This document shows positions 1-21,917 of a DNA stretch of 21,917 nt, piece after piece. A program made the position numbers and the translations under genes. The notes under the pieces were generated by a model, which saw only the letters and a program-made list of their open reading frames with translations, searched no databases and had not been told where the DNA came from. Within the stretch, counting starts at the first letter, position 1. The number at the start of each line of letters is the position of its first letter. This DNA comes from a virus (lineage: Duplodnaviria > Heunggongvirae > Uroviricota > Caudoviricetes). The stretch is from the IMG/VR virus record IMGVR_UViG_2751185961_000012, positions 1 to 21,917 of that record; one strand, written 5' to 3'.

Positions 1-243
1 TTATCTTGAAGGGTTAGTTGATGCGCCATTAACCTGAGCATTATTTCTTTCCCACTCCAGAATATCAGAAAGCCACCAACGATTGGGGTTTCCCTTTATT
101 GTTGGTTTAGGAAATGGTTTGCTGAGGGACTTTGGCTTTCTGTCTGGAGTACTCCAGAAATACAGAGTGCTTCGTGAAATTTTATATCGTTCCAGAATAT
201 CTTTGGTTAACAAGATTTCATTTGTTTTTGTAATGTCGTTCAT
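1..243 (-). CDS. AlpA/Xis-like small DNA-binding protein (excisionase-type), 80 aa
   Basis: Complete ORF; GGAG Shine-Dalgarno about 7 nt upstream of ATG at 243; small basic protein with AlpA-like helix-turn-helix core (ISRSTLYFW ... RWW ... EW); sits at the integrase-proximal end of the leftward operon where xis is expected. Confidence 0.6.
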   Translation of the reverse strand: MNDITKTNEILLTKDILERYKISRSTLYFWSTPDRKPKSLSKPFPKPTIKGNPNRWWLSDILEWERNNAQVNGASTNPSR

Positions 244-273
244 TTTATTCTCCAGTTGAATTGTTTAATCATC

Positions 274-294
274 GAAAAACCGCCCGAAGGCGGT
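274..294 (-). terminator. Putative intrinsic terminator (hairpin ACCGCC-CGAA-GGCGGT followed by T-run on minus strand)
   Basis: Perfect 6-bp GC-rich stem with 4-nt loop read directly; on the minus strand it is followed by TTTTTCGAT; lies just downstream of the stop of the 297..548 gene. Confidence 0.5.
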
Positions 295-296
295 TG

Positions 297-548
297 TCAG
301 TTGATTGATGTGCGGCGCATTTTGCGAAGGCTGGCAATATGCTTTTCCTTCTCAATTTCTGCTTTAATCATGTGTAGTTCGTTGTGATCGATTCGCTCAA
401 ATTCTTCATTAAATGCACCAATTGAAGTGGCTCTGGTTCTGCCGTCGAGCCTTCGGTAGAGCACCTGAGTCAGAGTTACCTTGCATATTTCTACCGGATA
501 GTTGTTGGCATCAACGAAAGACTGCCCGCGCTGGATCAGGACGAACAC
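297..548 (-). CDS. Hypothetical phage protein, 83 aa
   Basis: ORF in the leftward operon; start overlaps the stop of the upstream gene by about 13 nt (operon-style coupling); no family recognised. Confidence 0.5.
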   Translation of the reverse strand: MFVLIQRGQSFVDANNYPVEICKVTLTQVLYRRLDGRTRATSIGAFNEEFERIDHNELHMIKAEIEKEKHIASLRKMRRTSIN

Positions 549-769
549 TGGTTGTATTCCTTGAGTGCCATATCATAAACACGGCATGCCGAGAGGTGTG
601 TTGTAGTCAACGTCGTTCGTATCCTGAAAAGTCCATGTGTTGTGACGGTAACTTCCGAGGCTTTGAGTTTCACTGCATCAACGATATGCTGATGTTTGCG
701 GCTTTCGAATATAGAGCTGGAGATAACCACACTTGCTGTTAAACCGTAACTTTCAAATGTGATTTTCAT
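536..769 (-). CDS. Hypothetical phage protein, 77 aa (start trimmed to internal ATG)
   Basis: The ORF track gives 536..916, but the internal ATG at 769 has a GAGGA Shine-Dalgarno about 7 nt upstream (minus strand ...ctgcGAGGAtaatgacATGAAAATC); the N-terminal extension of the long ORF looks non-protein-like. Confidence 0.5.
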   Translation of the reverse strand: MKITFESYGLTASVVISSSIFESRKHQHIVDAVKLKASEVTVTTHGLFRIRTTLTTTHLSACRVYDMALKEYNQCSS

Positions 770-912
770 GTCATTATCCTCGCAGTTAGCCGGGCAACAA
801 AAATAAATAATGTTGTTCCTGCGAATAACAGGATACCGCCCGTTATTAGATAAAGGAAAAACAATATTAATGTACGCGGGTTGTTTCTCAAAATATTCTC
901 TCTGTGATTCGC

Positions 913-1182
913 TCACTCTGACAATTCGTTGATCAAGTCACGGTATTTATTCAGTTCTTGCAACGCCTTACATGCACCCTCCCATCGTTTCTGTTTCCGC
1001 CCGGCGCGGCGCGCTTCTTTCCGTGATTTACGTAGCAGGTCACCTATAATGTTGTGCTGCACTGGCTGCACTGGCTGCACTGGCTGCACTGAGGCGATAT
1101 TTGGTTTTTGTCCACTTCCCTTGCAACTGCCTGCCAGATGCCATTTTTTACAGTTACTACCCCCTGGTTTTTTAACTTCCAT
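913..1182 (-). CDS. Overlapping ORF in the -1 frame relative to 1044..1283 (basic C-terminal region with QPV repeat); probably expressed only as a frameshift fusion, or a frameshifted gene remnant
   Basis: Open frame overlaps 1044..1283 by 139 nt; no Shine-Dalgarno ahead of its own ATG at 1182; two A-rich slippery heptamers (A AAA AAC at about 1167-1173 and A AAA AAT at about 1143-1149) lie in the overlap in the upstream frame. Confidence 0.35.
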   Translation of the reverse strand: MEVKKPGGSNCKKWHLAGSCKGSGQKPNIASVQPVQPVQPVQHNIIGDLLRKSRKEARRAGRKQKRWEGACKALQELNKYRDLINELSE

Positions 1183-1283
1183 AGAGTGTCAATAACGTCA
1201 TTCAAATCAATATTGAGACCTTTAGAAATACTTTCGGCTGATGCTTTTCCTAATTTGTTCAATTCTGTGAGCACTGCGTTCAT
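1044..1283 (-). CDS. Hypothetical small protein, 79 aa, ending in a SQCS repeat; putative zero-frame product of a frameshift-prone gene
   Basis: Strong AGGAG Shine-Dalgarno 6 nt upstream of ATG at 1283; N-terminal 55 aa looks like a compact globular or helical domain; C-terminus is encoded by the 9-bp tandem repeat. Confidence 0.55.
   Translation of the reverse strand: MNAVLTELNKLGKASAESISKGLNIDLNDVIDTLWKLKNQGVVTVKNGIWQAVAREVDKNQISPQCSQCSQCSQCSTTL
1056..1091. repeat. Perfect tandem repeat, 4 x 9 bp (GCTGCACTG)
   Basis: Read directly from the sequence; in-frame so copy-number change keeps the reading frame; encodes QPVQPVQPVQ in one minus-strand frame and SQCSQCSQCS in the other. Confidence 0.9.
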
Positions 1284-1318
1284 TTTTTTCTCCTGATATT
1301 TTAATGTCGGTGGGGCTG

Positions 1319-1531
1319 TTATACGGTTGGTGAGGTGTCAGCTTCTTCTACCAGCTTTTCCAGTTCATCCAGCTTTCGGGAAAGAATTTCACCAAACAGA
1401 TGAAGTTCTGCATCTGCTGTAATCGGGATTGGAACAAATCGTATTCCACTTCTGGCAAGTTGATTTGCGATTTCCAGACACTGCCTTAATTCAACTGGTG
1501 ATGCCTTTGTCAACGTCGTTTTTTCGCTCAT
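1319..1531 (-). CDS. Hypothetical phage protein, about 70 aa (start trimmed to MSEKTTL)
   Basis: ORF 1319..1615 trimmed to the internal ATG so that it overlaps the methyltransferase gene end by only about 40 nt; acidic helical protein, no family recognised. Confidence 0.45.
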   Translation of the reverse strand: MSEKTTLTKASPVELRQCLEIANQLARSGIRFVPIPITADAELHLFGEILSRKLDELEKLVEEADTSPTV

Positions 1532-2117
1532 TGGTTTTCTCCAGAAATTTAACAATACCCGGAACCATCTCAATGGATGGTGTGCCGCATTGGTTACCCC
1601 ATACATCAAATCCATGCGAGGTGTGGCGGGCGAACAGTTCTATCCGGGGAACATCGCCAAGAAGTTGCACAAGCTTTTCTCGAACCATATCCGGCTTGCG
1701 GGAGTGATCAAGGCGTGGTGCAGTGAATGACTGGATTATTCCGGCGTTAATGCGTTCGGGCAGATTTCCTTTCACTGCAAAAAGGCAGTCTTCGCTGTTA
1801 GCGCGAGTGGTGCTGCCCATACCCATGACCAGCTTGTCGGTTTGTCTTTTCCCGCATTTGTTCCAGGTTAATCCTTTCATCGTCACCAGACGAAAGCCCC
1901 ACGCTTCTACAACCTTCAATGCTTCAAGTGGTTGTGTAGGCACCCACCACATAGCTAACAGGCAGTTATCCGCTGCCAGTTCCCATACCGGGAGGCGGCA
2001 GATATCCAGAAGACTCATGACCGGATATTTAAAACTTGCACCGCGTTGACCATCGGTTGCTTTGTCGCGAAATGTCCAGGGGGGATCTGCGTAAATGAGG
2101 GTGTATTTTTTTGTCAT
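1491..2117 (-). CDS. MT-A70 family DNA N6-adenine methyltransferase (phage orphan Dam-like MTase)
   Basis: 208-aa protein with the diagnostic DPPW catalytic motif (LIYADPPWTF) and MT-A70-like downstream blocks (LLAMWWVP, WGF, HSRKPD); no adjacent restriction endonuclease gene. Confidence 0.85.
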   Translation of the reverse strand: MTKKYTLIYADPPWTFRDKATDGQRGASFKYPVMSLLDICRLPVWELAADNCLLAMWWVPTQPLEALKVVEAWGFRLVTMKGLTWNKCGKRQTDKLVMGMGSTTRANSEDCLFAVKGNLPERINAGIIQSFTAPRLDHSRKPDMVREKLVQLLGDVPRIELFARHTSHGFDVWGNQCGTPSIEMVPGIVKFLEKTNERKNDVDKGITS

Positions 2118-2545
2118 AGCGCGTTTTCAAACTCATCAATGTAAAGTCCTGCTTTAATCAGTCGGCGACGGCGTTCGGCCTTTTGCACGTATTCCTCGCG
2201 ACAGTTTTTTGCTGCGTGTTCACGGCTTCTGCGACTGAATGGAGGAACGGCATTGCGTGAACGAGGTGTGTCACGACGAGGATTTGATTCGAGGGAGAAA
2301 AAGCGATCAACGATTCCGGTGTCTGTGGTGAATGGCTCTGAAGCCTTGATTTTCACAACCTTACTGCCTTTTGTCAGGCTGCGTGCTACCTTGTTGAACT
2401 CGCAAAGTGAAACACCAAATTTCTCTGCTATTTCACTACCAGTAACAGGACGACCACGAGACTGAATCATCCAGGTGACGCGTTCTTTTAACCCACGGAA
2501 GACACCGGGCCTTCCAGAACGCCTGTAGAAAGCGATCTGTTTCAA
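2114..2545 (-). CDS. Hypothetical basic protein with probable helix-turn-helix, 143 aa
   Basis: ORF whose stop overlaps the methyltransferase start (ATGA coupling); Arg/Lys-rich; HTH-like segment VTGSEIAEKFGVSLCEFNKVARSL. Confidence 0.55.
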   Translation of the reverse strand: MKQIAFYRRSGRPGVFRGLKERVTWMIQSRGRPVTGSEIAEKFGVSLCEFNKVARSLTKGSKVVKIKASEPFTTDTGIVDRFFSLESNPRRDTPRSRNAVPPFSRRSREHAAKNCREEYVQKAERRRRLIKAGLYIDEFENAL

Positions 2546-2562
2546 ATTTTTGTCTCCAGATA

Positions 2563-2587
2563 TGAAAACCCCGACGGGATGTCGGGG
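2563..2587 (-). terminator. Putative intrinsic terminator (CCCCGAC-GGGAT-GTCGGGG followed by TTTTC on minus strand)
   Basis: Perfect 7-bp GC-rich stem read directly; T-run follows on the minus strand; lies immediately downstream of the stop of the 2600..3112 gene. Confidence 0.55.
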
Positions 2588-2599
2588 TAGTGGGGGAGG

Positions 2600-3112
2600 T
2601 CAGAGGCTTAAGGTGAAGCCTTTTCGGGAATTTCGATCTGACAGTCTTGAAATATCCTGTAGCGTGCGGCGCATTTCTTCCGTCAGATGTTTGAAGGCGT
2701 TAAATTCAGCAACAGCGGCATCGACGTTATAGCCCTTGCTGTGTAGCTCGTTGAGGATGCGCATAGTTGGGCTTGGCATATCGAAGAGCACAGAAACGTC
2801 CAGGTTAAGAGTTTTTCGATCAACATAGCTCATCATGGAGTAGGGGTGATGTTCAGAAAACCACGAGAGAGGGTAGTTGATAGATAGTGTTGATTCTGGA
2901 AGCTGAAGTTGTTCTGGGATTTTTTGACTGAAATAGCAGTCTTCCAGTTTTTCGAACACATCCCACGCTAATTCAGATGTGCGTGTGCATACGACAATAA
3001 AAAACACGCTCGCGGCGTGTGTCTGTCGCGGTTGAATATCCGGGGTCTCAATCCCGACGCCAGATTTTGCTGGCGTGCGGAGAATATAATCCCGGATACG
3101 CGACGTTGTCAA
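2600..3112 (-). CDS. Paralog or remnant of the antirepressor C-terminal domain (C-terminal about 95 aa is near-identical to the C-terminus of the 12096..12734 protein)
   Basis: C-terminal region INYPLSWFSEHHPY...LFDMPSPTMRILNELHSKGYNVDAAVAEFNAFKHLTEEMRR matches 12096..12734; the annotated start is a non-ATG (TTG-type) codon, so this may be truncated or a pseudogene. Confidence 0.45.
   Translation of the reverse strand: MTTSRIRDYILRTPAKSGVGIETPDIQPRQTHAASVFFIVVCTRTSELAWDVFEKLEDCYFSQKIPEQLQLPESTLSINYPLSWFSEHHPYSMMSYVDRKTLNLDVSVLFDMPSPTMRILNELHSKGYNVDAAVAEFNAFKHLTEEMRRTLQDISRLSDRNSRKGFTLSL
2666..2882. repeat. Dispersed direct repeat copy A (about 220 bp, roughly 85-90 percent identical to 12162..12386)
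   Basis: Long runs of identical sequence read by eye, e.g. cggcgcatttcttccgtcagatg...ttgaaggcgttaaattc...ctgtgtagctcgttgaggatgcgcatagttgggcttggcatatcgaagagcac...ccacgagagagggtagttgat. Confidence 0.8.
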
Positions 3113-3179
3113 ACTGATGGCATTGCAGATCCCTACGCAATGTAATACTATGTGTTATACATTAATAACGGAACAAAAA

Positions 3180-3551
3180 ATGCGCATTTTTAAAAACGCC
3201 TGGTTTGAGCGATTTGCACGCAAAAACAAAATATCCGACCAGTCACTGCGCGAAATTGTTAAACAGGCTGATAACGGGCTTATCTCAGCAAACCTGGGTA
3301 ACGGCGTTATCAAGCAACGTCTGCCACGAGTCGGTGGCGGCAAATCTGGCGGTTATCGCACAATCATTTTCTATCGCGTCGGCACAAGGGCCTTTTTCGT
3401 ATATGCATACGCAAAAAATGAACGTGAAAATATAACCGCTACTGAGGAAAGTGCATTTCGGAAGGTGGCTCCTCACGTACTCAATCTAACAGATGAACAA
3501 CTGGCACAACTGATTCTACAGGGTCAGTTTACGGAGGTACCCAATGAGTAA
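3180..3551 (+). CDS. RelE/ParE-superfamily toxin, HigB2-like (Toxin_HigB2 type)
   Basis: Recalled HigB2 signature: glycine-rich basic block (RVGGGKSGGYRTIIFYR) followed by FFVYAYAKNEREN; toxin-first order with 8-bp overlap onto the HTH antitoxin gene; start trimmed to MRIFKNAWF. Confidence 0.7.
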   Translation: MRIFKNAWFERFARKNKISDQSLREIVKQADNGLISANLGNGVIKQRLPRVGGGKSGGYRTIIFYRVGTRAFFVYAYAKNERENITATEESAFRKVAPHVLNLTDEQLAQLILQGQFTEVPNE

Positions 3552-3864
3552 AAATTACCGCAGTGATGCGCTTGCATCCGTACATGAAATGATGGAATCG
3601 CTTCATGATATCGGCGCAGTAACGAAACAGACTATGCGAGAATTCGATGAACTCTGCCTGCAACCAGCACCTTCAATGTCTCCTGAAAGAATCCGGGAAC
3701 TCCGTGAGCGTGAACATCTGTCACAATCCGTCTTTGCCAGATACATGAATGTCAGTAAAAACCTGATATCTGACTGGGAACGCGGAGTGAAACGCCCTGG
3801 TGGTCCCGCCCTGCGACTTCTTTCCGTTATTGAAAAAAACGGGATTCAGGCCATAAATGTTTGA
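3544..3864 (+). CDS. HigA2/XRE-type helix-turn-helix antitoxin
   Basis: 106-aa protein with C-terminal XRE-like HTH (IRELREREHLSQSVFARYMNVSKNLISDWERGVKRPGGPALRLL); translationally coupled to the upstream toxin gene. Confidence 0.7.
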   Translation: MSKNYRSDALASVHEMMESLHDIGAVTKQTMREFDELCLQPAPSMSPERIRELREREHLSQSVFARYMNVSKNLISDWERGVKRPGGPALRLLSVIEKNGIQAINV

Positions 3865-3884
3865 TTACCTTCACTACCGCGCCG

Positions 3885-4166
3885 TCATTCTGGCGGCGCT
3901 TCCCCCAGAGAAGAAATATCATCACCGGATTGCCACATCCACTCCGGCCCCTGCCATCTCAGATCCGGTGAATCATTTCTCTCAGGAATAACTATTACGT
4001 TCCTTTCCATCCGCTCCCTTTCTATCGCCATCACAGCCAATGCTGCAACCATGATGTATTTTTGCTCGTCGGTTCCTGTTTCATAGCGCCACATGAGGGT
4101 AAACTCGGGGCGATCAGTAACCTCAATGATTTCGTTAATTTCTTTAATTTCGCGAGGAATATCCAT
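3885..4166 (-). CDS. Hypothetical protein, about 93 aa
   Basis: Minus-strand ORF convergent with the HigA gene; start trimmed to MDIPREIKE; its ATG overlaps the ATG of the divergent 4165..4839 gene within a CATG palindrome. Confidence 0.4.
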   Translation of the reverse strand: MDIPREIKEINEIIEVTDRPEFTLMWRYETGTDEQKYIMVAALAVMAIERERMERNVIVIPERNDSPDLRWQGPEWMWQSGDDISSLGEAPPE

Positions 4167-4839
4167 GGGTTTAGTCTCCTTTGACATTACATGCCCGCAC
4201 TGTTTAAAAGAGCGAGCTGTTATTGAGGCATTTGCCGAAAAACAAATTGAAAAAACACCTCTTTTTAACGTCGCTTTTGTATGCAGAAGTTGTCATCAAG
4301 GAGGTGTTGCTATTGTTGAAATCCCATCAGACCACTATCACGGCCCTATGGCGGAAAGCCAGAAAAAAGACCTTGATATTCTGATTTCAGGAAATAGCCA
4401 GTACCGTTTCCGCAAGATCTATCCTGCGGTCAAAAAAATTACCGCACCAGAATCTACGCCCCCGGTTGCAGACCGTACTTTTGTTGAGGCAAAAGAGGAT
4501 TTACAGAGGAGGCGGTACGACACAGTGGTTATTCTTTGTCGCAGAGTCCTCGATATCTCAACGAAAAAACTGCTCGGCGATGAAGCAGGAAAAGAATCTC
4601 TGTCGCAACGTATTCAGATGATTTACAAAAAAGGCCTGATCACTGAACAGATGAAGGAATGGGCTCATATTGTACGAATAGATGCCAATAAAGCAGTTCA
4701 TACAGATGAAGTATTCACACCAATTGAGGCAAGCCAGATACTGAGTTTTACCGAAATGTTTTTAGTCTACGCCTTCACTCTGCCTGCAATGGTGGAAGCC
4801 AGATGTGACCAAAAAAGATCAGATTCAGCCTCTATATGA
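4165..4839 (+). CDS. Zinc-ribbon plus DUF4145-domain protein (candidate defence or regulatory effector), about 224 aa
   Basis: N-terminal Cys pairs CPHC ... CRSC; C-terminal half matches the recalled DUF4145 pattern (RRVLDISTKKLLGD ... LSQRIQMIYKKGLI ... AHIVRIDANKAVH ... LSFTEMFLVYAF); the upstream part of the long ORF (4093..) is antisense junk, so the start is placed at MGLVSFD. Confidence 0.65.
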   Translation: MGLVSFDITCPHCLKERAVIEAFAEKQIEKTPLFNVAFVCRSCHQGGVAIVEIPSDHYHGPMAESQKKDLDILISGNSQYRFRKIYPAVKKITAPESTPPVADRTFVEAKEDLQRRRYDTVVILCRRVLDISTKKLLGDEAGKESLSQRIQMIYKKGLITEQMKEWAHIVRIDANKAVHTDEVFTPIEASQILSFTEMFLVYAFTLPAMVEARCDQKRSDSASI

Positions 4840-4912
4840 ATCTCTTTTCTGAACACGTAAATACTACTCCGACACACAGTAAGCCTCCCCCCCGTCATTC
4901 ACGACGGGGATG

Positions 4913-5650
4913 TCATGTTCCAAACTCTGCGTTGTTCTCCGCCTCCAGGATTTCTTCGATCTTCTGTACTCCCCGATTATTATAGCGAAAGGTTTCTACC
5001 TGCTTATCCGAGTGCGGGGATTTGTCGATGAACCATTTCCCGTATTGTTCTGTTTTGAGCATGTAGGTATTGGCAATGCGACCAACCTTGTTAGCGGATA
5101 TTTTGAGTTGCACTCCAACTTCTGACGCCGAATAGTAATGTTCATTGATCATCGGTAGCGGGATTACGTTAGCGCCTACAACGGGATTAACCAGGCTGGC
5201 GGCAACGACCTGTTTGGCTTCAGGGGCAAGGTTGGGGAGGAATCCGAAAAGGTCTTTCATTGTATCGACGGTCATTTTCAGCGCCCGCGCTTTGCGGAAT
5301 TCCTCAAGGCCGTTAGTCGAATGTTTCGTGGTGGTTTTTTGTTGCAGTTGCTGTTGCATTGACTCCAGTTGATCGACCAGCGAACGACGGACGGATTTAG
5401 ATTCACGAGCGGCAACCCGAAGCGCTTGTTTATAGGTCATCACAATAACAACCTGATCCGCACCACCTTTTTTCTTATCCATGGGGGTTACGAAATTTTC
5501 GTAACCCTCCCCCTCAAGTTCATCTTTGATGCGTGCAATGAAGTCGTTGTTGCGTACTTCTTTTTCACCGCACAGTCTCCGCGCTTCATTCACCATTTTC
5601 AACAGAGCCTGGCTGTCGATAGTTCCATTTTTCATTATATTATTTTTCAT
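4913..5650 (-). CDS. Phage antirepressor-like protein with KilA-C-type C-terminal domain
   Basis: 245 aa; C-terminal block YYSASEVGVQLKISANKVGRIANTYMLKTEQYGKWFIDKSPH fits the KilAC pattern of P22 Ant-like proteins; GAGAGG Shine-Dalgarno about 8 nt upstream of ATG at 5650. Confidence 0.6.
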   Translation of the reverse strand: MKNNIMKNGTIDSQALLKMVNEARRLCGEKEVRNNDFIARIKDELEGEGYENFVTPMDKKKGGADQVVIVMTYKQALRVAARESKSVRRSLVDQLESMQQQLQQKTTTKHSTNGLEEFRKARALKMTVDTMKDLFGFLPNLAPEAKQVVAASLVNPVVGANVIPLPMINEHYYSASEVGVQLKISANKVGRIANTYMLKTEQYGKWFIDKSPHSDKQVETFRYNNRGVQKIEEILEAENNAEFGT

Positions 5651-5739
5651 CGTGTTAACCTCTCAAGCTCGCCGTAGCGAGTTCGCATAAAAGAAATCCC
5701 CGCGAGTGCGAGGATTGTTAGTTGCGCTCTGCTGCTGAT

Positions 5740-6021
5740 TTAGCCATCAATATTTACCTTTATCGCGTATACCTTTACCGGTTTATCACCGAAGTGCGGA
5801 TGTGTGATTGTCTTGATTTCATATCCGCCATACGGAATATCAATTCTGCGGCTGGAATCGTCGCGCTTCGGATATCCCTTTGTGATAATCAGGCGGTCAT
5901 ATTCCCGGAACATGATTCGCTTATTCCAGTAGTCATTACACAAGCGATACTCTTCCGTTTTCTCCCCGCGAATCATGGCATCGAAGTATTCACCTTTGAC
6001 GGCAAGTTGCAGGTTAGCCAC
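5740..6021 (-). CDS. ASCH/DUF3850-like small protein, 93 aa
   Basis: Pattern KGEYFDAMIRGEKTEEYR followed by a basic beta-rich region resembles DUF3850 (ASCH-like) proteins; assignment from memory. Confidence 0.5.
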   Translation of the reverse strand: MANLQLAVKGEYFDAMIRGEKTEEYRLCNDYWNKRIMFREYDRLIITKGYPKRDDSSRRIDIPYGGYEIKTITHPHFGDKPVKVYAIKVNIDG

Positions 6022-6586
6022 GGTTAACCTCCTGAGGCGGTTCTGGTAGCGGCATCCAGTGGGTTACTTTCGATGCCGGTTCTTCCCCATTGTCAGTAAC
6101 TGCCCACCATTTGTTTCTCGACCAATCGTAATACCCTTCGAAGGTATCGCACTCAGTCCAGCCGTAAGACTTACCCCAACACCAAACATACTGTTTATCG
6201 TTCGGCATTCGCTCACTACAGCTTATCCAACCATCCGGAGTTACCGGAGTTGGTCCATCGAATTCGGGCATGTCAGGACCTTTTCTGATAGCTTTAGCCA
6301 GCTCCAGCGGGTCATCGTAAAGCCAGTCGCCAGTTTGTGGGTGATTTGCTTCTGCAAGCTGCGCAGCCCATTCAAGACCATCTTTTTGACCTTGGAGATA
6401 ATCAAGCGGCAACTCTTCATGATTACTTGCAGGTTCGGCACTATCAGCTTCGCGCCGCTTCTGTAGCTCTGCTGCCATCGCTCTCACGACTTCAACTGGT
6501 ACCCTTGCCGCAAACTCTATGTTGGTGATCAGCTCATTAAGATATTGCTCGCCTGGATACTGTTTCTTATCGGTTATAGTGGTCAT
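6014..6586 (-). CDS. DUF551 domain-containing phage protein
   Basis: C-terminal domain with hallmark W...SERMP...W...VTHWMPLPEPP; overlaps the downstream gene start by 8 nt. Confidence 0.7.
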   Translation of the reverse strand: MTTITDKKQYPGEQYLNELITNIEFAARVPVEVVRAMAAELQKRREADSAEPASNHEELPLDYLQGQKDGLEWAAQLAEANHPQTGDWLYDDPLELAKAIRKGPDMPEFDGPTPVTPDGWISCSERMPNDKQYVWCWGKSYGWTECDTFEGYYDWSRNKWWAVTDNGEEPASKVTHWMPLPEPPQEVNRG

Positions 6587-6587
6587 A

Positions 6588-6959
6588 TCACTCTCCTTTT
6601 CCCTGAAGCATTGCAGCGCGGCAGGCTTTCCAGCCTCTCACCTCTGCAATAGCGGCAACAGCATCAACCGCGTACATGCTAAGAGGATTAGGCATTGGTT
6701 TTTCTTCCGGTACTACTGGAACGGGGGGAGCGGCGTAGACCTCAATAATTCCATTATCAATAGGCCATTCTCCATCCTTGAGATAATCACTTGTGCCGTC
6801 AACTTGCTGTTCTGCAATGTGGAAAGCACCTATTGGTTTTGCTTCCAGCGATGCCAGAGCAATTTCATAAGCCCGGCGCTCAATATTGTCTCTCACGTCC
6901 AGGCTGCCTATGCGCTCTTTGATTTCTTTAATCAGTTCTTTGTCGGTTAAAGTGGTCAT
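6588..6959 (-). CDS. Hypothetical phage protein, 123 aa
   Basis: N-terminus MTTLTDKELIKEI parallels MTTITDKKQY of the adjacent DUF551 protein, suggesting a shared N-terminal module or duplication. Confidence 0.5.
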   Translation of the reverse strand: MTTLTDKELIKEIKERIGSLDVRDNIERRAYEIALASLEAKPIGAFHIAEQQVDGTSDYLKDGEWPIDNGIIEVYAAPPVPVVPEEKPMPNPLSMYAVDAVAAIAEVRGWKACRAAMLQGKGE

Positions 6960-6975
6960 GAGTTAACCCTTAATA

Positions 6976-7018
6976 CTTTAAAAAGGGCGGACATCAGCAA
7001 TCGGCAACTGATGCCGCC
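6976..7018 (-). terminator. Putative intrinsic terminator (long GC-rich hairpin GGCGGCATCAG...CTGATGTCCGCC followed by TTTTT on minus strand)
   Basis: Imperfect 11-12 bp inverted repeat read directly; followed on the minus strand by CTTTTTAAAG; about 100 nt downstream of the 7116..7592 gene. Confidence 0.55.
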
Positions 7019-7115
7019 AATGACTAAACACAGCAAGGTTGTTATTCACAACTGGAAGCGCACGATCAAAGTTAAGTTTGATGACGATATCAAGTTGGCG
7101 GAAAATACGGATGGA

Positions 7116-7592
7116 CTATTGCTCAGTGTCGTTCAATGTCGAGTGAGGACATTCGCCCTGCTCTCGTAACAGAGACAGAAGCATGGACACCCCCTCACGA
7201 TGTGATGATTGATGAGTGTCGATCCCTGAATGATTGATGTTGTTAAACTCATACACCTTGCTCAAGGCAAAAGCCTGAACGATATTCCAGAATACCAATG
7301 GGTCTGTTTTCTGCGAATTATTCACTCTTTCAACAGAATTAATTGATTTGTCGTTTTCTGTTATATTGTGTTTGATGTTTTGTTGTCCTTTATTAAGGCG
7401 GCAATTTTGAATATGTTCCTCGTGCTTTTCATTGTCATAAGCATACATCCCGACAAAAACATCTCGCATGTTACGGGATATATTTTCCAGATTCGCCTTT
7501 GGTTCCTTTGTTAAATTTATCACCGATAAATGGTCTTTAAGCGTATCCGCAGCTATTTTCTGAATATCCTCTGGTAAATCTTTAAATTGCAT
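7116..7592 (-). CDS. Hypothetical protein, 158 aa (AT-rich moron-like gene)
   Basis: Visibly AT-richer than neighbouring genes; followed by its own terminator; no family recognised. Confidence 0.55.
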   Translation of the reverse strand: MQFKDLPEDIQKIAADTLKDHLSVINLTKEPKANLENISRNMRDVFVGMYAYDNEKHEEHIQNCRLNKGQQNIKHNITENDKSINSVERVNNSQKTDPLVFWNIVQAFALSKVYEFNNINHSGIDTHQSSHREGVSMLLSLLREQGECPHSTLNDTEQ

Positions 7593-7668
7593 AGTATACC
7601 CTCCAAGAACTGTGTATTTTCTCGTGAAATATGAGCGATATGTCGTGACGTCCCTGTCACAGATTTCA

Positions 7669-8490
7669 TCACACTGAGAACGTGCCGATGAAGGTTAAGA
7701 TATCTTCTTCTTCGAAACGCTCTTTCAGCAGGTCACGGAACTCTTTGGCAATTTCTTCTTCCGCAGCTTCAACACGCACGATACGTAGCACCAGAACAGG
7801 TTGTTCGCTTGTCAGAATGCTTAATCGCAGCGTGAATTCCCTGTTGCCCAGGCCCTCGTATGGGATGCATTCAAAGCGGAAAGTGGCAGGCATGATTTCT
7901 TTGCTTTTAGCCTCAACGGACTCCATGACTGAGCGGCTACCGCTGAAGTTTTGCTCTTCATATTCAGCACTGCGTTTTGCGTCGATGGTAAGACGACGGA
8001 CAGCAGAGATCGCCTGTTTGATATCCAGCACATTACCGTCGCTGTCATAGGCTGTGAGGAAGTCGGCCCAGTCTTCCAGCCATTCAGCGAGAGATTTCTG
8101 GAGTTGTTTTTTGCCGTCCACGTCACGTAATGCGCGATATGGTGATGTGGCTTTCAGTTCCAGCAGTGCCTTGTTGTCAGCGTGTCCAGGTTGCTCCAGA
8201 GTGCCGATATTGAACACAGTGACTGCTTTCATCGTTTCCGCGTTAATGAAGCAGCGGGAGCACTCATCGGCATACCCTTTGCTGTATTCAACAAAGTCAT
8301 CAATACTGGTTGTGGTCATGACTCCACGGAAACGAAAACGTTCTGTCATGAATCGTTCCAGACTTTCGATATTTACATTGTCCGGCAATAACGCAACAGG
8401 GCATTCCGTAAGCGGCAAATTTTCACCAGAAAAAGCAGTAGTGGTGAGTTTTACAATTTCTTTAATGGCATTGCTATCTAACTGAGACAT
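7669..8490 (-). CDS. YfdQ-like (DUF2303-type) prophage protein, 273 aa
   Basis: Size and position (next to the recombination module) and general resemblance to YfdQ-family prophage proteins; family recalled, not verified. Confidence 0.5.
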   Translation of the reverse strand: MSQLDSNAIKEIVKLTTTAFSGENLPLTECPVALLPDNVNIESLERFMTERFRFRGVMTTTSIDDFVEYSKGYADECSRCFINAETMKAVTVFNIGTLEQPGHADNKALLELKATSPYRALRDVDGKKQLQKSLAEWLEDWADFLTAYDSDGNVLDIKQAISAVRRLTIDAKRSAEYEEQNFSGSRSVMESVEAKSKEIMPATFRFECIPYEGLGNREFTLRLSILTSEQPVLVLRIVRVEAAEEEIAKEFRDLLKERFEEEDILTFIGTFSV

Positions 8491-8553
8491 GTATATTTAC
8501 CTTTAATTTATGTATTTAGGGATAATGCGCGAGCGTTTTAAGGCGGGGATTAT

Positions 8554-8901
8554 TCAGCGTAAAACAGCGTCATGTTGGCCCTGTTTATCAAAAAGCTGTC
8601 CCTGGTCTTTCTGGAACAAAGTAAGCTCACCACCTTTATTTACAAACATTGGTGTGTTAGTCGTATCTTCTTCTGATTTACTACCACGCATTGTCGGGCG
8701 TGTGAATTTTAGTTTATGGGAAACTGATACGCGATTTTCATCAAGTGAAGATAATTCGAATTCAACACATACCTTTCCTTTTTTGTTTGTGCTGTTTACG
8801 CCAAAGGCAACTTCACTTAATACCGCACCAAGTTTGTTAACAAATACCCCGCCGTCGAGGTCGTTAATGAAAACATTAACATCAGTTTGATGCTGGTTCA
8901 T
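8554..8901 (-). CDS. Hypothetical phage protein, 115 aa
   Basis: Clean ORF in the leftward operon; no family recognised. Confidence 0.5.
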   Translation of the reverse strand: MNQHQTDVNVFINDLDGGVFVNKLGAVLSEVAFGVNSTNKKGKVCVEFELSSLDENRVSVSHKLKFTRPTMRGSKSEEDTTNTPMFVNKGGELTLFQKDQGQLFDKQGQHDAVLR

Positions 8902-8975
8902 ATTAATATCTCCGTGTAGAGGTGTGTTAAGGCTTCAGTTGTTCACTGCATTTAAAGCCTGGTTTTGTTTGTGAA

Positions 8976-9563
8976 TTAAAAATTATCGCCACCGTACTGC
9001 CAGTAACCCGGGTCGTCCGTGTGATTCGGGTTTGCGTTTTTGCTGCGATTGTCTTTGTCTTTGAGAGTGGAAACCATATTTGCTACCGTTTCTGGTTTCT
9101 TTCCTTCAGCTTTTTCTTTCAGTGTCTGCCCTGTTTCTGCAATGAATGGAATGCGGATTTCCATCTGGTAACTGTCTGCGCCAGTCTTTCTGTTTGTGGT
9201 TAATACTTTCTGGAGCACTAACCCGATTTTCTTTCCGTGAAACTCAGGTGCAACATATTTACTGACGGAAACCATATGTTGCGTTAACTGCCCAATTCCT
9301 GTGCATCCCATCATGGCGTGAATAATGCTCGCCCCAAATTTATTTTCAGTGCCGTCATTCTTCTGAACACAAACACTGAGATATTGGATTTTCCGTCCGT
9401 CGTCGGATTCTCCAGAAAACTCAATGAATCGGGCACCTTTTTCTGATTGCTTGAGTTCTGCTTCGGTGATGTTAATGATATGCGCACCCGTTTCGGTAAT
9501 AAAACCACCTTGTCCGGCGGTTAGTGCTGATTCTTCATTGTAAGTAAAAATTACATCATCCAT
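8976..9563 (-). CDS. Hypothetical phage protein, 195 aa, translationally coupled to exo
   Basis: Start overlaps the exo stop by 8 nt; Gly/Lys-rich; function unknown (single-strand-binding-like role is speculative). Confidence 0.55.
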
Positions 9564-10254
9564 TAGTTATTAACCCCCCCCATTGTTCTCCAAATACAAA
9601 ACCAATTTCCGCCAGTGCTTCGTCCATTTTGTCGATGAACTCCGGCACCATCTCATCAAAACTCGCCATGTACTTTTCATCCCGCTCGACCACGACATAA
9701 TGCAGGCCTTCACGCTTCATACGTGGGTCGTAGTTGGCGAAGTACCAGGCGTCCTTGTCTGTAACCCACATGCTGAATTGCACCTGGGCCATGTAAGCAG
9801 GCTTGATAGCGTCAAAGCCGCCAAGCCGGAACTTCATGAAGTCGCGGGAAGTGAAGGGGCATTTAAGCTCAAGACCGTTACCGTCGCTGCATAAACCGTC
9901 GGGAGAGCAGGCGGTGCGCATGCTTTCGTCACGAAAAATTATTGGCGTTTCCGCGACGGTAACATCCGCGATAAATTCGAAGAGGGCACGGGCATCATCT
10001 TCGTATTGCTTTCCCCATGCGAGCGACTTAGCGTTAACTTCCGGTGCCACGCCAGTACAAACTTCAGCCAGCAGGGTGTGGAAGTATGACATTTTTGTAT
10101 CAGGCCATTTGCTGCCTGAACGTGGTTTGGCTATGACGTTGTGAACTTCTGAAGCAGTGATAACACCGAGTCTCAGCTTGTGCCATCCATCATCGCCCTG
10201 GTCGAGGCTGGTAATATCCACGCCAGTTCGCTGGAGAATAATTTCTGGTGTCAT
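9556..10254 (-). CDS. exo: Lambda-type 5'-3' exonuclease (Red-alpha / YqaJ family)
   Basis: 232-aa protein near-collinear with lambda Exo as recalled ([11 protein letters not shown] ... [28 protein letters not shown] ... [20 protein letters not shown] ... [10 protein letters not shown]); ATGA coupling with the upstream recombinase gene. Confidence 0.9.
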
Positions 10255-11201
10255 GACACGGCCTCGCTGTTATTTTCCGTGGTGGCGTGAACTTTCGCTT
10301 CCGCCGTGGCCTTGTTTCTGGCAGCTTTCTTTTTGACAAAATCAAGCGTTTTGACAGCTTCTTCCTGAGAGAGAGCTTCATGTGATGCAATCGTGCGACG
10401 GAATGTTTTGGAACATACGGGAAGCAGGTCATCCCATGTCTTGTTAATTTCGGTGATTGCCTGAGTGATCTCATTGATAATCTCATCTGATGCGGGAGTG
10501 ACGTCACGCTCAGGGATGTGATCAGCATTCAGGATGATACCTTCACCGGCCTGAGTGTTCAGGTAGTCGATAGCTGTATCCAGGCGATCGCGACGGGGCC
10601 AGTATTTGCTGGCGCGCTTAACAATGGCTTTTCTGGCCATTTCATCGGGGAAACTATCCCACGGGCTACTTCCTCCGTTATTTCCGGCTTTGCTGCACGC
10701 CCTGATGACCTCGATTTCCCTGTTGCTCATCTCTTCGGTCAGATAGTCGCCTTCGGATGTTTTTACGACACAATAACCGCCAATGCGTGCGCCCCTGTCT
10801 ACGAATGGGTTGTATTTGTGCGTGGGGGCGCAGTCAATACCGTTGGACTCGTAAATGTCCTTCTCGTAAACAAGTTTGCATTGCCCCCACTGAATGGCTC
10901 CTGTGACCTGTGCCAGATGCAGAAGCCCCATATAACTGATATCCAGGCATACAGCCTTTTTTCGTGGGACCAGATACGCCAGCTTGCTGGCCGGGTTCAG
11001 GGTTATGCCGATGGCGGCAACATTGATGATAGCGTTCTGTGCGCTGGGCAGATTTGCCCGTGCTGTGTCAGCCAGAAAGGCATTTTTCTGGAATTGCTGA
11101 ATTGCAAACTGACTTTCCTTCGCCCATGTCAGCGTCGGTTCAGTTAATGCCTCGCAGAAAAAGCGCTCCTGCTGCTTAACAAATTCAACGATATCGAACA
11201 T
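10251..11201 (-). CDS. RecT-family single-strand annealing recombinase with lambda Bet-like C-terminal tail
   Basis: Core matches RecT blocks ([37 protein letters not shown]...PW...[16 protein letters not shown]); C-terminal tail ([11 protein letters not shown]...[17 protein letters not shown]...[17 protein letters not shown]) resembles the lambda Bet C-terminus; start set at the ATG with AGGA Shine-Dalgarno (MFDIVEF). Confidence 0.85.
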
Positions 11202-11217
11202 TTTTTGGTCCTGAAAA

Positions 11218-11499
11218 TCAGAAAGGACAGGGGGAGAATTTTCTCTCCCATTCTTCTTCCGCCCGAGCATAGGCGATCGCTGAGATATAATCGTTGTACG
11301 CCTCTTCAGCTTTTTCGCCAGTGAGTGCCAGTTGGGCTTCTTTGGGTAAAAAAAGGCTGCTCATAAGCAATGGTTTATCGGGGAACATGCTGATAAGCTC
11401 CTGCGCCCGATCGTCAATCCATTTATCCTTTTCATCCTGAATGTGCTGATTAACCCAGCGACGCTCCTCTATTCGGTCACAGGTGAGGTATGCGTTCAT
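11218..11499 (-). CDS. Gam-like host-nuclease inhibitor (divergent), 93 aa
   Basis: N-terminus MNAYLTCDRIEERRW parallels the lambda GamS start MNAYYIQDRLEAQSW; located immediately upstream of the recombinase, as gam is in lambda. Confidence 0.5.
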   Translation of the reverse strand: MNAYLTCDRIEERRWVNQHIQDEKDKWIDDRAQELISMFPDKPLLMSSLFLPKEAQLALTGEKAEEAYNDYISAIAYARAEEEWERKFSPCPF

Positions 11500-11519
11500 G
11501 GCGGAACTCCTGATTTCGG

Positions 11520-11801
11520 TTAATGCATTAAATTAATTTGTCGGGAAAGCTGACATACAGGGCAGTTACATTCTTCCTCCTGCTCCTTAGCGAAGAAATA
11601 TGCAGCGGCCTGTAATGCGATGTCTTCTGGATGTTCTGCGATAAACATAACATTGCCTTCCGTATCAATAACAGAAATAGCCTCATCAGACAGGACGACA
11701 AAATAGGCGATGATTTTATCATCCATAAAAACTTCTCCCATTATCGTTCCTGCTGGAGTTACGACGCTTTTTACATTGATATTTATTTTTTGATTGAGCA
11801 T
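11520..11801 (-). CDS. Hypothetical phage protein, 93 aa
   Basis: ORF in the kil/cIII-equivalent position; C-terminal CxxC (CNCPVC); no family recognised. Confidence 0.5.
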   Translation of the reverse strand: MLNQKININVKSVVTPAGTIMGEVFMDDKIIAYFVVLSDEAISVIDTEGNVMFIAEHPEDIALQAAAYFFAKEQEEECNCPVCQLSRQINLMH

Positions 11802-11812
11802 GATATTTCCTT

Positions 11813-12025
11813 TCAGGCTGGTGAGATTAACGGTTGGCCTTTATTGTTCAGGTAAACTTCTATTGCATCTGAGATAATGCGAATTTTTTCAATCAGTGAA
11901 TGTGCGTAAAGTGCATTATTAACGTTCGCTGACGCCATGTAATAACGCCCGTTGTAAAGAATTGCTGTGCCGGGTTTAACGTCCTCGCGAGAAACTAATG
12001 CGGTTCCGTAGTGAGGTTTGAGCAT
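11813..12025 (-). CDS. Hypothetical phage protein, 70 aa
   Basis: Small ORF in the leftward operon; no family recognised. Confidence 0.4.
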   Translation of the reverse strand: MLKPHYGTALVSREDVKPGTAILYNGRYYMASANVNNALYAHSLIEKIRIISDAIEVYLNNKGQPLISPA

Positions 12026-12095
12026 GACAAATCCTCCGGTTAATTAATCCAGATATTTAATTTAATCCCCGATATGTGGTCGGGGATGGGGTTAA

Positions 12096-12734
12096 TTAAA
12101 GATTAACGTTGAAACCAAAGCGGGAAGACTTTTCCGATGTGCGGGAAATATCCAGCAATTTACGGCGCATTTCTTCCGTCAGATGCTTGAAGGCGTTAAA
12201 TTCGGCGACAGCGGCGTCAACGTTATAGCCTTTGCTGTGTAGCTCGTTGAGGATGCGCATAGTTGGGCTTGGCATATCGAAGAGCACGGAAGCATCAAGG
12301 CTGATAACCTTGCGATCAACATAGTTCATCGTGGCGTAGGGATGGTTATCTGAGAACCACGAGAGAGGGTAGTTGATGTTCATTGGTGCAGGTAAAAGGC
12401 TCTGGCGAAGTTTCTTTTCGCACTCGATGAAGTATCGGCGTATCTGGCGGCCTTTTTCGTTACGTTCAACCATCGCAAGCTCTTTGGCTGTATCGAGAGT
12501 GAGGTGGTAGTCCTTGCGGTTGTGACCGCCTCTACCTTTTCTTTGCTCCCCCGTTTTGGGGAGCAAAATAAAATCTTGGTTTTCTGTAAATTCATACTCG
12601 GAGATGCGGATTCGTATCCACGTGGAAAAGTCTTTTCCGACTTCGAGAAACGCGTGTAAATCACGGGCATTACAGAACAGGGTAGTTTCGTTGTCGATAG
12701 TGCCGTTGAATACGGGGATGAGTTGAGAGTTCAT
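12096..12734 (-). CDS. Phage antirepressor, AntA-type N-terminal domain plus shared C-terminal domain
   Basis: N-terminal block LIPVFNG...ARDLHAFLEVGKDFSTWIRIRISEYEFTENQDF...YHLTLDTAKELAMVERNEKGRQIRRYFIECEK matches the AntA antirepressor domain; C-terminal 95 aa duplicated at 2600..3112. Confidence 0.75.
   Translation of the reverse strand: MNSQLIPVFNGTIDNETTLFCNARDLHAFLEVGKDFSTWIRIRISEYEFTENQDFILLPKTGEQRKGRGGHNRKDYHLTLDTAKELAMVERNEKGRQIRRYFIECEKKLRQSLLPAPMNINYPLSWFSDNHPYATMNYVDRKVISLDASVLFDMPSPTMRILNELHSKGYNVDAAVAEFNAFKHLTEEMRRKLLDISRTSEKSSRFGFNVNL
12162..12386. repeat. Dispersed direct repeat copy B (partner of 2666..2882)
   Basis: See copy A; same orientation, about 9.5 kb apart. Confidence 0.8.
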
Positions 12735-13000
12735 ATTTTATGTCCTTTGCATTTGTTCAGATAGCCCTGTGTTCAGCAGGGCGGCCAGGTACTTGAACAC
12801 CGTGCAAAGTCGGCCCGTATCCTTAACCTTTCGGCTGTTTTTCGGTATACGCGCTACCCGACCATATCTGAAAAATGGACATAAAAAAGCCGCATGACTG
12901 ACGGGTGCGGTCTCCGCTTTGCAAGGTGTGTTCAGCACCATGAGGTGGAATATATCCCCGTCGATGTGGATTTGTCAAGGTTGCTTTGGCAGAAACATGT

Positions 13001-13552
13001 TTACAGCTTTATTCCGCATGCAGTGATAAATTTATTAACAGCACCAGTGGAGCCTAATACATTAAAGCTGAAAGAATATGTCATGGCATCTTCTCGTGTG
13101 ATGTCTTGGCGTCGAATCCCGACCCTCACTCTATGTTTAGCATCTCTGAGTTGCCTGAGTATAATTTTAATTTTCTTCATTTCAGTATCAGTACGTTCAG
13201 TGATAGCTTGTGTTAGCATTGAGTTTCTTCTTGAAAGTGTTGCGTTGAGCCTTATTATACTATTTTTGTCAATTTTTATTGCCATATCTATTGGGAATGA
13301 ATAAATTGGGGCCGATGTTTCTTCTTCTATGTCCTTTTCGACTAATGAGAATGTTAGGGATCTTGGCGTACAATTAAGAGCAATCATGTTATTATCAATC
13401 TCTTCAGGATTTGATGTTTTTTTTCCTACCATCAGCGCCGTGTGACCATCAGAGAACAAATCGTCGTCTGTTACTGTATACCACTCCGCCTGTACTATTG
13501 GTGAAAACAAAATTGTAGCGATAAGAGTTGTCCTGAGTATTTTTCGCATCAT
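13001..13552 (-). CDS. Secreted or periplasmic hypothetical protein with N-terminal signal peptide, 183 aa
   Basis: Classical signal peptide (MMRKILRTTLIATILFSPIVQA then EW); AT-rich gene at the promoter-proximal end of the leftward operon. Confidence 0.6.
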   Translation of the reverse strand: MMRKILRTTLIATILFSPIVQAEWYTVTDDDLFSDGHTALMVGKKTSNPEEIDNNMIALNCTPRSLTFSLVEKDIEEETSAPIYSFPIDMAIKIDKNSIIRLNATLSRRNSMLTQAITERTDTEMKKIKIILRQLRDAKHRVRVGIRRQDITREDAMTYSFSFNVLGSTGAVNKFITACGIKL

Positions 13553-14306
13553 TAAGTTTCCCGTTCAGTTCGACCGACATCCTTCATGAAGTGCTTACAT
13601 AGTCTATTTGATAGCACTACCTACGCGGTAGTATAAAGAAGTCAGTTGAAAACTTGAACATTGTGTTGAAAAAATAACTTTGTGCGGCATAGGTAATCGT
13701 AGAATGATTGTGATTGGTCTTATGGTATCCAATCATTACTTTTGCTACAGGGTTGGGACGGCATCGCTATTTCACGCAACGCTTTGGTGGCACTCTCAGC
13801 ACCCCAAAACATTCCCTGTATTGGTCAGCGCCAACTTCCTGCCAGTGTTGCCCGTTCTCACGCCGTTCTCGCTCTCGCGCGGGGATACTCTCTCATCGAC
13901 CGGATCGCACCCGATGATACAGCACGTTTACGTGTAGGGGTCTAAACAGGTCATTGACGCTGTAAAGCTCCAGATTGTTAAAGAGCATTTTGCGGCGGGT
14001 TAAGTCGCGCCGTACGACTGATTTATGTAGCCCTGTGTAAGGGCGCGATGTTTCTGGCTTGAAATAAATATAACTTGCGGTGATTTTTGTGTAAATACCG
14101 TTGGTGGTTATTGGGGTCAAAAAAATATTACTTAACTGATTTTTAAAGTGATTTATTTTTCAAGGGGGCGGTTAGCGGAGTGCGGTCAAAGAAAAGCCGG
14201 CGCGGGCCGGTTACTCTGTGTGAGATTTGGCGTGAGGGAAAAGCCCCCGGATAACACCAGGAAAAGCAGCGAACAGTCAAAGAGAACCCAGCGGGCTTGG
14301 TGGCTT

Positions 14307-14335
14307 TTGACAAAAACACTGCCTGTAACTATAAT
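14307..14335 (+). promoter_or_regulatory. Consensus sigma70 promoter (TTGACA - 17 nt - TATAAT) upstream of hicA
   Basis: Exact -35 and -10 hexamers with a 17-nt spacer read directly; about 30 nt upstream of the hicA start. Confidence 0.65.
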
Positions 14336-14364
14336 TAGTTGCAATGTAGCGAAGATGAGATTAT

Positions 14365-14619
14365 GTGGGTATGGGGAAAGCAGATAAGCTACTGGAAAAG
14401 TTTTTAAACAGTAAAAAAACGTTTGAATGGGATGAGCTGGTCGTTTTGTTTTCCTCTCTGGGAGATGTCAAAAAGGAAATGCAGGGCTCAAGAGTGCGGT
14501 TTTTCAATGCTGAAATCAACCACACCATATTAATGCATCGCCCACATCCAGAAAGTTATATTAAAGGTGGAACGCTGAAAGCGATTAAACAGAATCTGAA
14601 AGAGGCTGGGGTATTATGA
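14365..14619 (+). CDS. hicA: HicA-family toxin (mRNA interferase-like)
   Basis: HicA-like C-terminal signature (GSRVRF ... HRPHPESYIKGGTLKAIKQNLKEAGVL); ATGA-type overlap with the downstream hicB; start uncertain (GTG at 14365 or ATG at 14371). Confidence 0.7.
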   Translation: MGMGKADKLLEKFLNSKKTFEWDELVVLFSSLGDVKKEMQGSRVRFFNAEINHTILMHRPHPESYIKGGTLKAIKQNLKEAGVL

Positions 14620-14960
14620 AGCATCTAAAATATAAAGGGTATTTAGGTACAGTAGAACCAGATTTTGAAAATAATATCCTGTACGGAAAACTGGCGTTTA
14701 TTCGAGACCTGGTAACTTATGAGGCTTCTACATTAGCTGAACTGGAACAGGAGTTTAAGACATCGGTTGAGCTGTATTTACAGTCTTGTGTGGAGGATGG
14801 AAAGGAGCCTGATACCCCGTTTAAAGGTGTGTTTAACGTCAGGCTTGATCCAGAACTGCATCGTCGGGTAGCAGAAATTGCGATGGAAGAAGATTTATCA
14901 CTGAACGCCTTTGTTAATAAGGCGCTGGAAAAAGAAGTCAACCATCACACAGGGGCTTAA
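14616..14960 (+). CDS. hicB: HicB-family antitoxin with C-terminal ribbon-helix-helix DNA-binding domain
   Basis: N-terminal HicB-like fold signature (KYKGYLGTVEPDFENNILYGKLAFIRDLVTYEASTLAELEQEFK) and C-terminal RHH (RLDPELHRRVAEIAMEEDLSLNAFVNKALEKEV). Confidence 0.75.
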   Translation: MKHLKYKGYLGTVEPDFENNILYGKLAFIRDLVTYEASTLAELEQEFKTSVELYLQSCVEDGKEPDTPFKGVFNVRLDPELHRRVAEIAMEEDLSLNAFVNKALEKEVNHHTGA

Positions 14961-15045
14961 TGTTCCCTTCGTCTTTGACATCCTCACCGCCACGAAGAAT
15001 GGGGAATTTACGGCGCACTGGTAAATGGTGGGGCGAGCAGGAGGC

Positions 15046-15078
15046 AAACAAAACCCGGCACCAAGGCCGGGTTTTGTT
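15046..15078 (+). terminator. Intrinsic terminator downstream of hicB (AAAACCCGGC-ACCAAG-GCCGGGTTTT), probably bidirectional
   Basis: Perfect 10-bp stem followed by TTTTGTTATT on the plus strand; A-run upstream gives a U-run on the minus strand too; sits between the convergent hicAB and peptidase genes. Confidence 0.65.
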
Positions 15079-15247
15079 ATTGGTGCATTTGGCAGGTTGT
15101 AATATCTGGTCCATAAGCCAAAGTAAAAACAGGCTTGTTGATCAAGCCCCTGTTCTTTAATGATTGAATCATTTTTCCTTGCTCGCTAACTTTTTGCTTG
15201 CTAAGTATTTCTTCCACTTGTTGTGTCAGGGATTTGTCTTTGTTCAT

Positions 15248-16159
15248 TTATGACTCACTTTGTTCTGGAAAAGGGAAAGAAGACAGAACAAGAACCTGTC
15301 GATTTGTTTTATACATGTATTCATTAATGACGTTATGTATATTTTTTAACGCCATGCTAAAATCTTTATCGTATGTAAAGTCTTCTACTTTTATCCTTAA
15401 GTCATTGATAAGAGTGTTTATTCCTATCGTTCTTCCGTGAGAATGCCACTTTCCGTTGTCACTAAGAGCGGTAGCGATCATTTTAGCCCTCGCTTCCTTT
15501 TCCCTCTTGGTAACTAGCTTTCCTCGTTTTGTGTTACCCTGATGAACTGTCCACTCTCTAAATTTATACTCCACAAGCCATTTCTTAAGCAAGTCTATTG
15601 ATAGTTCTCTGGCTTGCTCATATCTCCGCAAGTGCGCCAGATCTAACTGACTAAGCATCATCAGTTCAGCTTGGGTAATGGTTCCTTCTCTGGATTTATT
15701 AATCATTTCTTCAACTTTATCAAGGTATCCCAAAGCGGGAACCCATTTACCGTCCGACGATTGCACTTGAGGATCAATAGGTCCTAATGAAGAAGCATAG
15801 TCCATGTAAATTTTATCTCCAGACATGCACCATATTGTACCTGCCGACATAGCCATGTCTGGAATGATAAAATATACCTCTTGGTAGAAATGCCTTGTAA
15901 TTTCTACCATTTTTTCTACAGACTCAACAGAACCACCGTTTGTATTGAGTATAATAACAAGAAATTTATTGGTACGACTGTTAGCCATCTCACCAATAGC
16001 TTCAAGTTTTGGCTGGTAAACTTCTTTTGACCATGGAAAGATGCCACCGTAGTACGCAATGACGTCACAGTTTGGGAAAAATTTATCCTTAAATTGCTCT
16101 AACTGCCAAGAGATGTATGTTTCTAGTGTTGAATCAAGATTTTGGCTCATTTGATACAA
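15248..16159 (-). CDS. ClpP/SppA-fold serine peptidase-like protein (SDH/S49-like) with helical C-terminal extension, 303 aa
   Basis: Motif blocks typical of the ClpP/crotonase-fold peptidases (IILNTNGGSVESV; IIPDMAMSAGTIWCMSGDKIYMDYASSLGPIDPQ, candidate nucleophile Ser in MSAG); AT-rich; located in the repressor-adjacent slot. Confidence 0.65.
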   Translation of the reverse strand: MYQMSQNLDSTLETYISWQLEQFKDKFFPNCDVIAYYGGIFPWSKEVYQPKLEAIGEMANSRTNKFLVIILNTNGGSVESVEKMVEITRHFYQEVYFIIPDMAMSAGTIWCMSGDKIYMDYASSLGPIDPQVQSSDGKWVPALGYLDKVEEMINKSREGTITQAELMMLSQLDLAHLRRYEQARELSIDLLKKWLVEYKFREWTVHQGNTKRGKLVTKREKEARAKMIATALSDNGKWHSHGRTIGINTLINDLRIKVEDFTYDKDFSMALKNIHNVINEYMYKTNRQVLVLSSFPFPEQSES

Positions 16160-16224
16160 TACCTTGTTATATTAACAATTTACTATAAGATGTTGCACCA
16201 TAGTTTTCGTTAATCACAACTAAA

Positions 16225-16246
16225 ATCACCCAAACATCACCCAAAC
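16225..16246. repeat. Tandem direct repeat, 2 x 11 bp (ATCACCCAAAC), with a third ATCAC about 13 bp upstream
   Basis: Read directly; lies 65-90 bp upstream of the peptidase start codon (minus strand), a plausible regulator-binding or promoter element. Confidence 0.6.
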
Positions 16247-16298
16247 GTCTCTTCAGGTTACTAGTTAACAACAGGCCAAAAATTCTGTCTGAACGTAT

Positions 16299-16324
16299 TG
16301 AAATAAAGGCCGGGAAAGCGGCCT
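16299..16324 (-). terminator. Hairpin terminator (AGGCCG-GGAAAG-CGGCCT) flanked by T/A runs, possibly bidirectional
   Basis: 6-bp GC stem read directly; immediately downstream of the stop of the small signal-peptide ORF; T-run on the plus side (TGTTTTT) and TTTATTTC on the minus side. Confidence 0.45.
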
Positions 16325-16329
16325 TGTTT

Positions 16330-16491
16330 TTAGCGAATACCACCACCGCCAGGACGAGAATCAGCAGAACGACCACCACAACGAGAGCCGTCAGCAGCGG
16401 TATCATTGTCGTGTTGGCAACGACCAGCGAATGATTGAGTCGAAGCTACCAGTGACAACAAAACGAACAATACAGCAAATGATTTTTTCAT
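16330..16491 (-). CDS. Small predicted secreted peptide, about 53 aa (signal peptide plus Gly/Cys-containing 30-aa mature part)
   Basis: Internal ATG of ORF 16330..16563 gives MKKSFAVLFVLLSLVASTQSFA then GRCQHD..., a canonical signal peptide; weak Shine-Dalgarno; same strand as cI and directly downstream of it. Confidence 0.4.
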   Translation of the reverse strand: MKKSFAVLFVLLSLVASTQSFAGRCQHDNDTAADGSRCGGRSADSRPGGGGIR

Positions 16492-16587
16492 GTAAGACTC
16501 TATAGGTTGTGGGCAACTCAGATAATAATGCCAGAAAATCGCTTCCCAAGCATCTCCCGGCAAGGTTATTAATATCGCTCTGTGAGC

Positions 16588-17301
16588 TCAATCAAAAGTA
16601 TCATCATTCCACTGCGATTTGATGACCTTTCCGACAAACTGGCAGTTTTCGTTACACTCAATCATGTCGAATCGTGGGTTGAGCGGCTCCAGGTACGCTT
16701 TACCGCTCTCACGAATGAATCGTTTGAAGGTGAATTCATCGCCGTTCATTCGGGCCACGCAAAAATCGCCATCCTCGATTTCCCGTTCAGGGTCAACGAG
16801 TATCAGCATACCTTCAGGGAAGCTGGGTTTACCTCCCTGTGGCGCGGTCATTGAATGCCCCTTAACTTCCAGCCAGAACGACCTGTTACTGGCTTTTGTG
16901 GTGGTGGAGATCCACTTAATCGCATCCTTTGCGGTGTACGAAATATCATCCATTGTGAATGCGCCAGCCTGTACGCAGGAGAGTAACGGATATTCGTAAG
17001 CAGGGACACGAGTTAATGGCTCTTCAATCGCGAGCGCCATTTCTGCAATAGATTTTGCCAAGCTGGGGCTGAAATCTCCGACCTTTACATTCAGTAACTT
17101 AGCAAGCTGCGCTGCGTGACTGGCATTTATGGCGTTGATGCCAGCCATTAGCTGATTAACGGCACTTTGGGTAACACCTAGTTCATAGGCTAATGACTCC
17201 TGTGACAAGCCTAACTCTTTCTTTTTAGCGATGAAAATGCTTTTAAGACGCTTGGCGTCTTCCAGTTGCTCAGGGGTTAACGGTTTCTTTTTCATGTTCA
17301 T
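16588..17301 (-). CDS. cI: Lambda-type CI repressor (N-terminal HTH, C-terminal S24/LexA-like autocleavage domain)
   Basis: 237 aa, collinear with lambda CI as recalled ([17 protein letters not shown] ... LGLSQESLA ... [31 protein letters not shown] ... [19 protein letters not shown] ... LEPLNP); divergent from cro. Confidence 0.9.
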
Positions 17302-17396
17302 ACCATATCACCTTTGGTTATATGTAATGAAATATCTGCGGTGTTGACACTTTAATAACTGTGCGTAATGATATGGGCATTTTGAAGGAGTCAGTT
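17302..17396. promoter_or_regulatory. cI-cro intergenic switch region: operator-like sites, rightward promoter and Shine-Dalgarno for cro
   Basis: Lambda-like operator half-sites (TATCACC in TATCACCTTTGGTTATA; CTGCGGTG resembling lambda CTGGCGGTG); perfect -35 TTGACA at about 17344-17349 with a weaker -10 (AATGAT/TAATGA) 16-17 nt downstream; AAGGAG at 17385-17390. Confidence 0.6.
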
Positions 17397-17600
17397 ATGG
17401 CGATGAAAAAAGAGACCCTGGCTGATTACGTATACAGGTTCGGTCAGAAGAAAGCCGCTAAGGACTTTGGTGTGGCGCAGAGCGCGATCAGTAAAGCGCT
17501 TCTTGTCGGACGTGAAATTTACGTCAAAACCTTTGATGACGGCAGAGTTGAGGCGGAAGAGGTTCGACCGTTCCCTGCGTTCGTAAGAGGCGATGATTAA
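17397..17600 (+). CDS. cro: Cro-like repressor
   Basis: About 67 aa with lambda Cro-like blocks ([28 protein letters not shown] ... [12 protein letters not shown]); AAGGAG Shine-Dalgarno 6 nt upstream of ATG at 17397. Confidence 0.75.
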
Positions 17601-17630
17601 TCCTGGACACACAGCCCATCGGAGGTGTGA

Positions 17631-17924
17631 GTGAACAGGCAAATCAAAACGGTTATGCCCGATCAGTACAGCGATGCTGATCGGGACTGGATACAGGAGC
17701 AATTGTTACAGCTAGACCCGACCACCAGGGTAAAAATTGCAGCAGAGTACGCGAGAGTGTACCAGGAAGAGTGGGACAAGGAGCCTGTATCGTTCAGGAA
17801 GGGCAACAGGGCAAGACGGAGCGCCAACACCCGGTTACGGGTGTATGTCCAGAAGTACGCGAGAGCCAGCCGTGGCTGGATGCTTTCGCCAGTAGCGGTA
17901 CGGAAGTTTCCCCCGACACCATGA
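17631..17924 (+). CDS. Hypothetical basic protein in the cII-equivalent position, 97 aa
   Basis: GTG start with GGAGG Shine-Dalgarno 5 nt upstream; Arg-rich C-terminus; no similarity to lambda CII recognised. Confidence 0.5.
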   Translation: MNRQIKTVMPDQYSDADRDWIQEQLLQLDPTTRVKIAAEYARVYQEEWDKEPVSFRKGNRARRSANTRLRVYVQKYARASRGWMLSPVAVRKFPPTP

Positions 17925-18131
17925 TGGCGGTTAGTTGTGCTAGAAATAATTTCACATGCAACTAATTTCCTGAAAGGAAGCGAGGAGGGGGTAAGGGGGT
18001 GGAGTCGTTGGTAAGGCCTGTATCCCTTGGCCTAGGCCAGAAGGCAGGTACATAGGTTAGGTAGATCACTGTATAAGCGCGCGATAGTTTCTGGTGAAAT
18101 AATTATCGAGCTAACTATTGAGTGATAAACT

Positions 18132-18509
18132 ATGTCAGCAGCAACCAAATCGGCACTGATCCGTACACTGAGCACTGTACCACTGAGAACAGAGGAGCGT
18201 TACAGCTTTCTGGCTGATGTTGTAACGCTCCTTGAGTCACAGGGGATGCATGTGGCAAGCAATGTCACAGTAAGAATCGATGGCAGAAATTTCCGTGTTG
18301 ATATTCTCGCAACAGCAAAAACTGGTGGGAGTGTGGCTATCGAGATCGATCGTAGCTCTCCGCGATCCCGCTCAGTCATGAAATTGCGTGAATTGGCACG
18401 TCGTGGCACTGAAGGCTTTGTGTTGCTTCGAATGCCAAAGAAACTGACCAGTTATAGCGATGCTGGGATCGATATCATCCCGGCGAATGGCAAGGGGGCG
18501 TCATGCTGA
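18132..18509 (+). CDS. Hypothetical protein, 125 aa, first gene of the replication module
   Basis: Translationally coupled to the helicase gene (overlapping stop and start); possible nuclease-like D...E-x-D arrangement (FRVDIL ... AIEIDR) is speculative. Confidence 0.5.
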   Translation: MSAATKSALIRTLSTVPLRTEERYSFLADVVTLLESQGMHVASNVTVRIDGRNFRVDILATAKTGGSVAIEIDRSSPRSRSVMKLRELARRGTEGFVLLRMPKKLTSYSDAGIDIIPANGKGASC

Positions 18510-20023
18510 AAATCACCCCAAACTTTGCTCAGGAGCGCGGTTTAAACCAGCTGCGGCACCAGTGGAAACAGCATCGCACGTACCTGATGTATGCACCCAC
18601 TGGCTCTGGCAAAACTGGTCTTGCAGCATTCGTCACTGCCGGAATGGTTGAACGTGGTATGCGGGTGATGTTTGTCTGTCCGTACACCATCCTGCTGAAC
18701 CAGACAGCGGAACGTTTCACCGAATACGGTTTGCCCTGGGAAGAAATCAGTTTTGTATGGCGTGATCACCCTAACTATGACCCGTCACGACTGATTCAGA
18801 TTGCCAGTGCCGACACGCTGATCCGTCGTGAGTTTCCTGACAACATCGATCTGCTGATCATCGATGAAGCACACATGAAGCGTCGTGCGTTACTTGAGGT
18901 TATCCGGGACAGAGACATCAGGGTTCTTGGACTTTCCGGCACCCCGTTCGCAGCCTGGATGGGGAAGTACTACGAATGCCTGCTCAAGCCTACAACGATT
19001 CGTGAACTTATTCAGCGTGGTGATCTGAGCGATTACGAGTTTTTTGCCCCCTCAATGCCTGATCTGGCTGGCGTAAAAACCAGTAACACCGTATTTGGAC
19101 GGGATTACAACGAGGAGCAGCTCGCATCCATCATGGGGAGTTCGGATCTGGTTGGCGATATCGTTCGCAACTGGCTTGAGAATGGCGAGGATTTGCCGAC
19201 GATCTGCTTCTGCGTGAATGTTGCGCATGCGAATTTTGTTACCCGTGAGTTTTTACAGGCCGGTATTGGTGCAGAGGTGATGACGGCAGATACCCTCCAT
19301 GATGAACGACAGGACATCATTCGCCGTTTTGAAGAGGGCGCGACCAAAATAATTGTCAACGTTGGTGTACTGGTTGCGGGATTTGACAGCGATGTTCGCT
19401 GCCTGATCTACGCCCGTCCGACAAAATCAGAAATCCGTTGGTTGCAGTGCATAGGTAGAGCGTTACGTACAGCCCCAGGTAAAAAACGTGCGTTGATTTT
19501 CGACCATTCTGGTACGGTTCATCGGCTGGGCTTCCCCGAGGATATCGAGTATGACGAACTGCCGGGTAAAAATGACGGAATGAAAGCGTCTGCTGGCGGT
19601 GGCGAGGTTAAGGCTGAGAAACTTCCCAGAGAATGCCCCAAATGCCACTTCATGAAGCCTGCTGGTGTACACATGTGTCCCAAATGTGGGTTTCGTCCTC
19701 TTGGTGGCGATGATGTGGCAACAGACCGCGATCGAAAACTCTCTCGCGTAAACAAAGGGAAACGCGAATACAGTCGCGAGGAAAAGCAGCGTTGGTGGAG
19801 TGAGATCAAGGGGTATCAGAATTACCGCAACGCGACGGGTAAACCCCTGAGTGACGGATGGTGCGCTCATACCTACAAGGAGAAGTTCGGTGTGTGGCCT
19901 AAAGGCTTCAGTAATGCGCCGCTGCAAACCTCAGTTGAGGTATACAACTTCATCAAGTCAAAGACCATTGCCTATGCCAAAGGGCGCAAGAAAGCCATGA
20001 CAGGAGGCCAGCATGCAGACTAA
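18503..20023 (+). CDS. Superfamily-2 DEAD/DEAH-box DNA helicase with C-terminal zinc ribbon (phage replication helicase)
   Basis: Walker A APTGSGKT, DEAH box LLIIDEAHM, further helicase motifs (LSGTP; QCIGRALR); C-terminal CPKCHF...CPKCGF zinc ribbon. Confidence 0.85.
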   Translation: MLKITPNFAQERGLNQLRHQWKQHRTYLMYAPTGSGKTGLAAFVTAGMVERGMRVMFVCPYTILLNQTAERFTEYGLPWEEISFVWRDHPNYDPSRLIQIASADTLIRREFPDNIDLLIIDEAHMKRRALLEVIRDRDIRVLGLSGTPFAAWMGKYYECLLKPTTIRELIQRGDLSDYEFFAPSMPDLAGVKTSNTVFGRDYNEEQLASIMGSSDLVGDIVRNWLENGEDLPTICFCVNVAHANFVTREFLQAGIGAEVMTADTLHDERQDIIRRFEEGATKIIVNVGVLVAGFDSDVRCLIYARPTKSEIRWLQCIGRALRTAPGKKRALIFDHSGTVHRLGFPEDIEYDELPGKNDGMKASAGGGEVKAEKLPRECPKCHFMKPAGVHMCPKCGFRPLGGDDVATDRDRKLSRVNKGKREYSREEKQRWWSEIKGYQNYRNATGKPLSDGWCAHTYKEKFGVWPKGFSNAPLQTSVEVYNFIKSKTIAYAKGRKKAMTGGQHAD

Positions 20024-20984
20024 GAAGGCAGCGGCCGGGCATTGGGGGCGAATTTTTGAATATTACGGCATGCCTCCTGTTACTGGCTTGAAACATTATA
20101 GCGGCCCCTGCCCGATATGTGGTGCCAGAGGTAAATTTCGCTGTGATGATAAGGATGGTTCCGGTTCATGGATTTGTGTCTGTGGTCACGGGGACGGGAT
20201 GAATCTGTTGCAACTTGCCACGGGTAAGCCCTGGGTGACGTTGTGTGATGAAATCGATCGGCTGATCGGAAATACCTGGAAGAGGGAGAAAGTCAGCCAG
20301 CCTGTAACAGAGATAAGCAGAAAGCGGGAGCTGGTCATAGATAAGTTTGCCGGACTCCCGTGTCTGCGGGGTACAACAGGTGAGGCGTACCTGCAGGGGA
20401 GGGGAATACTCCAGTTACCGACCGAATCCGTGCGTTTTTGTGACCGTCAGATCGCCAGCGGGCGCGAATATCAGGCAATTTACGCTATTGCAACAGATGA
20501 CAAAGGTTCTCTTTGCTATCTGCATCGTACGTTGCTGGATGGTGATCGCAAGGCGAATGTAGAGGCGGCTAAAAAAATGACCGCGCTACAGGAGTTGCCT
20601 GGTTTGCAGCATGCCAAATCGGTGGCAATACGCCTGTATCCGGTGTCGTCCACTCTGGGGATAGCCGAGGGTATCGAAACTGCGCTTTCATGCCGTCAAA
20701 TCTTCCGCTGCAATGTGTGGTCAACAATGAACTCCGGTTTTATGGAGAAGTTTATTGCGCCACCAGGCGTTAATCACCTGATTATCTTTGCAGACAATGA
20801 TGAGCACGGCGCAGGTCTGGCGGCTGCCTTTAAATGTGGGCATAAGAATCTCATGAGTCGTAATGACGTTGAGAAGGTCAGCATTCGCTGGCCTGACTTG
20901 CCGGATTTTAACGACATGCTCATTCAGGGGTGTGAAGCCCGTGAACATGTGTTGACGCGCAAATTCAAAGCGGAGGCTGCCTGA
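20013..20984 (+). CDS. Toprim-domain DNA primase with N-terminal zinc-binding domain
   Basis: N-terminal Cys/His cluster (CPICGARGKFRCDD ... WICVCGHGDG) and toprim signatures (IAEGIETALS; IIFADNDEHGAG); overlaps the helicase gene end by 11 nt. Confidence 0.75.
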   Translation: MQTKKAAAGHWGRIFEYYGMPPVTGLKHYSGPCPICGARGKFRCDDKDGSGSWICVCGHGDGMNLLQLATGKPWVTLCDEIDRLIGNTWKREKVSQPVTEISRKRELVIDKFAGLPCLRGTTGEAYLQGRGILQLPTESVRFCDRQIASGREYQAIYAIATDDKGSLCYLHRTLLDGDRKANVEAAKKMTALQELPGLQHAKSVAIRLYPVSSTLGIAEGIETALSCRQIFRCNVWSTMNSGFMEKFIAPPGVNHLIIFADNDEHGAGLAAAFKCGHKNLMSRNDVEKVSIRWPDLPDFNDMLIQGCEAREHVLTRKFKAEAA

Positions 20985-21433
20985 TGGAAATAGAGATGAT
21001 CAAGGCGGCTAATGGCGTATTTGTACCGGCGTATGAGCGCGATTTACCCCGACTGGCAAAATTTAAAAACGGTGAGCTGTATACACTGGAAGCAAAACTT
21101 ACCCGTAACCCATCTTTTCACCGGAAGATGTTCGCTTTTCTTAATTTCTGCTTTCAGTACTGGTGCGCTGAACATGCTGGATACGAATTCTCTGATGAAG
21201 CGACGCAGTTTGATGAGTTTCGTAAAAATCTGACAATTCTTGCCGGGTTCTATGATGTGGTCACAACCATAAGAGGCGAGGTGAGATATCGGGCAAAAAG
21301 CCTGAGTTACGCGAATATGGATCAGGATGAGTTTGAACGTTGCTACAACGCAATGATTAATGCCGCGTTAAAGCATGTGTTTGGGCGCTCAAACAGCCCT
21401 GAACTGAATAACCGCCTGCTGTCGTTTTTCTGA
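20984..21433 (+). CDS. DUF1367-like phage protein (possibly NinB-related)
   Basis: 149 aa; motif [16 protein letters not shown] loosely resembles the NinB QNRKLWA...W block; located immediately upstream of ninG as ninB is in lambda; family recalled, not verified. Confidence 0.5.
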
Positions 21434-21437
21434 GGTG

Positions 21438-21917
21438 ATGATGAAGCAACGTAAACCCAAAAAATGCAAAGTGTGCGGCTCCTCGTTTGTGCCGTTCCGC
21501 TCATATCAGAAAGTTTGCTGTGGTCAGTGCGCACTGGAACTGGTCAGAAAAGAAAAGGCGATAACTTCAGCAAAAGAGCAGGCAGACAAGCTGAAAGCGC
21601 GCAGGAGGGACTTACAGCCCCGCAGTTACTGGATTAAGCAGGCACAACAGGCTGTGAATGCTTATATCAGGGAGCGGGACCGTCATTTGCCGTGTGTTTC
21701 ATGCGGGACGTTAGATTCAGCCCAGTGGGATGCTGGCCATTACCGTACAACAGCTGCGGCACCTCAGCTCAGATTTGATGAACGCAATATCCATAAGCAA
21801 TGCGTGGTGTGTAACCAATACAAAAGCGGAAATCTCGTTCCGTATCGCGTCGAACTGATTAGCCGCATCGGGCAGGAAGCAGTAGATGAAATCGAATCAA
21901 ACCATAACCGCCATCGC
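21438..21917 (+). CDS. ninG: NinG/Rap-family recombination protein, 5' partial (continues past window end)
   Basis: N-terminal 160 aa match lambda NinG as recalled (CxxC zinc ribbon; [32 protein letters not shown] ... [17 protein letters not shown] ... [43 protein letters not shown]); GAGG Shine-Dalgarno upstream; no stop within the window. Confidence 0.8.

Follow-up and report, generated by a model that had tools for sequence, protein, structure and literature searches.

Two antirepressor cassettes with a common C-terminal module and predicted antisense-RNA control in a probable Stx-phage-like Escherichia coli prophage, one of them truncated by a deletion

Introduction

In phages P1 and P7 the ant gene is regulated by c4, and in the APSE phages a BRO gene is preceded by c4 and isrK, and an ORF6N gene by sRNA-Xcc1 (PMC7313666). 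In the Salmonella prophage Gifsy-1, IsrK is encoded upstream of the antirepressor-like gene anrP, its own terminator is read through and the RNA acts in trans; in the published model it trans-activates translation through the orf45 region and does not exert c4-type repression (Hershko-Shalev et al. 2016, PMC4825925). Ant of Salmonella phage SPC32H binds its repressor directly (Rep-Ant complex, PDB 5d50) and is a stand-alone protein of 86 residues. The occurrence of c4 and isrK RNAs beside antirepressor-like genes is thus already documented, as is domain shuffling in this class of proteins. Here, we describe a window of 21,917 nucleotides (the whole stretch analysed, from the IMG/VR record IMGVR_UViG_2751185961_000012), which in all likelihood belongs to a lambdoid E. 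coli prophage of Stx-phage-like type and covers its early-left, immunity and replication region. Its antirepressor loci are compared with the systems above and with the corresponding loci of related phages.

Results

A search for repeats across the whole window returned a single repeat of at least 30 nt, present as two direct copies of 233 nt:

2649..2881, minus strand: left copy, coding core of the C-terminal module (repeat search, blastn)
12145..12377, minus strand: right copy (repeat search, blastn)

The copies are 86.3% identical (blastn: 32 mismatches, 0 gaps, E 3e-78). Their offset of 9496 also separates the two stop codons (2600 and 12096), and the longest perfect run within the repeat is 56 bp (2736-2791), the next longest being two runs of 23 bp. 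A sequence-only reading of this DNA had announced a direct repeat of about 220 bp with 85-90% identity and copies 9.5 kb apart, and self-alignment bears this out, with the correction that the right copy, placed at 12162..12386, was 9-17 nt off. The repeat codes for a C-terminal module of about 95 aa (the C-module) of two minus-strand antirepressor genes. The C-terminal domain claimed to be common to both is real, with 74 of 96 residues identical, and there is a strong case that the repeat is a constant C-module present in both antirepressor cassettes.

The right cassette (12096-12978) is intact and consists of the following elements:

12949..12978, minus strand: promoter-like site, TTGACA-18-TATATT (11/12, consensus match)
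12881..12934, minus strand: leader, occupying the position of isrK (a1/b1 sites, hairpin)
12775..12863, minus strand: c4-like antisense RNA (Rfam sRNA-Xcc1 RF02221)
12745..12759, minus strand: a2/b2 target sites (complementarity)
12096..12734, minus strand: intact antirepressor gene, 212 aa, AntA domain and C-module (Pfam, PHROG)

The AntA domain previously read into this gene was recovered as PF08346 at residues 22-92 (about 12459-12671; E 7e-27, 94.2 bits, GA 27), and the C-module takes up residues about 117-212. Three E. coli genomes, which annotate the gene as antA/AntB family, share the surrounding 2-kb region at 99.3% identity, and homology to AntA cassettes in other phages stops at 12978. 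The leader harbours a1 (TGAACAC, 12928-12934) and b1 (TGCAAAG, 12917-12923) and a hairpin with a T-tract at 12881-12910; no Rfam family matched it at E<=1. Between promoter and gene, on the same strand, lies a structured RNA of c4 type, an outer stem around two hairpins, which matches the full sRNA-Xcc1 model (65.9 bits, GA 53, E 3.8e-10). It carries b' (CTTTGCA, 12803-12809) and a' (GTGTTCA, 12794-12800) and sits 40 nt upstream of the ATG of the AntA gene (12734), an arrangement without an icd-like coupled upstream ORF. Site a2 (TGAACA) is found at 12754-12759, and b2 (TGCAAAG, 12745-12751) overlaps the gene's own Shine-Dalgarno sequence, AAGGA. Since the RNA matches sRNA-Xcc1 and not C4, and the leader has no Rfam match, it is topology and complementarity that give the cassette its c4 character. 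A 67-aa ORF overlying the c4-like RNA (12738..12941) found no PHROG match and is probably spurious; these positions should be annotated as an RNA element and not as a protein-coding gene.

Complementarity was measured in four cassettes by counting exact complementary matches and comparing the counts with those of randomly shuffled c4 sequences. This procedure replaced RNAduplex, which on whole RNAs yielded long, unspecific duplexes. In every cassette the leader and the RBS region both contain sites complementary to the a'/b' sequences of the c4 RNA, and the sequences involved differ from cassette to cassette. The right cassette of the window shows 7-nt matches at both its leader and RBS sites. 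The observed complementarity was reached by 0-2 of 5000 shuffles in three cassettes and by 57 of 5000 in the fourth, and the matrix of a'/b' complementarity across cassettes was strictly diagonal. The relatives have the order isrK, C4 (70.6-78.9 bits), antirepressor gene at both loci; Rfam C4 (RF01695) was matched in these relatives only and not in the window.

At the left locus mechanical ORF calling gives an ORF of 170 codons (2600..3112), within which several elements can be distinguished:

3083..3112, minus strand: sigma-70 promoter-like site, TTGACA-18-TATATT (11/12, consensus match)
2999..3076, minus strand: isrK-family sRNA (Rfam RF01394), corresponding to the a1/b1 leader in c4 cassettes and now orphaned
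2968..2969, no strand: deletion junction (comparison with E. coli SCU-104 and phage PhiR12_3)
2600..2968, minus strand: 3' remnant of an ORF6N-type antirepressor gene, codons 104-225 and stop (phrog_1760 match, relatives)

The isrK match begins 7 nt past the -10 hexamer and covers the model from 1 to 77 of 77 (73.6 bits, GA 50, E 2.6e-14). The RNA has two hairpins and a predicted intrinsic terminator (stem 3004-3020, then a T-tract), with a1 (TTGAGAC) at 3045-3051 and b1 (TCAACCG) at 3029-3035. The c4-a1b1 family RF03163 overlaps it at 3037-3089, scoring 46.3 bits (GA 46.7). At both cassettes the promoters and terminators are consensus matches only. The stretch 2962-3869, which includes the left promoter and the isrK-type RNA, is 98.9% identical to SCU-104.

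To the left and right of 2968/2969 the window aligns with SCU-104, but 442 bp of that genome (L002 3966..4407) are missing at this point. The missing segment carries the C4 RNA (all but 5 nt), the RBS together with a2/b2, and codons 1-103, among them the entire ORF6N domain. This domain lies at residues 13-98 and 12-96 of intact relatives of 225 and 223 aa, and Pfam PF10543 found no match in 2600..3112. Residues 47-166 of the ORF align with positions 102-231 of the anti-repressor family phrog_1760 (232 positions in all), so that its C-terminal half alone is left. The first ~48 codons (2969-3112) are the promoter and the isrK-type sRNA in translation, the TTG "start" at 3112 coinciding with the opening triplet of the -35 box, and the coding remnant amounts to 2600..2968 only. 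It keeps the linker and the complete C-module and differs in one residue from the PhiR12_3 protein (compared by eye). None of its in-frame ATG, GTG or TTG codons is preceded by a usable Shine-Dalgarno sequence.

The 170-codon ORF is most likely a read-through artefact, and the remnant would not be expressed. The ORF with an unrelated N-terminus and a non-ATG start described earlier does exist, but that N-terminus stems from the deletion together with read-through of an sRNA gene. The accompanying suspicion that the left copy is non-functional was well founded: with the ORF6N domain, the RBS and codons 1-103 deleted, the locus is, as judged from its sequence, non-functional as an ORF6N antirepressor gene. 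An annotation as pseudogene remnant plus isrK-type sRNA is appropriate for 2600..3112. A CCCAC pentamer is found 2 nt from each breakpoint; no identity was found at the junction itself and we therefore claim no mechanism for the deletion. The same junction did not occur among the matches listed from 5,426 complete E. coli genomes, in which every listed match to the junction query was split in two and spanned 642-720 bp in the record.

The recombination genes expected between the two copies were found: an SSB-like gene (8976..9563), a RecE-like exonuclease (9556..10254), RecT (10251..11270) and a Gam-like gene (11218..11499). A further gene had been regarded as a third antirepressor:

4913..5650, minus strand: Roi-like gene, PHROG phrog_1726 'anti-repressor' (annotated Roi in PhiR12_3)

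The KilAC domain attributed to its product could not be recovered, as no Pfam domain matched at E<=1 and no ANT/KilAC (PF03374) was found in Pfam or NCBIfam. Residues 160-239 match phrog_130 'Ant' weakly (E 3e-4). No c4 or isrK RNA was found upstream of the gene. It stands outside the repeat system, and its label as a KilAC antirepressor should be dropped.

The prophage's own repressor is a homologue of lambda cI with an autocleavage domain, unlike Rep of SPC32H. SPC32H Ant is controlled by LexA. A scan of the window for LexA boxes (CTGT-N8-ACAG, 1 mismatch) gave 7 matches against 7.3 expected, none of them near either cassette promoter, and the scan thus offers no hint of the SOS control that governs the Gifsy/SPC32H antirepressors.

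The C-module occurs in 221 places in 105 Stx-type phage records, most of which have 2-3 copies, and it is found behind six N-terminal domains (KilA-N, Rha, ORF6N, Bro-N, AntA and P22_AR_N). Some alleles (P0007, P0008) are recombinant within the module; other N-terminally truncated module ORFs (P0006, P0008, P0010) also occur, as does a stand-alone family of 77 aa, phrog_17980. No Pfam or NCBIfam model matches the module. A word-indexed protein search with it returned no more than 13 E. coli proteins, near-identical and for the most part partial, and more distant relatives were reached by exhaustive search. Neither phmmer with the full AntA protein (nothing significant) nor Foldseek with a model of the module (nothing) found a partner in the PDB. 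Similarity to SPC32H Ant (PDB 5d50 chain E) was found in both sequence profile and fold, a link that is weak but two-way at an identity of about 19%. The C-module thus appears to be a distant homologue of this repressor-binding protein and is, by analogy, probably the repressor-binding part of the antirepressor. It differs from SPC32H Ant in forming the C-terminus of two-domain proteins with predicted RNA control.

Gene order is shared, with 96-99% DNA identity over most of the window, with PhiR12_3 (PV340552.1) and with Stx2a-converting phages such as Stx2_EC3734. These phages, too, have at least two C-module antirepressor genes, at an int-proximal and a kil-proximal locus. In PhiR12_3, on which a literature search returned nothing relevant, the left gene is intact; on the right, Rha replaces AntA as the N-domain, and a C4/isrK pair is present. 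Stx2_EC3734 differs in harbouring an AntA cassette and a partial tandem copy at the left locus, and an AntA cassette is also found at the int-proximal locus of E. coli O26 RM10386. At both loci, homology with relatives is lost precisely at the module's 5' boundary, at 2881 against Stx2_EC3734 and at 12383 against PhiR12_3. These breakpoints and the six partner domains support the earlier proposal that the repeat marks module shuffling.

Discussion

Both loci very probably follow the immI design of phage P1. As in the immI region of P1/P7 (c4 - icd - ant), a1/b1, a structured c4 with a'/b', a2/b2 at the RBS and an antirepressor gene would lie on one transcript, specificity resides in short loop and target sequences that differ between elements, and the cassettes of the relatives match Rfam C4 RF01695 and c4-a1b1 RF03163. 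Unlike immI, the cassettes described here have no icd-like coupled ORF and belong to a lambdoid phage with a lambda-type cI in place of P1 C1, and the intact cassette of the window matches sRNA-Xcc1, not C4. The likeness of the window's antirepressors to P1 Ant is one of cassette layout and not of established protein kinship. From the order of elements (strong promoter, a1/b1 leader RNA with terminator, c4-like RNA, a2/b2 at the RBS, antirepressor gene) we infer that the c4-like RNA would pair with a2/b2 and keep the antirepressor untranslated, that the a1/b1 leader RNA could compete for the c4 loops, and that the antirepressor, once made, would neutralise a repressor via its C-module. By the 442-bp deletion the left cassette lost its c4 RNA, RBS and ORF6N domain, leaving a promoter, an orphan isrK-type RNA and an apparently untranslatable remnant. 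Cassettes of this kind, with predicted antisense-RNA control, are typical of Shiga-toxin-type lambdoid phages. The repeat and the decay on the left are ordinary phage mosaicism and gene decay, and nothing here will surprise the specialist.

The window is nevertheless a clean example of how Stx-type antirepressors are assembled from a constant module and an interchangeable unit of promoter, specificity RNAs and N-domain, the module serving as the putative patch of homology at which this unit is exchanged. The copies were, we consider with good confidence, united by the mosaic recombination usual in these phages. The sequence-only reading had instead suggested a duplication within the prophage, with the 233-bp repeat as a RecA substrate for deletion of 9.5 kb and with three antirepressors layering induction. 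The repeat is indeed real, direct and endowed with a 56-bp perfect core, the prophage encodes RecT and an exonuclease, and natural recombinant alleles with crossovers inside the module occur. Shen & Huang reportedly found in 1986 a minimal processing segment of ~25-30 bp for RecA-dependent recombination, which the core exceeds, and such a deletion is possible in principle. A chimeric query representing its product, however, matched only cassette swaps ending at the promoter in the databases. Duplication is contradicted by the degree of identity, which is 86% between the two copies but 96-99% between each locus and its counterpart in other phages, and by the two-locus layout already present in PhiR12_3 with both genes intact, FHI_NMBU_10 having the right copy only. 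As to layered control, there is a single intact cassette, the third gene has neither KilAC nor a c4/isrK RNA, cI is lambda-like with a cleavage domain, and the control layer that is visible is the c4-type antisense RNA. This combined scenario is accordingly unlikely, and mosaic recombination is the reading retained here. The link between the module and SPC32H Ant and the cassette-specific a/b pairing may help work on Stx-prophage induction and cross-talk.

The remnant at the left locus might be thought a working minimal antirepressor, free of c4 control and translated from transcripts extending past the isrK terminator. Its whole module is kept, one residue off the PhiR12_3 protein by eye, its SPC32H homologue is a stand-alone chain of 86 residues, isrK-type terminators are leaky in Gifsy-1, and the truncated ORFs and phrog_17980 described above offer parallels. 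Against this, Shine-Dalgarno sequences at a suitable spacing are lacking for all in-frame start codons, translation from the earliest ATGs (codons 93 and 94) would omit the conserved INYPLSWF..HPY part, and a terminator is predicted upstream; the allele, absent among the matches listed from the E. coli genomes, shows no sign of selection. We regard this as the most doubtful of the alternatives. Slightly less so, though still improbable, is that the left locus functions through its orphan isrK-type RNA (2999-3076), which would work in trans, as decoy or activator, on the c4 RNAs that other prophages in the cell encode with this a/b specificity. The Gifsy-1 RNA offers a parallel: it belongs to RF01394, is transcribed from a promoter of its own, ends in a leaky terminator, and acts in trans on its cognate long transcript; the gene directly downstream is antirepressor-like, with a conserved, non-coding-looking stretch in between. 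Gifsy-1 differs in the published trans-activation through orf45, whereas the isrK RNA of the window is without its downstream gene. In the window the promoter, a1/b1 and terminator are intact within the stretch nearly identical to SCU-104, the SCU-104-type C4 pairs with the left a1/b1 whereas the window's c4-like RNA does not, bar a trivial A/T run, and genomes matching the left region have up to 4-7 matching places. Yet the RNA may be a mere leftover of a recent deletion. There is correspondingly little likelihood that the deletion made the left cassette a regulatory RNA locus in its own right, possibly also a c4-independent minimal antirepressor, whose orphan RNA titrates the cognate c4 of co-resident Stx-type prophages; if it did, cognate antirepressors would be triggered in an RNA-level cross-talk between prophages. 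The a'/b' sequences cognate to the orphan a1/b1 are GTCTCAA/GGTTGAT.

The two cassettes and their setting

The window carries one intact and one decayed antirepressor cassette of the c4/isrK-controlled kind that is common in Stx-type phages. Four modest points are new: the exact anatomy of the left cassette's decay, the cassette specificity of the a/b pairing across four cassettes, the exchange of a unit of promoter, RNAs and N-domain at a constant C-terminal module, and the weak, two-way link of that module to a solved antirepressor, SPC32H Ant. By PHROG, Pfam and PDB-sequence scans, the window belongs to a lambdoid prophage and spans its early-left arm, immunity region and replication genes:

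16588..17301, minus: lambda-cI homologue (3bdn_A, E 7e-90)
17361..17600, plus: cro-like
18503..20023, plus: helicase
20013..20984, plus: primase
11813..12025, minus: kil
11218..11499, minus: gam-like
10251..11270, minus: recT
9556..10254, minus: recE-like exonuclease
8976..9563, minus: ssb-like
4913..5650, minus: Roi-like
1491..2117, minus: MT-A70 methylase
3117..3864, plus: RelE/HTH pair (RelE/ParE name of 3117..3551 from the SCU-104 annotation)

The nearest relative is Escherichia phage PhiR12_3 (96-99% identity over 910-2968, 3036-5720, 6859-12383 and 16574-21917), followed by prophages of E. coli SCU-104 and FHI_NMBU_10 and many Stx-converting phages.

The direct repeat is real and well above chance expectation, since the whole window, searched with seed 11 and a 30-nt minimum, yielded a single repeat family, a direct pair of 233 nt at 2649-2881 and 12145-12377 with 86% identity, with a blastn E of 3e-78 (86.3% identity, 32 mismatches, 0 gaps), a shared reading register and a perfect core. 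The sequence-only reading was right about the repeat itself, its right-hand coordinates being 9-17 nt off. The copies, both on the minus strand, keep register with the stop codons at 2600 and 12096 and code for the C-terminal ~96 residues of ORFs 2600..3112 and 12096..12734, 74 of the 96 being identical; codon differences are 23 synonymous and 22 non-synonymous. Identity is uneven, reaching 93-100% in a core at ~2690-2795 that holds a 56-bp perfect run and dropping to 50-80% in the flanks.

The intact right locus

The right locus shares the left one's design, with the cassette intact. Its gene, 12096..12734, encodes 212 aa, an AntA domain (PF08346, E 7e-27, residues 22-92, as proposed earlier) followed by the shared module, and is preceded on the minus strand by these elements:

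12978-12949, minus: promoter-like site (consensus match), almost identical to the left one
12934-12928, minus: a1 TGAACAC, upstream site
12923-12917, minus: b1 TGCAAAG, upstream site
12910-12881, minus: leader end, hairpin and T-tract, upstream of the AntA gene
12863-12775, minus: full-length sRNA-Xcc1 match (Rfam, 65.9 bits against a gathering score of 53)
12809-12803, minus: b' CTTTGCA, complement of b1 and b2
12800-12794, minus: a' GTGTTCA, complement of a1 and a2
12759-12754, minus: a2 TGAACA, RBS-proximal
12751-12745, minus: b2 TGCAAAG, RBS-proximal, overlapping the Shine-Dalgarno AAGGA of the ATG at 12734

The sRNA-Xcc1 consensus shares the C4 topology of an outer stem enclosing two hairpins. 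A 67-aa ATG ORF (12738..12941, minus) is probably not a gene, because it overlies the c4-like RNA and leader and has no PHROG match.

The decayed left locus

The anti-repressor family phrog_1760 spans 232 positions, and residues 47-166 of ORF 2600..3112 align with its positions 102-231. SCU-104 and PhiR12_3 have an intact gene at this locus (225 and 223 aa, with ORF6N at residues 13-98 and 12-96). Alignment to SCU-104 gives a clean junction, window 2968|2969 corresponding to 3965|4408 of that sequence, with 442 bp absent from the window. The SCU-104 minus strand holds, by Rfam scan, isrK at 4515-4438, C4 antisense RNA at 4412-4328 (70.6 bits) and the gene start at 4274; from the relatives' layout within the missing 442 bp, the deletion took all of C4 but 5 nt, the RBS region and codons 1-103, the whole ORF6N domain. 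The following elements are present at the left locus:

3112-3083, minus: promoter-like site TTGACA-18-TATATT (consensus match)
3089-3037, minus: c4-a1b1 motif overlapping the isrK match (46.3 bits against a gathering score of 46.7)
3076-2999, minus: full-length isrK-family RNA (Rfam, 73.6 bits against a gathering score of 50)
3051-3045, minus: a1 TTGAGAC of the orphan RNA, kept
3035-3029, minus: b1 TCAACCG of the orphan RNA, kept
3020-3004, minus: terminator hairpin of the isrK RNA, kept upstream of the junction

The TTG "start" of the ORF falls on the opening three bases of the -35 hexamer, and the ORF's first ~48 codons are promoter and sRNA in translation, open in frame by chance; a weak Phage_ASH match (residues 9-53) falls within this stretch. 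What had been taken for an ORF with an unrelated N-terminus is actually a deletion remnant over a promoter and an isrK-type sRNA. The remnant proper, 2600..2968 (122 codons), differs by one residue from the PhiR12_3 protein in a comparison by eye, and no usable Shine-Dalgarno was found at its in-frame ATG, GTG or TTG codons. A junction-spanning query against 5,426 complete E. coli genomes found the deletion allele in none of the matches listed, since each breaks into two segments that cover a 642-720 bp span of the record.

Other altered alleles were seen. In P0006, a 131-aa E. coli protein, the translated C4/RBS region runs directly into '...LSWFSDNHPY' of the module, an independent allele with the entire N-terminal domain deleted and the RNAs kept, the converse of the window's deletion. 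In phage Stx2_EC3734 a second Xcc1-type RNA (4646-4558, minus, 69.3 bits) beside a complete AntA cassette precedes a 95-aa AntA N-terminal fragment (4518..4231, minus); 4231-4646 is a partial tandem copy of the cassette, another decayed allele.

Pairing of the cassette RNAs

In P1 and P7, as summarised in PMC7313666 from Citron & Schuster 1990, c4 RNA regulates an antirepressor gene via complementary upstream sites. The pairing pattern of the right locus recurs, in other sequences, in the three C4 cassettes of SCU-104 and PhiR12_3: GTCTCAA/TTGAGAC with GGTTGAT/ATCAACC, GTGCTAA/TTAGCAC with GTTTCGA/TCGAAAC, and GTCCTAA/TTAGGAC with CCTTGATTG/CAATCAAGG. Scored as c4 nucleotides within 6-mers complementary to both leader and RBS region, the four cassettes gave 14, 18, 14 and 7 nt, where shuffles averaged 0.4-0.9 and reached the observed value in 2, 0, 1 and 57 of 5000 cases, respectively. 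All off-diagonal entries of the cross-cassette matrix were zero. The cassette-specific a/b sequences amount to compensatory variation among cassettes, which predicts that the cassettes would be mutually "hetero-immune". The orphan left a1/b1 is complementary to the SCU-104-type C4 and not to the window's own c4-like RNA.

This control layer is of an already known kind, given reports on Gifsy-1, where the isrK promoter drives the downstream antirepressor-like anrP, the isrK terminator is leaky and the long transcript is a trans target of the short IsrK RNA (PMC4825925), and on APSE phages, with the same RNA families upstream of BRO and ORF6N genes (PMC7313666).

The isrK (RF01394) and c4-a1b1 (RF03163) matches overlap on one element (2999-3089, minus), also in SCU-104 and PhiR12_3, and seem to describe one RNA, the a1/b1 leader plus terminator of a c4 cassette; in the Rfam output isrK has no clan and c4-a1b1 is in CL00128. 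Phage_ASH (PF10554) matches above cut-off (39.2 and 28 bits against 26) lie on N-terminal extensions of database proteins; the observation covers sequence L005 (its own 13593-13800, minus), P0015, P0017, P0006 (annotated 'ash family protein') and window 2969-3112. These extensions translate the isrK-terminator-to-C4 region, so a share of the 'Ash family' may be a conserved RNA gene read spuriously as protein.

Origin and exchange of the two copies

The copies had been read as a duplication within one prophage. They do not stem from local duplication, because they are 86% identical to each other against 96-99% between the surrounding loci and the same loci in other phages, PhiR12_3 holds both loci intact, and FHI_NMBU_10 has the right half (window 7111-15260, 97.5%, AntA gene included) with a different int end and no left locus. 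The proposed module shuffling is borne out: mosaic breakpoints fall at the module's 5' edge. Homology to Stx2_EC3734 ends at window 2881, where an AntA N-domain is joined to a left-type module, and homology to PhiR12_3 ends at 12383, where a right-type module follows a Rha N-domain that comes with an isrK and a C4 of its own. RNA type goes with N-domain (C4 with ORF6N and Rha, Xcc1-type with AntA), and the other boundary of the AntA cassette is the -35 box at 12978. P0007 and P0008 combine a right-type first half with a left-type tail, and P0001 and P0002 join an ORF6N linker to a right-type module. These breakpoints and recombinant alleles make the module a natural crossover site between phages. 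The two-copy layout is common among Stx-converting and related E. coli phages, since a tblastn search of 50,697 phage records with the module gave 221 places in 105 records, nearly all of such phages, with 2-3 places in most records among the matches listed.

The earlier suggestions of a 9.5-kb deletion between the copies and of layered control are speculative. A 56-bp perfect core in an 86% repeat could permit rare RecA- or RecT-mediated deletion, going by minimal-homology figures for such recombination. The predicted hybrid (window 2300-2765 joined to 12262-12990) was found contiguous in eight E. coli records at ~89% identity (e.g. O26 RM10386). In these the match goes no further than the promoter, upstream of which a Roi-sized gene and ea22-type genes take the place of window 13001 onward; they were rejected as deletion products and are cassette swaps at the int-proximal locus. 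The hybrid query thus found no product of the 9.5-kb deletion in E. coli genomes.

PHROG assigns the third gene, 4913..5650, to phrog_1726 ("anti-repressor", E 1.6e-94), and its PhiR12_3 counterpart is annotated Roi. The KilAC domain ascribed to it was not recovered: Pfam gave no ANT/KilAC or other match at E<=0.01 and NCBIfam none, and the Rfam scan placed no c4/isrK RNA upstream. Its antirepressor label comes solely from the family label of phrog_1726.

The constant module

Neither Pfam nor NCBIfam models match the module, and an exhaustive search of 1.84 billion cluster representatives gave only 22 relatives at E<=1e-3. The domains preceding it in 19 sequences scanned were KilA-N (5), Phage_pRha (3), ORF6N (3), Bro-N (2), AntA (1) and P22_AR_N (1). 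An AlphaFold model from 23 sequences (moderate confidence, pLDDT 72.9) predicts one short helix, a beta-hairpin and a further three helices, of which the C-terminal one is long; Foldseek found no match for it in the PDB. Two independent tests of the module converge on 5d50 chain E, the anti-repressor of the Rep-Ant complex of a Salmonella temperate phage, a weak but two-way link to SPC32H Ant. It was the sole significant match of the module HMM among PDB sequences (E 8.6e-4 untrimmed, 1.1e-4 with the trimmed profile; next match E 0.19). From this convergence we infer that the module is probably the repressor-binding part of these proteins. They are not needed for the prophage's own SOS induction, because its cI is lambda-like with an autocleavage domain. 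Gifsy antirepressors act on other prophages, according to Lemire et al. 2011 as cited in PMC7380047, and by analogy those with the module may do so too.

Other features of the window

The replication genes (18503-20984, plus) encode a helicase (506 aa) and a primase/DUF7146 protein (323 aa) in place of lambda O/P; non-lambdoid replication of this type has been described in some Stx phages. Two toxin-antitoxin pairs lie on the strand opposite the early-left operon: a HicA/HicB-like pair (14365-14960, plus; HicB is phrog_9151, HicA is annotated in FHI_NMBU_10) and a RelE/ParE-like toxin with HTH antitoxin (3117-3864, plus), whose promoter region is divergent from and adjoins the left isrK promoter. 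Between the immunity region and the early-left genes, a 303-aa ORF (15248-16159, minus; phrog_11747, function unknown) weakly resembles SppA and the Clp-fold 'SDH family' serine proteinases, with an NCBIfam match far short of the cut-off (E 2e-15). It looks like a variable insert, because homology to FHI_NMBU_10 and PhiR12_3 ends at ~15260 and 14210 and restarts at ~16554 and 16574, respectively. A DicF-like RNA match (RF00039, 6985-7032, minus; 35.3 bits, under the gathering score of 48, E 2e-4) recurs at the same place in SCU-104 and PhiR12_3.

Follow-up and report, generated by a model that had tools for sequence, protein, structure and literature searches.

Positions 3141 to 3864 of the 21,917-nt stretch of DNA analysed here (the window) very probably form a self-contained type II toxin-antitoxin (TA) cassette of the HigBA-2 family, consisting of a PF06296 toxin and an antitoxin with an XRE-type helix-turn-helix (HTH). 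As a moron (optional cargo) of an E. coli lambda-like prophage it sits in a slot whose content varies among lambdoid prophages. The cassette is an ordinary one, and RefSeq already labels identical proteins as components of type II TA systems. An earlier note on this DNA had described a HigB2/HigA2-like TA module, and that description is upheld by the family HMM, the nearest structures, the predicted folds, the catalytic residues, the gene order and an operator-like palindrome. For both proteins the nearest solved structures, by sequence as well as by predicted fold, come from one V. cholerae HigB2-HigA2 complex. In the literature no experiments on any member of the E. coli lineage of this cassette were found. 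The features relevant for the following description are:

2568-2588, minus strand: terminator of the antirepressor remnant (terminator scan)
3112-3083, minus strand: isrK promoter, sigma-70, 11/12 match (promoter scan)
3123-3151, plus strand: candidate TA promoter, TTGCAG (3123-3128), 17-nt spacer, TACTAT (3146-3151) (read from the sequence)
3141-3159, no strand assigned: predicted operator, 19-bp inverted repeat TGTAATAC-TAT-GTGTTATA (conservation, co-variation)
3153-3161, plus strand: alternative extended -10, TGtTATACA (read from the sequence)
3180-3551, plus strand: higB2-like toxin gene, intact, 123 aa (PF06296 match, homology)
3533-3537, plus strand: GGAGG Shine-Dalgarno sequence for the antitoxin, within the 3' end of the toxin gene (sequence)
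3544-3864, plus strand: higA2-like antitoxin gene, 106 aa (HTH_3 match, HigA2 homology)
3879-3899, plus strand: GC-rich hairpin after the antitoxin stop, 9-bp stem and 3-nt loop (folding)
4165-4839, plus strand: DUF4145 gene, after the TA genes (window annotation)
16588-17301, minus strand: cI-like repressor (window annotation)
17361-17600, plus strand: Cro (window annotation)

With Pfam matches at E 1.5e-46 (toxin, PF06296) and 3.5e-9 (antitoxin, HTH_3) the ORFs of the pair are far from chance. They form a toxin-first, overlapping pair on the plus strand, exactly as delimited previously, and share the 8 nt ATGAGTAA (3544-3551). The Shine-Dalgarno sequence of the antitoxin lies 6 nt before its ATG; that of the toxin is GGA (3170-3172) and is weaker than the GGAGG of the antitoxin. 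Of 80 species-level loci, 77 show the same arrangement, toxin then antitoxin on one strand, and the remaining ones end near the toxin gene; small overlaps of the two genes are present in most pairs.

The toxin matches PF06296 over the whole profile (positions 1-120 of 120) with 158 bits at a cut-off of 27, and the family is also carried by all 120 homologues among the matches listed. PF06296 was the sole family reported for the toxin in a Pfam search at E <= 0.01. The assignment of Toxin_HigB2 to PF09907 in the earlier note therefore has to be corrected, since the toxin has no PF09907 match at this threshold. PF06296 includes V. cholerae HigB-2, and PF09907 is the family of E. coli K-12 HigB/YgjN (PMC11980606, Table 1). 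A longer ORF of 144 aa, starting from the ATG at 3117, was rejected because the profile and all homologues begin with MRIFKNAWF, at position 3180. The exact toxin protein is found on 114 public contigs under the name type II TA RelE/ParE family toxin.

The best-matching PDB sequences for the toxin are those of V. cholerae HigB-2. Its AF2 model is of moderate confidence (pLDDT 71, pTM 0.67). In a Foldseek search of this model against the PDB the top six matches are V. cholerae HigB2 chains (probability 0.99-1.0, TM 0.50-0.64), followed by M. tuberculosis HigB1. The phmmer alignment places R47, R60, Y77 and K79 of the toxin at the positions of the catalytic residues R51, R64, Y82 and K84 of V. 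cholerae HigB2 (VcHigB2), and all four are identical. The importance of these VcHigB2 residues was shown by mutagenesis (PMC5416850). All 37 homologues compared have R60, and conservation of R47 and K79 reaches at least 90%. At position 77 most homologues have Phe, and Y75, on the same face of the strand, is at least 90% conserved. This nearly invariant Y75 may be the functional tyrosine of the toxin instead of Y77. The HigB2-type glycine-rich block recognized earlier is indeed present and comprises residues 49-59 (PRVGGGKSGGY).

In the antitoxin, the XRE-type HTH suggested before is located at the C-terminus (about residues 44-100). The N-terminal region (residues 8-39) is predicted to form two helices, 8-22 and 28-39. 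V. cholerae HigA-2 is the best-matching PDB sequence (E 1e-7), and the top eight PDB matches of the AF2 model (pLDDT 81) are all HigA2. In the model the C-terminal domain superposes on HigA2 with an rmsd of 1.0-1.5 Å and a TM of 0.84. An MqsA-type HTH, also considered in the earlier note, is ruled out: PF15731 scores 18.8 bits at a cut-off of 30, and only over the HTH part of the profile (66-122), and TIGR03830 scores 34.5 at a cut-off of 61.8. The antitoxin has a single cysteine and no CxxC motif and hence no N-terminal CxxCG zinc ribbon. The exact antitoxin occurs on 161 public contigs. In 75 of 77 species-level loci it is the better conserved of the two proteins, with a mean identity to the window pair of 71% compared with 58% for the toxin.

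Upstream of the toxin gene a 19-bp inverted repeat (3141-3159) is the predicted operator. The consensus of the family is TRTMAYAC-N3-GTRTKAYA, with which the repeat of the window agrees at every constrained position; as a palindrome it is imperfect, since 6 of 8 arm positions pair and two are mismatched. The motif AAYAC-N3-GTGTT has one match in the 21.9-kb window (0.12 expected), and this match is the predicted operator. The perfect form is present as a single copy in each of 32 loci among 48 related ones, and in every case it closely precedes the toxin. In 47 of 76 species-level loci the core AYAC-N3-GTRT precedes the toxin ATG by 31-48 nt, compared with 7 matches in 424 kb of flanking sequence, and its position upstream of the toxin is conserved across many phyla. 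Moreover, the half-site co-varies with the recognition helix of the antitoxin: AYAC is accompanied by SKN..D..V and GCAC by T[ST][SG]..[KQ]..E. The latter combination concerns six loci with the half-site GCAC..GTGC, in which the recognition-helix residues at positions 73, 77 and 82 are changed. These positions are equivalent to the base-contacting R68, N72 and R77 of HigA2 from V. cholerae (VcHigA2) (PMC11006873). The antitoxin is predicted to bind the 3141-3159 repeat. The palindrome AATGTA/TACATT that the earlier note had proposed as operator does exist (3139-3144 and 3158-3163). As an operator, however, it was rejected: it is not conserved in O157-type loci and overlaps the conserved 19-bp repeat, which is centred 1 nt away.

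The region 3113-3179 is divergent, as had been assumed, with the minus-strand isrK promoter on its other side. For the TA genes a consensus scan of the plus strand gave no promoter at 9/12 or better, and the candidate TA promoter is therefore a tentative assignment. Both candidate -10 elements overlap the predicted operator; the V. cholerae higBA2 operator likewise overlaps the -10 (PMC11006873). A consensus plus-strand promoter was dropped for lack of such a match, and the -35 candidates lie at varying distances in the three E. coli upstream types. SOS control has been reported for the chromosomal higB-2 of Salmonella, with a LexA box at the promoter. For the cassette described here LexA/SOS control was rejected, because no CTGT-N8-ACAG with at most one mismatch occurs within 3000-3900. 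Elsewhere in the window this motif has 7 matches, with 7.3 expected, and a CTG-N9-CAG at 3114-3128 has the wrong spacing for a LexA box.

The module had also been described as bracketed by terminators, which does not hold. The left terminator is real, but it lies on the minus strand and ends the antirepressor remnant rather than the TA genes. The right hairpin exists as well, at 3879-3899 rather than at 3865-3885. Its centroid energy is -16.5 kcal/mol (z -2.48). The stem is followed by UU only, and the terminator scan did not call it. The hairpin overlaps the 3' end of a minus-strand ORF (3885-4187) and lies outside the block conserved between lineages, which extends from about 3141 to about 3872 only; sequences past about 3872 differ. 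Without a U-tract and without conservation it was rejected as the terminator of the module and is a weak terminator at best.

Within the prophage the cassette is located in the distal leftward early region, where it is counter-oriented and divergent from the adjoining promoter of the small RNA IsrK. The left terminator is separated from the TA genes by the antirepressor remnant and the isrK sRNA gene, and the antirepressor operon has suffered a 437-bp deletion. Leftward of cI, the genes encoding RecT, antirepressor and methylase all run on the minus strand. The earlier view of a module embedded among minus-strand early genes is therefore right as to its counter-orientation, but the cassette is not the sole plus-strand content, as the DUF4145 gene shares this strand. 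The DUF4145 protein has a weak PD-T7-4 match in PADLOC. The int/xis end of the prophage is about 3 kb away from the module.

Related prophages carry the TA module in one of two places, the distal leftward region or the nin region, beside hokD and doc. In a Stx2a phage the homology ends just upstream of the isrK promoter; a ParD-like/XRE cassette occupies the slot there. The module is present in 217 complete E. coli genomes. All 224 E. coli copies are chromosomal, and each copy examined lies in a prophage. Among 50,697 deposited phage genomes a single one contains the module, with a frameshifted toxin. Of 46 related E. coli prophage loci, 19 (41%) have a toxin broken by a frameshift, at one of four sites. 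One natural frameshift allele has A4 in place of A5. The window copy is intact, and the truncated forms are each present on hundreds of public contigs. None of the 46 E. coli-type loci has a broken antitoxin ORF. The diverged O157-type toxin is 85% identical to that of the window. For frameshifts placed at random over the 693 coding nt, the bias towards the toxin is weakly significant (P about 0.08, four sites). That the toxin is lost repeatedly while the antitoxin is kept would be an indirect pointer to toxicity. Since toxin decay is frequent in the relatives, an active toxin is under weak or intermittent selection. A link between an intact toxin and the loss of the neighbouring antirepressor was considered and rejected, as both are intact in SCU-104, 2013C-3033, JNEC-KY203 and L010.

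The closest characterized system is HigB-2/HigA-2 of V. cholerae (VCA0468/0469; PDB entries 5JAA, 5JA8, 5J9I and 8A0X). Both systems share the toxin family PF06296, the toxin-first order, a RelE-like fold with a basic, Gly-rich β2-β3 loop and the Arg/Arg/Tyr/Lys catalytic positions. In both antitoxins a C-terminal XRE-type HTH domain for dimerisation follows an N-terminal region that neutralises the toxin, here by prediction. In V. cholerae the operator is a single 19-bp inverted repeat over the -10, as predicted here. Identity to the V. cholerae pair is nevertheless only about 20-25% for the toxin and 24-32% for the antitoxin in structural alignments, and the toxin of the window is 13 aa longer. 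The operators differ as well, TGTAATAC-N3-GTGTTATA here and TGTACGC-N5-GCGTACA in V. cholerae, and so do all four base-contacting residues (N73, S76, D77 and V82 here; R68, E71, N72 and R77 in VcHigA2). Furthermore, the V. cholerae pair belongs to a superintegron, whereas the window pair is part of a prophage. The A. baumannii 'HigBA2Ab' was set aside as a characterized relative, because its name reflects the authors' own numbering.

More distant systems share single properties with the cassette. E. coli K-12 RelE/RelB belongs to the same superfamily, with the same proposed ribosome-dependent mRNA cleavage in the A site, and the active site of VcHigB2 was described as almost identical to that of RelE (PMC5416850). 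In RelE/RelB, however, the antitoxin gene comes first, RelB is a ribbon-helix-helix protein and RelE is filed under PF05016 (PMC11980606). No significant sequence match was found between the window toxin and E. coli K-12 RelE. HigB/HigA of plasmid Rts1 (PF05015) and E. coli K-12 HigB/YgjN (PF09907) have the toxin-first order, an HTH antitoxin and a RelE-superfamily toxin, but belong to other Pfam families, neither of which is matched by the window toxin at E <= 0.01. HigB from Rts1 lacks the C-terminal helix and is a more remote structural relative of HigB2 (PMC5416850). MqsR/MqsA is also toxin-first, and the C-terminal HTH of the window antitoxin resembles MqsA in weak matches; the latter remain below the curated cut-offs, the zinc ribbon is missing and the window toxin is outside the MqsR family. 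The same niche, accessory slots of lambdoid prophages, is used by paaR2-paaA2-parE2 (CP-933P), hokW-sokW (Sp5), hokD and phd/doc, and hokD and doc adjoin the module in O104:H4-type and O157 prophages. These modules have unrelated toxin families and regulation and, unlike the window cassette, were studied experimentally.

By analogy to V. cholerae HigBA2, a single transcript starting beside the operator would encode the toxin and then the antitoxin, the latter from a start codon within the overlap and with a superior ribosome-binding site. The toxin would be an endonuclease of the RelE fold that depends on the ribosome and cleaves mRNA under translation in the A site. Its putative active site comprises R47, R60, Y75 or Y77, and K79, and the basic glycine-rich loop may contact the ribosome. 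The N-terminal region of the antitoxin presumably wraps around the toxin and inactivates it, while the C-terminal HTH would dimerise and bind 3141-3159 over the -10 region, resulting in repression of the operon. If synthesis stops, the labile antitoxin would be lost and the toxin would arrest translation. The phage might benefit by retention of the prophage or by exclusion of other phages; alternatively, only the cassette's own persistence would be served.

Several explanations for the presence of the cassette have to be weighed. A prophage addiction or stabilisation module, with the longer-lived toxin poisoning cells from which the prophage or this region has been lost or excised, is a possible but doubtful one. 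V. cholerae higBA loci can stabilise plasmids (PMC11980606), the module is close to the int/xis end, and the E. coli copies are without exception chromosomal and, where examined, prophage-borne. On the other hand, the toxin is often inactivated while the prophage region is kept, and the decayed neighbours in the window, with the deletion in the antirepressor operon, indicate that local erosion was not prevented. An anti-phage (abortive infection) or superinfection-exclusion system appears unlikely. Here an infecting phage would halt host transcription, the antitoxin would be depleted and the freed toxin would stop translation before the invader finishes. The moron slots shared with hokD, doc and the DUF4145 protein with its weak PD-T7-4 match are consistent with such a system, and RelE-superfamily toxins are treated as defence toxins in PMC11980606. 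In addition, a separate promoter region and an orientation opposed to the lytic transcript could allow the cassette to be expressed in the lysogen. The PADLOC models argue against defence, as PADLOC-DB gave 0 matches for the toxin and generic HTH matches only (RmrA, control proteins) for the antitoxin. Furthermore, the HigBA-2 family is mostly chromosomal across many phyla, and a dead toxin in 41% of related loci would be odd under steady defence selection.

To judge from the conservation data, which show an operator nearly fixed across phyla, the antitoxin-operator pair, and not the toxin, is the most constrained part of the family. The selected part could be the antitoxin with its operator, as a transcription factor or as an 'anti-addiction' immunity factor directed at homologous toxins of incoming elements, and the toxin dispensable baggage. 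We regard this as quite unlikely, even though 19 of 46 loci have a broken toxin and none a broken antitoxin, the antitoxin is better conserved in 75 of 77 species-level loci and the truncated toxins are each so widespread on public contigs. The operator motif occurs once in the window, at the TA promoter, with no other cis target visible; the toxin-only frameshift bias is weakly significant; and the window toxin is intact with its catalytic residues. Very unlikely is a neutral, decaying remnant that is inactive in the window phage. The frequent frameshifts in the toxins of relatives, the two arm mismatches of the window operator and the lack of a strong promoter would fit a remnant. Both ORFs are intact, however, all aligned catalytic residues are present, the exact proteins recur on 114 (toxin) and 161 (antitoxin) contigs, and the operator agrees with the family consensus at all constrained positions. 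Finally, it seems rather improbable that prophage copies owe their retention mainly to a role in cross-immunity ('anti-addiction') or as sensors, with a position opposed to the antiterminated leftward transcript and divergent from the isrK promoter coupling toxin release to induction of the prophage or to shut-off by an invading phage. If this were true, the cassette would be a lysogeny-state switch or an abortive-infection device and not a plain addiction module.

As found, the type II TA cassette of the window adds little: RefSeq already lists its exact proteins, the toxin as a RelE/ParE-family member and the antitoxin as an HTH protein, and the mechanism of the prototype has been worked out. 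Three points may interest workers on TA systems and phages. There is evidence that differing TA cassettes are exchanged in the slot divergent from the IsrK/antirepressor module in lambdoid and Stx phages. The predicted operator of the large PF06296/HigA2-like family is concrete and testable and comes with a natural specificity switch. E. coli pathogens (O104:H4, O157, O145 and O103) carry a natural series of toxin alleles, some intact and some frameshifted, with which the function of prophage TA modules can be approached.

The plus-strand gene pair of the window was proposed by the earlier note to be a HigB2/HigA2-like toxin-antitoxin (TA) module. From its family profile, PDB sequence matches, model folds and aligned active-site residues, this label is therefore correct, and the two ORFs placed at 3180-3864 were located exactly:

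3180-3551, plus strand: toxin ORF, 123 aa
3544-3864, plus strand: antitoxin ORF, 106 aa
3170-3172, plus strand: the toxin's own GGA, weak by sequence
3533-3537, plus strand: GGAGG, 6 nt ahead of the antitoxin ATG

The ORFs overlap by 8 nt (ATGAGTAA). A 144-aa toxin reading from ATG 3117 was rejected, since the family profile and all homologues begin with MRIFKNAWF.

The toxin covers the entire Pfam profile PF06296 ('RelE', formerly DUF1044; 158 bits, E 1.5e-46), in which HigB-2 from Vibrio cholerae was placed by a 2025 survey of the RelE/ParE superfamily (PMC11980606). PF09907, the family originally suggested, is that of E. coli K-12 HigB/YgjN (PMC11980606) and was not matched. A comparison with all PDB sequences puts HigB-2 first for the toxin, at E 3e-3, and HigA-2 first for the antitoxin, at E 1e-7; these best matches are two chains of one solved complex. 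For the AlphaFold2 model of the toxin (pLDDT 71), Foldseek ranks HigB2 chains in the first six places (TM 0.50-0.64). By mutagenesis, the active site of V. cholerae HigB-2 comprises R51, R64, Y82 and K84, and its basic Gly-rich β2-β3 loop is also important (PMC5416850). In the PDB sequence alignment these residues correspond to R47, R60, Y77 and K79 of our toxin, and its loop PRVGGGKSGGY aligns with the Gly-rich loop. Across 37 toxin homologues R60 never varies, and conservation is at least 90% at R47 and K79; most homologues carry Phe at position 77, and Y75, which lies on the same strand, is also conserved to at least 90%.

The antitoxin carries an XRE-type HTH (HTH_3, E 3.5e-9). HigA2 accounts for the eight best structure matches of its model (pLDDT 81), with the C-terminal domain superposing at 1.0-1.5 Å. 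An MqsA-type antitoxin was rejected: the matches to MqsA models score under threshold and are confined to the HTH part. By homology to V. cholerae HigBA2, the toxin is predicted to be a ribosome-dependent mRNA endonuclease and to be neutralised by the N-terminal region of the antitoxin, with repression of the TA operon by the HTH dimer predicted at 3141-3159.

The window is an E. coli lambdoid prophage; in this region it shares ~99% identity with Escherichia phage PhiR12_3 (from ECOR13). The relevant landmarks are:

16588-17301, minus strand: cI-like S24 repressor
17361-17600, plus strand: Cro
2999-3076, minus strand: complete IsrK sRNA gene (Rfam RF01394, 73.6 bits vs gathering score 50)
3112-3107 (TTGACA) and 3088-3083 (TATATT), minus strand: isrK sigma-70 promoter, 11/12
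3020-3004, minus strand: isrK terminator

Helicase and primase genes mark the rightward side, and RecT, AntA/B antirepressor, Roi and MT-A70 methylase genes lie leftward on the minus strand. From this layout around cI/Cro, the TA pair is therefore counter-oriented in the distal leftward early region, as had been claimed. The isrK gene adjoins the upstream side of the pair, back to back with its control region; because isrK has its own promoter on the minus strand, 3113-3179 is truly divergent. The supposed bracketing by terminators is inaccurate. There is a genuine terminator at 2568-2588, but it is that of the minus-strand antirepressor gene, and the right-hand hairpin, which sits at 3879-3899, shows neither a U-tract nor conservation.

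The IsrK of Salmonella Gifsy-1 controls orf45-anrP translation and, via AnrP, the AntQ antiterminator (PMC4825925). About 437 bp kept in the closest relatives (the compared locus L010, 99.94% identical; PhiR12_3; the O104:H4 prophage) are absent from the window. This deletion (junction 2962-2968, minus strand, with a flanking 7-nt repeat CCCACGC) takes out orf45 together with one third, at the 5' end, of the ORF6N/AnrP-type antirepressor gene. Consequently, the 170-aa ORF at 2600-3112 (minus strand), which reads through isrK, is a chimeric remnant, and isrK is without a cis target. A second sRNA-plus-antirepressor pair is present in the prophage: an Rfam sRNA-Xcc1 match (RF02221, 12775-12863, minus strand, 65.9 bits vs gathering score 53) directly upstream of an AntA/B-domain gene (12096-12734, minus strand), part of which is 86-88% identical to the antirepressor adjoining the TA pair.

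A second plus-strand cargo gene (4165-4839) encodes a protein of 224 aa whose N-terminal part has two CxxC motifs; the protein also contains a DUF4145 domain (E 3e-9) and weakly matches PADLOC PD-T7-4 (E 9e-4). The gene is divergent to a minus-strand ORF without family match (3885-4166/4187); their start codons overlap in a CCATGG palindrome (4163-4168), leaving no intergenic promoter space. Elsewhere, overlapping minus-strand ORFs contain the short peptide repeats QPVQPVQPVQ (913-1182) and CSQCSQCSQCS (1044-1283); these translations imply a putative 9-nt tandem repeat near 1050-1090 in a DUF1627-like gene region.

Three E. coli lineages with unrelated flanks were compared (window type, O157 type and a third type). 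Their similarity is confined to a stretch that starts at ~3141 and ends a few bases beyond the antitoxin stop. The pair occupies two positions, one between the int/xis end and recombination genes (window, SCU-104, JNEC-KY203) and the other in the nin region beside hokD, doc and antirepressor genes (O104:H4, O157, ML35, a Stx1 prophage). Homology between the window and Stx2a phage F765 (L129) ends just upstream of the isrK promoter, and the isrK-divergent slot in Stx2a phages is occupied by genes for a ParD-like antitoxin (PF03693), a protein of 90 aa and an XRE protein of 101 aa (L129 3604-4581). Judged from sequence, the TA cassette is a swap-in moron. The 101-aa XRE protein, named 'HigA family antitoxin', also sits after the HigBA2-like pair in SCU-104 (L003 5814-6119) and JNEC-KY203 (L005 5392-5697), where it is apparently an orphan.

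The sole upstream stretch common to the three lineages is TGTAAyACTATGTGTTATA (TGTCACACTATGTATTACA in the third), an 8-3-8 inverted repeat. In the window it reads:

3141-3159: predicted operator, TGTAATAC-TAT-GTGTTATA

AAYAC-N3-GTGTT has 1 match in the window vs 0.12 expected, and the perfect form AACAC-N3-GTGTT occurs once per locus in 32/48 loci, every time just upstream of the toxin. Of 76 species-level loci sampled across many phyla, 47 have the core AYAC-N3-GTRT at a distance of 31-48 nt ahead of the toxin start, and 72 have a looser form; the flanks, 424 kb in all, contain 7 core occurrences. Sequence and distance to the toxin start are near-constant from Gammaproteobacteria to Acidobacteriota, Cyanobacteria and Spirochaetota (genome loci L049-L128), and the window agrees with the consensus TRTMAYAC-N3-GTRTKAYA at every constrained position. 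The palindrome AATGTA..TACATT, suggested earlier as a possible operator, overlaps this 19-bp repeat with its centre shifted by one base, and it lacks conservation.

Six loci, probably reflecting one or two evolutionary events, have half-sites GCAC..GTGC together with a recognition helix NVT[ST][SG]LVS[KQ]WERGEK vs the usual NVSKNL[VI]SDWERG[VI]K. The changed helix positions 73, 77 and 82 correspond to R68, N72 and R77 in V. cholerae HigA-2, residues that make base contacts in its crystal structure (PMC11006873). This match strongly supports the prediction that the antitoxin reads the 19-bp repeat. In V. cholerae the operator, TGTACGC-N5-GCGTACA, likewise spans 19 bp and overlaps the -10 region but has a different sequence, which fits the observation that all four base-contacting residues of HigA-2 differ in our antitoxin. 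The best TA promoter candidates are TTGCAG-17-TACTAT (3123-3151) or an extended -10 at 3153-3161; the promoter scan gave no candidate at its threshold, and a LexA box was absent near the TA promoter.

By DNA similarity the module is present in 217 of 5,426 complete E. coli genomes, always chromosomal, and in one of 50,697 deposited phage genomes (PhiR12_3), where the toxin is frameshifted. The toxin of the window is intact; 114 public contigs carry it unchanged, under the name 'type II toxin-antitoxin system RelE/ParE family toxin', and 161 carry the identical antitoxin, named 'helix-turn-helix domain-containing protein'. In 46 related E. coli-type loci (9 from complete E. coli genomes or PhiR12_3, 37 from IMG/VR) the antitoxin ORF is always intact, and the toxin ORF is broken in 19, O104:H4 outbreak strains and PhiR12_3 included. 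Frameshifted loci include L001 (4332), L002 (6737 and 6980), L006, L008 (near 5098) and L009 as well as the IMG/VR loci L025-L027 and L036-L046. The sites are:

3221-3225: -1, A-run
near 3275: +1, G-run
near 3448: -1
near 3466: -1

Each truncated product occurs on hundreds to more than 1,000 public contigs, and RefSeq lists the fragments as ordinary toxin CDSs, not pseudogenes. With four independent sites (~P = 0.08 if random over both genes), the bias towards toxin-only breakage is suggestive but not decisive. Across many phyla the antitoxin is conserved above the toxin in 75/77 loci (mean 71% vs 58% identity to the window pair). An antitoxin-centred function and neutral decay are both compatible readings. 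So is a phage role in addiction, and likewise one in exclusion or abortive infection. The toxin matched no defence model of the PADLOC library.

The TA reading is real and was rightly interpreted, and a literature search found no published work on this E. coli lineage. Within a known TA family the module is ordinary and has already been annotated; it adds minor new points: a conserved operator with co-variation of recognition helix and half-sites, the toxin-only decay pattern, and a TA slot beside isrK.

Follow-up and report, generated by a model that had tools for sequence, protein, structure and literature searches.

The stretch of DNA analysed here (the window, 21,917 nucleotides of the IMG/VR virus record IMGVR_UViG_2751185961_000012) represents the early-left arm of a lambdoid prophage of E. 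coli, and its segment 3100-5000 was 99.8% identical to the stretch compared in phage PhiR12_3 of ECOR13. The locus comprises two genes that start head-to-head on opposite strands, a toxin-antitoxin cassette and two hairpins, with the following features.

4165..4839, plus strand: gene of a predicted RAZR-type protein of 224 aa, comprising from N to C terminus a Cys4 zinc ribbon, a linker and a DUF4145/HEPN domain
4165..4329, plus strand: zinc-ribbon domain, about residues 1-55, supported by invariant cysteines, model strands and marginal profile matches
4192-4203, plus strand: CPHC knuckle (C10/C13)
4282-4293, plus strand: CRSC knuckle (C40/C43)
4450..4800, plus strand: HEPN (DUF4145) domain, about residues 96-212, with the predicted catalytic residues in VRIDANKAVH
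4675-4677, plus strand: R171, predicted catalytic
4699-4701, plus strand: H179, predicted catalytic
3885..4166, minus strand: partner gene of 93 aa, whose conserved core of about 56 aa (nucleotides 3999..4166) has three predicted helices and is followed by a variable, frameshift-prone tail
4163..4168, both strands: CCATGG palindrome holding both start codons, seen in the sequence, recurring in 65 loci of 30 clusters and found at 36 of 43 loci when searching from the small ORF
4154..4158, plus strand: Shine-Dalgarno-like GAGGA of the RNase gene, antisense of partner codons 3-5
4176..4181, minus strand: Shine-Dalgarno AAGGAG of the partner gene, antisense of RNase-gene codons 4-6
3180..3864, plus strand: toxin-antitoxin cassette identified with Pfam, composed of a PF06296 RelE-family toxin (3180..3551) and an HTH antitoxin (3544..3864)
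3879..3899, plus strand: GC-rich hairpin on the left border of the shared module, over the partner stop codon and without a U tract (-16.5 kcal/mol, z -3.97)
4890..4909, plus strand: GC-rich hairpin lying between the RNase gene and a Roi-like gene, whose ends converge (-14.5 kcal/mol, z -2.73)

The Pfam model DUF4145 (PF13643) matched residues 118-197 of the plus-strand product with an E-value of 3.4e-9 and 37.1 bits, above the cut-off of 23.1. In the alignment of 24 homologues, the four zinc-ribbon cysteines C10, C13, C40 and C43 were invariant, and likewise C125, R126, D130, R171, D173, N175 and H179. These results bore out the zinc ribbon plus DUF4145 architecture proposed in the initial annotation of this DNA. 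The family profile produced marginal matches to the RPB9 and L44 ribbons, and the AF2 model placed beta strands in this domain at residues 4-6, 20-27, 33-40 and 46-52. The C-terminal part showed the alpha-helical core and the conserved R...H that define the DUF4145 family of the HEPN superfamily (clan CL0291), with the active-site loop (residues 172-179) modelled at low confidence. Its HEPN relatives were headed by the HEPN toxins 5yep (10.3) and 7ae2 (9.8), followed by Csm6, LsoA, AbiA, AbiV and the Gifsy-1 HepS. DUF4145 was placed in the HEPN superfamily in 2013, in a survey which reported its fusion to a zinc ribbon, a restriction endonuclease, a helicase and AbiJ-NTD1 and predicted defence RNases (Anantharaman et al., 2013; PMC3710099); that survey was sequence-only and described neither a partner gene nor a head-to-head arrangement. 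The earlier characterization of DUF4145 as a domain otherwise seen fused to restriction-modification and abortive-infection proteins is outdated, although the domain assignment itself stands, since the domain has now been shown to be a divergent HEPN RNase (PMC13017515).

Members of the family were about 212-224 aa long and were found in Enterobacterales and beyond (83 matches). When 1.84 billion cluster representatives were searched with a profile, E<=1e-30 was reached by 217 proteins and E<=1e-10 by 1,432. Motifs were counted on the 133 full-length representatives among the best 150 of the family, where CxxC...CxxC was kept in 117 and R..N...H in 122. Mean pairwise identity was 0.39 for the zinc ribbon versus 0.59 for the HEPN domain, the zinc ribbon ranking second to the linker in variability. 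Existing labels of family members read 'DNA binding protein' or 'DUF4145 domain-containing protein'.

The closest characterized architecture is that of PD-T7-4, which was isolated functionally in 2022 (Vassallo et al., 2022; PMC9519451) and renamed RAZR, ring-activated zinc-finger RNase, in 2026 (Zhang et al., 2026; PMC13017515; PDB 9y9c). RAZR begins with a Cys4 zinc ribbon, continues with a conserved linker and ends in a DUF4145/HEPN RNase domain whose catalytic residues are R146 and H154. On its own the protein is non-toxic, even when over-produced; it is active as a 24-mer polymerised around ring-shaped phage proteins, i.e., the T7-type portal and the Erf-like Gp77, and then cuts single-stranded RNA non-specifically (PMC13017515). 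The zinc ribbon of RAZR, which has likewise been compared with the RPB9 ribbon, is both its specificity determinant and its most variable region. Self-activation is said to be prevented because large rings of suitable size do not occur in the host, whose single such ring is wider (PMC13017515).

The protein encoded in the window (224 aa) and RAZR (219 aa) have an identical order of parts and the catalytic spacing Rx7H in common, and in both families the zinc ribbon is highly variable (the most variable region in RAZR, second to the linker here). A phmmer search of the PDB returned the RAZR chain 9y9c_OA as its sole match (E 1.1), and with the family profile 9y9c ranked second (E 0.074); a Foldseek search with the protein gave nothing significant and did not list 9y9c. 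The segment VRIDANKAVH paired with CRIVGNQAVH of RAZR, and R171/H179 fell on R146/H154 in three independent alignments. Against 23 proteins of the RAZR clade, hhalign reached 85.8% probability (E 5.4e-6) over the linker and the HEPN domain, with about 29% identity across 98 aligned columns and the zinc ribbon unaligned. PADLOC reported PD-T7-4 as the best model for 12 of 24 family members (best E 2.8e-7), and its match to the protein of the window itself was weak and partial (E 7e-4, 17.1 bits). Similarity between both families is thus remote and confined to the sequence outside the zinc ribbon. Because the link to RAZR is weak though consistent, we filed the protein as a distant relative with RAZR architecture and not as a proven RAZR. 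ORF 4165..4839 would accordingly be described as a prophage-carried zinc-ribbon plus HEPN protein with predicted RNase activity. The defence role suggested earlier for this gene appears essentially right, and has been overtaken by the work on RAZR/PD-T7-4 (PMC13017515). Another E. coli HEPN plus zinc-finger protein, DS-38 of DefensePredictor, has been validated in defence and compared with PD-T7-4 (PMC13092281 and its bioRxiv version). An identity of the window protein with DS-38 was rejected, as DS-38 is WP_001313577.1, a protein of 366 aa encoded by a 1,101-nucleotide gene, versus 224 aa here; the table of tested systems of DefensePredictor (PMC13092281) contained no DUF4145 entry.

At positions 4163-4168 the sequence reads CCATGG, in which the plus-strand ATG (4165-4167) and the minus-strand ATG (4166-4164) overlap by two nucleotides. 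The mechanical call of the minus-strand small ORF (3885..4166, 93 aa) reaches an ATG at 4187 upstream. Starts at 4187 for the partner gene and at 4093 for the RNase gene were both rejected, given that the homologue alignments place either start at the overlapping ATG: M1 of the RNase protein was invariant in the alignment of 24 homologues, and the profile alignment of the small ORF started precisely there in 65 related loci. The start codons chosen in the initial annotation, and the overlap it had described within CATG, were thereby confirmed. A Shine-Dalgarno-like motif of at least 3 nucleotides was present at the place expected for the RNase gene in 29 of 30 clusters (at least 4 nucleotides in 18 of 30), and one for the partner gene in 27 of 30. 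Synonymous variation in partner codons 2-8 was 0.28 versus 0.52-0.56 elsewhere, as expected if this sequence serves both genes. As there is no intergenic DNA, the leader and the ribosome-binding site of each gene lie within the first codons of the other, and since each ribosome-binding site is antisense within the other gene, the two transcripts necessarily have complementary 5' ends. The earlier argument that at least one of the promoters has to lie within the other gene holds with the overlap confirmed. Scans for a sigma-70 promoter, by consensus in the window and across 30 clusters in both directions, gave none that was consistent. A weakly conserved TTGATC-16-TAxCGx about 75 nucleotides upstream and an invariant CAA (Gln35) codon were suggestive only.

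The small ORF was surveyed in 104 loci, made up of 18 loci of species-representative genomes (one dropped), 80 loci of IMG/VR and 7 earlier loci including the window itself, which were grouped into 49 clusters at 90% RNase identity. Distant partners came from translations of the opposite strand directly upstream of RNase homologues; a word-index protein search with the partner returned only close E. coli relatives. The small ORF was present in 70 loci (32 clusters), with locus L025, a likely degraded copy, scored as none, and the two-base ATG overlap in 65 loci belonging to 30 of the 49 clusters, two Pasteurellaceae having CATaATG instead. Photorhabdus, Paraburkholderia, Zoogloeaceae and uncultured Alphaproteobacteria are represented among these 30 clusters, which extend over Alpha-, Beta- and Gammaproteobacteria; P0244, a more distant metagenomic representative, showed the overlap too. 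With RNase identity down to about 32% among these clusters, the recurrence of the two-nucleotide ATG/ATG overlap is, judging from the sequences compared, far beyond chance. The overlap could persist simply because any indel there would destroy one of the two starts.

A profile built on the enterobacterial small ORFs scored the other small ORFs at 68 to 10 bits, versus 8.6 bits or less in 2,000 shuffled controls. Differences in the partner frame numbered 1931/1611/3704 per codon position, with 2,115 synonymous codon changes. The idea that the minus-strand ORF only reflects the conservation of a leader on the plus strand was rejected, since the differences concentrate at third positions of the minus frame. 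By this pattern of substitution, the small ORF is a genuine coding gene. Its product has the consensus MN..Ls.EI...L.saDRPEFtLmQRYEt.s.dQK..FV.ALIGKLIEQDR and was predicted to form helices at residues 5-16, 20-30 and 33-56, with a core pLDDT of about 85 and a disordered tail. A structure search with the partner returned no fold relative and no HTH-like match, and comparison with Dmd and MNT revealed no similarity in sequence or fold.

When the search was performed in reverse, from the small ORF and with a pattern built on enterobacterial sequences only, the RNase gene was found adjoining in identical register at 36 of 43 IMG/VR loci. The seven exceptions were one E. coli lineage, in which homology breaks precisely at the start codons and the small ORF begins at a GTG a few codons upstream. 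In these partner-only phages an unannotated spacer of about 300 bp takes the place of the RNase gene; a possible 96-aa plus-strand ORF within it gave no family match. Conversely, 17 of the 49 RNase clusters were without the partner, mainly a clade of 212-aa proteins beginning 'MAM(M/L)SID' whose genes lie in the late region, head-to-head with a small terminase gene at a distance of about 33 nucleotides. Partner divergence tracked the HEPN domain (Spearman 0.87) above the zinc ribbon (0.71), although it is the zinc-ribbon coding region that adjoins the partner. In pairs whose partners were at least 90% identical, the HEPN domain averaged 85% identity and the zinc ribbon 51%. This pattern of divergence fits a putative fast-evolving sensor domain, as in RAZR, together with a conserved relationship between partner and HEPN domain. 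Taken as comparative evidence, these data indicate that the RNase gene and the small ORF together make up the actual unit, a fixed two-gene module, and that the former view of the RNase gene as stand-alone was wrong.

In that respect the family departs from canonical RAZR, which is a single gene, co-directional and located at the 3' end of an integrase gene. The canonical RAZR loci that we examined had no head-to-head partner gene, and here a partner stands beside the RNase gene in 30 of 49 clusters, within lambdoid prophages and antisense to lytic operons. Both families are carried on mobile elements and both are predicted to act by abortive infection. What is new with respect to the RAZR work is the conserved partner, head-to-head and with overlapping start codons, an arrangement not described for RAZR.

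Only 3872..4860, that is, the small ORF and the RNase gene, was common to the window, the Stx phages 75/02 Stx and POCJ13, and PhiR5_2 (96%), where the pair resides in the nin region. All homologues examined were in prophages, in the lambdoid nin, early-left or late regions, in agreement with the accessory-slot context proposed before, and the module was rare in E. coli, being detected in 48 of 5,426 complete genomes, always on the chromosome. The toxin of the adjacent cassette matched PF06296 ('RelE') with an E-value of 1.5e-46 and is followed by an HTH/MqsA-like antitoxin gene, so that the label 'HigBA-like' used in the initial annotation was a fair one. Its proposal that 3180..4839 forms one cargo islet did not survive, because homology to other phages ends at 3872 and the cassette beside the module is swapped or absent. 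Four unrelated cassettes were observed: PF06296 RelE plus HTH in the window, RelE/ParE plus a regulator in 75/02 Stx, TumE plus HVO_A0114 in strain ST866, and PF05015 HigB plus HTH beside a 69%-identical paralogue. No toxin-antitoxin cassette was found beside the module in prophages of Atlantibacter, Yersinia and Paraburkholderia. The HigBA-like pair is thus an independent hotspot cassette outside the unit. As had been noted for the window, the RNase gene runs against the surrounding operon, and in 42 of 49 clusters the flanking ORFs were mainly on the strand opposite to it, which is the strand of the partner. It follows that the partner lies in the direction of the lytic operon and that lytic transcription crosses the RNase gene in antisense. 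In the Yersinia prophages carrying the module, a BstA_C gene adjoins the repressor.

We consider it somewhat more probable than not that the module encodes an abortive-infection RNase of the RAZR type that is expressed in the lysogen and silenced or neutralised by the partner during the prophage's own lytic growth, where we infer activity, trigger, expression and inhibition alike. By analogy with RAZR, in which the ligand is a ring-shaped portal or an Erf-like recombinase, sensing would fall to the Cys4 zinc ribbon, through binding to a protein of the infecting phage. Binding would lead to oligomerisation and position the HEPN domains, with R171/H179, to cut RNA non-specifically, so that translation would stop and the lysogen population would be protected. 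The RNase gene, transcribed against the lytic operon like a lysogen-expressed moron, would be on in the lysogen. Once the prophage goes lytic, read-through would run antisense across the RNase gene and the partner would be made; the partner would then silence or neutralise the RNase, and the phage's own portal or recombinase rings would trigger no suicide (self-immunity). The partner may act as a protein, through antisense transcription, or by both means. Such a switch is the most likely role of the pair given the orientation of the partner along the lytic operon, and the orphan partner copies in phages without the RNase gene, such as that of E. coli ST866 (locus L003, 4046..4303), were counted as support for an inhibitor or switch. 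Also counted in its favour were the closer tracking of the HEPN domain than of the zinc ribbon by partner divergence, the synonymous constraint where the partner covers the leader of the RNase gene, and the rings that a prophage makes, in contrast to the host on which the safeguard of RAZR relies. On the other side, canonical RAZR is a single gene and non-toxic alone, and 17 of 49 clusters have no partner, hence an inhibitor is not obviously required. A stricter version, which we hold as a possible but doubtful one, is that the pair is a toggle in which, owing to the overlapping starts and the antisense ribosome-binding sites, defence (in the lysogen) and an antidote of about 56 aa (in lytic growth) are mutually exclusive, the antidote would bind the conserved HEPN domain, and the orphan copies in other lambdoid phages would serve as anti-RAZR counter-defence.

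HEPN RNase toxins neutralised by small proteins are known, such as RnlA/LsoA with Dmd of phage T4 and the HEPN-MNT pairs; these are encoded in operons, whereas the present genes lie head-to-head. The logic proposed here also resembles that of BstA, a prophage abortive-infection defence that needs to spare its own prophage at induction. The self-immunity element of BstA (aba), as reportedly described by Owen and colleagues in 2021, is said to be a DNA site within its own gene; here the candidate would be a separate small protein and/or antisense transcription, and the proteins are unrelated.

Other readings of the pair can be weighed against the same data. The small protein could be a positive component of a two-protein defence, acting as a co-sensor, an adaptor or an activator of RNase-gene transcription, and the tight reciprocal linkage, the conserved geometry and the tracking of the HEPN domain by partner divergence would suit such a role. 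We regard it as unlikely, since a common transcript is impossible for the two genes, the partner is oriented with the lytic operon, it occurs alone in some phages, its structure search returned nothing HTH-like, and 17 of 49 clusters as well as canonical RAZR function or exist without it (PMC13017515). Opposite strands together with overlapping start codons preclude a common mRNA, so the pair is not organised as a type II toxin-antitoxin operon. This head-to-head layout, the opposite of a co-transcribed one, makes decidedly unlikely an addiction module that would stabilise the prophage and not sense phages, with the HEPN RNase as a toxin that is dangerous at all times and the small protein as its antitoxin; moreover, over-produced RAZR alone is not toxic (PMC13017515), many family members have no partner, and the zinc ribbon evolves fast, as a sensor would.

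It is also conceivable, if improbable, that the partner is just another phage gene, functionally unrelated to the RNase, and that the overlap is a frozen accident, kept because the genes adjoin without a spacer where recombination or indels might split them. The E. coli phage lineage that has the small ORF without the RNase gene, with its breakpoint at the start codons, the several clades having the RNase gene without the small ORF, the promoter scans without a consistent promoter and the want of a fold relative for the partner would all agree with this. However, the pair has been kept through mosaicism, in nin and early-left positions, beside varied neighbours and across Alpha-, Beta- and Gammaproteobacteria, and outside that one E. 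coli lineage every small ORF found adjoins an RNase gene. We rejected, as very improbable indeed, the idea that the RNase-like protein is a DNA-binding regulator or a third component of the adjacent HigBA-like system. It derives from the label 'DNA binding protein' given to phrog_1305 and NC_029120 gp19 and from the position of the gene next to the toxin-antitoxin pair in the window; nevertheless, the label appears to come from the zinc ribbon only, the protein has a predicted HEPN fold with the invariant RNase-type R/H motif, and most relatives are without the cassette, which is exchanged on its own.

If the preferred reading of a lysogen-expressed RNase restrained by its partner is right, the module bears on a feature of RAZR biology, since a RAZR-type gene on a temperate phage breaks the assumption that no own rings are present: the induced phage builds portal and recombinase rings. 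A prophage subfamily with a fixed opposite-strand partner would be a candidate answer to how a mobile element can harbour this kind of weapon and avoid self-harm, and the partner may be the first natural inhibitor of RAZR-type RNases. The overlapping divergent starts, found from Alpha- to Gammaproteobacteria, would offer an unusually clean case for mutually exclusive expression from overlapping 5' ends.

With regard to the edges of the module, a terminator-like site within the RNase gene (minus strand, 4588..4570) was discarded, as it was no better than shuffles. The left hairpin, 3879..3899, was invariant in four phage contexts, and it has CCGTCATTC (direct repeat D12) in common with the hairpin at 4890..4909.

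The RelE-family toxin gene of the toxin-antitoxin operon (3180..3551) is intact in the window, where it encodes 123 aa with a full-length Pfam match, whereas its counterpart in PhiR12_3, a phage of ECOR13 with 99.8% identity to the window over 3100-5000, is annotated at 85 aa only (PV340552.1, 4290..4544). The megablast alignment contains a one-base length difference between the two sequences, which suggests that the RelE-family toxin of PhiR12_3 is frameshifted. The window and PhiR12_3 also diverge rightward of ~12 kb. From the PhiR12_3 map, the cI-like ORF was expected at ~13.8 kb, whereas in the window it was found at:

16588..17301, minus strand: cI-like ORF, 237 aa

This displacement indicates ~2.7 kb of additional DNA in the window (about 12.9-16.2 kb), with the early-left genes on one side of it and the immunity region on the other.

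Two hairpins, which have CCGTCATTC in common, were detected near the small ORF and the RNase gene:

3872..3900: stretch at the small ORF's 3′ end with an invariant GC-rich hairpin CCGCGCCGTCATTCTGGCGGCGC, also present in the related loci L002, L003 and L004
4890..4909: second hairpin

Four different toxin-antitoxin cassettes, in different phages, adjoin the first of these hairpins, and the region 3872..3900 looks like a cassette-exchange hotspot or a boundary sequence.

In the E. coli prophages L003 (strain ST866) and L004, which carry the small ORF only, the RNase gene is replaced by a spacer of ~300 bp (4304..4605 in L003) upstream of the small ORF. The L003 spacer has a possible ORF, which overlaps an annotated minus-strand gene and gave no family match against Pfam and PHROG:

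L003 4437..4727, plus strand: possible 96-aa ORF with a GGAGGA Shine-Dalgarno sequence

A sister clade of the RNase, of 212 aa ('MAM(M/L)SID...'), occurs without the small partner (L010, L021, L030 and L095-L116) in Enterobacter, Citrobacter and related prophages. Its gene is located between the lysis genes and the packaging genes, head-to-head with the terminase small-subunit gene at a distance of ~33 nt; here too, the RNase gene is antisense to lytic transcription and promoter space is nearly nil.

Two sRNA families were matched in the window, the second of them in the prophage early-left region:

2999..3076, minus strand: isrK Hfq-binding sRNA family (RF01394), full-length, 73.6 bits against a gathering score of 50
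3112..3083, minus strand: sigma-70-like promoter, TTGACA-18-TATATT (11/12), the best of the region
12775..12863, minus strand: sRNA-Xcc1 family (RF02221), 65.9 bits against a gathering score of 53

The isrK match, with the promoter directly upstream, occupies the 5′ end of an anti-repressor-like ORF (2600..3112) and is arranged back-to-back with the toxin-antitoxin operon.

BstA_C is a domain of a prophage abortive-infection defence with known self-immunity. In the Yersinia prophages that carry the RNase/partner module (L013-L015), a gene with this domain adjoins the repressor:

L013-L015 9490..10410: BstA_C-domain gene

Follow-up and report, generated by a model that had tools for sequence, protein, structure and literature searches.

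A phi80-type recombination module with a RecT-type annealing core, a Bet-type C-terminal domain and a lambda-type exonuclease in a Stx-phage-like prophage sequence

Among the closest described relatives of the locus analyzed here is the orthologous exo-rec-gamL gene set of phage phi80 (Lula; NC_021190), where recombination between phage and prophage on diverged sequences drops strongly when recT is deleted (PMC3945230). SAP sequence type 4 is found together with Exo and GamL in phi80 and with SSB-2 in phage TL-2011c (PMC12315714). A further point of reference is the Red system of lambda (exo-bet-gam), in which the C-terminal domain (CTD) of Bet binds helix E of Exo, the same pocket being used by the C-terminal tail of SSB (PMC6393309; for SSB also PDB 8TFU), and in which mutating L91 or F94 of Exo, or L223 or F249 of Bet, abolishes the complex (PMC6393309). 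Heterotypic pairs of Exo and annealase fail in double-stranded DNA recombination (PMC5052646), and partner specificity of this kind limits the mixing of phage recombinases for dsDNA recombineering. That domains resembling the Red-beta CTD have been shuffled from one annealase family to another has been suggested earlier (PMC8093625).

In the stretch of viral DNA studied (21,917 nt, hereafter the window), three genes encoding an exonuclease, an annealase and GamL fill the interval 9556-11499 on the minus strand, as the first-pass annotation, which had placed an Exo, annealing protein and Gam module there, anticipated. We read the locus as a phi80-type, Red-like module of a lambdoid (Stx-phage-like) prophage, whose products are GamL, an annealase with two domains, an Exo of lambda type and an SSB-like protein, and, taken jointly with the mechanism and the evolutionary course proposed below, this reading is considered probable (roughly 0.8). 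The recombination trio is of the phi80/Shiga-toxin-phage type, ordinary and catalogued earlier. It is 98-100% identical over the whole 1944 bp to that of many Stx-converting phages, such as TL-2011c, Lyz12581Vzw and PhiR12_3, which carry the same flanking ssb-like gene and differ only in the length of a G-run at the 3' end of exo and in the annotated start codon. The novelty implied by the initial description was thus overstated, the module being catalogued as SAP-4 with Exo, GamL and SSB-2 (PMC12315714); widespread among the Stx phages of E. coli and present in phi80, it represents no new kind of system. Phi80 shares gene order and families with the window (Exo 82%, Rec 55% over the full length, GamL 74% identity), and its Rec likewise consists of a RecT core and a Bet-like tail. 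The cores of the window and of phi80 fall into different deep RecT clades, that of the window being closer to the cores of mEpX1 and E212 (66-76%). The window tail lies further from that of lambda (54% versus 78% for phi80), and its annealase is extended by 16 aa at the C-terminus. Unlike phi80, the window has no Mog/agt gene upstream of gamL, and its exo is followed by an ssb-like gene.

The product of exo (9556-10254, minus strand, 232 aa) aligns with lambda Exo collinearly and without gaps over 225 aa (88% identity, E 4e-160), in agreement with the earlier remark that it is near-collinear with lambda Red-alpha, and its score against the Pfam YqaJ model PF09588 (100.3 bits) places it in the lambda exonuclease (PD-(D/E)XK) family. 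In this alignment D119, E129 and K131, which we take to be the catalytic triad of lambda Exo, are all unchanged, as are R28, R45 and L78. The latter three residues have DNA-handling roles in lambda Exo (PMC11611040). Directly after exo lies the ssb-like gene (8976-9563, minus strand, 195 aa), which matched phrog_743, 'single strand DNA binding protein', at E 6e-68 and gave no match in Pfam and NCBIfam searches. It is found 3' of exo in most Stx-type loci with a flank long enough to include this position, and it belongs to the co-inherited block with exo.

At the other end of the module, gamL (11218-11499, minus strand, 93 aa) encodes a predicted phi80-type inhibitor of the host nuclease RecBCD. 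The protein matches the NCBIfam equivalog model NF033500 (phi80_GamL) with 147.9 bits (cutoff 40) over residues 1-88 of the 89-position model, phrog_1050 at E 1.7e-48 and GamL of phi80 itself at 74% identity, so that the "divergent Gam" recognized at first reading is GamL. Its weak resemblance to lambda Gam is confined to the first 21 aa, the counterpart in lambda Gam starting at Met41; GamL 'may bind RecBCD like Gam' (PMC12315714).

The annealase gene, here called rec, occupies positions 10251-11201 of the minus strand and encodes a predicted two-domain single-strand annealing protein of 316 aa (phrog_148 RecT-like, E 3e-95). The mechanically delimited ORF is longer (10251-11270, 339 aa), its upstream surplus overlapping gamL and not being conserved. 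The ATG at 11201 is almost certainly the start: it is provided with an AGGA ribosome-binding site, lies 16 nt past the gamL stop, and yields the 316-aa length of the NCBI 'recombinase RecT' protein P0001 (831 member sequences). The 339-aa form was rejected as the protein on these grounds. At the opposite end, the stop codon (10251-10253) and the ATG of exo share bases in an ATGA arrangement, as in lambda, with which the window also shares gene order, a homologous annealase CTD, and the N-terminus and start region of Gam; it differs from lambda Red in the RecT-type, not Bet-type, annealing core and in the GamL type of Gam. Four parts can be distinguished along the protein: a RecT-type annealing core (aa 1-215; 10557-11201), a flexible linker (aa 216-231; 10509-10556) with pLDDT below 50 for residues 215-231, a Red-beta (Bet)-type three-helix domain (aa about 232-300; 10302-10508), putatively the Exo- and SSB-docking module, and, where the model ends with low pLDDT, a 16-aa C-terminal extension (10254-10301) that is peculiar to the Stx-phage lineage and missing from lambda, phi80 and other relatives in the alignments.

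The core was identified as RecT-type rather than Bet-type, as had been proposed, by several comparisons. Among NCBIfam models the annealase passes TIGR00616 rect (66.5 bits, cutoff 52.65) and shows no match to TIGR01913 bet_lambda at E <= 0.1, while lambda Bet matches only bet_lambda (169.5 bits). The Pfam model PF03837, which the first-pass annotation had put forward for separating the two, was rejected as a discriminator: the annealase scores 86.7 bits (cutoff 24), but lambda Bet itself scores 115.6 bits, and therefore this model cannot tell RecT from Bet. The alignment with Rac RecT is limited to the core (residues 56-202, 33% identity, E 7e-20). In an AF2 model, run without the phi80 and mEpX1 rows, the core reached a pLDDT of about 87, and the best Foldseek match of this predicted structure was Listeria RecT (7UB2, E 1.8e-6), with no match to Red-beta's N-terminal domain; in the hhalign profile comparison, nothing aligned to Bet residues 1-139. 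Judged by family models and predicted fold, the protein may be counted as a RecT-subfamily single-strand annealing protein, its annealing activity being a prediction. With Rac RecET it shares the subfamily of the core and a partial match to NF007351, but the partner nuclease is a lambda-type Exo, not RecE, and the tail is unrelated to the C-terminus of Rac RecT. RecE was rejected as partner nuclease, relatives of its C-terminal domain being found in none of the related loci examined.

The C-terminal part tells a different story from the core. In BLASTP against lambda Bet it alone aligns (residues 201-323 of the 339-aa ORF to Bet 140-261, 43% identity, E 1e-23), the hhalign comparison returned the same C-terminal-only alignment, and the tail as such is 54% identical to the lambda Bet CTD. 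The only solved structures matched by the annealase sequence were Red-beta CTD chains (8TFU and 6M9K, E 2e-18), and the modeled tail superimposes on the 6M9K domain with 0.9 Å rmsd and TM 0.91, i.e., as a three-helix domain. The resemblance of the C-terminal 60 aa to Bet, claimed from the outset, is thus real, but its placement had to be corrected to residues about 225-300 of 316, followed by the 16-aa extension.

The surface of Exo equivalent to that bound by the lambda Bet CTD (PMC6393309) is helix E (aa 83-96; 9967-10008, minus strand). Within this region Q83, D87, L91 and F94 are kept, and T90A and T95I are changed. On the tail side, F311 (corresponding to F249) and K315 (corresponding to the capping K253; both in 339-aa-ORF numbering) are kept together with Exo L91 and F94 as critical contacts, while L223 is replaced by V. 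Among the nine listed contact residues of the CTD, four carry non-conservative (Q226K, I227T, Q252K, E256R) and two conservative (L223V, L250V) substitutions. By analogy with the lambda structure, the tail presumably docks on the neighboring Exo and would define its partner specificity. Conservation of F249 and K253 could also reflect SSB binding, since the lambda pocket accommodates SSB as well.

Where the two parts of the annealase meet, the linker contains a clear junction: similarity to mEpX1-type proteins stops there, and similarity to the lambda Bet tail starts at an 11-residue stretch, so that the protein is not simply a Bet-family or RecT-family member throughout, the finding that would have counted against the proposed chimera. 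The closest cores (66-76%; for mEpX1, 66% over residues 1-234) belong to RecT plus Mu-Gam modules of the mEpX1/E212/HK140 type, which differ from the window in having a tail unrelated in sequence, a Mu-Gam-like gene downstream and no exonuclease gene, mEpX1 and E212 themselves being examples. Junctions are also visible in DNA. Between phi80 and lambda, nucleotide homology takes in exo and the 3'-terminal 212 nt of the gene for the annealase, and it ends where linker and CTD meet, at about residue 186 of Bet. Up to codon about 198, the E. coli contig L167 matches E212 at 98% identity; beyond the crossover it follows the window, at 94-100% identity across the CTD, exo and ssb (about 97-100% in the ssb-like gene). 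The crossover falls within codons about 198-210 (about 10572-10610 of the window), in the last part of the core and shortly before the linker. L167 represents a recent natural recombination between core and tail-exo. Between the window and lambda, DNA identity in exo is 81% and ends exactly at the exo ATG, and within the tail no homology was found at blastn sensitivity; a recent exchange with lambda itself was therefore rejected. Because tail and Exo are 54% and 88% identical, respectively, to their lambda counterparts and the homology stops at the exo start, the two have at times moved independently.

The distribution of the tail was followed in 160 related loci, which are phylogenetically non-independent: all 72 RecT ORFs whose tail is Bet-like, 70 being full-length, have a lambda-type exo directly downstream, and loci combining the same core with another tail have a Mu-Gam-like gene instead (53/53); counted as 90% core clusters, these become 19 and 5, respectively. 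The locus table contains no Mu-Gam-type locus with a Bet-like tail. Pairwise identities of tail and Exo are strongly correlated (rho 0.89), those of core and Exo (0.35) and of core and tail (0.30) far less so; the Exo and tail trees are concordant, and both are at odds with that of the core. Tail and Exo come in three types (lambda-like, Morganella-like and Yersinia-like), which are set apart by the residues at the interface known from lambda, and each of them occurs in both deep core clades. A search with the tail only against a 50%-identity representative library gave 21 matches, mostly fragments, deletions or fusions of lambda Bet, probably constructs or artefacts; an ERF-core chimera (P0129) was its one useful match. 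In Rouxiella, Serratia fonticola and Photorhabdus, ERF-core proteins with a Bet-like tail adjoin YqaJ-type exo genes, as read from the gene context of P0142, P0144 and P0152, relatives of P0129.

It might be argued that no swap took place, the CTD being ancestral to the RecT/Red-beta superfamily and evolving more slowly than the core on account of conserved partners. Pfam indeed treats Bet and RecT as a single family, many RecT proteins have weakly Bet-like tails, and the 'other' tails of L129 and L048 are faintly similar. However, even profile comparison detects no similarity of the core to Bet, whereas the tails are 43-78% identical, the tail/Exo types are scattered over both core clades, breakpoints at the domain boundary are seen at the nucleotide level (phi80/lambda, L167), the same tail sits on ERF cores, and the incongruent trees and the L167 recombinant contradict this account, which makes it very improbable. 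The linker junction, the co-occurrence, the incongruent trees and L167 argue for the domain swap supposed at the first reading, and the annealase is a tidy case of domain shuffling.

What keeps tail and Exo together is a separate matter. Conserved stretches near the linker may merely supply homology for recombination, with joint travel of tail and exo resulting from linkage and not from selection for partner matching. The L167 crossover at the highly conserved VKRASKYWP motif, the conservation of ERD(I/V)TP over all tail types and the separate homology break at the window exo start agree with such neutral mosaicism, and linkage alone would give much co-inheritance because the tail coding region adjoins exo. 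Against it, interface residues change type-specifically and in a matched manner on both partners, Bet-like-tail RecT without exo and Mu-Gam-type loci with a Bet-like tail are lacking in the locus table, and heterotypic pairs fail, as mentioned above. Considering these facts, we regard linkage alone as an unlikely explanation, and presume that selection for partner matching contributes to keeping tail and Exo together.

Enterobacterial SSB C-tails are highly conserved. This bears on a further alternative, according to which the main ligand of the tail is the SSB of the host, or else DNA, bound in the manner of a small helix-turn-helix, and the link of the tail with exo is incidental. The dual use of the lambda CTD pocket (PMC6393309; PDB 8TFU) and the description of such domains as DNA-binding and HTH-like (PMC8093625) speak for it; nevertheless, because the SSB C-tails are so conserved, SSB binding leaves the three divergent, Exo-tracking tail types unexplained, and same-core proteins without an exo partner have a different tail. 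We find this alternative hardly credible.

Our preferred reading, that of a phi80-type, Red-like module with a swapped tail, suggests the following course of events. GamL would disable RecBCD, and the Exo trimer would resect DNA ends in the 5' to 3' direction; the C-terminal three-helix domain of the annealase would dock onto Exo helix E and thereby load the N-terminal, RecT-type core onto the 3' overhang as it emerges, the same pocket of the CTD probably also binding the SSB C-terminal tail, as in lambda. In evolutionary terms, the C-terminal domain and exo would form one exchangeable cassette, which recombination in or just before the linker may have joined to the two deep RecT clades, to lambda Bet and to ERF-family cores.

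A bolder version of this proposal can be put forward only tentatively, and we consider it somewhat doubtful as a whole: the CTD and lambda-type Exo might together form an adaptor cassette that is portable, comes in three or more mutually orthogonal specificity classes (the lambda-like, Morganella-like and Yersinia-like ones) and has repeatedly been plugged onto unrelated cores (the two RecT clades, Bet and ERF), with I227T in the tail and T95I in Exo as a candidate compensatory interface pair in the window lineage. If this were true, the partner specificity of phage recombinases would reside almost entirely in about 70 residues and one Exo helix, and tail swapping could be used to build orthogonal recombineering pairs. 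The locus and its relatives offer natural evidence for specificity that may travel with a small C-terminal domain and the adjacent exo, independently of the annealing core.

The module at positions 9556-11499 consists of three co-oriented genes on the minus strand: exo (9556-10254; 232 aa, lambda Exo family), the annealase ORF (10251-11270; 339 aa as listed) and gamL (11218-11499; 93 aa), followed downstream of exo by an ssb-like gene (8976-9563, phrog_743) and preceded by a 93-aa ORF, kil and an antirepressor gene. Its 1944 bp are 98-99% identical across many Stx-converting and other E. coli phages. The near-collinearity of Exo with lambda Red-alpha, claimed in the first-pass annotation, was confirmed by a gap-free alignment of 225 residues with 88% identity, in which R28, R45, L78, D119, E129 and K131 are all the same as in lambda. 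At the nucleotide level exo is 81% identical to its lambda counterpart, the homology stopping precisely at the exo ATG, and, as in lambda, the annealase stop overlaps the exo start (ATGA). Besides the red-module homology, the sole nucleotide match of the lambda red region in the window was a weak one (68% over 143 nt) between positions 1368-1510 and the orf61/orf63 region downstream of lambda exo. At the 3' end of exo (9575-9582) the G-run following CAATG ranges from 4 to 8 G in otherwise near-identical relatives, resulting in Exo C-termini at 226-232 aa and a shifted overlap with the ssb-like gene, with only residues past W225 touched; this variation could be slippage or sequencing error.

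The 23 initial codons of the 339-aa annealase ORF overlap gamL and are unconserved. The ATG at 11201, located 16 nt past the gamL stop and provided with an AGGA ribosome-binding site, gives a 316-aa protein (numbering used below) corresponding to the NCBI entry 'recombinase RecT [Escherichia coli]', under which 831 member sequences are grouped. In the record of phage TL-2011c (L004 3932-4951) the deposited annotation is likewise the 339-aa ORF overlapping gamL, and the conserved start bearing the ribosome-binding site yields 316 aa.

Five independent comparisons concur that the annealase is a chimera. In BLASTP, lambda Bet aligned with the C-terminal part alone (residues 201-323 of the 339-aa ORF to Bet 140-261; 43%, E 1e-23), and Rac RecT with residues 56-202 of the 316-aa protein alone (33%, E 7e-20), so the proposed pairwise check assigned each reference protein to one part only. 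A profile of 42 relatives aligned to Bet 140-260 only, at positions 175-296, with no alignment to Bet 1-139. Within NCBIfam the annealase belongs to TIGR00616 (rect) and has no match to bet_lambda, the only family matched by lambda Bet; the core is therefore of RecT rather than Bet type, as had been noticed. In the suggested HMM check NCBIfam separated the two families, while Pfam was rejected for this purpose, since PF03837 matches lambda Bet too. The solved structures matched by sequence were only chains 8TFU and 6M9K from the C-terminal domain (CTD) of Red-beta (E 2e-18). An AlphaFold2 model (mean pLDDT 79.7) predicted a confident core (1-215) and three C-terminal helices, connected by a disordered linker (215-231, pLDDT <50); its best Foldseek match was Listeria RecT 7UB2 (E 1.8e-6), followed by the Red-beta CTD chains 6M9K and 8TFU (rmsd 0.6-0.9 Å, TM 0.87-0.94, 51-53% identity). 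The reported resemblance of the tail to the Bet C-terminus stood, but not its placement at the last 60 aa: the Bet-like segment spans residues ~225-300, and a lineage-specific extension makes up the final 16 residues.

Phage phi80 carries the same trio (exo 82%, rec 55% and gamL 74% identical to the window), with a tail 74-78% identical to that of lambda. Nucleotide homology between phi80 and lambda comprises exo and the final 212 nt of rec, ending at Bet residue ~186, that is, at the linker/CTD boundary. Phages mEpX1 and E212 possess cores nearer to the window than that of phi80 (73-76% by tblastn; the mEpX1 protein is 66% identical over residues 1-234), but an unrelated tail, no exo and a Mu-Gam-like gene downstream. 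Both arrangements meet in an annealase gene of E. coli GCA_050515605.1 (locus L167, 4001-4939; also L168). Its product, P0003, shows 100% identity with P0112, a protein of the Mu-Gam type, up to ~residue 180, and past ~residue 210 matches the window protein near-exactly. The DNA is 98% identical to E212 up to RecT codon ~198; its identity to the window is 67-84% in codons 1-180, 94-100% between codon ~211 and the end of the tail, and 100% over most of exo and the ssb-like gene, where a single 90-nt bin stands at 91%. The crossover corresponds to window coordinates ~10572-10610, at the conserved VKRASKYWP motif. Judged by these identity breaks, the gene is a recent natural recombinant in which E212-type upstream DNA and core meet window-type tail, exo and ssb-like gene at codon ~200. 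The ssb-like protein, co-inherited here with tail and exo, ends in ...YGGDNF and has no match in Pfam or NCBIfam; its terminal Phe might mimic the SSB tail to which the Red-beta CTD binds.

The association of tail and Exo was surveyed in 160 loci with core alignment (80 from species-representative genomes and 80 from IMG/VR), all ORFs being classed by iterated HMMs and a tail being termed Bet-like when detected by the lambda CTD alone. A lambda-Exo-family gene lay directly downstream of all 72 RecT ORFs (70 full-length) with a Bet-like tail, usually with a 4-nt overlap; the same core with an alternative tail (53 loci) was directly followed by a Mu-Gam-like gene, with exo absent. The surveyed loci are related and the counts are not independent events; as 90% core clusters they amount to 19 and 5, respectively. 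Two ~1.9-kb contigs from Micromonospora and Streptomyces assemblies (L011, L012), carrying an enterobacterial-type RecT (60% identical) and a Mu-Gam-like gene, look like contamination rather than genuine actinomycete genes. Among 22 representatives, tail identity correlated with Exo identity (Spearman rho 0.89) far more closely than core identity did with Exo (0.35) or tail (0.30) identity. Neighbour-joining trees of Exo and tail (no bootstrap support) agreed on three clades (lambda-like, Morganella-like and Yersinia-like). All three are represented in each of the two deep clades of the core tree, a distribution implying at least three exchanges.

In lambda, Exo helix E (T90, L91, F94, T95) enters a CTD pocket (L223, I227, F249, L250) and is capped by K253, while L91, F94, L223 and F249 are each required for complex formation (Caldwell et al., PMC6393309). 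The window keeps Exo L91 and F94 and tail F249 and K253; V replaces L223, the tail further carries Q226K, I227T, L250V, Q252K and E256R, and helix E carries T90A and T95I. Tails of the lambda-like type have L, V or I at 223, I at 227 (L in one, T in the window) and F249, and their Exo has T, A or S at 90, L at 91 (V or T in two) and T at 95 (I in the window, V in one). The Morganella-like type combines tail F/Y223, K/R227 and M249 with Exo M90, T91 and Y95, and the Yersinia-like type tail A223, L/M227 and S249 with Exo F/L/M90, L91 and E95. At the level of aligned residues, the three types thus differ at interface positions in matched fashion on both partners. Tail T227 with Exo I95 occurred in the window alone among the 22 RecT-locus representatives. 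Linkage alone could account for much of the tail-exo co-inheritance. The window also shows that the histories of the two can differ, since identity to lambda is 88% for Exo but just 54% for the tail, and the homology breaks off at the exo ATG. Selection for partner matching between tail and Exo is nevertheless favoured, because the residues at the interface change by type and in step on both partners, no mismatched tail/partner architecture was found among the 160 loci, and dsDNA recombination fails with heterotypic Exo/annealase pairs, as published (PMC5052646).

The same tail was also found on a third type of core, that of ERF proteins. A tail-alone search of a 50%-identity representative library returned 21 clusters, mostly lambda Bet fragments or deletion/fusion products; entries such as P0122, P0125 and P0136, in which the tail of lambda Bet is joined to Gam, to an internally deleted Bet N-terminus or to unrelated leaders, probably represent engineered Red constructs or artefacts of assembly in the public databases. 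One of the clusters, P0129, has, behind a Pfam ERF core (82 bits), a tail with 60% identity to the lambda one, and 15 of its relatives, from sources including Rouxiella, Serratia fonticola, Winslowiella, Erwinia, Xenorhabdus and Photorhabdus, have lambda-type tails (44-66%). In 3/3 genomes examined, Rouxiella (L169 3001-4430, with GamL upstream), S. fonticola (L170 2865-4488) and Photorhabdus (two copies in one genome, L171/L172 3001-4435), the next gene is a 226-227-aa YqaJ-type exo 67-71% identical to lambda Exo, and the tails retain L223, I227, F249, L250 and K253. The S. fonticola locus shares Exo I95 with the window but keeps tail I227.

The description of gamL as a divergent Gam was borne out: its likeness to lambda Gam is confined to 21 N-terminal residues, and it matches NF033500 (phi80_GamL) at equivalog level (148 bits, cutoff 40). 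Positions 11489-11513 (gamL ribosome-binding site and start) share 23/25 nt with lambda gam at its internal GamS start (Met41). Whether seeded with Gam or GamL, iterated HMMs reach one common protein set (40 shared), and, depending on the locus, one or the other type occupies the slot upstream of RecT. The phi80 record labels gamL 'toxic without Mog', with a 322-aa Mog/agt gene immediately upstream (L005 7844-8812); the window has no Mog homologue and instead carries, between gamL and kil, the 93-aa ORF (11520-11801, phrog_1635, function unassigned). By homology with lambda Red, GamL would block RecBCD, the Exo trimer would resect the DNA end, and docking of the tail on Exo helix E would load the RecT-type core onto the 3' overhang; the SSB C-tail is probably bound in this tail pocket as well (cf. 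PDB 8TFU).

The module is already known and widespread, the general idea of such chimeras is known too, and novelty is low. The phi80 protein was called 'RecT-phi80', its relation to Red-beta being mentioned only as 32% identity, and deletion of its gene strongly decreased phage-prophage recombination on diverged sequences (PMC3945230); SAP sequence type 4 was reported for phi80, beside Exo and GamL, and for TL-2011c, beside SSB-2 (PMC12315714), and varied RecT C-terminal bundles have been described (PMC13490951). The earlier statement that significant sequence homologues of the CTD are lacking (Caldwell 2019, PMC6393309) no longer holds. In the papers searched, we found no explicit description of co-variation between tail and Exo, and none of the three types of interface, of the recent recombinant L167, or of close sequence-level lambda-type tails on ERF cores beside lambda-type exo. 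Taken together, the chimeric annealase is confirmed, and its interpretation as a natural domain swap is supported by the junctions, the tail-Exo co-variation and the recombinant, with a tail that presumably binds Exo. The value of the finding is modest, as a natural guide for engineering Exo/annealase specificity.

Follow-up and report, generated by a model that had tools for sequence, protein, structure and literature searches.

A four-way-junction leader RNA related to the annotated nutL of phi80 in the probable leftward early control region of a lambdoid prophage

Introduction

What does a long stretch of prophage DNA contain if it holds no convincing gene? We addressed this question for positions 13553-14364 of a window of 21,917 nucleotides (the whole stretch of DNA that was analysed, part of a prophage). 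The interval is flanked by a 183-aa ORF on the minus strand (13001-13552) and by hicA, which starts at 14365 on the plus strand. The initial annotation, made from the letters alone, had given it a gene-remnant character and had proposed that it could hold the leftward early promoter with its operators, a small RNA or the decayed remnant of a displaced gene. It had also remarked that an N-like antiterminator gene could not be recognised, and this remark turns out to be the interesting point. Eru1-type Stx2a phages were present in the outbreak strains O104:H4 (2011) and O103:H25 (2006). One study reports that they lack N, CII and CIII and form unusually unstable lysogens, and it leaves unexplained what drives their early transcription (PMC8044961).

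Our results identify the interval as a non-coding stack of control signals, chiefly a leftward early promoter and a folded leader RNA. It is not a single feature but at least five neighbouring ones that differ in evolutionary history. It probably serves a phi80-like/Eru1-type lambdoid prophage as its leftward early control region, and it adjoins the promoter of an inserted hicAB cassette.

Organization of the interval

The ORFs inside the interval are all short and unconserved, in agreement with the initial reading of a long gap without a convincing gene. The three plus-strand frames are indeed open together for about 200 bp, at 13712-13917 (204 nt). No longer run of this kind occurs in the window, although this one is only mildly unusual, being reached by 3% of local-composition shuffles (mean longest run 149, sd 23). 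From the hicAB side leftward, the following features were assigned:

14307..14335, plus strand: hicAB promoter TTGACA-17-TATAAT, 12/12 matches in the promoter scan, about 30 nt upstream of hicA
14263->14244, minus strand: terminator-like hairpin followed by CTTTTCCCTC, upstream of pL (terminator scan)
14210->14197, minus strand: terminator-like hairpin CCGGCCCGCGCCGG followed by CTTTTCTTTG (terminator scan)
about 14061..14160, minus strand: predicted pL/OL region (sigma-70 promoter scan, operator-like repeats, alignment with phi80)
14095->14090 and 14072->14067, minus strand: predicted pL -35 TTTACA and -10 TATATT, spacing 17 (promoter scan)
14084->14069, minus strand: operator candidate ATCACCGCAAGTTATA, overlapping the pL -10 hexamer
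13988..14060, minus strand: 5' leader of the predicted pL transcript, with two small hairpins (GCCCU..AGGGC and CGGCG..CGCCG) in the single-sequence fold
13987->13975, minus strand: boxA TGCTCTTTAACAA, a perfect match to the gamma-proteobacterial consensus GYTCTTTAANA
13962->13826, minus strand: structured RNA domain of about 137 nt, a four-way junction (RNAalifold consensus, covariation, covariance model)
13800..13825, minus strand: conserved 3' flank ACCAAUACAGGGAAUGUUUUGGGGUG, common to phi80 and many relatives
13553..13799, minus strand: AT-rich spacer of the 183-aa-ORF cassette (composition)

The genes hicA and hicB were identified through the annotation of a near-identical E. coli locus (L002). 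The first terminator-like hairpin (14244-14263) sits in a hicAB-side block common to other E. coli genomes. The second, at 14210->14197, would stop leftward transcription from the immunity/moron region ahead of pL; in phage P13374 the matched block starts 22 nt past the end of an annotated restriction-endonuclease gene.

The guess of a pL equivalent with operators held up well. The hexamers TTTACA-17-TATATT at 14095->14067 on the minus strand, with an operator-like site on the -10, can be aligned position by position with the pL annotated in phi80 and with promoter-like hexamers of Stx phages, and the surrounding region aligns with the phi80 'O-L region', which comprises the pL -35 and -10 and three CI operators. 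The sequence comparison thus supports the assignment of this site as the leftward early promoter of the phage, together with its putative operators. A near-palindromic relative of the operator-like ATCACCGCAAGTTATA is present between cI and cro, and further operator candidates are AAATCAC-type repeats. The GATTT motifs noted at the outset, found as TGATTTATGT, TGATTTTTGT and TGATTTATTT at 14019, 14081 and 14149, are the complement of these repeats.

The pL/OL region is 62-90% identical to Stx phages, as opposed to 100% just downstream, and the full identity begins at the predicted transcript start. From the promoter position and this identity boundary we infer that transcription starts at about 14060, which gives a predicted pL leader of 244 nt (14060->13817). 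Its first part, 13988-14060, is identical at 73 of 73 positions to P13374, PA2 and Lyz12581Vzw (Stx 'Oslovirus' phages). The boxA that follows is the sole match without a mismatch in the window to the functional consensus GYTCTTTAANA (PMC5725501), and a second boxA within one mismatch was not found in the window. Downstream of the RNA, a small conserved ORF from a conserved AUG (13812) was considered and rejected, as its peptides diverge after 3-4 residues; in some relatives a mini-ORF of 2-3 codons directly follows the RNA.

The cassette-specific spacer between the leader and the 183-aa ORF, about 265 bp, has a history of its own. Among 5,426 complete E. coli genomes, its sequence (13553-13777) was found in only 3, each time beside the 183-aa ORF, and 13540-13800 had no homology outside its cassette in these genomes or in the phage collection. 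Both inverted repeats of the initial annotation lie in the spacer: AATGATTG/CAATCATT at 13703-13710 and 13730-13737, and ACTACC-TACGC-GGTAGT at 13617-13633, a few positions from where it had been placed (13612..13630). Neither is trailed by a U-run, and an intrinsic terminator in 13553-13800 was therefore rejected; scans of the spacer for terminator-like or good promoter-like sites likewise returned none.

A covariation-supported four-way junction

The GC-rich, stop-free core of the interval (13817-13987), which had lent it the appearance of a gene remnant, is instead a structured RNA of the minus strand. Positions 13826-13962 form a four-way junction of about 137 nt that is supported by covariation and lies outside Rfam. 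Its helices, all on the minus strand, are as follows:

13962-13953 with 13835-13826: closing stem P1 (duplex test across sequence types)
13950-13945 with 13843-13838: stem P2 (RNAalifold consensus)
13939-13937 with 13853-13851: stem P3 (RNAalifold consensus)
13934->13923: hairpin H1 CACGTAAACGTG, identical to the 'nutL core' of phi80
13917->13893: hairpin H2, with a conserved loop GCGAUCC
13885->13858: hairpin H3, with a GNRA loop GAGA

Hairpin H1, one arm of the junction, has a 4-bp stem and an A-rich loop of 4-5 nt. Covariation was counted on a MAFFT alignment (A2) and on a model alignment (A3). Among 21 representatives less than 96% identical, pairing holds in 97.5% of cells and compensatory changes occur in 15 of the 31 pairs, a number reached by none of 500 shuffles, whereas slid controls are only 31-44% paired. 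With all 85 distinct sequences the figures become 98.2% paired and compensatory changes in 20 of 31 pairs. Such changes maintain pairing in all six helices counted, and the outer stem P1 is rebuilt from different sequences in different lineages. The relatives were retrieved by exact 16-17-nt patterns, so that the invariance of the motif columns is partly by construction and the sampled diversity is limited. Many of the pairs are G-U, which can pair on the minus-strand transcript only, and this identifies the minus strand as the RNA strand. Single-sequence folding set the RNA only slightly apart from shuffles (z = -1.5 to -2.0) and was not used as evidence, and the minimum-free-energy fold departs in detail from the covariation-supported one.

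The covariance model matches 13987->13817 with 187.8 bits, compared with 192 bits for phi80 itself. The RNA is present once: with filters off, the family model found no second copy in the window, including the rightward operon, and the next best score was 7.5 bits. A scan against Rfam, which the initial annotation had recommended, left 13553-14364 without a match even at E<=10, and the scan of the whole window with Rfam 15 placed no family at gathering score at this locus. Matches to isrK and sRNA-Xcc1 occur elsewhere in the window. The cloverleaf-like junction suggested a tRNA or tmRNA, but the corresponding scan found none. The idea of a small RNA is thus borne out in so far as a well-supported structured RNA exists; it is, however, the promoter-proximal leader of an operon, and a free-standing sRNA gene is not obvious here.

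Relatives in phi80 and Stx phages

The element (171 nt) is 94.7% identical to a stretch of phi80 annotated as nutL (JX871397, M11919), which by sequence makes it a homologue of that stretch. It falls within the 278-nt 'nutL regulatory signal' of M11919, and in JX871397, where the features are marked putative, the 'nutL boxA' coincides exactly with the start of the element and the 'nutL core' with H1. The two boxA sequences differ: here it is GCTCTTTAACA, a perfect consensus match, and in phi80 GCTTTTTAACA. Of 85 distinct family members, 13 match the consensus perfectly and most have GCTTTTTAACA. No paper on nutL in either phi80 or Eru1 phages came up in full-text searches.

Altogether, 108 enterobacterial phage records contain the element. 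About 100 Stx phage records, among them that of P13374, the O104:H4 outbreak phage, match it at 99.4-100% identity, and a wider query (13400-14500) matched 224 of 5,426 complete E. coli genomes. Comparison of the same junction in related phages, another suggestion of the initial annotation, revealed a retained element between diverged flanks: leader and element are identical at 244 of 244 positions to three Stx phage lineages, as against 62-90% in the flanks. Recent spread of the module, rather than selection, could account for the full identity among Stx phages.

In six of seven annotated phage records inspected (P13374, PA2, Lyz12581Vzw, phi80, HK225 and KO-TP1), the element lies upstream of the leftward early genes in a gap that carries no annotation, and in phi80 and HK225 an annotated promoter lies directly upstream of it. 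The seventh record, Edno5, has an annotated ORF between cI and the element match. In HK225 the 3' half of the element is recombinant and stem P1 is weakened. In one relative, L143, a second, reduced copy lies between cro-like and cII-like genes, where lambda has nutR. In HK639, the first ~45 nt of the phi80 leader are followed, in the slot of the element, by an annotated putL-like antiterminator RNA.

A search for a protein partner

The remark that an N-like antiterminator gene could not be recognised was confirmed by searches of the window, which covers part of the prophage. A tblastn search with phi80 N gave no match in the window, a scan of 15 of its ORFs, 12 of which are leftward, detected no N-type Pfam or PHROG family, and no Stx phage record contains a phi80 N homologue. 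Such homologues accompany the element in only 8 of 130 loci, and four phages that have them, including a Kagunavirus, lack the RNA. More generally, the RNA has no constant protein neighbour across its phage records. Among 38 loci, no protein was universal within +/-4 kb of the element, the commonest (Kil, GamL-like) being present in 24, and the first downstream genes belong to many unrelated clusters. Phi80 N, HK225 gp40, Edno5 gp49/gp50 and KO-TP1 gp28 were rejected as partners, as none matches the window and each is found in a minority of loci. Arginine-rich motifs do occur downstream of the element in HK225 gp40 (KKRQKPRKQAIK) and Edno5 gp49 (RQRRAMRYRA), and in the window itself an Arg-rich stretch is present in a 97-aa ORF (17631-17924).

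Homology searches notoriously miss small N proteins, and a cognate protein could therefore be present. Given that neither a phi80 N homologue nor an N-type protein was found, the RNA most likely acts either with host factors alone, in a put-like or rrn-like manner, or with a partner that has so far escaped recognition.

A probable anti-termination signal

We consider it probable that the leader is a cis-acting anti-termination signal for the leftward early operon, working with host Nus factors and perhaps a further partner. In the lysogen, CI bound at OL would keep pL (14095->14067) silent. Upon induction, RNA polymerase would start near 14060 and transcribe the 244-nt leader first. NusB and NusE may then load onto boxA, with the folded domain supplying the remaining contacts, and the nascent boxA and four-way-junction RNA would stay attached to the elongating polymerase. 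As a result, the leftward operon of ~14 kb (the 183-aa ORF, Ant, Kil, Gam, RecT, Exo and beyond) would become terminator-resistant. Its first gene is the 183-aa ORF, with a signal-peptide-like N-terminus; just beyond, a hairpin followed by a six-U run at 12908->12885 on the leftward strand is a candidate target of anti-termination. The terminator scan of that strand gave other candidates at 7015, 5716, 3020 and 2588, although terminator-like sites in the left operon are no commoner than in shuffles (17 found versus 15.4 expected).

A bolder version holds that boxA and the four-way junction form a self-sufficient processive antiterminator, which needs only host Nus factors or binds RNA polymerase directly. 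We regard this as a possibility, still on the doubtful side. If true, it would define a further class of protein-independent antiterminator RNA beside the put RNAs of HK022 and HK639, would explain leftward early expression in N-less Eru1 Stx phages (including the O104:H4 and O103:H25 outbreak phages) and would mean that the phi80 'N' is not the obligatory partner of the RNA.

Conversely, the element might be a classical nut site, at which a phage-encoded N analogue without detectable similarity to lambda N or phi80 N binds the RNA while Nus factors assemble on boxA, as in lambda. The annotation of the phi80 element as nutL with the N gene just downstream, the arginine-rich motifs of HK225, Edno5 and the 97-aa ORF of the window, and the short, A-rich H1, which recalls boxB, all speak for such a site. 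Against it, H1 (CACGUAAACGUG) is identical in N-bearing phi80 and in the window and Stx phages without phi80 N; in addition, the neighbourhoods of the element lack a protein family in more than 24 of 38 loci, the phi80-N family also occurs in phages without the RNA, and N was not found in Eru1 phages (PMC8044961). On balance, a protein-dependent site of this kind appears rather unlikely.

A role other than processive anti-termination seems improbable. The RNA might control the translation or stability of the first gene, act as a Rho-directed attenuator with a suhB-like boxA, or function in trans as a processed stable RNA. There is a precedent, as the boxA upstream of suhB represses instead of anti-terminating (PMC5725501), and the known nut and put sites are all far smaller than the domain. 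Several sRNAs are encoded by prophages of this kind, as the isrK and sRNA-Xcc1 matches in the window recall, and the mini-ORF of some relatives would also fit. However, gene-specific control is unlikely because the downstream gene varies among relatives, a discrete sRNA is at odds with the lack of a terminator-like site after the domain, and the phi80 nutL annotation, the L143 copy at the nutR position and the putL in the HK639 slot all favour anti-termination.

It is also conceivable, though very unlikely, that the RNA is an orphaned relic, a nutL that arrived with a phi80-like pL module, lost its function when N was replaced and merely looks conserved owing to recent spread. Several observations would be expected of a relic: Stx phage lineages share a fully identical stretch that ends abruptly at mosaic borders, phi80 N is missing from the window and the Stx phage records, and P1 is weakened in HK225. 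A dead site is nevertheless hard to reconcile with diverged lineages that keep pairing by compensatory changes (in the six helices counted and in P1), or with the occurrence of the element in so many phage records and E. coli genomes ahead of unrelated ORFs. Finally, the decayed protein-coding gene of the initial annotation has practically nothing left in its favour beyond the missing stop codons at 13712-13917, since relatives differ by single nucleotides in hairpin-loop length (H1 of 12 or 13 nt), substitutions follow compensatory pairing and not codons, putative peptides are unconserved and none of the seven annotated records places a gene over the element itself. In the phage-record search, hypothetical proteins lie under the element match only in vB_EcoP_phi346 and Klebsiella phage ST13-OXA48phi12.2. 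A displaced-gene remnant is not supported for 13778-14210, and the cassette-specific 13553-13777 gives no evidence of one either.

The anti-termination reading bears directly on Eru1 phages. In N-less Eru1 Stx phages, pL is in every case followed directly by an invariant phi80-type nutL RNA whose boxA matches the consensus, and the 171-nt element therefore offers a concrete, mutable target in the control of their early genes. If the RNA proves independent of phage proteins, it would lengthen the short list of RNA-only antiterminators and tie them to the Nus/boxA machinery. If it proves to be a conventional nut site, the analysis still supplies annotation for pL, OL, nutL and the hicAB promoter where the seven inspected records, except phi80, left a blank.

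Comparison with known anti-termination systems

The boxB of lambda, one 15-nt hairpin, follows boxA within a few nucleotides, and the nut sites form a left and right pair served by a cognate ARM-containing N. The present RNA resembles them as a promoter-proximal RNA of an early operon in which boxA precedes a structured element, and in the proposed logic of a nascent RNA tethered to the polymerase (by N and NusA/B/E/G in lambda). Unlike in lambda, the first hairpin lies 40 nt after boxA within a multi-helix domain, where lambda would have a closely following single boxB with a GNRA-like pentaloop; the window contains one copy in place of paired nutL and nutR, and a recognisable N is absent.

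The leaders of rrn operons (boxB-boxA-boxC; NusA/B/E/G, SuhB and S4) share the rrn-type consensus boxA and do not need a phage protein. There is no similarity outside boxA, and we know of no counterpart of the 137-nt domain in rrn leaders. An rrn-type boxA binds NusB:NusE far more tightly than the boxA of lambda nut (PMC2800207).

The put RNAs (putL/putR of HK022 and the putL-like RNA of HK639) are protein-independent antiterminators, and a dedicated phage protein is not evident here either. HK639 putL occupies the same genomic slot and is a left copy only, as in this phage and in phi80. The likeness does not extend to sequence or structure: read directly, HK639 putL differs, and the family model found nothing in the whole HK639 genome or the HK022 early region (E<=1, filters off). 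The put RNAs are described as a pair of stem-loops lacking boxA (PMC9378689), whereas this RNA combines boxA with a four-way junction.

The closest counterpart is phi80 nutL itself. Both phages have, on the leftward strand, the same order of CI operators, pL, leader, boxA and an identical core hairpin, and in both the element is single, nutR being neither annotated in phi80 nor found here. They differ in the 5' leader (13988-14060), in the operators and in what follows, which is the N gene in phi80 and here the 183-aa ORF with its signal-peptide-like N-terminus. The database annotation of phi80 is confined to a boxA of 9 nt and a core of 12 nt, whereas covariation extends the structured element to a four-way junction of ~137 nt.

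Genomic context and mosaic make-up of the gap

The window is a portion of a lambdoid prophage, and the gap at 13553-14364 lies among the following genes:

right of cI/cro: helicase gene and DUF7146-domain gene, occupying the slot of the TL-2011c Eru1 replication genes
plus strand: cro, facing cI
16588-17301, minus: cI, facing cro
from 14365, plus: hicA, one border of the gap
13001-13552, minus: 183-aa ORF, the other border
left side, all minus: Ant, Kil, GamL, RecT and Exo genes

The initial annotation described this interval accurately. Coding is indeed sparse, all ORFs in it being short, and at a nearly identical locus of E. coli FHI_NMBU_10 the annotation shows no gene. Its inverted repeats are there, and so are the direct repeats of GATTT type. 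The plus-strand run open in all three frames (13712-13917) spans 204 nt, more than any other in the window, a length equalled in 3% of local-composition shuffles.

Comparative data revealed that the gap is a mosaic, each piece having its own history. The part at 13553-13777 is found in three genomes only, each time with the 183-aa ORF; 13553-13799 as a whole is AT-rich, belongs to the cassette of that ORF and carries two hairpins without U-runs, and composition, the hairpin/U-run scan and genome comparison pointed to no function for it. The part at 13778-14210 is present at about 93% identity in over 100 Stx2a-converting 'Oslovirus' phages (P13374, TL-2011c, PA2 and others), its counterpart being an unannotated gap in all three annotated Stx phage records inspected. 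The segment 13800-13987 has counterparts in phi80, HK225 and Klebsiella phage KO-TP1, and a partial one in Edwardsiella phage Edno5. Further E. coli genomes carry 13799-14500, likewise beside hicA.

A moron site of variable content separates the immunity region from the leftward promoter (14365-15150; also seen in retrieved loci L001 and L005). In the window it is filled by hicAB, whose strand is the opposite of that of the leftward early genes; P13374 and PA2 have a BsuBI/PstI-like restriction-modification pair there, and Lyz12581Vzw has SocA/Panacea together with restriction-modification.

Promoters, putative operators and predicted transcript start

Signals in the right part of the gap are as follows:

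14307-14335, plus: sigma-70 promoter for hicAB, 12/12 match
14263->14244, minus: terminator-like hairpin
14210->14197, minus: terminator-like hairpin
14095->14067, minus: promoter TTTACA-17-TATATT (putative pL), downstream of both hairpins

The suggestion that the leftward early promoter and operators lie here is supported by the following. First, in a multiple alignment the 14095->14067 promoter occupies the same columns as phi80 pL and promoter-like hexamers of Stx phages, with differing sequence around the hexamers in the window, phi80 and Stx phages; the phi80 genome record assigns these columns to pL -35/-10 and places three CI operators over them, and an older phi80 record names them the O-L region. 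Second, operator-like repeats are present: ATCACCGCAAGTTATA overlaps the -10 hexamer, its near-palindromic relative TATCACCTTTGGTTATA is located between cI and cro, and the GATTT repeats, read on the complementary strand, give AAATCAC, which resembles the AAATC(A/C)AC repeated in phi80 operators. Third, three Stx phage lineages match the promoter/operator stretch at 62-90% identity, and from 14060 leftwards the match jumps to 244/244. Since 14060 is the expected start of a transcript from this promoter, the boundary supports the start site. Sequence comparison thus gives good indirect support to a putative pL/OL and a start at about 14060.

Between cI and hicAB, the minus strand at 15248-16159 encodes a 303-aa ClpP-like SDH-type serine proteinase (PF01972). 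Upstream of its gene is a 79-aa ORF (16167-16406), and ATCAC(C) repeats similar to operator half-sites occur at 16212-16250.

A boxA followed by a conserved RNA fold

The minus strand from 13987 reads TGCTCTTTAACAA, the sole boxA match without mismatches in the window; it fits the gamma-proteobacterial consensus GYTCTTTAANA (PMC5725501) at every position. Conservation with phi80 starts exactly at this boxA and extends for about 190 nt. When public collections were scanned for exact patterns, the element turned up in over 100 viral contigs of IMG/VR as well as in Enterobacter, Kluyvera, Huaxiibacter and Escherichia prophages; retrieval by exact conserved 16-17-mers limits the diversity of these relatives and makes the invariance of those columns partly a matter of ascertainment.

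From a MAFFT alignment of 21 representatives (<96% identity), fitted to no structure, RNAalifold derived nested stems P2 and P3 around hairpins H1, H2 and H3. Standard pairs fill 97.5% of cells, with changes on both sides in 15 of 31 pairs. None of 500 shuffles reached the observed values, and sliding the partners by 1-3 columns left 31-44% pairing and 2-5 both-side-changed pairs. A covariance model built from this alignment scores the window at 187.8 bits (13987->13817); its own alignment of 101 matches (85 distinct), which favours the model by construction, gives 98.2% pairing and 20/31 compensatory pairs. The outer stem P1 is built from differing sequences by lineage: CAGCGUCAAU/AGUUGGCGCUG in the window, and elsewhere GCACAU/AUGUGC, CACAAUCC/GGGUUGUG, or GCAC/GUGC vs GUAC/GUAC. 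Cognate P1 duplexes average -12.3 kcal/mol vs -7.4 for shuffled partners. In H3, a GNRA loop (GAGA or GAAA) is kept in most lineages while the stem co-varies; H1 is 12 or 13 nt long depending on the relative, and several conserved pairs are G-U. Single-sequence folding energies of the element are unremarkable.

The earlier idea of a small RNA holds in that a structured RNA is present, but this RNA is a nut-type leader. The decayed gene remnant has to be abandoned, the pattern of substitutions and lengths being that of a structured minus-strand RNA. Taken together, the compensatory pairing, the re-formation of P1, the H3 loop kept on a co-varying stem, the variable length of H1 and the G-U pairs rule out that the element is coding, is an RNA of the plus strand or forms a DNA cruciform. 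These comparisons show the anatomy, homology and fold of a leader whose element has no Rfam family.

At the 3' side, 13800-13825 is a conserved flank of the RNA, and the AUG it contains opens peptides without conservation. Many relatives (loci L017, L044, L078, L129, L132 and others) have a different 3' flank, in which P1 is directly followed by a mini-ORF of 2-3 codons with a strong Shine-Dalgarno sequence (GAGGAGTGATTCCA ATG AAG CAC TAA; variants MKQ, MKR, MEH, MQQ and MK), and hairpin GCGGACAGACCGC downstream.

Search for a protein partner

The absence of a recognisable N-like gene was confirmed: the window has no phi80 N homologue, and none of the 15 window ORFs scanned (12 on the leftward strand) has an N-type Pfam or PHROG match. 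Eru1 phages have been reported to lack homologues of N, CII and CIII (Llarena et al., PMC8044961). Phi80 N matches 22 records in the phage collection, none of them Stx phages; the element occurs in 108 phage records, with phi80 N in the phi80 records only. Among 130 element-bearing loci with downstream sequence, phi80 N is found in 8 and an HK225-gp40-like protein in 11, the rest having other first genes. The most widespread neighbour family reaches at most 24 of 38 loci (within +/-4 kb). Conversely, Erwinia 59, Salmonella STGO-35-1, Kagunavirus Escherichia phage 26 and Hafnia yong1 have a phi80-N homologue and no element within 2 kb. Such homologues in phages without the RNA nearby raise doubt whether phrog_25091 is a dedicated antiterminator. 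This family, to which the phi80 'N' homologues belong, is of unknown function, and in these four phages (loci L178-L181) its members often sit among series of small genes, remote from any cI/pL.

The absence of N does not prove that the element acts without a partner, because N proteins are small and vary widely in sequence. Arginine-rich motifs occur in HK225 gp40 and Edno5 gp49. In the cII slot of the window, a 97-aa ORF (17631-17924, plus; phrog_852, function unknown; no Pfam match) has an Arg-rich stretch, RKGNRARRSANTRLRVYVQKYARASR.

Proposed mechanism

Upon CI inactivation pL would fire, and the leader would likely be the first 244 nt transcribed. The rrn-type boxA is a high-affinity ligand of NusB:NusE (PMC2800207). 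The four-way junction, in which the single-stranded segments UUUAGACCCC, GCGAUCC and GAACGGGCAACACUGG are conserved, is a plausible platform for contacts with NusA, polymerase or a further factor. As in N-nut, rrn and put complexes, the nascent leader would stay bound to the elongating polymerase and suppress terminators ahead in the leftward operon. One candidate target, immediately downstream of the first gene (183-aa ORF), is the hairpin with six consecutive U at 12908->12885; further candidate terminators lie at 7015, 5716, 3020 and 2588, although their number is not above chance. Anti-termination and its factor requirements are thus inferences.

Two small-RNA matches were also noted on the minus strand. 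Rfam sRNA-Xcc1 (12863->12775, 65.9 bits) falls within the 270 nt that separate the 183-aa ORF from the AntA/B gene; upstream of it are promoter TTGACA-18-TATATT (12978->12949) and the 12908->12885 hairpin, which would together give a short (~55-nt) terminated transcript. Rfam isrK (3076->2999, 73.6 bits; region 2568-3112) has its own terminator (3020->3004) and a promoter (3112->3083) of identical consensus, and beside it, at 2606-2926, is a second copy of the Ant-like C-terminal half, 72% identical to the 12096-12734 product. The window thus has two 'sRNA promoter + ant-like' modules, reminiscent of the Gifsy-1 isrK-anrP arrangement.

Comparison with phi80 nutL and other systems

Two phi80 records bear features beneath the element match. 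In M11919, the match falls within a 278-nt 'nutL regulatory signal', downstream of which are the N gene and t-L1. In JX871397, two features marked putative coincide with the element: 'nutL boxA' with its nine initial bases and 'nutL core' with H1. Downstream are N ('similar to lambda N') and terminators tL1A and tL1B. Judging from these features, the core of the gap is a phi80-type nutL, and this homologue is far more elaborate than its annotation.

No nutR is annotated in phi80, and the covariance model detected no second copy of the element in the window. A viral contig (L143) does have two family copies on opposite strands, one on either side of a cI/cro-like pair, at 2961-3092 (minus) and 5782-5949 (plus). 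The second is a reduced one (37.5 bits): it keeps a boxA without mismatches, P2 and an H2-like hairpin whose loop is GCGAUCC, and lies between cro-like and cII-like ORFs, which is the nutR position in lambda. A hicAB-like pair adjoins the full copy.

Overall, the gap resolves into ordinary kinds of elements, namely a promoter, operators, terminators and a nut-type leader. What is unusual is the elaborate structure of the nutL homologue, its absence from Rfam and its unchanged persistence in N-less, medically important phages. These features make anti-termination that is N-independent or uses a novel partner a testable hypothesis. HK639, annotated with a 'putL-like antiterminator RNA' (put being the antiterminator RNA of HK022 and HK639), has the first ~45 nt of the leader in common with phi80, but its put RNA occupies the position where phi80 and the window phage have boxA and the folded domain. 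Thus, a single slot serves anti-termination signals that are unrelated in sequence.

Follow-up and report, generated by a model that had tools for sequence, protein, structure and literature searches.

The hicAB cassette examined here sits in a lambda-like (lambdoid) E. coli prophage, represented by a window of 21.9 kb, the whole stretch of DNA that was analysed. It is best explained as a toxin-antitoxin pair of the subfamily that was founded by the H. influenzae genes and that includes the IncX4 'HicA^O^B' modules, working as outlined below and occupying a variable 'moron' slot that extends from the candidate PL/OL to the terminator ending the leftward cI operon; taken jointly, function and placement are given a probability of about 0.85. 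The consensus sigma-70 promoter, which is seen in the sequence, would drive a single hicA-hicB mRNA, from which translation of hicB would be coupled to that of hicA through an ATGA overlap and aided by a GGGG Shine-Dalgarno of its own. The predicted ribbon-helix-helix of HicB would bind a palindrome, TGTAACTA-N4-TAGTTGCA, and hold the promoter low, as the conservation of the site and the behaviour of Y. pestis HicB3 suggest, while the N-terminal domain of HicB would mask HicA in the manner of the solved complexes. Free HicA would then arrest growth, most likely as a ribosome-independent RNase, by analogy with the 94-95% identical IncX4 protein for which toxicity and neutralisation are described; the RNase mechanism itself would be borrowed from a family defined by a catalytic residue that the HicA of the window lacks. 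Transcription would stop at a bidirectional terminator.

What identifies the two proteins? They had been predicted to be a HicA-like toxin and a HicB antitoxin, and Pfam, PHROGs, AlphaFold models and Foldseek agree on this. The hicA gene lies on the plus strand at 14371-14619, with its ATG at 14371 and its TGA at 14617-14619, and encodes an 82-residue toxin of the H. influenzae/IncX4 'HicA^O^B' subfamily of HicA. An in-frame GTG at 14365 is an unlikely start, since the relatives begin with MGK or a near variant of it. The protein is 100% identical to RefSeq WP_069371329.1 and matches Pfam HicA_toxin PF07927 (COG1724) along all 58 profile positions, with a score of 39.2 bits where the cut-off is 27 (7.7e-10), as well as the full length of phrog_8887 'toxin' in PHROGs (1.2e-33); no NCBIfam model matched it. 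A direct sequence search of the PDB with HicA gave no match and a profile of 17 sequences gave only insignificant HicA matches, with a profile of 71 sequences being needed to reach the solved HicA structures. The AlphaFold model (pLDDT 95) contains the dsRBD-like alpha-beta-beta-beta-alpha fold expected of HicA, made up of helix 20-29, strands 32-36, 41-46 and 51-56 and helix 66-79, together with an additional N-terminal helix (3-13) and short strands at 17-19 and 63-65. Its top four Foldseek matches in the PDB are all HicA or HicA-like, namely two chains of B. pseudomallei HicA (6g26_E/F), a HicA-like Thermus protein (1whz) and Y. pestis HicA3 (4p78_C), with target-normalised TM-scores of 0.59-0.72.

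The hicB gene, at 14616-14960 on the same strand, encodes a 114-residue antitoxin with an N-terminal partial RNase H-like domain and a putative C-terminal ribbon-helix-helix. It matches Pfam HicB PF05534 (Gerdes class 4) with 68.5 bits against a cut-off of 21 (4.8e-19) and phrog_9151 'HicB-like antitoxin' over its full length (9e-50, PHROGs), and direct sequence searches of the PDB returned marginal matches only. Within the model (pLDDT 90.7) five strands are followed by a helix at 40-60, and the top Foldseek matches, with probabilities of 0.99-1.00, are the HicB chains 6g26_A/B, 4p78_A, 4p7d_A and 2dsy, which represent B. pseudomallei HicB, Y. pestis HicB3 and TTHA0281. The concern that the proteins might lack HicA and HicB folds is thus answered by models that match solved chains of both. 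The last 40 or so residues of HicB give weak but concordant matches that are consistent with a ribbon-helix-helix: residues 72-112 match Arc-like repressor PHROGs at 6.6e-5 and 2.3e-4, none of them strong, the C-terminus aligns with a CopG ribbon-helix-helix PDB chain at an E-value of 0.05 with Pfam Antitox_RHH falling below threshold, and the model here has an extended FNVRL segment followed by helices at 79-91 and 96-112.

The two genes stand in the predicted toxin-first order and overlap by four nucleotides, ATGA at 14616-14619 on the plus strand, in which the ATG of hicB (14616-14618) and the TGA of hicA (14617-14619) can be read directly. The same 4-nt overlap is found in 57 of the 63 genome loci that have an intact hicA, and translational coupling of hicB to hicA through the ATGA is probable. 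No terminator-like site was found on the plus strand between 14371 and 14616, nor an internal promoter for hicB alone inside hicA. Compared with the IncX4 copies, hicA has a poor Shine-Dalgarno, GGGGATGG having become GAAGATGAG, with 7 nt inserted ahead of the ATG. Beyond hicB, between the convergent hicAB and cI-side operons, lies the bidirectional intrinsic terminator that had been proposed, now placed at 15047-15078. Its arms, 15047-15059 and 15066-15078, form 13 perfect pairs around a 6-nt loop, both strands fold (centroid energies of -22.3 and -22.5 kcal/mol; z-scores of -2.8 and -3.7), and UUUUGUU follows the G+C core on each. A simple terminator scan of the window did not list this hairpin, the likely reason being that its extended stem takes in the U-tract. 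Since the stretch in common with plasmids stops at 14976, short of the hairpin, the terminator is part of the phage backbone.

The promoter, PhicAB, occupies 14307-14335 on the plus strand and agrees with the sigma-70 consensus at 12 of 12 positions, as claimed at the outset, with TTGACA at 14307-14312, a spacer of 17 nt and TATAAT at 14330-14335. This exact arrangement occurs only once in the window when both strands are scanned and in none of 100 dinucleotide-preserving shuffles. Across five aligned prophage and plasmid copies the -35 hexamer is invariant and the -10 hexamer is TATAAT in four and TACAAT in the fifth; in the same alignment the stretch TGTAACTATAATTAGTTGCA is almost invariant and the flanking DNA is unconserved. 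How might so strong a promoter be carried ahead of a toxin gene? Autorepression by HicB had been guessed, and a search for an inverted repeat over the promoter brought up a candidate operator, a 20-bp palindrome at 14324-14343 of the form TGTAACTA-TAAT-TAGTTGCA. It spans the -10 hexamer and the predicted transcription start, the hexamer itself consisting of the final two bases of the left arm and the spacer that follows. The window palindrome fits TGYAACTA-N4-TAGTTRCA at all 16 specified positions, and this is the single site in the window even when two mismatches are allowed. A generic repeat finder gave no operator in the window, because the arms in this copy share no exact 6-mer seed, and it was a custom scan that revealed the palindrome.

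The case for an operator is comparative. When the 100 nt upstream of hicA were scanned in 55 distinct sequences from genome loci, with a threshold of at least 12 of 16 positions, TGYAACTA-N4-TAGTTRCA was found in 50 of the 55 against 1.4 in shuffled controls, and it was perfect (16/16) in 17. Two sites are present in 20 of the 55 loci, and in 18 of these 20 they are spaced by 32-33 bp, about three helical turns; no second copy is found upstream of the -35 hexamer in the window, whereas Acinetobacter relatives have one there. The same palindrome arms precede hicA in phage mEp234 and in Avibacterium, the Avibacterium locus and the species genomes having stood in for the locus of the H. influenzae HicB itself. 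Conservation in 50 of 55 loci makes the palindrome a probable HicB operator and lends support to the autorepression that had been guessed. For Y. pestis HicB3, a HicB of the ribbon-helix-helix type, the operator chiefly responsible for repression overlaps the -10 hexamer (PMC11594946). The consensus promoter would be kept low here because the palindrome, the candidate HicB site, covers the -10 hexamer and the start site, and the operator consensus would in this way explain how a perfect promoter is safely carried ahead of a toxin gene.

The cassette is not confined to prophages. The segment that is common to plasmids runs from 14305, 2 nt before the -35 hexamer, to 14976, 16 nt past the hicB stop, and from these limits the mobile unit is therefore taken to be the promoter plus the two genes. 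Identity over this segment is about 91% with the IncX4 copies and 88% with those of IncI2, evidence that one promoter-to-stop cassette moves among prophages and resistance plasmids of both these types. In PLSDB about 800 plasmids match it, and for 552 the match covers at least 80% of the query; the matching plasmids are mostly IncX4, of 30-34 kb, with some IncI2. Lin et al. (Nucleic Acids Res 2025) describe HicA^O^B as having overlapping ORFs with no internal terminator and as predominant on IncX4 plasmids (PMC11878559), and the window cassette has overlapping ORFs, no intrinsic terminator between them and 91% identity to copies on plasmids typed as IncX4, among which the pJIE143 record (JN194214) is not included. 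For the IncX4 plasmid p14EC007a, the toxicity of HicA and its full neutralisation by HicB are shown, with hicA and hicB mRNAs present at equal, modest levels (PMC11878559). The IncX4 HicA^O^B cassette confers a slight benefit in plasmid competition only (PMC11878559), and a role of the IncX4 hicAB cassette in plasmid maintenance was ruled out for pJIE143. Beyond the plasmids, a relative was found in 485 species genomes. The best 80 loci, which were kept, come from the Pasteurellaceae, Acinetobacter, Photorhabdus/Xenorhabdus and other Gammaproteobacteria, and in 63 of these 80 a gene for an intact HicA of this type lies directly upstream.

The residue that most sets this toxin apart from the textbook is at position 41 (codon at 14491-14493, plus strand), which is the canonical catalytic-histidine position at the start of strand beta2. 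The characterised HicA toxins all depend on a histidine that lies two residues past a conserved glycine, at the start of beta2 (PMC11594946, PMC12297915), numbered His23 in E. coli, His24 in B. pseudomallei and the gonococcus and His28 in Y. pestis. In the window the motif is G39-S40-R41, such that the conserved glycine is kept and the canonical catalytic histidine is absent, with arginine in its place. In three independent profile alignments, those to solved structures being weak (E-values of 0.003-0.14; hhalign probability of 11%), R41 falls opposite B. pseudomallei HicA residue 24, Y. pestis HicA3 His28 and E. coli HicA His23, and in the model beta2 starts at residue 41. Among 145 aligned sequences residue 41 is arginine in 128 (88%) and alanine or glycine in 14 (about 10%). 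The same alignment reveals a subfamily-invariant H-[RK]-P-H-P motif, of which codons 56-59 here (14536-14547, plus strand) give His-Arg-Pro-His: H56 is conserved in 140 of the sequences and H59 in 143, with H56, P58, H59 and P60 each at 95-99%. H56 and K57 form an insertion relative to the solved HicA structures, in which H56 has no counterpart. In the model H56 appears to pair across strands with R41 in the hairpin of beta2 (41-46) and beta3 (51-56), a proximity derived from the strand pairing. The subfamily to which these residues belong is large, with 1,501 clusters at an E-value of at most 0.001 (clustered at 50% identity), and the absence of the textbook catalytic histidine from a HicA subfamily of such a size may be of use to those who work on HicAB, as may the operator consensus and the evidence for a mobile cassette. 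Arg41 leaves membership of the HicA family intact, because the founding HicA of H. influenzae shares it, yet it weakens the claim that the HicA of the window works exactly like a canonical HicA.

How then does the toxin act, and does it act at all in this lineage? A working toxin-antitoxin pair with a non-canonical HicA is conceivable, in which catalysis has moved to His56 at the end of beta3 and/or His59, or in which RNA is bound without cleavage; extended to the whole H. influenzae/IncX4-type subfamily, this would make it a mechanistic variant of HicA in which the role of the lost beta2 histidine has passed to His56, with His59. The substitution of arginine for the catalytic histidine of three characterised toxins, the near-invariance of the two other histidines and the predicted pairing of positions 41 and 56 all point this way, as does the toxicity of the IncX4 HicA, which does not have the canonical histidine (PMC11878559). 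Against it stand the weakness of the alignments to solved HicA and the finding that gonococcal HicA remains toxic without His40, its counterpart of H59 (PMC12297915). Relocated catalysis, of which no statement was found in the HicAB literature searched, is thus offered tentatively, both for this protein and for its subfamily, and we would sooner bet against it than on it. To our knowledge no biochemistry exists for HicA of the H. influenzae/IncX4 type, which also counts against it. Were it true, the founding HicA would be a poor model of the 'canonical' HicA active site, and vice versa. A missing histidine does not in any case mean an inert toxin, as the IncX4 protein is toxic without it. A separate doubt comes from codon 32 (14464-14466, plus strand), where TAT (Tyr) has become GAT (Asp) in this lineage: the codon is TAT in three further prophage copies from the same context, whose HicA is otherwise identical, and this non-conservative change, Y32D, is shared with the 99.5% identical prophage of UCPROB-002. 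Residue 32 comes directly after the near-invariant G31 at the beginning of strand beta1 and is tyrosine or phenylalanine in 100 of 144 family representatives and in all 59 close genome loci, with aspartate in none of either set. As Y32D is unseen in any relative sampled, and hicA also has a weaker and more distant Shine-Dalgarno than in IncX4, the toxin of the window may be weakened, and at the extreme the substitution may have killed HicA, leaving HicB as an autorepressor or spare antitoxin in a decaying pair. An aromatic ring at this position is not essential, however, since about 40 of the 144 representatives have alanine, glycine or serine there (other residues are rare), and both ORFs, the promoter, the operator candidate and the overlap are intact in the window copy; a single substitution by itself is no proof of toxin loss, and a disabled toxin is considered quite improbable.

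The position of the cassette raises the further question of what it is selected for. The original prediction had placed it between the early-left and cI operons, and the RefSeq annotation of the UCPROB-002 prophage bears this out. This E. coli carries a 99.5% identical stretch within a lambdoid prophage adjoining a tRNA-Arg gene, in which the order is int ... exo, recT, gamL, kil, a Rha/antirepressor gene and hicA-hicB, both of the latter already being named in RefSeq, followed on the opposite strand by a small ORF, an SDH-type ClpP-like protease, a small membrane protein and a LexA-like cI, and then by cro. The contents of the slot between PL and cI vary: this prophage has an SDH-type ClpP-like protease operon there, a related prophage combines hicAB with a Panacea-domain pair, and in phage PhiR12_3 the place is taken by a small gene of another kind. 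The slot is therefore a modular cargo site, of which hicAB is one known cargo. Such modularity fits the idea that hicAB was selected for lysogen defence against other phages by aborted infection, like other cI-side modules, in place of prophage addiction. The slot is the rexAB position of lambda, where hicAB replaces rexAB in mEp234, and defence islands are reportedly enriched for HicA genes (PMC10865869). Against a defensive role, no PADLOC defence model matched HicA, HicB or the neighbouring protease operon, no phage-defence phenotype was found for the H. influenzae/IncX4-type subfamily in the HicAB literature searched, and deletion from p45 of hicA^T^B, which is of a different subfamily, left resistance to the lytic phages tested unchanged (PMC11878559). 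Defence as the selected role is a possibility that we lean away from. An Rfam search returned nothing within the cassette.

In terms of known systems, the closest is the HicA^O^B of IncX4 plasmids (pJIE143, p14EC007a), which is alike in having HicA 94-95% and HicB 93-94% identical, a nucleotide identity of about 91%, the ATGA overlap without an internal terminator, the same promoter and the same palindrome. It differs in lying on a conjugative plasmid beside transfer genes, whereas the window copy is in a prophage, in a better Shine-Dalgarno that lies 7 nt nearer the ATG, and in the presence of Tyr32 where the window has Asp32. The H. influenzae hicAB, the 'hif-contiguous' locus from which the family takes its name, has a HicB 61-63% identical (Q9LA69), a HicA that is 57% identical, also of 82 residues and with a GSR...HKPHP signature, genes that overlap by 4 nt and a GTAACTATA-type sequence over the -10 hexamer. 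It differs in being chromosomal, and in the Haemophilus copies examined the right arm of the palindrome is degenerate, with no site of at least 12/16 in loci L021-L023. We know of no biochemical characterisation of the H. influenzae pair.

Among phages the nearest parallel is mEp234, a lambda-immunity phage whose GenBank record (EF120460) annotates hicA-hicB downstream of cI in the slot that lambda uses for rexAB, with HK106 (EF120461) giving a matching hicB match. The mEp234 HicA belongs to the same extended subfamily (H-E-P-H-P) and a TGCAACT...AGTTGCA palindrome lies upstream, but its HicA and HicB are only 34% and 40% identical to those of the window, position 41 of HicA is glycine and HicB has a 40-residue C-terminal tail. 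Its genes also run in the orientation of cI and upstream of Timm, and because of this they can be read from PRM, whereas the window cassette is convergent and lies beyond the terminator. The Y. pestis HicA3-HicB3 and B. pseudomallei HicAB proteins (4p78, 4p7d, 6g26) provide the best structural matches for both partners, and HicB3 has a ribbon-helix-helix and a main operator overlapping the -10 hexamer, for both of which the window has putative counterparts. Sequence identity to these is about 10-23%, however, and their HicA has the catalytic G-x-H (His28, His24) and is without the 19-residue N-terminal helix and His56; hicA3 and hicB3 are moreover 174 bp apart. The E. coli K-12 system (b4532/b1438) is alike in gene order, in the HicA fold and in HicB autorepression, established in K-12 and a candidate in the window, and differs in a HicB with a helix-turn-helix instead of a ribbon-helix-helix, in having two promoters and genes that lie 45 nt apart, and in a HicA of 58 residues with catalytic His23.

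Measured against these systems the pair is an ordinary and already known one, annotated in RefSeq, with its families in Pfam and PHROGs and a 94-95% identical plasmid copy that has been tested, and the presence of hicAB beside cI in lambdoid phages is also on record (mEp234, HK106). What is added here is the operator palindrome, Arg41 together with the invariant His56 and His59, and Y32D; the first two are modest and concern the subfamily, not the window, for which the significance is very little. Elsewhere in the prophage a second toxin-antitoxin pair had been predicted that is unrelated to hicAB. A location at about 5.1-5.7 kb is rejected, that stretch being the reverse strand of a gene for a 245-residue protein. 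The second pair is found instead at 3180-3864, where 3180-3551 encodes a protein matching Pfam RelE PF06296 (2.6e-46) and 3544-3864 one with an HTH_3 domain.

The region downstream of cI (15077-16563, minus strand), which holds the position of rexAB in lambda, contains three ORFs encoding a small membrane protein, a 303-aa SDH-type ClpP-like serine protease (Pfam PF01972; phrog_11747 at 6e-99) and a 56-aa product that matches phrog_28875, and none of this cargo is matched by PADLOC models. The protease ORF is whole in the window, yet it is present as two CDS in the 99.5% identical E. coli prophage UCPROB-002 (L001 16149-17052). In the related prophage of E. coli JNEC-KY204 a Panacea-domain protein and a partner ORF (L005 6034-6884) are inserted directly 5' of the same hicAB cassette, an arrangement that shows modules to have been gained independently in the slot. 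In UCPROB-002, which is nearly identical elsewhere, hicA and the antirepressor-like gene are separated by ~870 nt less than in the window, and no annotation is given at the site corresponding to a 183-aa ORF of the window (13001-13552, minus strand; phrog_19473, 6.6e-40). The product of this ORF has no Pfam match and begins with a signal-peptide-like segment. Between it and the antirepressor-like gene, in an unannotated gap, lies a full-length Rfam match to sRNA-Xcc1 (RF02221; 12775-12863, minus strand), which scores 65.9 bits where the gathering threshold is 53 (E 8.6e-11).

What signals, then, surround the hicAB promoter? A leftward promoter-like site, TTTACA-17-TATATT (14067-14095, minus strand; 10/12 consensus match), overlaps ATCACCGCAAGTTAT (14070-14084), whose ATCACC-N4-GTTAT motif recurs at 17307-17321, adjoining the cI start. 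The two matches in the window are weakly above chance (8/100 shuffles), and together with the promoter-like site they make this a candidate PL/OL, which, if correct, would place hicAB between a Timm-like terminator and OL/PL. Closely upstream of the hicAB promoter, the minus strand has two hairpins that resemble terminators, at 14197-14210 and 14244-14263, and these could keep leftward transcription from running on into the candidate PL region. The former falls within a segment (14100-14210) with 80-86% identity to unannotated DNA of many Stx2a-converting phages.

Within the cassette, the Shine-Dalgarno-like element lies 7 nt further from the hicA ATG in the prophage and IncI2 copies than in the IncX4 plasmid copy, owing to additional nucleotides between the two (window 14344-14370 versus L002), and in the prophage copies the element itself has degenerated from GGGGATGG to GAAGATGAG, changes in the leader that suggest lower translation of the toxin. 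When the 80 genome loci that contain a hicB relative were scanned for an intact hicA of the pattern GS-x...H-x-P-H immediately 5' of it, 17 gave none (L009, L012-L014, L017, L018, L020, L024, L028, L036, L040, L043, L045, L066, L072, L074 and L076), several Haemophilus strains being among the 17. Such loci may have an orphan hicB or a decayed toxin gene, may lie at a contig end, or may have escaped the pattern. In two database ORFs, P0074 (182 aa) and P0153 (168 aa), a HicA of the subfamily type is joined in frame to HicB; the fusions may be real (Gerdes class 11), or they may be artefacts of a frameshift where the genes overlap as ATGA.

The second toxin-antitoxin pair (3180-3864, plus strand) consists of a RelE toxin (Pfam PF06296) and a weakly MqsA-like HTH_3 antitoxin. 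At the corresponding position UCPROB-002 has a different RelE/ParE-HigA pair. The 248-aa DUF4145 protein encoded 3' of the pair (4093-4839, plus strand; phrog_1305) gives a weak PADLOC match to PD-T7-4.

Follow-up and report, generated by a model that had tools for sequence, protein, structure and literature searches.

Gene organization downstream of the prophage repressor

The window, a stretch of 21,917 nucleotides from a Caudoviricetes virus (IMG/VR record IMGVR_UViG_2751185961_000012), carries on its minus strand the repressor gene cI, a small membrane-protein ORF, a gene for a ClpP-fold serine protease, and a conserved gene for a 56-residue protein, together with several noncoding elements (Table 1). 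The cI product matched Peptidase_S24 (E = 1.5e-28) and HTH_3 (E = 7e-10). The same cI is shared with Stx2a phages and sibling prophages. It borders the slot described below on the upstream side and lies outside the mobile cassette. As described in the first-pass annotation, the protease ORF lies downstream of cI on the same strand (15248..16159 and 16588..17301, respectively, both minus). A 303-aa product had been read from this ORF; the ORF exists, and the ATG at 16150, which gives 300 aa, is the likelier start because of the RefSeq annotation of a 100%-identical copy and the N-termini of homologues.

Table 1. Genes and sequence elements from the operon terminator to cI (window coordinates).
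Feature	Position	Strand	Basis
Intrinsic terminator of the two-gene operon, ACAAAACCCGGC-CTTGGT-GCCGGGTTTTGTTTG	15045..15076	-	Folding
Conserved 56-aa partner	15077..15247	-	phrog_28875, E = 5e-31
SDH-type ClpP-fold serine protease, 300 aa	15248..16150	-	Pfam, predicted fold, homologues
Putative catalytic triad: Ser102; Asp126; His238	15845..15847; 15773..15775; 15437..15439	-	Conservation
AT-rich cassette leader, conserved with L002-type copies	16151..16224	-	Alignment and promoter scan
11-bp tandem duplication, GTTTGGGTGAT x2 on the minus strand	16225..16246	-	Exact repeat
Fossil 3' end of a lambda-type cI, ...CCTGAAGAGACGTTTGGGTGA = PEETFG-stop	16237..16272	-	L002/L004 alignment
Hairpin, 7-bp GC-rich stem, then T-rich tract	about 16296..16325	-	Folding
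Small moron, 53 aa, signal-peptide / membrane-anchored	16330..16491	-	phrog_14503, E = 9e-38
Promoter-like site TTGGGA-16-TATTAT, upstream of the small-ORF moron	16522..16549	-	Promoter scan
Prophage repressor cI, 237 aa, HTH_3 and Peptidase_S24	16588..17301	-	Pfam

The elements noticed earlier between the two genes were all present. The small ORF with a signal peptide belongs to a family described as 'membrane associated protein' (phrog_14503) and is named 'transmembrane anchored protein' in RefSeq. It is missing from the cassette copies of other E. coli prophages (loci L002 and L004) and is a separate moron that in other genomes shows no linkage to the protease. The hairpin, AAGGCCGCTTTCCCGGCCTT followed by TTATTT, is a terminator-like element that closes this moron between cI and the protease gene, and lysogen expression of this copy of the pair is therefore uncertain. 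No GC-rich hairpin with a T-run was found in the folded cI-to-protease spacers of prophage loci L002, L008, L014, L097/L099, and L100. The AT-rich composition was also evident, with a G+C content of about 0.40 over 15001..16500 versus 0.45-0.53 in the flanks. No consensus-grade sigma-70 promoter reached the scan threshold in the cassette leader.

Cassette limits and the fossil cI end

The terminator behind the two genes consists of a stem with a folding energy of -21 kcal/mol and a T-run after it. An equivalent CCCGGCC...GCCGGG+T terminator lies 3' of the partner gene in the copies from E. coli, Klebsiella, Enterobacter, and Cronobacter; in Pasteurella, another GC-rich hairpin with a T-run takes this place. 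Homology with L002 stops at about 15041, so that the terminator marks the left end of the cassette. Near the other end, a sequence upstream of the leader corresponds to the intact cI end of L002/L004 (..VIASQWPEETFG*), which lies 72 nt upstream of the protease ATG in those loci; judging from the alignment, this fossil cI end was carried in together with the cassette. Sequence comparison thus delimits a mobile operon of two genes that spans about 1.2 kb (15041..16272), and the cassette boundaries, the terminator of its own, and the fossil cI end show that the pair moves as a unit. The probable source of the operon is a lambda-type immunity region, from which the last codons of that cI were dragged along into this prophage. 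The window is colinear with E. coli UCPROB-001 only over about 13799..18118, and no complete E. coli genome contains more than 76% of it; RefSeq features of UCPROB-001 beyond the cassette region are not transferable to the window.

The 11-bp direct repeat (ATCACCCAAAC twice in exact tandem) had been taken as a possible operator that would place the protease under repressor-type control. We rejected this reading: the cI-cro region (17302..17396) contained no copy of the repeat at two or fewer mismatches, and no 9-mers were common to this region and the presumed OL region. The repeat consists of fossil cI coding sequence, and its unit is single-copy in the cassettes of L002/L004, which are 92-94% identical. 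It is a lineage-specific duplication of the last cI codons (TFG-stop), a slippage or recombination scar.

Structural features of the protease

The ClpP/SppA fold assigned in the first-pass annotation was borne out by a PF01972 match and by a confident fold prediction. Among the profiles searched, Pfam PF01972 (SDH_protease) was passed with 44.1 bits (gathering cut-off 31.3; E = 1.7e-11), the match covering profile positions 92-216 of 286, or protease residues 65-202, and the C-terminal third of the protein appears from this alignment to be divergent from the profile. The other families fell below their cut-offs: NCBIfam NF047768 (Clp_like_SDH, equivalog) scored 57 bits versus 250 and over residues 63-151 only, CLP_protease PF00574 (MEROPS S14) remained under the gathering cut-off, and the SppA model of peptidase S49 (TIGR00706) scored 20.4 bits versus 155. 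The closest folds were those of SppA, ClpP, and the NfeD 1510-N protease. No solved structure of the protease family was found by sequence.

The nucleophile anticipated in the MSAG motif, Ser102, is invariant in the homologue alignments. In 46 sequences at 28-50% identity, D126 and H238 are conserved at 90% or more alongside the invariant S102, and all three are invariant or near-invariant among 36 closer sequences. Ser102-Asp126-His238 is thus the probable catalytic triad, with the base assigned from conservation only; the PF01972 family is described with its catalytic residues in this order, Ser, Asp, His. The C-terminal stretch of about 120 aa is helical, as had been stated, and is more than the mere extension for which it had been taken, since it holds an invariant or near-invariant WHSHGR motif with the conserved His. 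No Lys was conserved at 90% or more in the wider family alignment, K145, K196, and K218 included, and the protease sequence contained no signal peptide or membrane segment.

A conserved partner gene

The statement that no partner lies next to the protease proved wrong: a conserved 56-aa ORF follows directly, its ATG abutting the protease stop codon. In HMM searches, 84 of 94 loci from many phyla had a homologue of this partner immediately 3' of the protease gene, and most of the remaining loci, where the HMM detected no partner, have an ORF of the same size at this position. The pairing of protease and partner therefore looks obligate. Both genes are under purifying selection (dN/dS = 0.21 for the partner). 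No Pfam domain was found in the partner across 42 relatives; a match to Arg_repressor was partial and sub-threshold (E = 0.006). In the AlphaFold2 model, residues 7-17 and 22-32 form helices, and the tail has a pLDDT of about 50. This tail, GLINKPVFTLAYGP, is conserved yet predicted to be disordered, a pattern that would be expected of a binding motif.

Distribution and the repressor-proximal slot

The pair was found in 17 of 5426 E. coli genomes, and a distant blastn search for other E. coli subfamilies with the Pectobacterium and Klebsiella genes returned only these same 17. Among 185,579 species genomes, 541 stretches matched, and the module is spread over hundreds of species and more than 10 phyla, with E. 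coli and Bacteroidota copies about 50% identical. Among 50,697 records of isolated phages, the best match was only 26-31% identical. Outside prophages, the 148 nearest neighbours in 80 diverse genomes were mostly housekeeping genes with scattered PADLOC hits and showed no enrichment of defence genes in raw counts.

In prophages, the pair recurs next to repressors. The rexAB-equivalent position suggested earlier was supported by lambda-like E. coli prophages and an Edwardsiella prophage, where cI and N flank this pair. It also follows repressors directly in prophages of Klebsiella, Enterobacter, Cronobacter, Pasteurella, and Gallibacterium. At least nine different kinds of repressor precede it in Enterobacterales and Pasteurellaceae prophages, and no terminator separates cI from the protease in the L002, L014, and L097 types. 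In IMG/VR, a protein with an S24 motif is encoded directly upstream in 30 of 80 loci, and each of the 30 loci with at least 59% identity has either a repressor-sized gene ahead of the pair or the arrangement of the window. Behind the same cI, the slot is otherwise occupied by a type II restriction-modification (R-M) system in E. coli 2012EL-2448 and Stx2a phage P13374, and by an orphan partner alone in a third strain. In these sequence contexts, the pair is cargo of a repressor-proximal variable slot of temperate phages.

Predicted function of the protease-partner operon

No family of PADLOC-DB v2, whose systems include RexAB and the PD-, PDC-, and Abi families, matched the protease, the partner, or the small membrane ORF at E <= 0.1, in keeping with the earlier observation that the protease resembles no named defence system. 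The description of the function as undescribed is doubtful, since RefSeq already has a name for the protein ('SDH family Clp fold serine proteinase') and DefenseFinder lists a system, mentioned by name in the literature, called FS_HP_SDH_sah. Beyond this name, our search of the literature on PF01972, SDH_sah, and ClpP-like proteases in defence returned nothing relevant. We take FS_HP_SDH_sah to consist of an SDH_sah/SDH_protease (PF01972) protein and an adjacent 'hypothetical protein', both encoded on a mobile element that temperate phages carry along. It is reported to stem from the PICI-encoded immune systems of Fillol-Salom et al. in 2022 and to have been validated by plaque assays, and we know of no published mechanism. 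The window pair has this nominal architecture, a PF01972 protease and an abutting 56-aa hypothetical protein in one operon, and is on that ground probably related to the catalogued system. Tai (tail assembly inhibition) was also considered as an identity and rejected: it is placed elsewhere in the phage genome and, according to its authors, was recognized by neither DefenseFinder nor PADLOC (PMC11364771).

The best explanation of the data as a whole, to which we give about an even chance, is that the mobile operon is a lysogen-expressed exclusion or abortive-infection module of the FS_HP_SDH_sah kind. We infer this defence function because the same slot behind the same cI otherwise holds a type II R-M system, because the pair directly follows so many kinds of repressor, with loci that have no intervening terminator, because DefenseFinder lists FS_HP_SDH_sah, and because active-site conservation, obligate-looking pairing, purifying selection, and the conserved disordered tail all favour it. 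One copy amid PIN/MazE/Fic toxin-antitoxin genes also counted in its favour. The missing PADLOC hit and the housekeeping flanks with only scattered defence hits weakened it. Three further observations counted against it: at about 50% identity, E. coli and Bacteroidota copies are more alike than is usual for a defence gene; the partner occurs without the protease in three E. coli genomes; and the copy in the window, with a hairpin after cI and no good promoter, may be poorly expressed.

Such a module, expressed in the lysogen, would exclude a superinfecting phage or abort its infection. The partner would attach to the protease through its conserved disordered tail and act either as a pseudo-substrate inhibitor or as a sacrificial substrate, until an infection cue removes or outcompetes it. 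Once free, the protease would halt phage production by cleaving a highly conserved protein of the cell or the phage. A more specific version, which we hold only tentatively and consider rather doubtful, is a distinct, uncharacterised protease-based conflict module, whether or not the name FS_HP_SDH_sah covers it. Its ClpP-fold protease, self-compartmentalising and of the Ser-Asp-His type, would be gated by the conserved disordered tail of a partner some 60 residues long and directed at a universally conserved cellular target. A target of this kind would account for the cross-phylum identity and spread, and temperate phages of Enterobacterales would have recruited the module into the repressor operon.

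The pair might instead be a toxin-antitoxin-like addiction module without a role in phage defence: the protease or the partner would be toxic and the other product would neutralize it, so that loss of the pair would kill the cell, which would also stabilize the prophage. Two small abutting genes with their own terminator, which are highly mobile and scattered over many phyla as lone islets flanked by housekeeping genes, would suit such a module, as would the copy embedded amid PIN/MazE/Fic modules, the persistence of the lone partner in the manner of orphan antitoxins, and the adjacent HicAB genes identified by Pfam, which indicate that this prophage already collects toxin-antitoxin pairs. However, neither protein matched a known toxin-antitoxin family in Pfam, NCBIfam, or PADLOC, the gene order is protease then partner, and the match of the partner to a DNA-binding domain (Arg_repressor) is only partial and sub-threshold. 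The strong preference for the slot in which R-M is otherwise found better suits a gene that benefits the lysogen, and addiction and abortive-infection roles can coexist. We consider a pure addiction module unlikely.

Recurrence directly downstream of S24-type and short HTH-type repressors in several genera would also be consistent with a protease coupled to the repressor switch, processing the repressor, its fragments, or a CII- or antirepressor-type factor and so tuning induction or the establishment of lysogeny. This is quite improbable: an identical Enterobacter protease lies behind repressors of 219 aa and 236 aa, most of the accompanying repressors have an S24 autoprotease domain of their own, sibling prophages with the same cI do without the pair, and most copies in the species-wide scan lie far from any repressor, with S24 carried by only 4 of the 148 nearest neighbours. 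In Pectobacterium, moreover, the pair comes behind the tail genes of its prophage. Signal peptides are the substrates of SppA, and stomatin is that of NfeD. The likeness of the fold to these peptidases and ClpP, the encoding of NfeD proteases beside their substrate, the conservation across phyla, and the housekeeping neighbourhoods might suggest a host-physiology moron, in which a housekeeping-type peptidase acts on host proteins or peptides, with the partner as dedicated substrate and no phage conflict; a core physiological role is nevertheless a poor fit and very unlikely, because the protease, unlike SppA and NfeD, has no signal peptide or membrane segment, the distribution is patchy in E. 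coli and across species, and horizontal mobility is clear.

Comparison with known systems

If the pair does exclude phages, the few protease effectors of bacterial immunity would be joined by a soluble ClpP-fold serine protease, together with a defined, very small regulatory partner that lends itself to genetic dissection. Behind one and the same cI stands R-M in the O104:H4 Stx2a phage, the protease pair here, or the orphan partner, which provides a natural comparison set. That the pair is so strongly conserved across phyla points to a conserved target, the identification of which may be of general interest. Membership in FS_HP_SDH_sah would be of smaller though still real value, mapping that system to a prophage repressor operon with a universally linked second gene. 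FS_HP_SDH_sah is reported to be PICI-borne, whereas the window pair occupies a repressor-proximal slot of a prophage; the two are likened by nominal architecture only.

In position and strand, the pair corresponds to rexAB of lambda, and in L002/L004 and the Edwardsiella prophage no terminator follows cI, as in lambda. It shares this location with rexAB, BstA of BTP1, and the R-M system of P13374, all lysogen-expressed exclusion genes near a repressor, but has no sequence or fold relationship to them (no PADLOC hit) and its effector is a soluble serine protease rather than a membrane ion channel/sensor pair or a nuclease. Among proteases of related fold, ClpP has the catalytic order Ser-His-Asp, whereas the conserved residues here run Ser-Asp-His and the His belongs to the C-terminal motif WHSHGR; SppA uses a Ser-Lys dyad, whereas no conserved Lys is present here, and SppA and NfeD are membrane-anchored, unlike the window protease.

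Lit of prophage e14 is a zinc metalloprotease that causes abortive infection by cleaving EF-Tu when triggered by the T4 Gol peptide. As a prophage-borne protease that cuts a conserved cellular protein, Lit may serve by analogy as a model for the proposed working of the pair, although it is a single-gene system with no partner gene and no homology with the window protease. In ICEBs1, ImmA is an anti-repressor metalloprotease dedicated to the repressor ImmR, and its gene likewise lies immediately downstream of the repressor gene in the same operon. ImmA serves one repressor, whereas the window pair is interchangeable behind many and mostly found without one.

Organization of the region downstream of cI

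The features that the first-pass annotation had listed from the sequence (cI, a small ORF, a hairpin, a tandem repeat, and a protease ORF) all exist in the window. The protease start would be better placed at the ATG in the table, on which the RefSeq annotation of a 100%-identical copy and every homologue agree. The G+C content of the cassette, comprising the protease and partner genes, was about 0.40 as compared with 0.45–0.53 in the surroundings. The HicA/HicB toxin–antitoxin pair converges on the protease operon, and the slot thus holds three separate cargo units. The 53-aa peptide is secreted or membrane-anchored and Gly/Arg-rich and contains two Cys residues. Its gene comes with a promoter-like site and a hairpin of its own and resembles an independent moron inserted between cI and the cassette; in another E. 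coli genome, H46, it also occurs after cI, where the protease is missing.

Features of the cI-downstream region and of neighboring parts of the window
Feature	Position	Strand	Remarks
cI repressor	16588..17301	-	HTH_3 + Peptidase_S24
Promoter-like site	16522..16549	-	upstream of 53-aa ORF
53-aa signal-peptide ORF	16330..16491	-	phrog_14503
GC-rich hairpin, then T-rich tract	about 16296..16325	-	
Exact tandem repeat GTTTGGGTGAT x2	16225..16246	-	
AT-rich leader	between repeat and protease ATG	-	
Protease ORF, 300 aa	16150 (ATG) to 15248	-	
Partner ORF, 56 aa	15077..15247	-	ATG right after protease stop codon
Strong intrinsic terminator	15045..15076	-	-21 kcal/mol + T-run
HicA + HicB	14365..14960	+	Pfam
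G-over-C-skewed stretch, ~760 bp	13600-14365		strong skew, 0.31 over 14001..14500
183-aa ORF, signal peptide	13001-13552	-	phrog_19473, no assigned function
sRNA-Xcc1	12775-12863	-	Rfam, 65.9 bits, above gathering score
isrK Hfq-binding sRNA	2999-3076	-	Rfam, 73.6 bits, above gathering score

Both sRNA matches fall within the prophage's early-left region. A weak PADLOC match of the 183-aa ORF to Csx23, 39 residues long (E = 1.6e-4), is probably due to chance. The skewed stretch is the expected place of an N-type antiterminator and OL/pL; it had no Rfam match and no 9-mers in common with the cI–cro region. The whole window is a mosaic; its coverage was at most 76% in any complete E. coli genome. 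UCPROB-001, which carries a 100%-identical cassette, was colinear with the window only over about 13799..18118, so its RefSeq feature table is not transferable to the rest.

The pair was found at 92–94% identity in twelve other E. coli genomes, in lambda-like prophages where it lies directly between cI and N. In alignments of these copies with the window, the left homology border was located just past the operon terminator, at about 15041, and the right border was ...CCTGAAGAGACGTTTGGGT(A/G)A; in those prophages, cI ends with this sequence (..VIASQWPEETFG-stop), 72 nt ahead of the protease ATG. Because homology starts at the cI end of other prophages, the window carries the fossil 3' end of a foreign cI. 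The 11-bp repeat, previously regarded as operator-like, is a tandem duplication of the T-F-G-stop codons; its unit is single-copy in the lambda-like lineage, and no match with two or fewer mismatches was found in the cI–cro region. The repeat was rejected as an operator on these grounds, and its likeness to the lambda half-site is incidental.

Structural features of the protease and its partner

The protease matched PF01972 (SDH_protease) in Pfam with 44.1 bits (gathering cut-off, 31.3), a match limited to profile positions 92–216 of 286, and phmmer aligned its MSAG serine with the SppA nucleophile. The fold had been assigned correctly in the first-pass annotation. CLP_protease (18.3 vs 20.2), NfeD1b_N, the NCBIfam SDH equivalog (57 vs 250), and the SppA domain (20 vs 155) were below their cut-offs. 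The protein belongs to phrog_11747, whose function is blank in PHROGs, and PADLOC v2 returned nothing for the protease, the partner, or the small membrane ORF. Across 46 sequences of 28–50% identity, Ser102 was invariant, Asp126 (LGPIDPQ) and His238 (WHSHGR) were at least 90% conserved, and no lysine was conserved. These residues form a putative triad in the order Ser-Asp-His, from which the SDH_protease family takes its name. Given this conservation, the helical C-terminal third, earlier described as an extension, probably belongs to the catalytic unit rather than being an add-on.

The protease had been described as having no partner; a conserved 56-aa ORF (phrog_28875) in fact abuts its stop codon. 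An HMM built from the partners matched directly downstream in 84 of 94 protease loci, which were collected by genome look-ups and a species-wide scan that took in Bacteroidota, Acidobacteriota, Gemmatimonadota, Spirochaetota, Planctomycetota, Elusimicrobia, and others, and most of the other ten had a same-sized ORF directly downstream. Small ORFs directly 3' of the protease had a sequence pattern in common in E. coli, Klebsiella, Pectobacterium, Pasteurella, Shewanella, and a Methylophilus MAG. None of the partner's 42 database relatives had a Pfam domain or a name. The partner alignment showed two short helices followed by a conserved stretch with the general motif G-[LI]-[IV]-x-K-P-x-[YF]-x-L-[AP]..., ending in ...LAYGP in Enterobacterales and in ...LPxxDTIGR elsewhere; in the AF2 model, helices spanned residues 7–17 and 22–32 and the tail was of low confidence. 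A conserved but predicted-disordered tail is the pattern that would be expected if this segment folds on a binding partner, and it is via this tail that the partner may act on the protease. A comparison of the window with the 93.7%-identical allele of an E. coli lambda-like prophage (L002) gave dN/dS values of 0.043 (protease) and 0.21 (partner).

The partner ORF stood alone behind cI in three genomes of the window's prophage type. One of these, E. coli strain 48 (L003), encodes an intact, 98%-identical partner (5078-5248) 121 nt behind cI, with neither the protease nor the small membrane ORF beside it; just ~18 nt ahead of the partner ATG resemble the protease 3' end.

Genomic contexts of the pair

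The pair was located 3' of a repressor and in the same orientation in E. coli (two immunity types), Klebsiella (Rac-type HTH repressor), Cronobacter, Edwardsiella (in the order cI–pair–N), Pasteurella, Gallibacterium, and one genome labelled Martelella, and an identical protease followed two different repressors, likewise on the same strand, in Enterobacter. Relatives were encoded on 96 IMG/VR viral contigs, from which 80 loci were fetched; a 200–370-aa protein with the S24 G-x-S-M motif was encoded directly upstream in 30 of the 80. Among the 30 loci with at least 59% identity, an S24-type protein was upstream in 21, a 126–155-aa ORF occupied the position of the Klebsiella HTH repressor in seven, and two had the window's arrangement. 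The cI-to-protease spacer contained no terminator in L002, L014, and L097, and co-transcription with the repressor is therefore likely at these loci.

The most telling evidence regarding the slot came from the siblings E. coli 2012EL-2448 and O104:H4 Stx2a phage P13374, which have essentially the same cI and backbone as the window and the same replication module. In both, cI is immediately followed by a type II restriction-modification system, in the place of the window's small ORF, pair, and HicAB. The slot had been correctly proposed in the first-pass annotation. The sibling genes (L107 14947-17366 in 2012EL-2448; L108 1001-3420 in P13374) encode an Eco57I-like methylase and a BsuBI/PstI-type endonuclease.

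An Edwardsiella prophage (L105 10480-14181) has a 1233-aa reverse-transcriptase-domain gene (RVT_1) just past N, beside the cI–protease slot; this gene, part of the same early-left cargo region, may encode a defence-associated reverse transcriptase. The pair was also found beside an integrase and after the tail genes of a Pectobacterium prophage (L103/L104 9001-14358), there immediately before a 1373-aa MuF_C protein, a moron position distinct from the repressor slot.

Distribution and predicted function

The best-supported interpretation is a mobile two-gene protease–partner module recruited into a lysogen-expressed, repressor-proximal cargo slot, with exclusion or abortive infection as its most probable role. 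A pure addiction module is an unlikely alternative reading of the two genes, and a modulator of the repressor switch or a peptidase of host physiology is less likely still.

Several observations pull against defence. Outside Proteobacteria, the pair was usually an isolated islet, and 148 nearest neighbors from 80 diverse genomes were mostly housekeeping enzymes in Pfam with only scattered PADLOC matches. Identity within the protease family was about 50% between phyla, an unusually high conservation for a conflict gene. In the window, cI and the pair are separated by the small-ORF moron and its hairpin, and the promoter scan of the cassette leader gave no good candidate; whether this copy is expressed is therefore uncertain. 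The pair was rare: 17 of 5426 complete E. coli genomes had it, and none of 50,697 deposited phage genomes encoded it above 31% identity. A scan of 185,579 species genomes yielded 541 stretches that encode relatives; relatives formed 184 clusters at 50% identity (E <= 1e-30).

Comparison with known systems

Our literature search found no paper on the SDH-type protease family in phage biology. The module had nevertheless been called undescribed too quickly, as the DefenseFinder system FS_HP_SDH_sah, made up of a hypothetical protein and an SDH_sah-domain protein, shares its nominal architecture. Fillol-Salom et al. reportedly defined this system in 2022 as one of the immune systems encoded by PICIs and confirmed its activity in plaque assays; by its architecture, the window pair is a candidate member.
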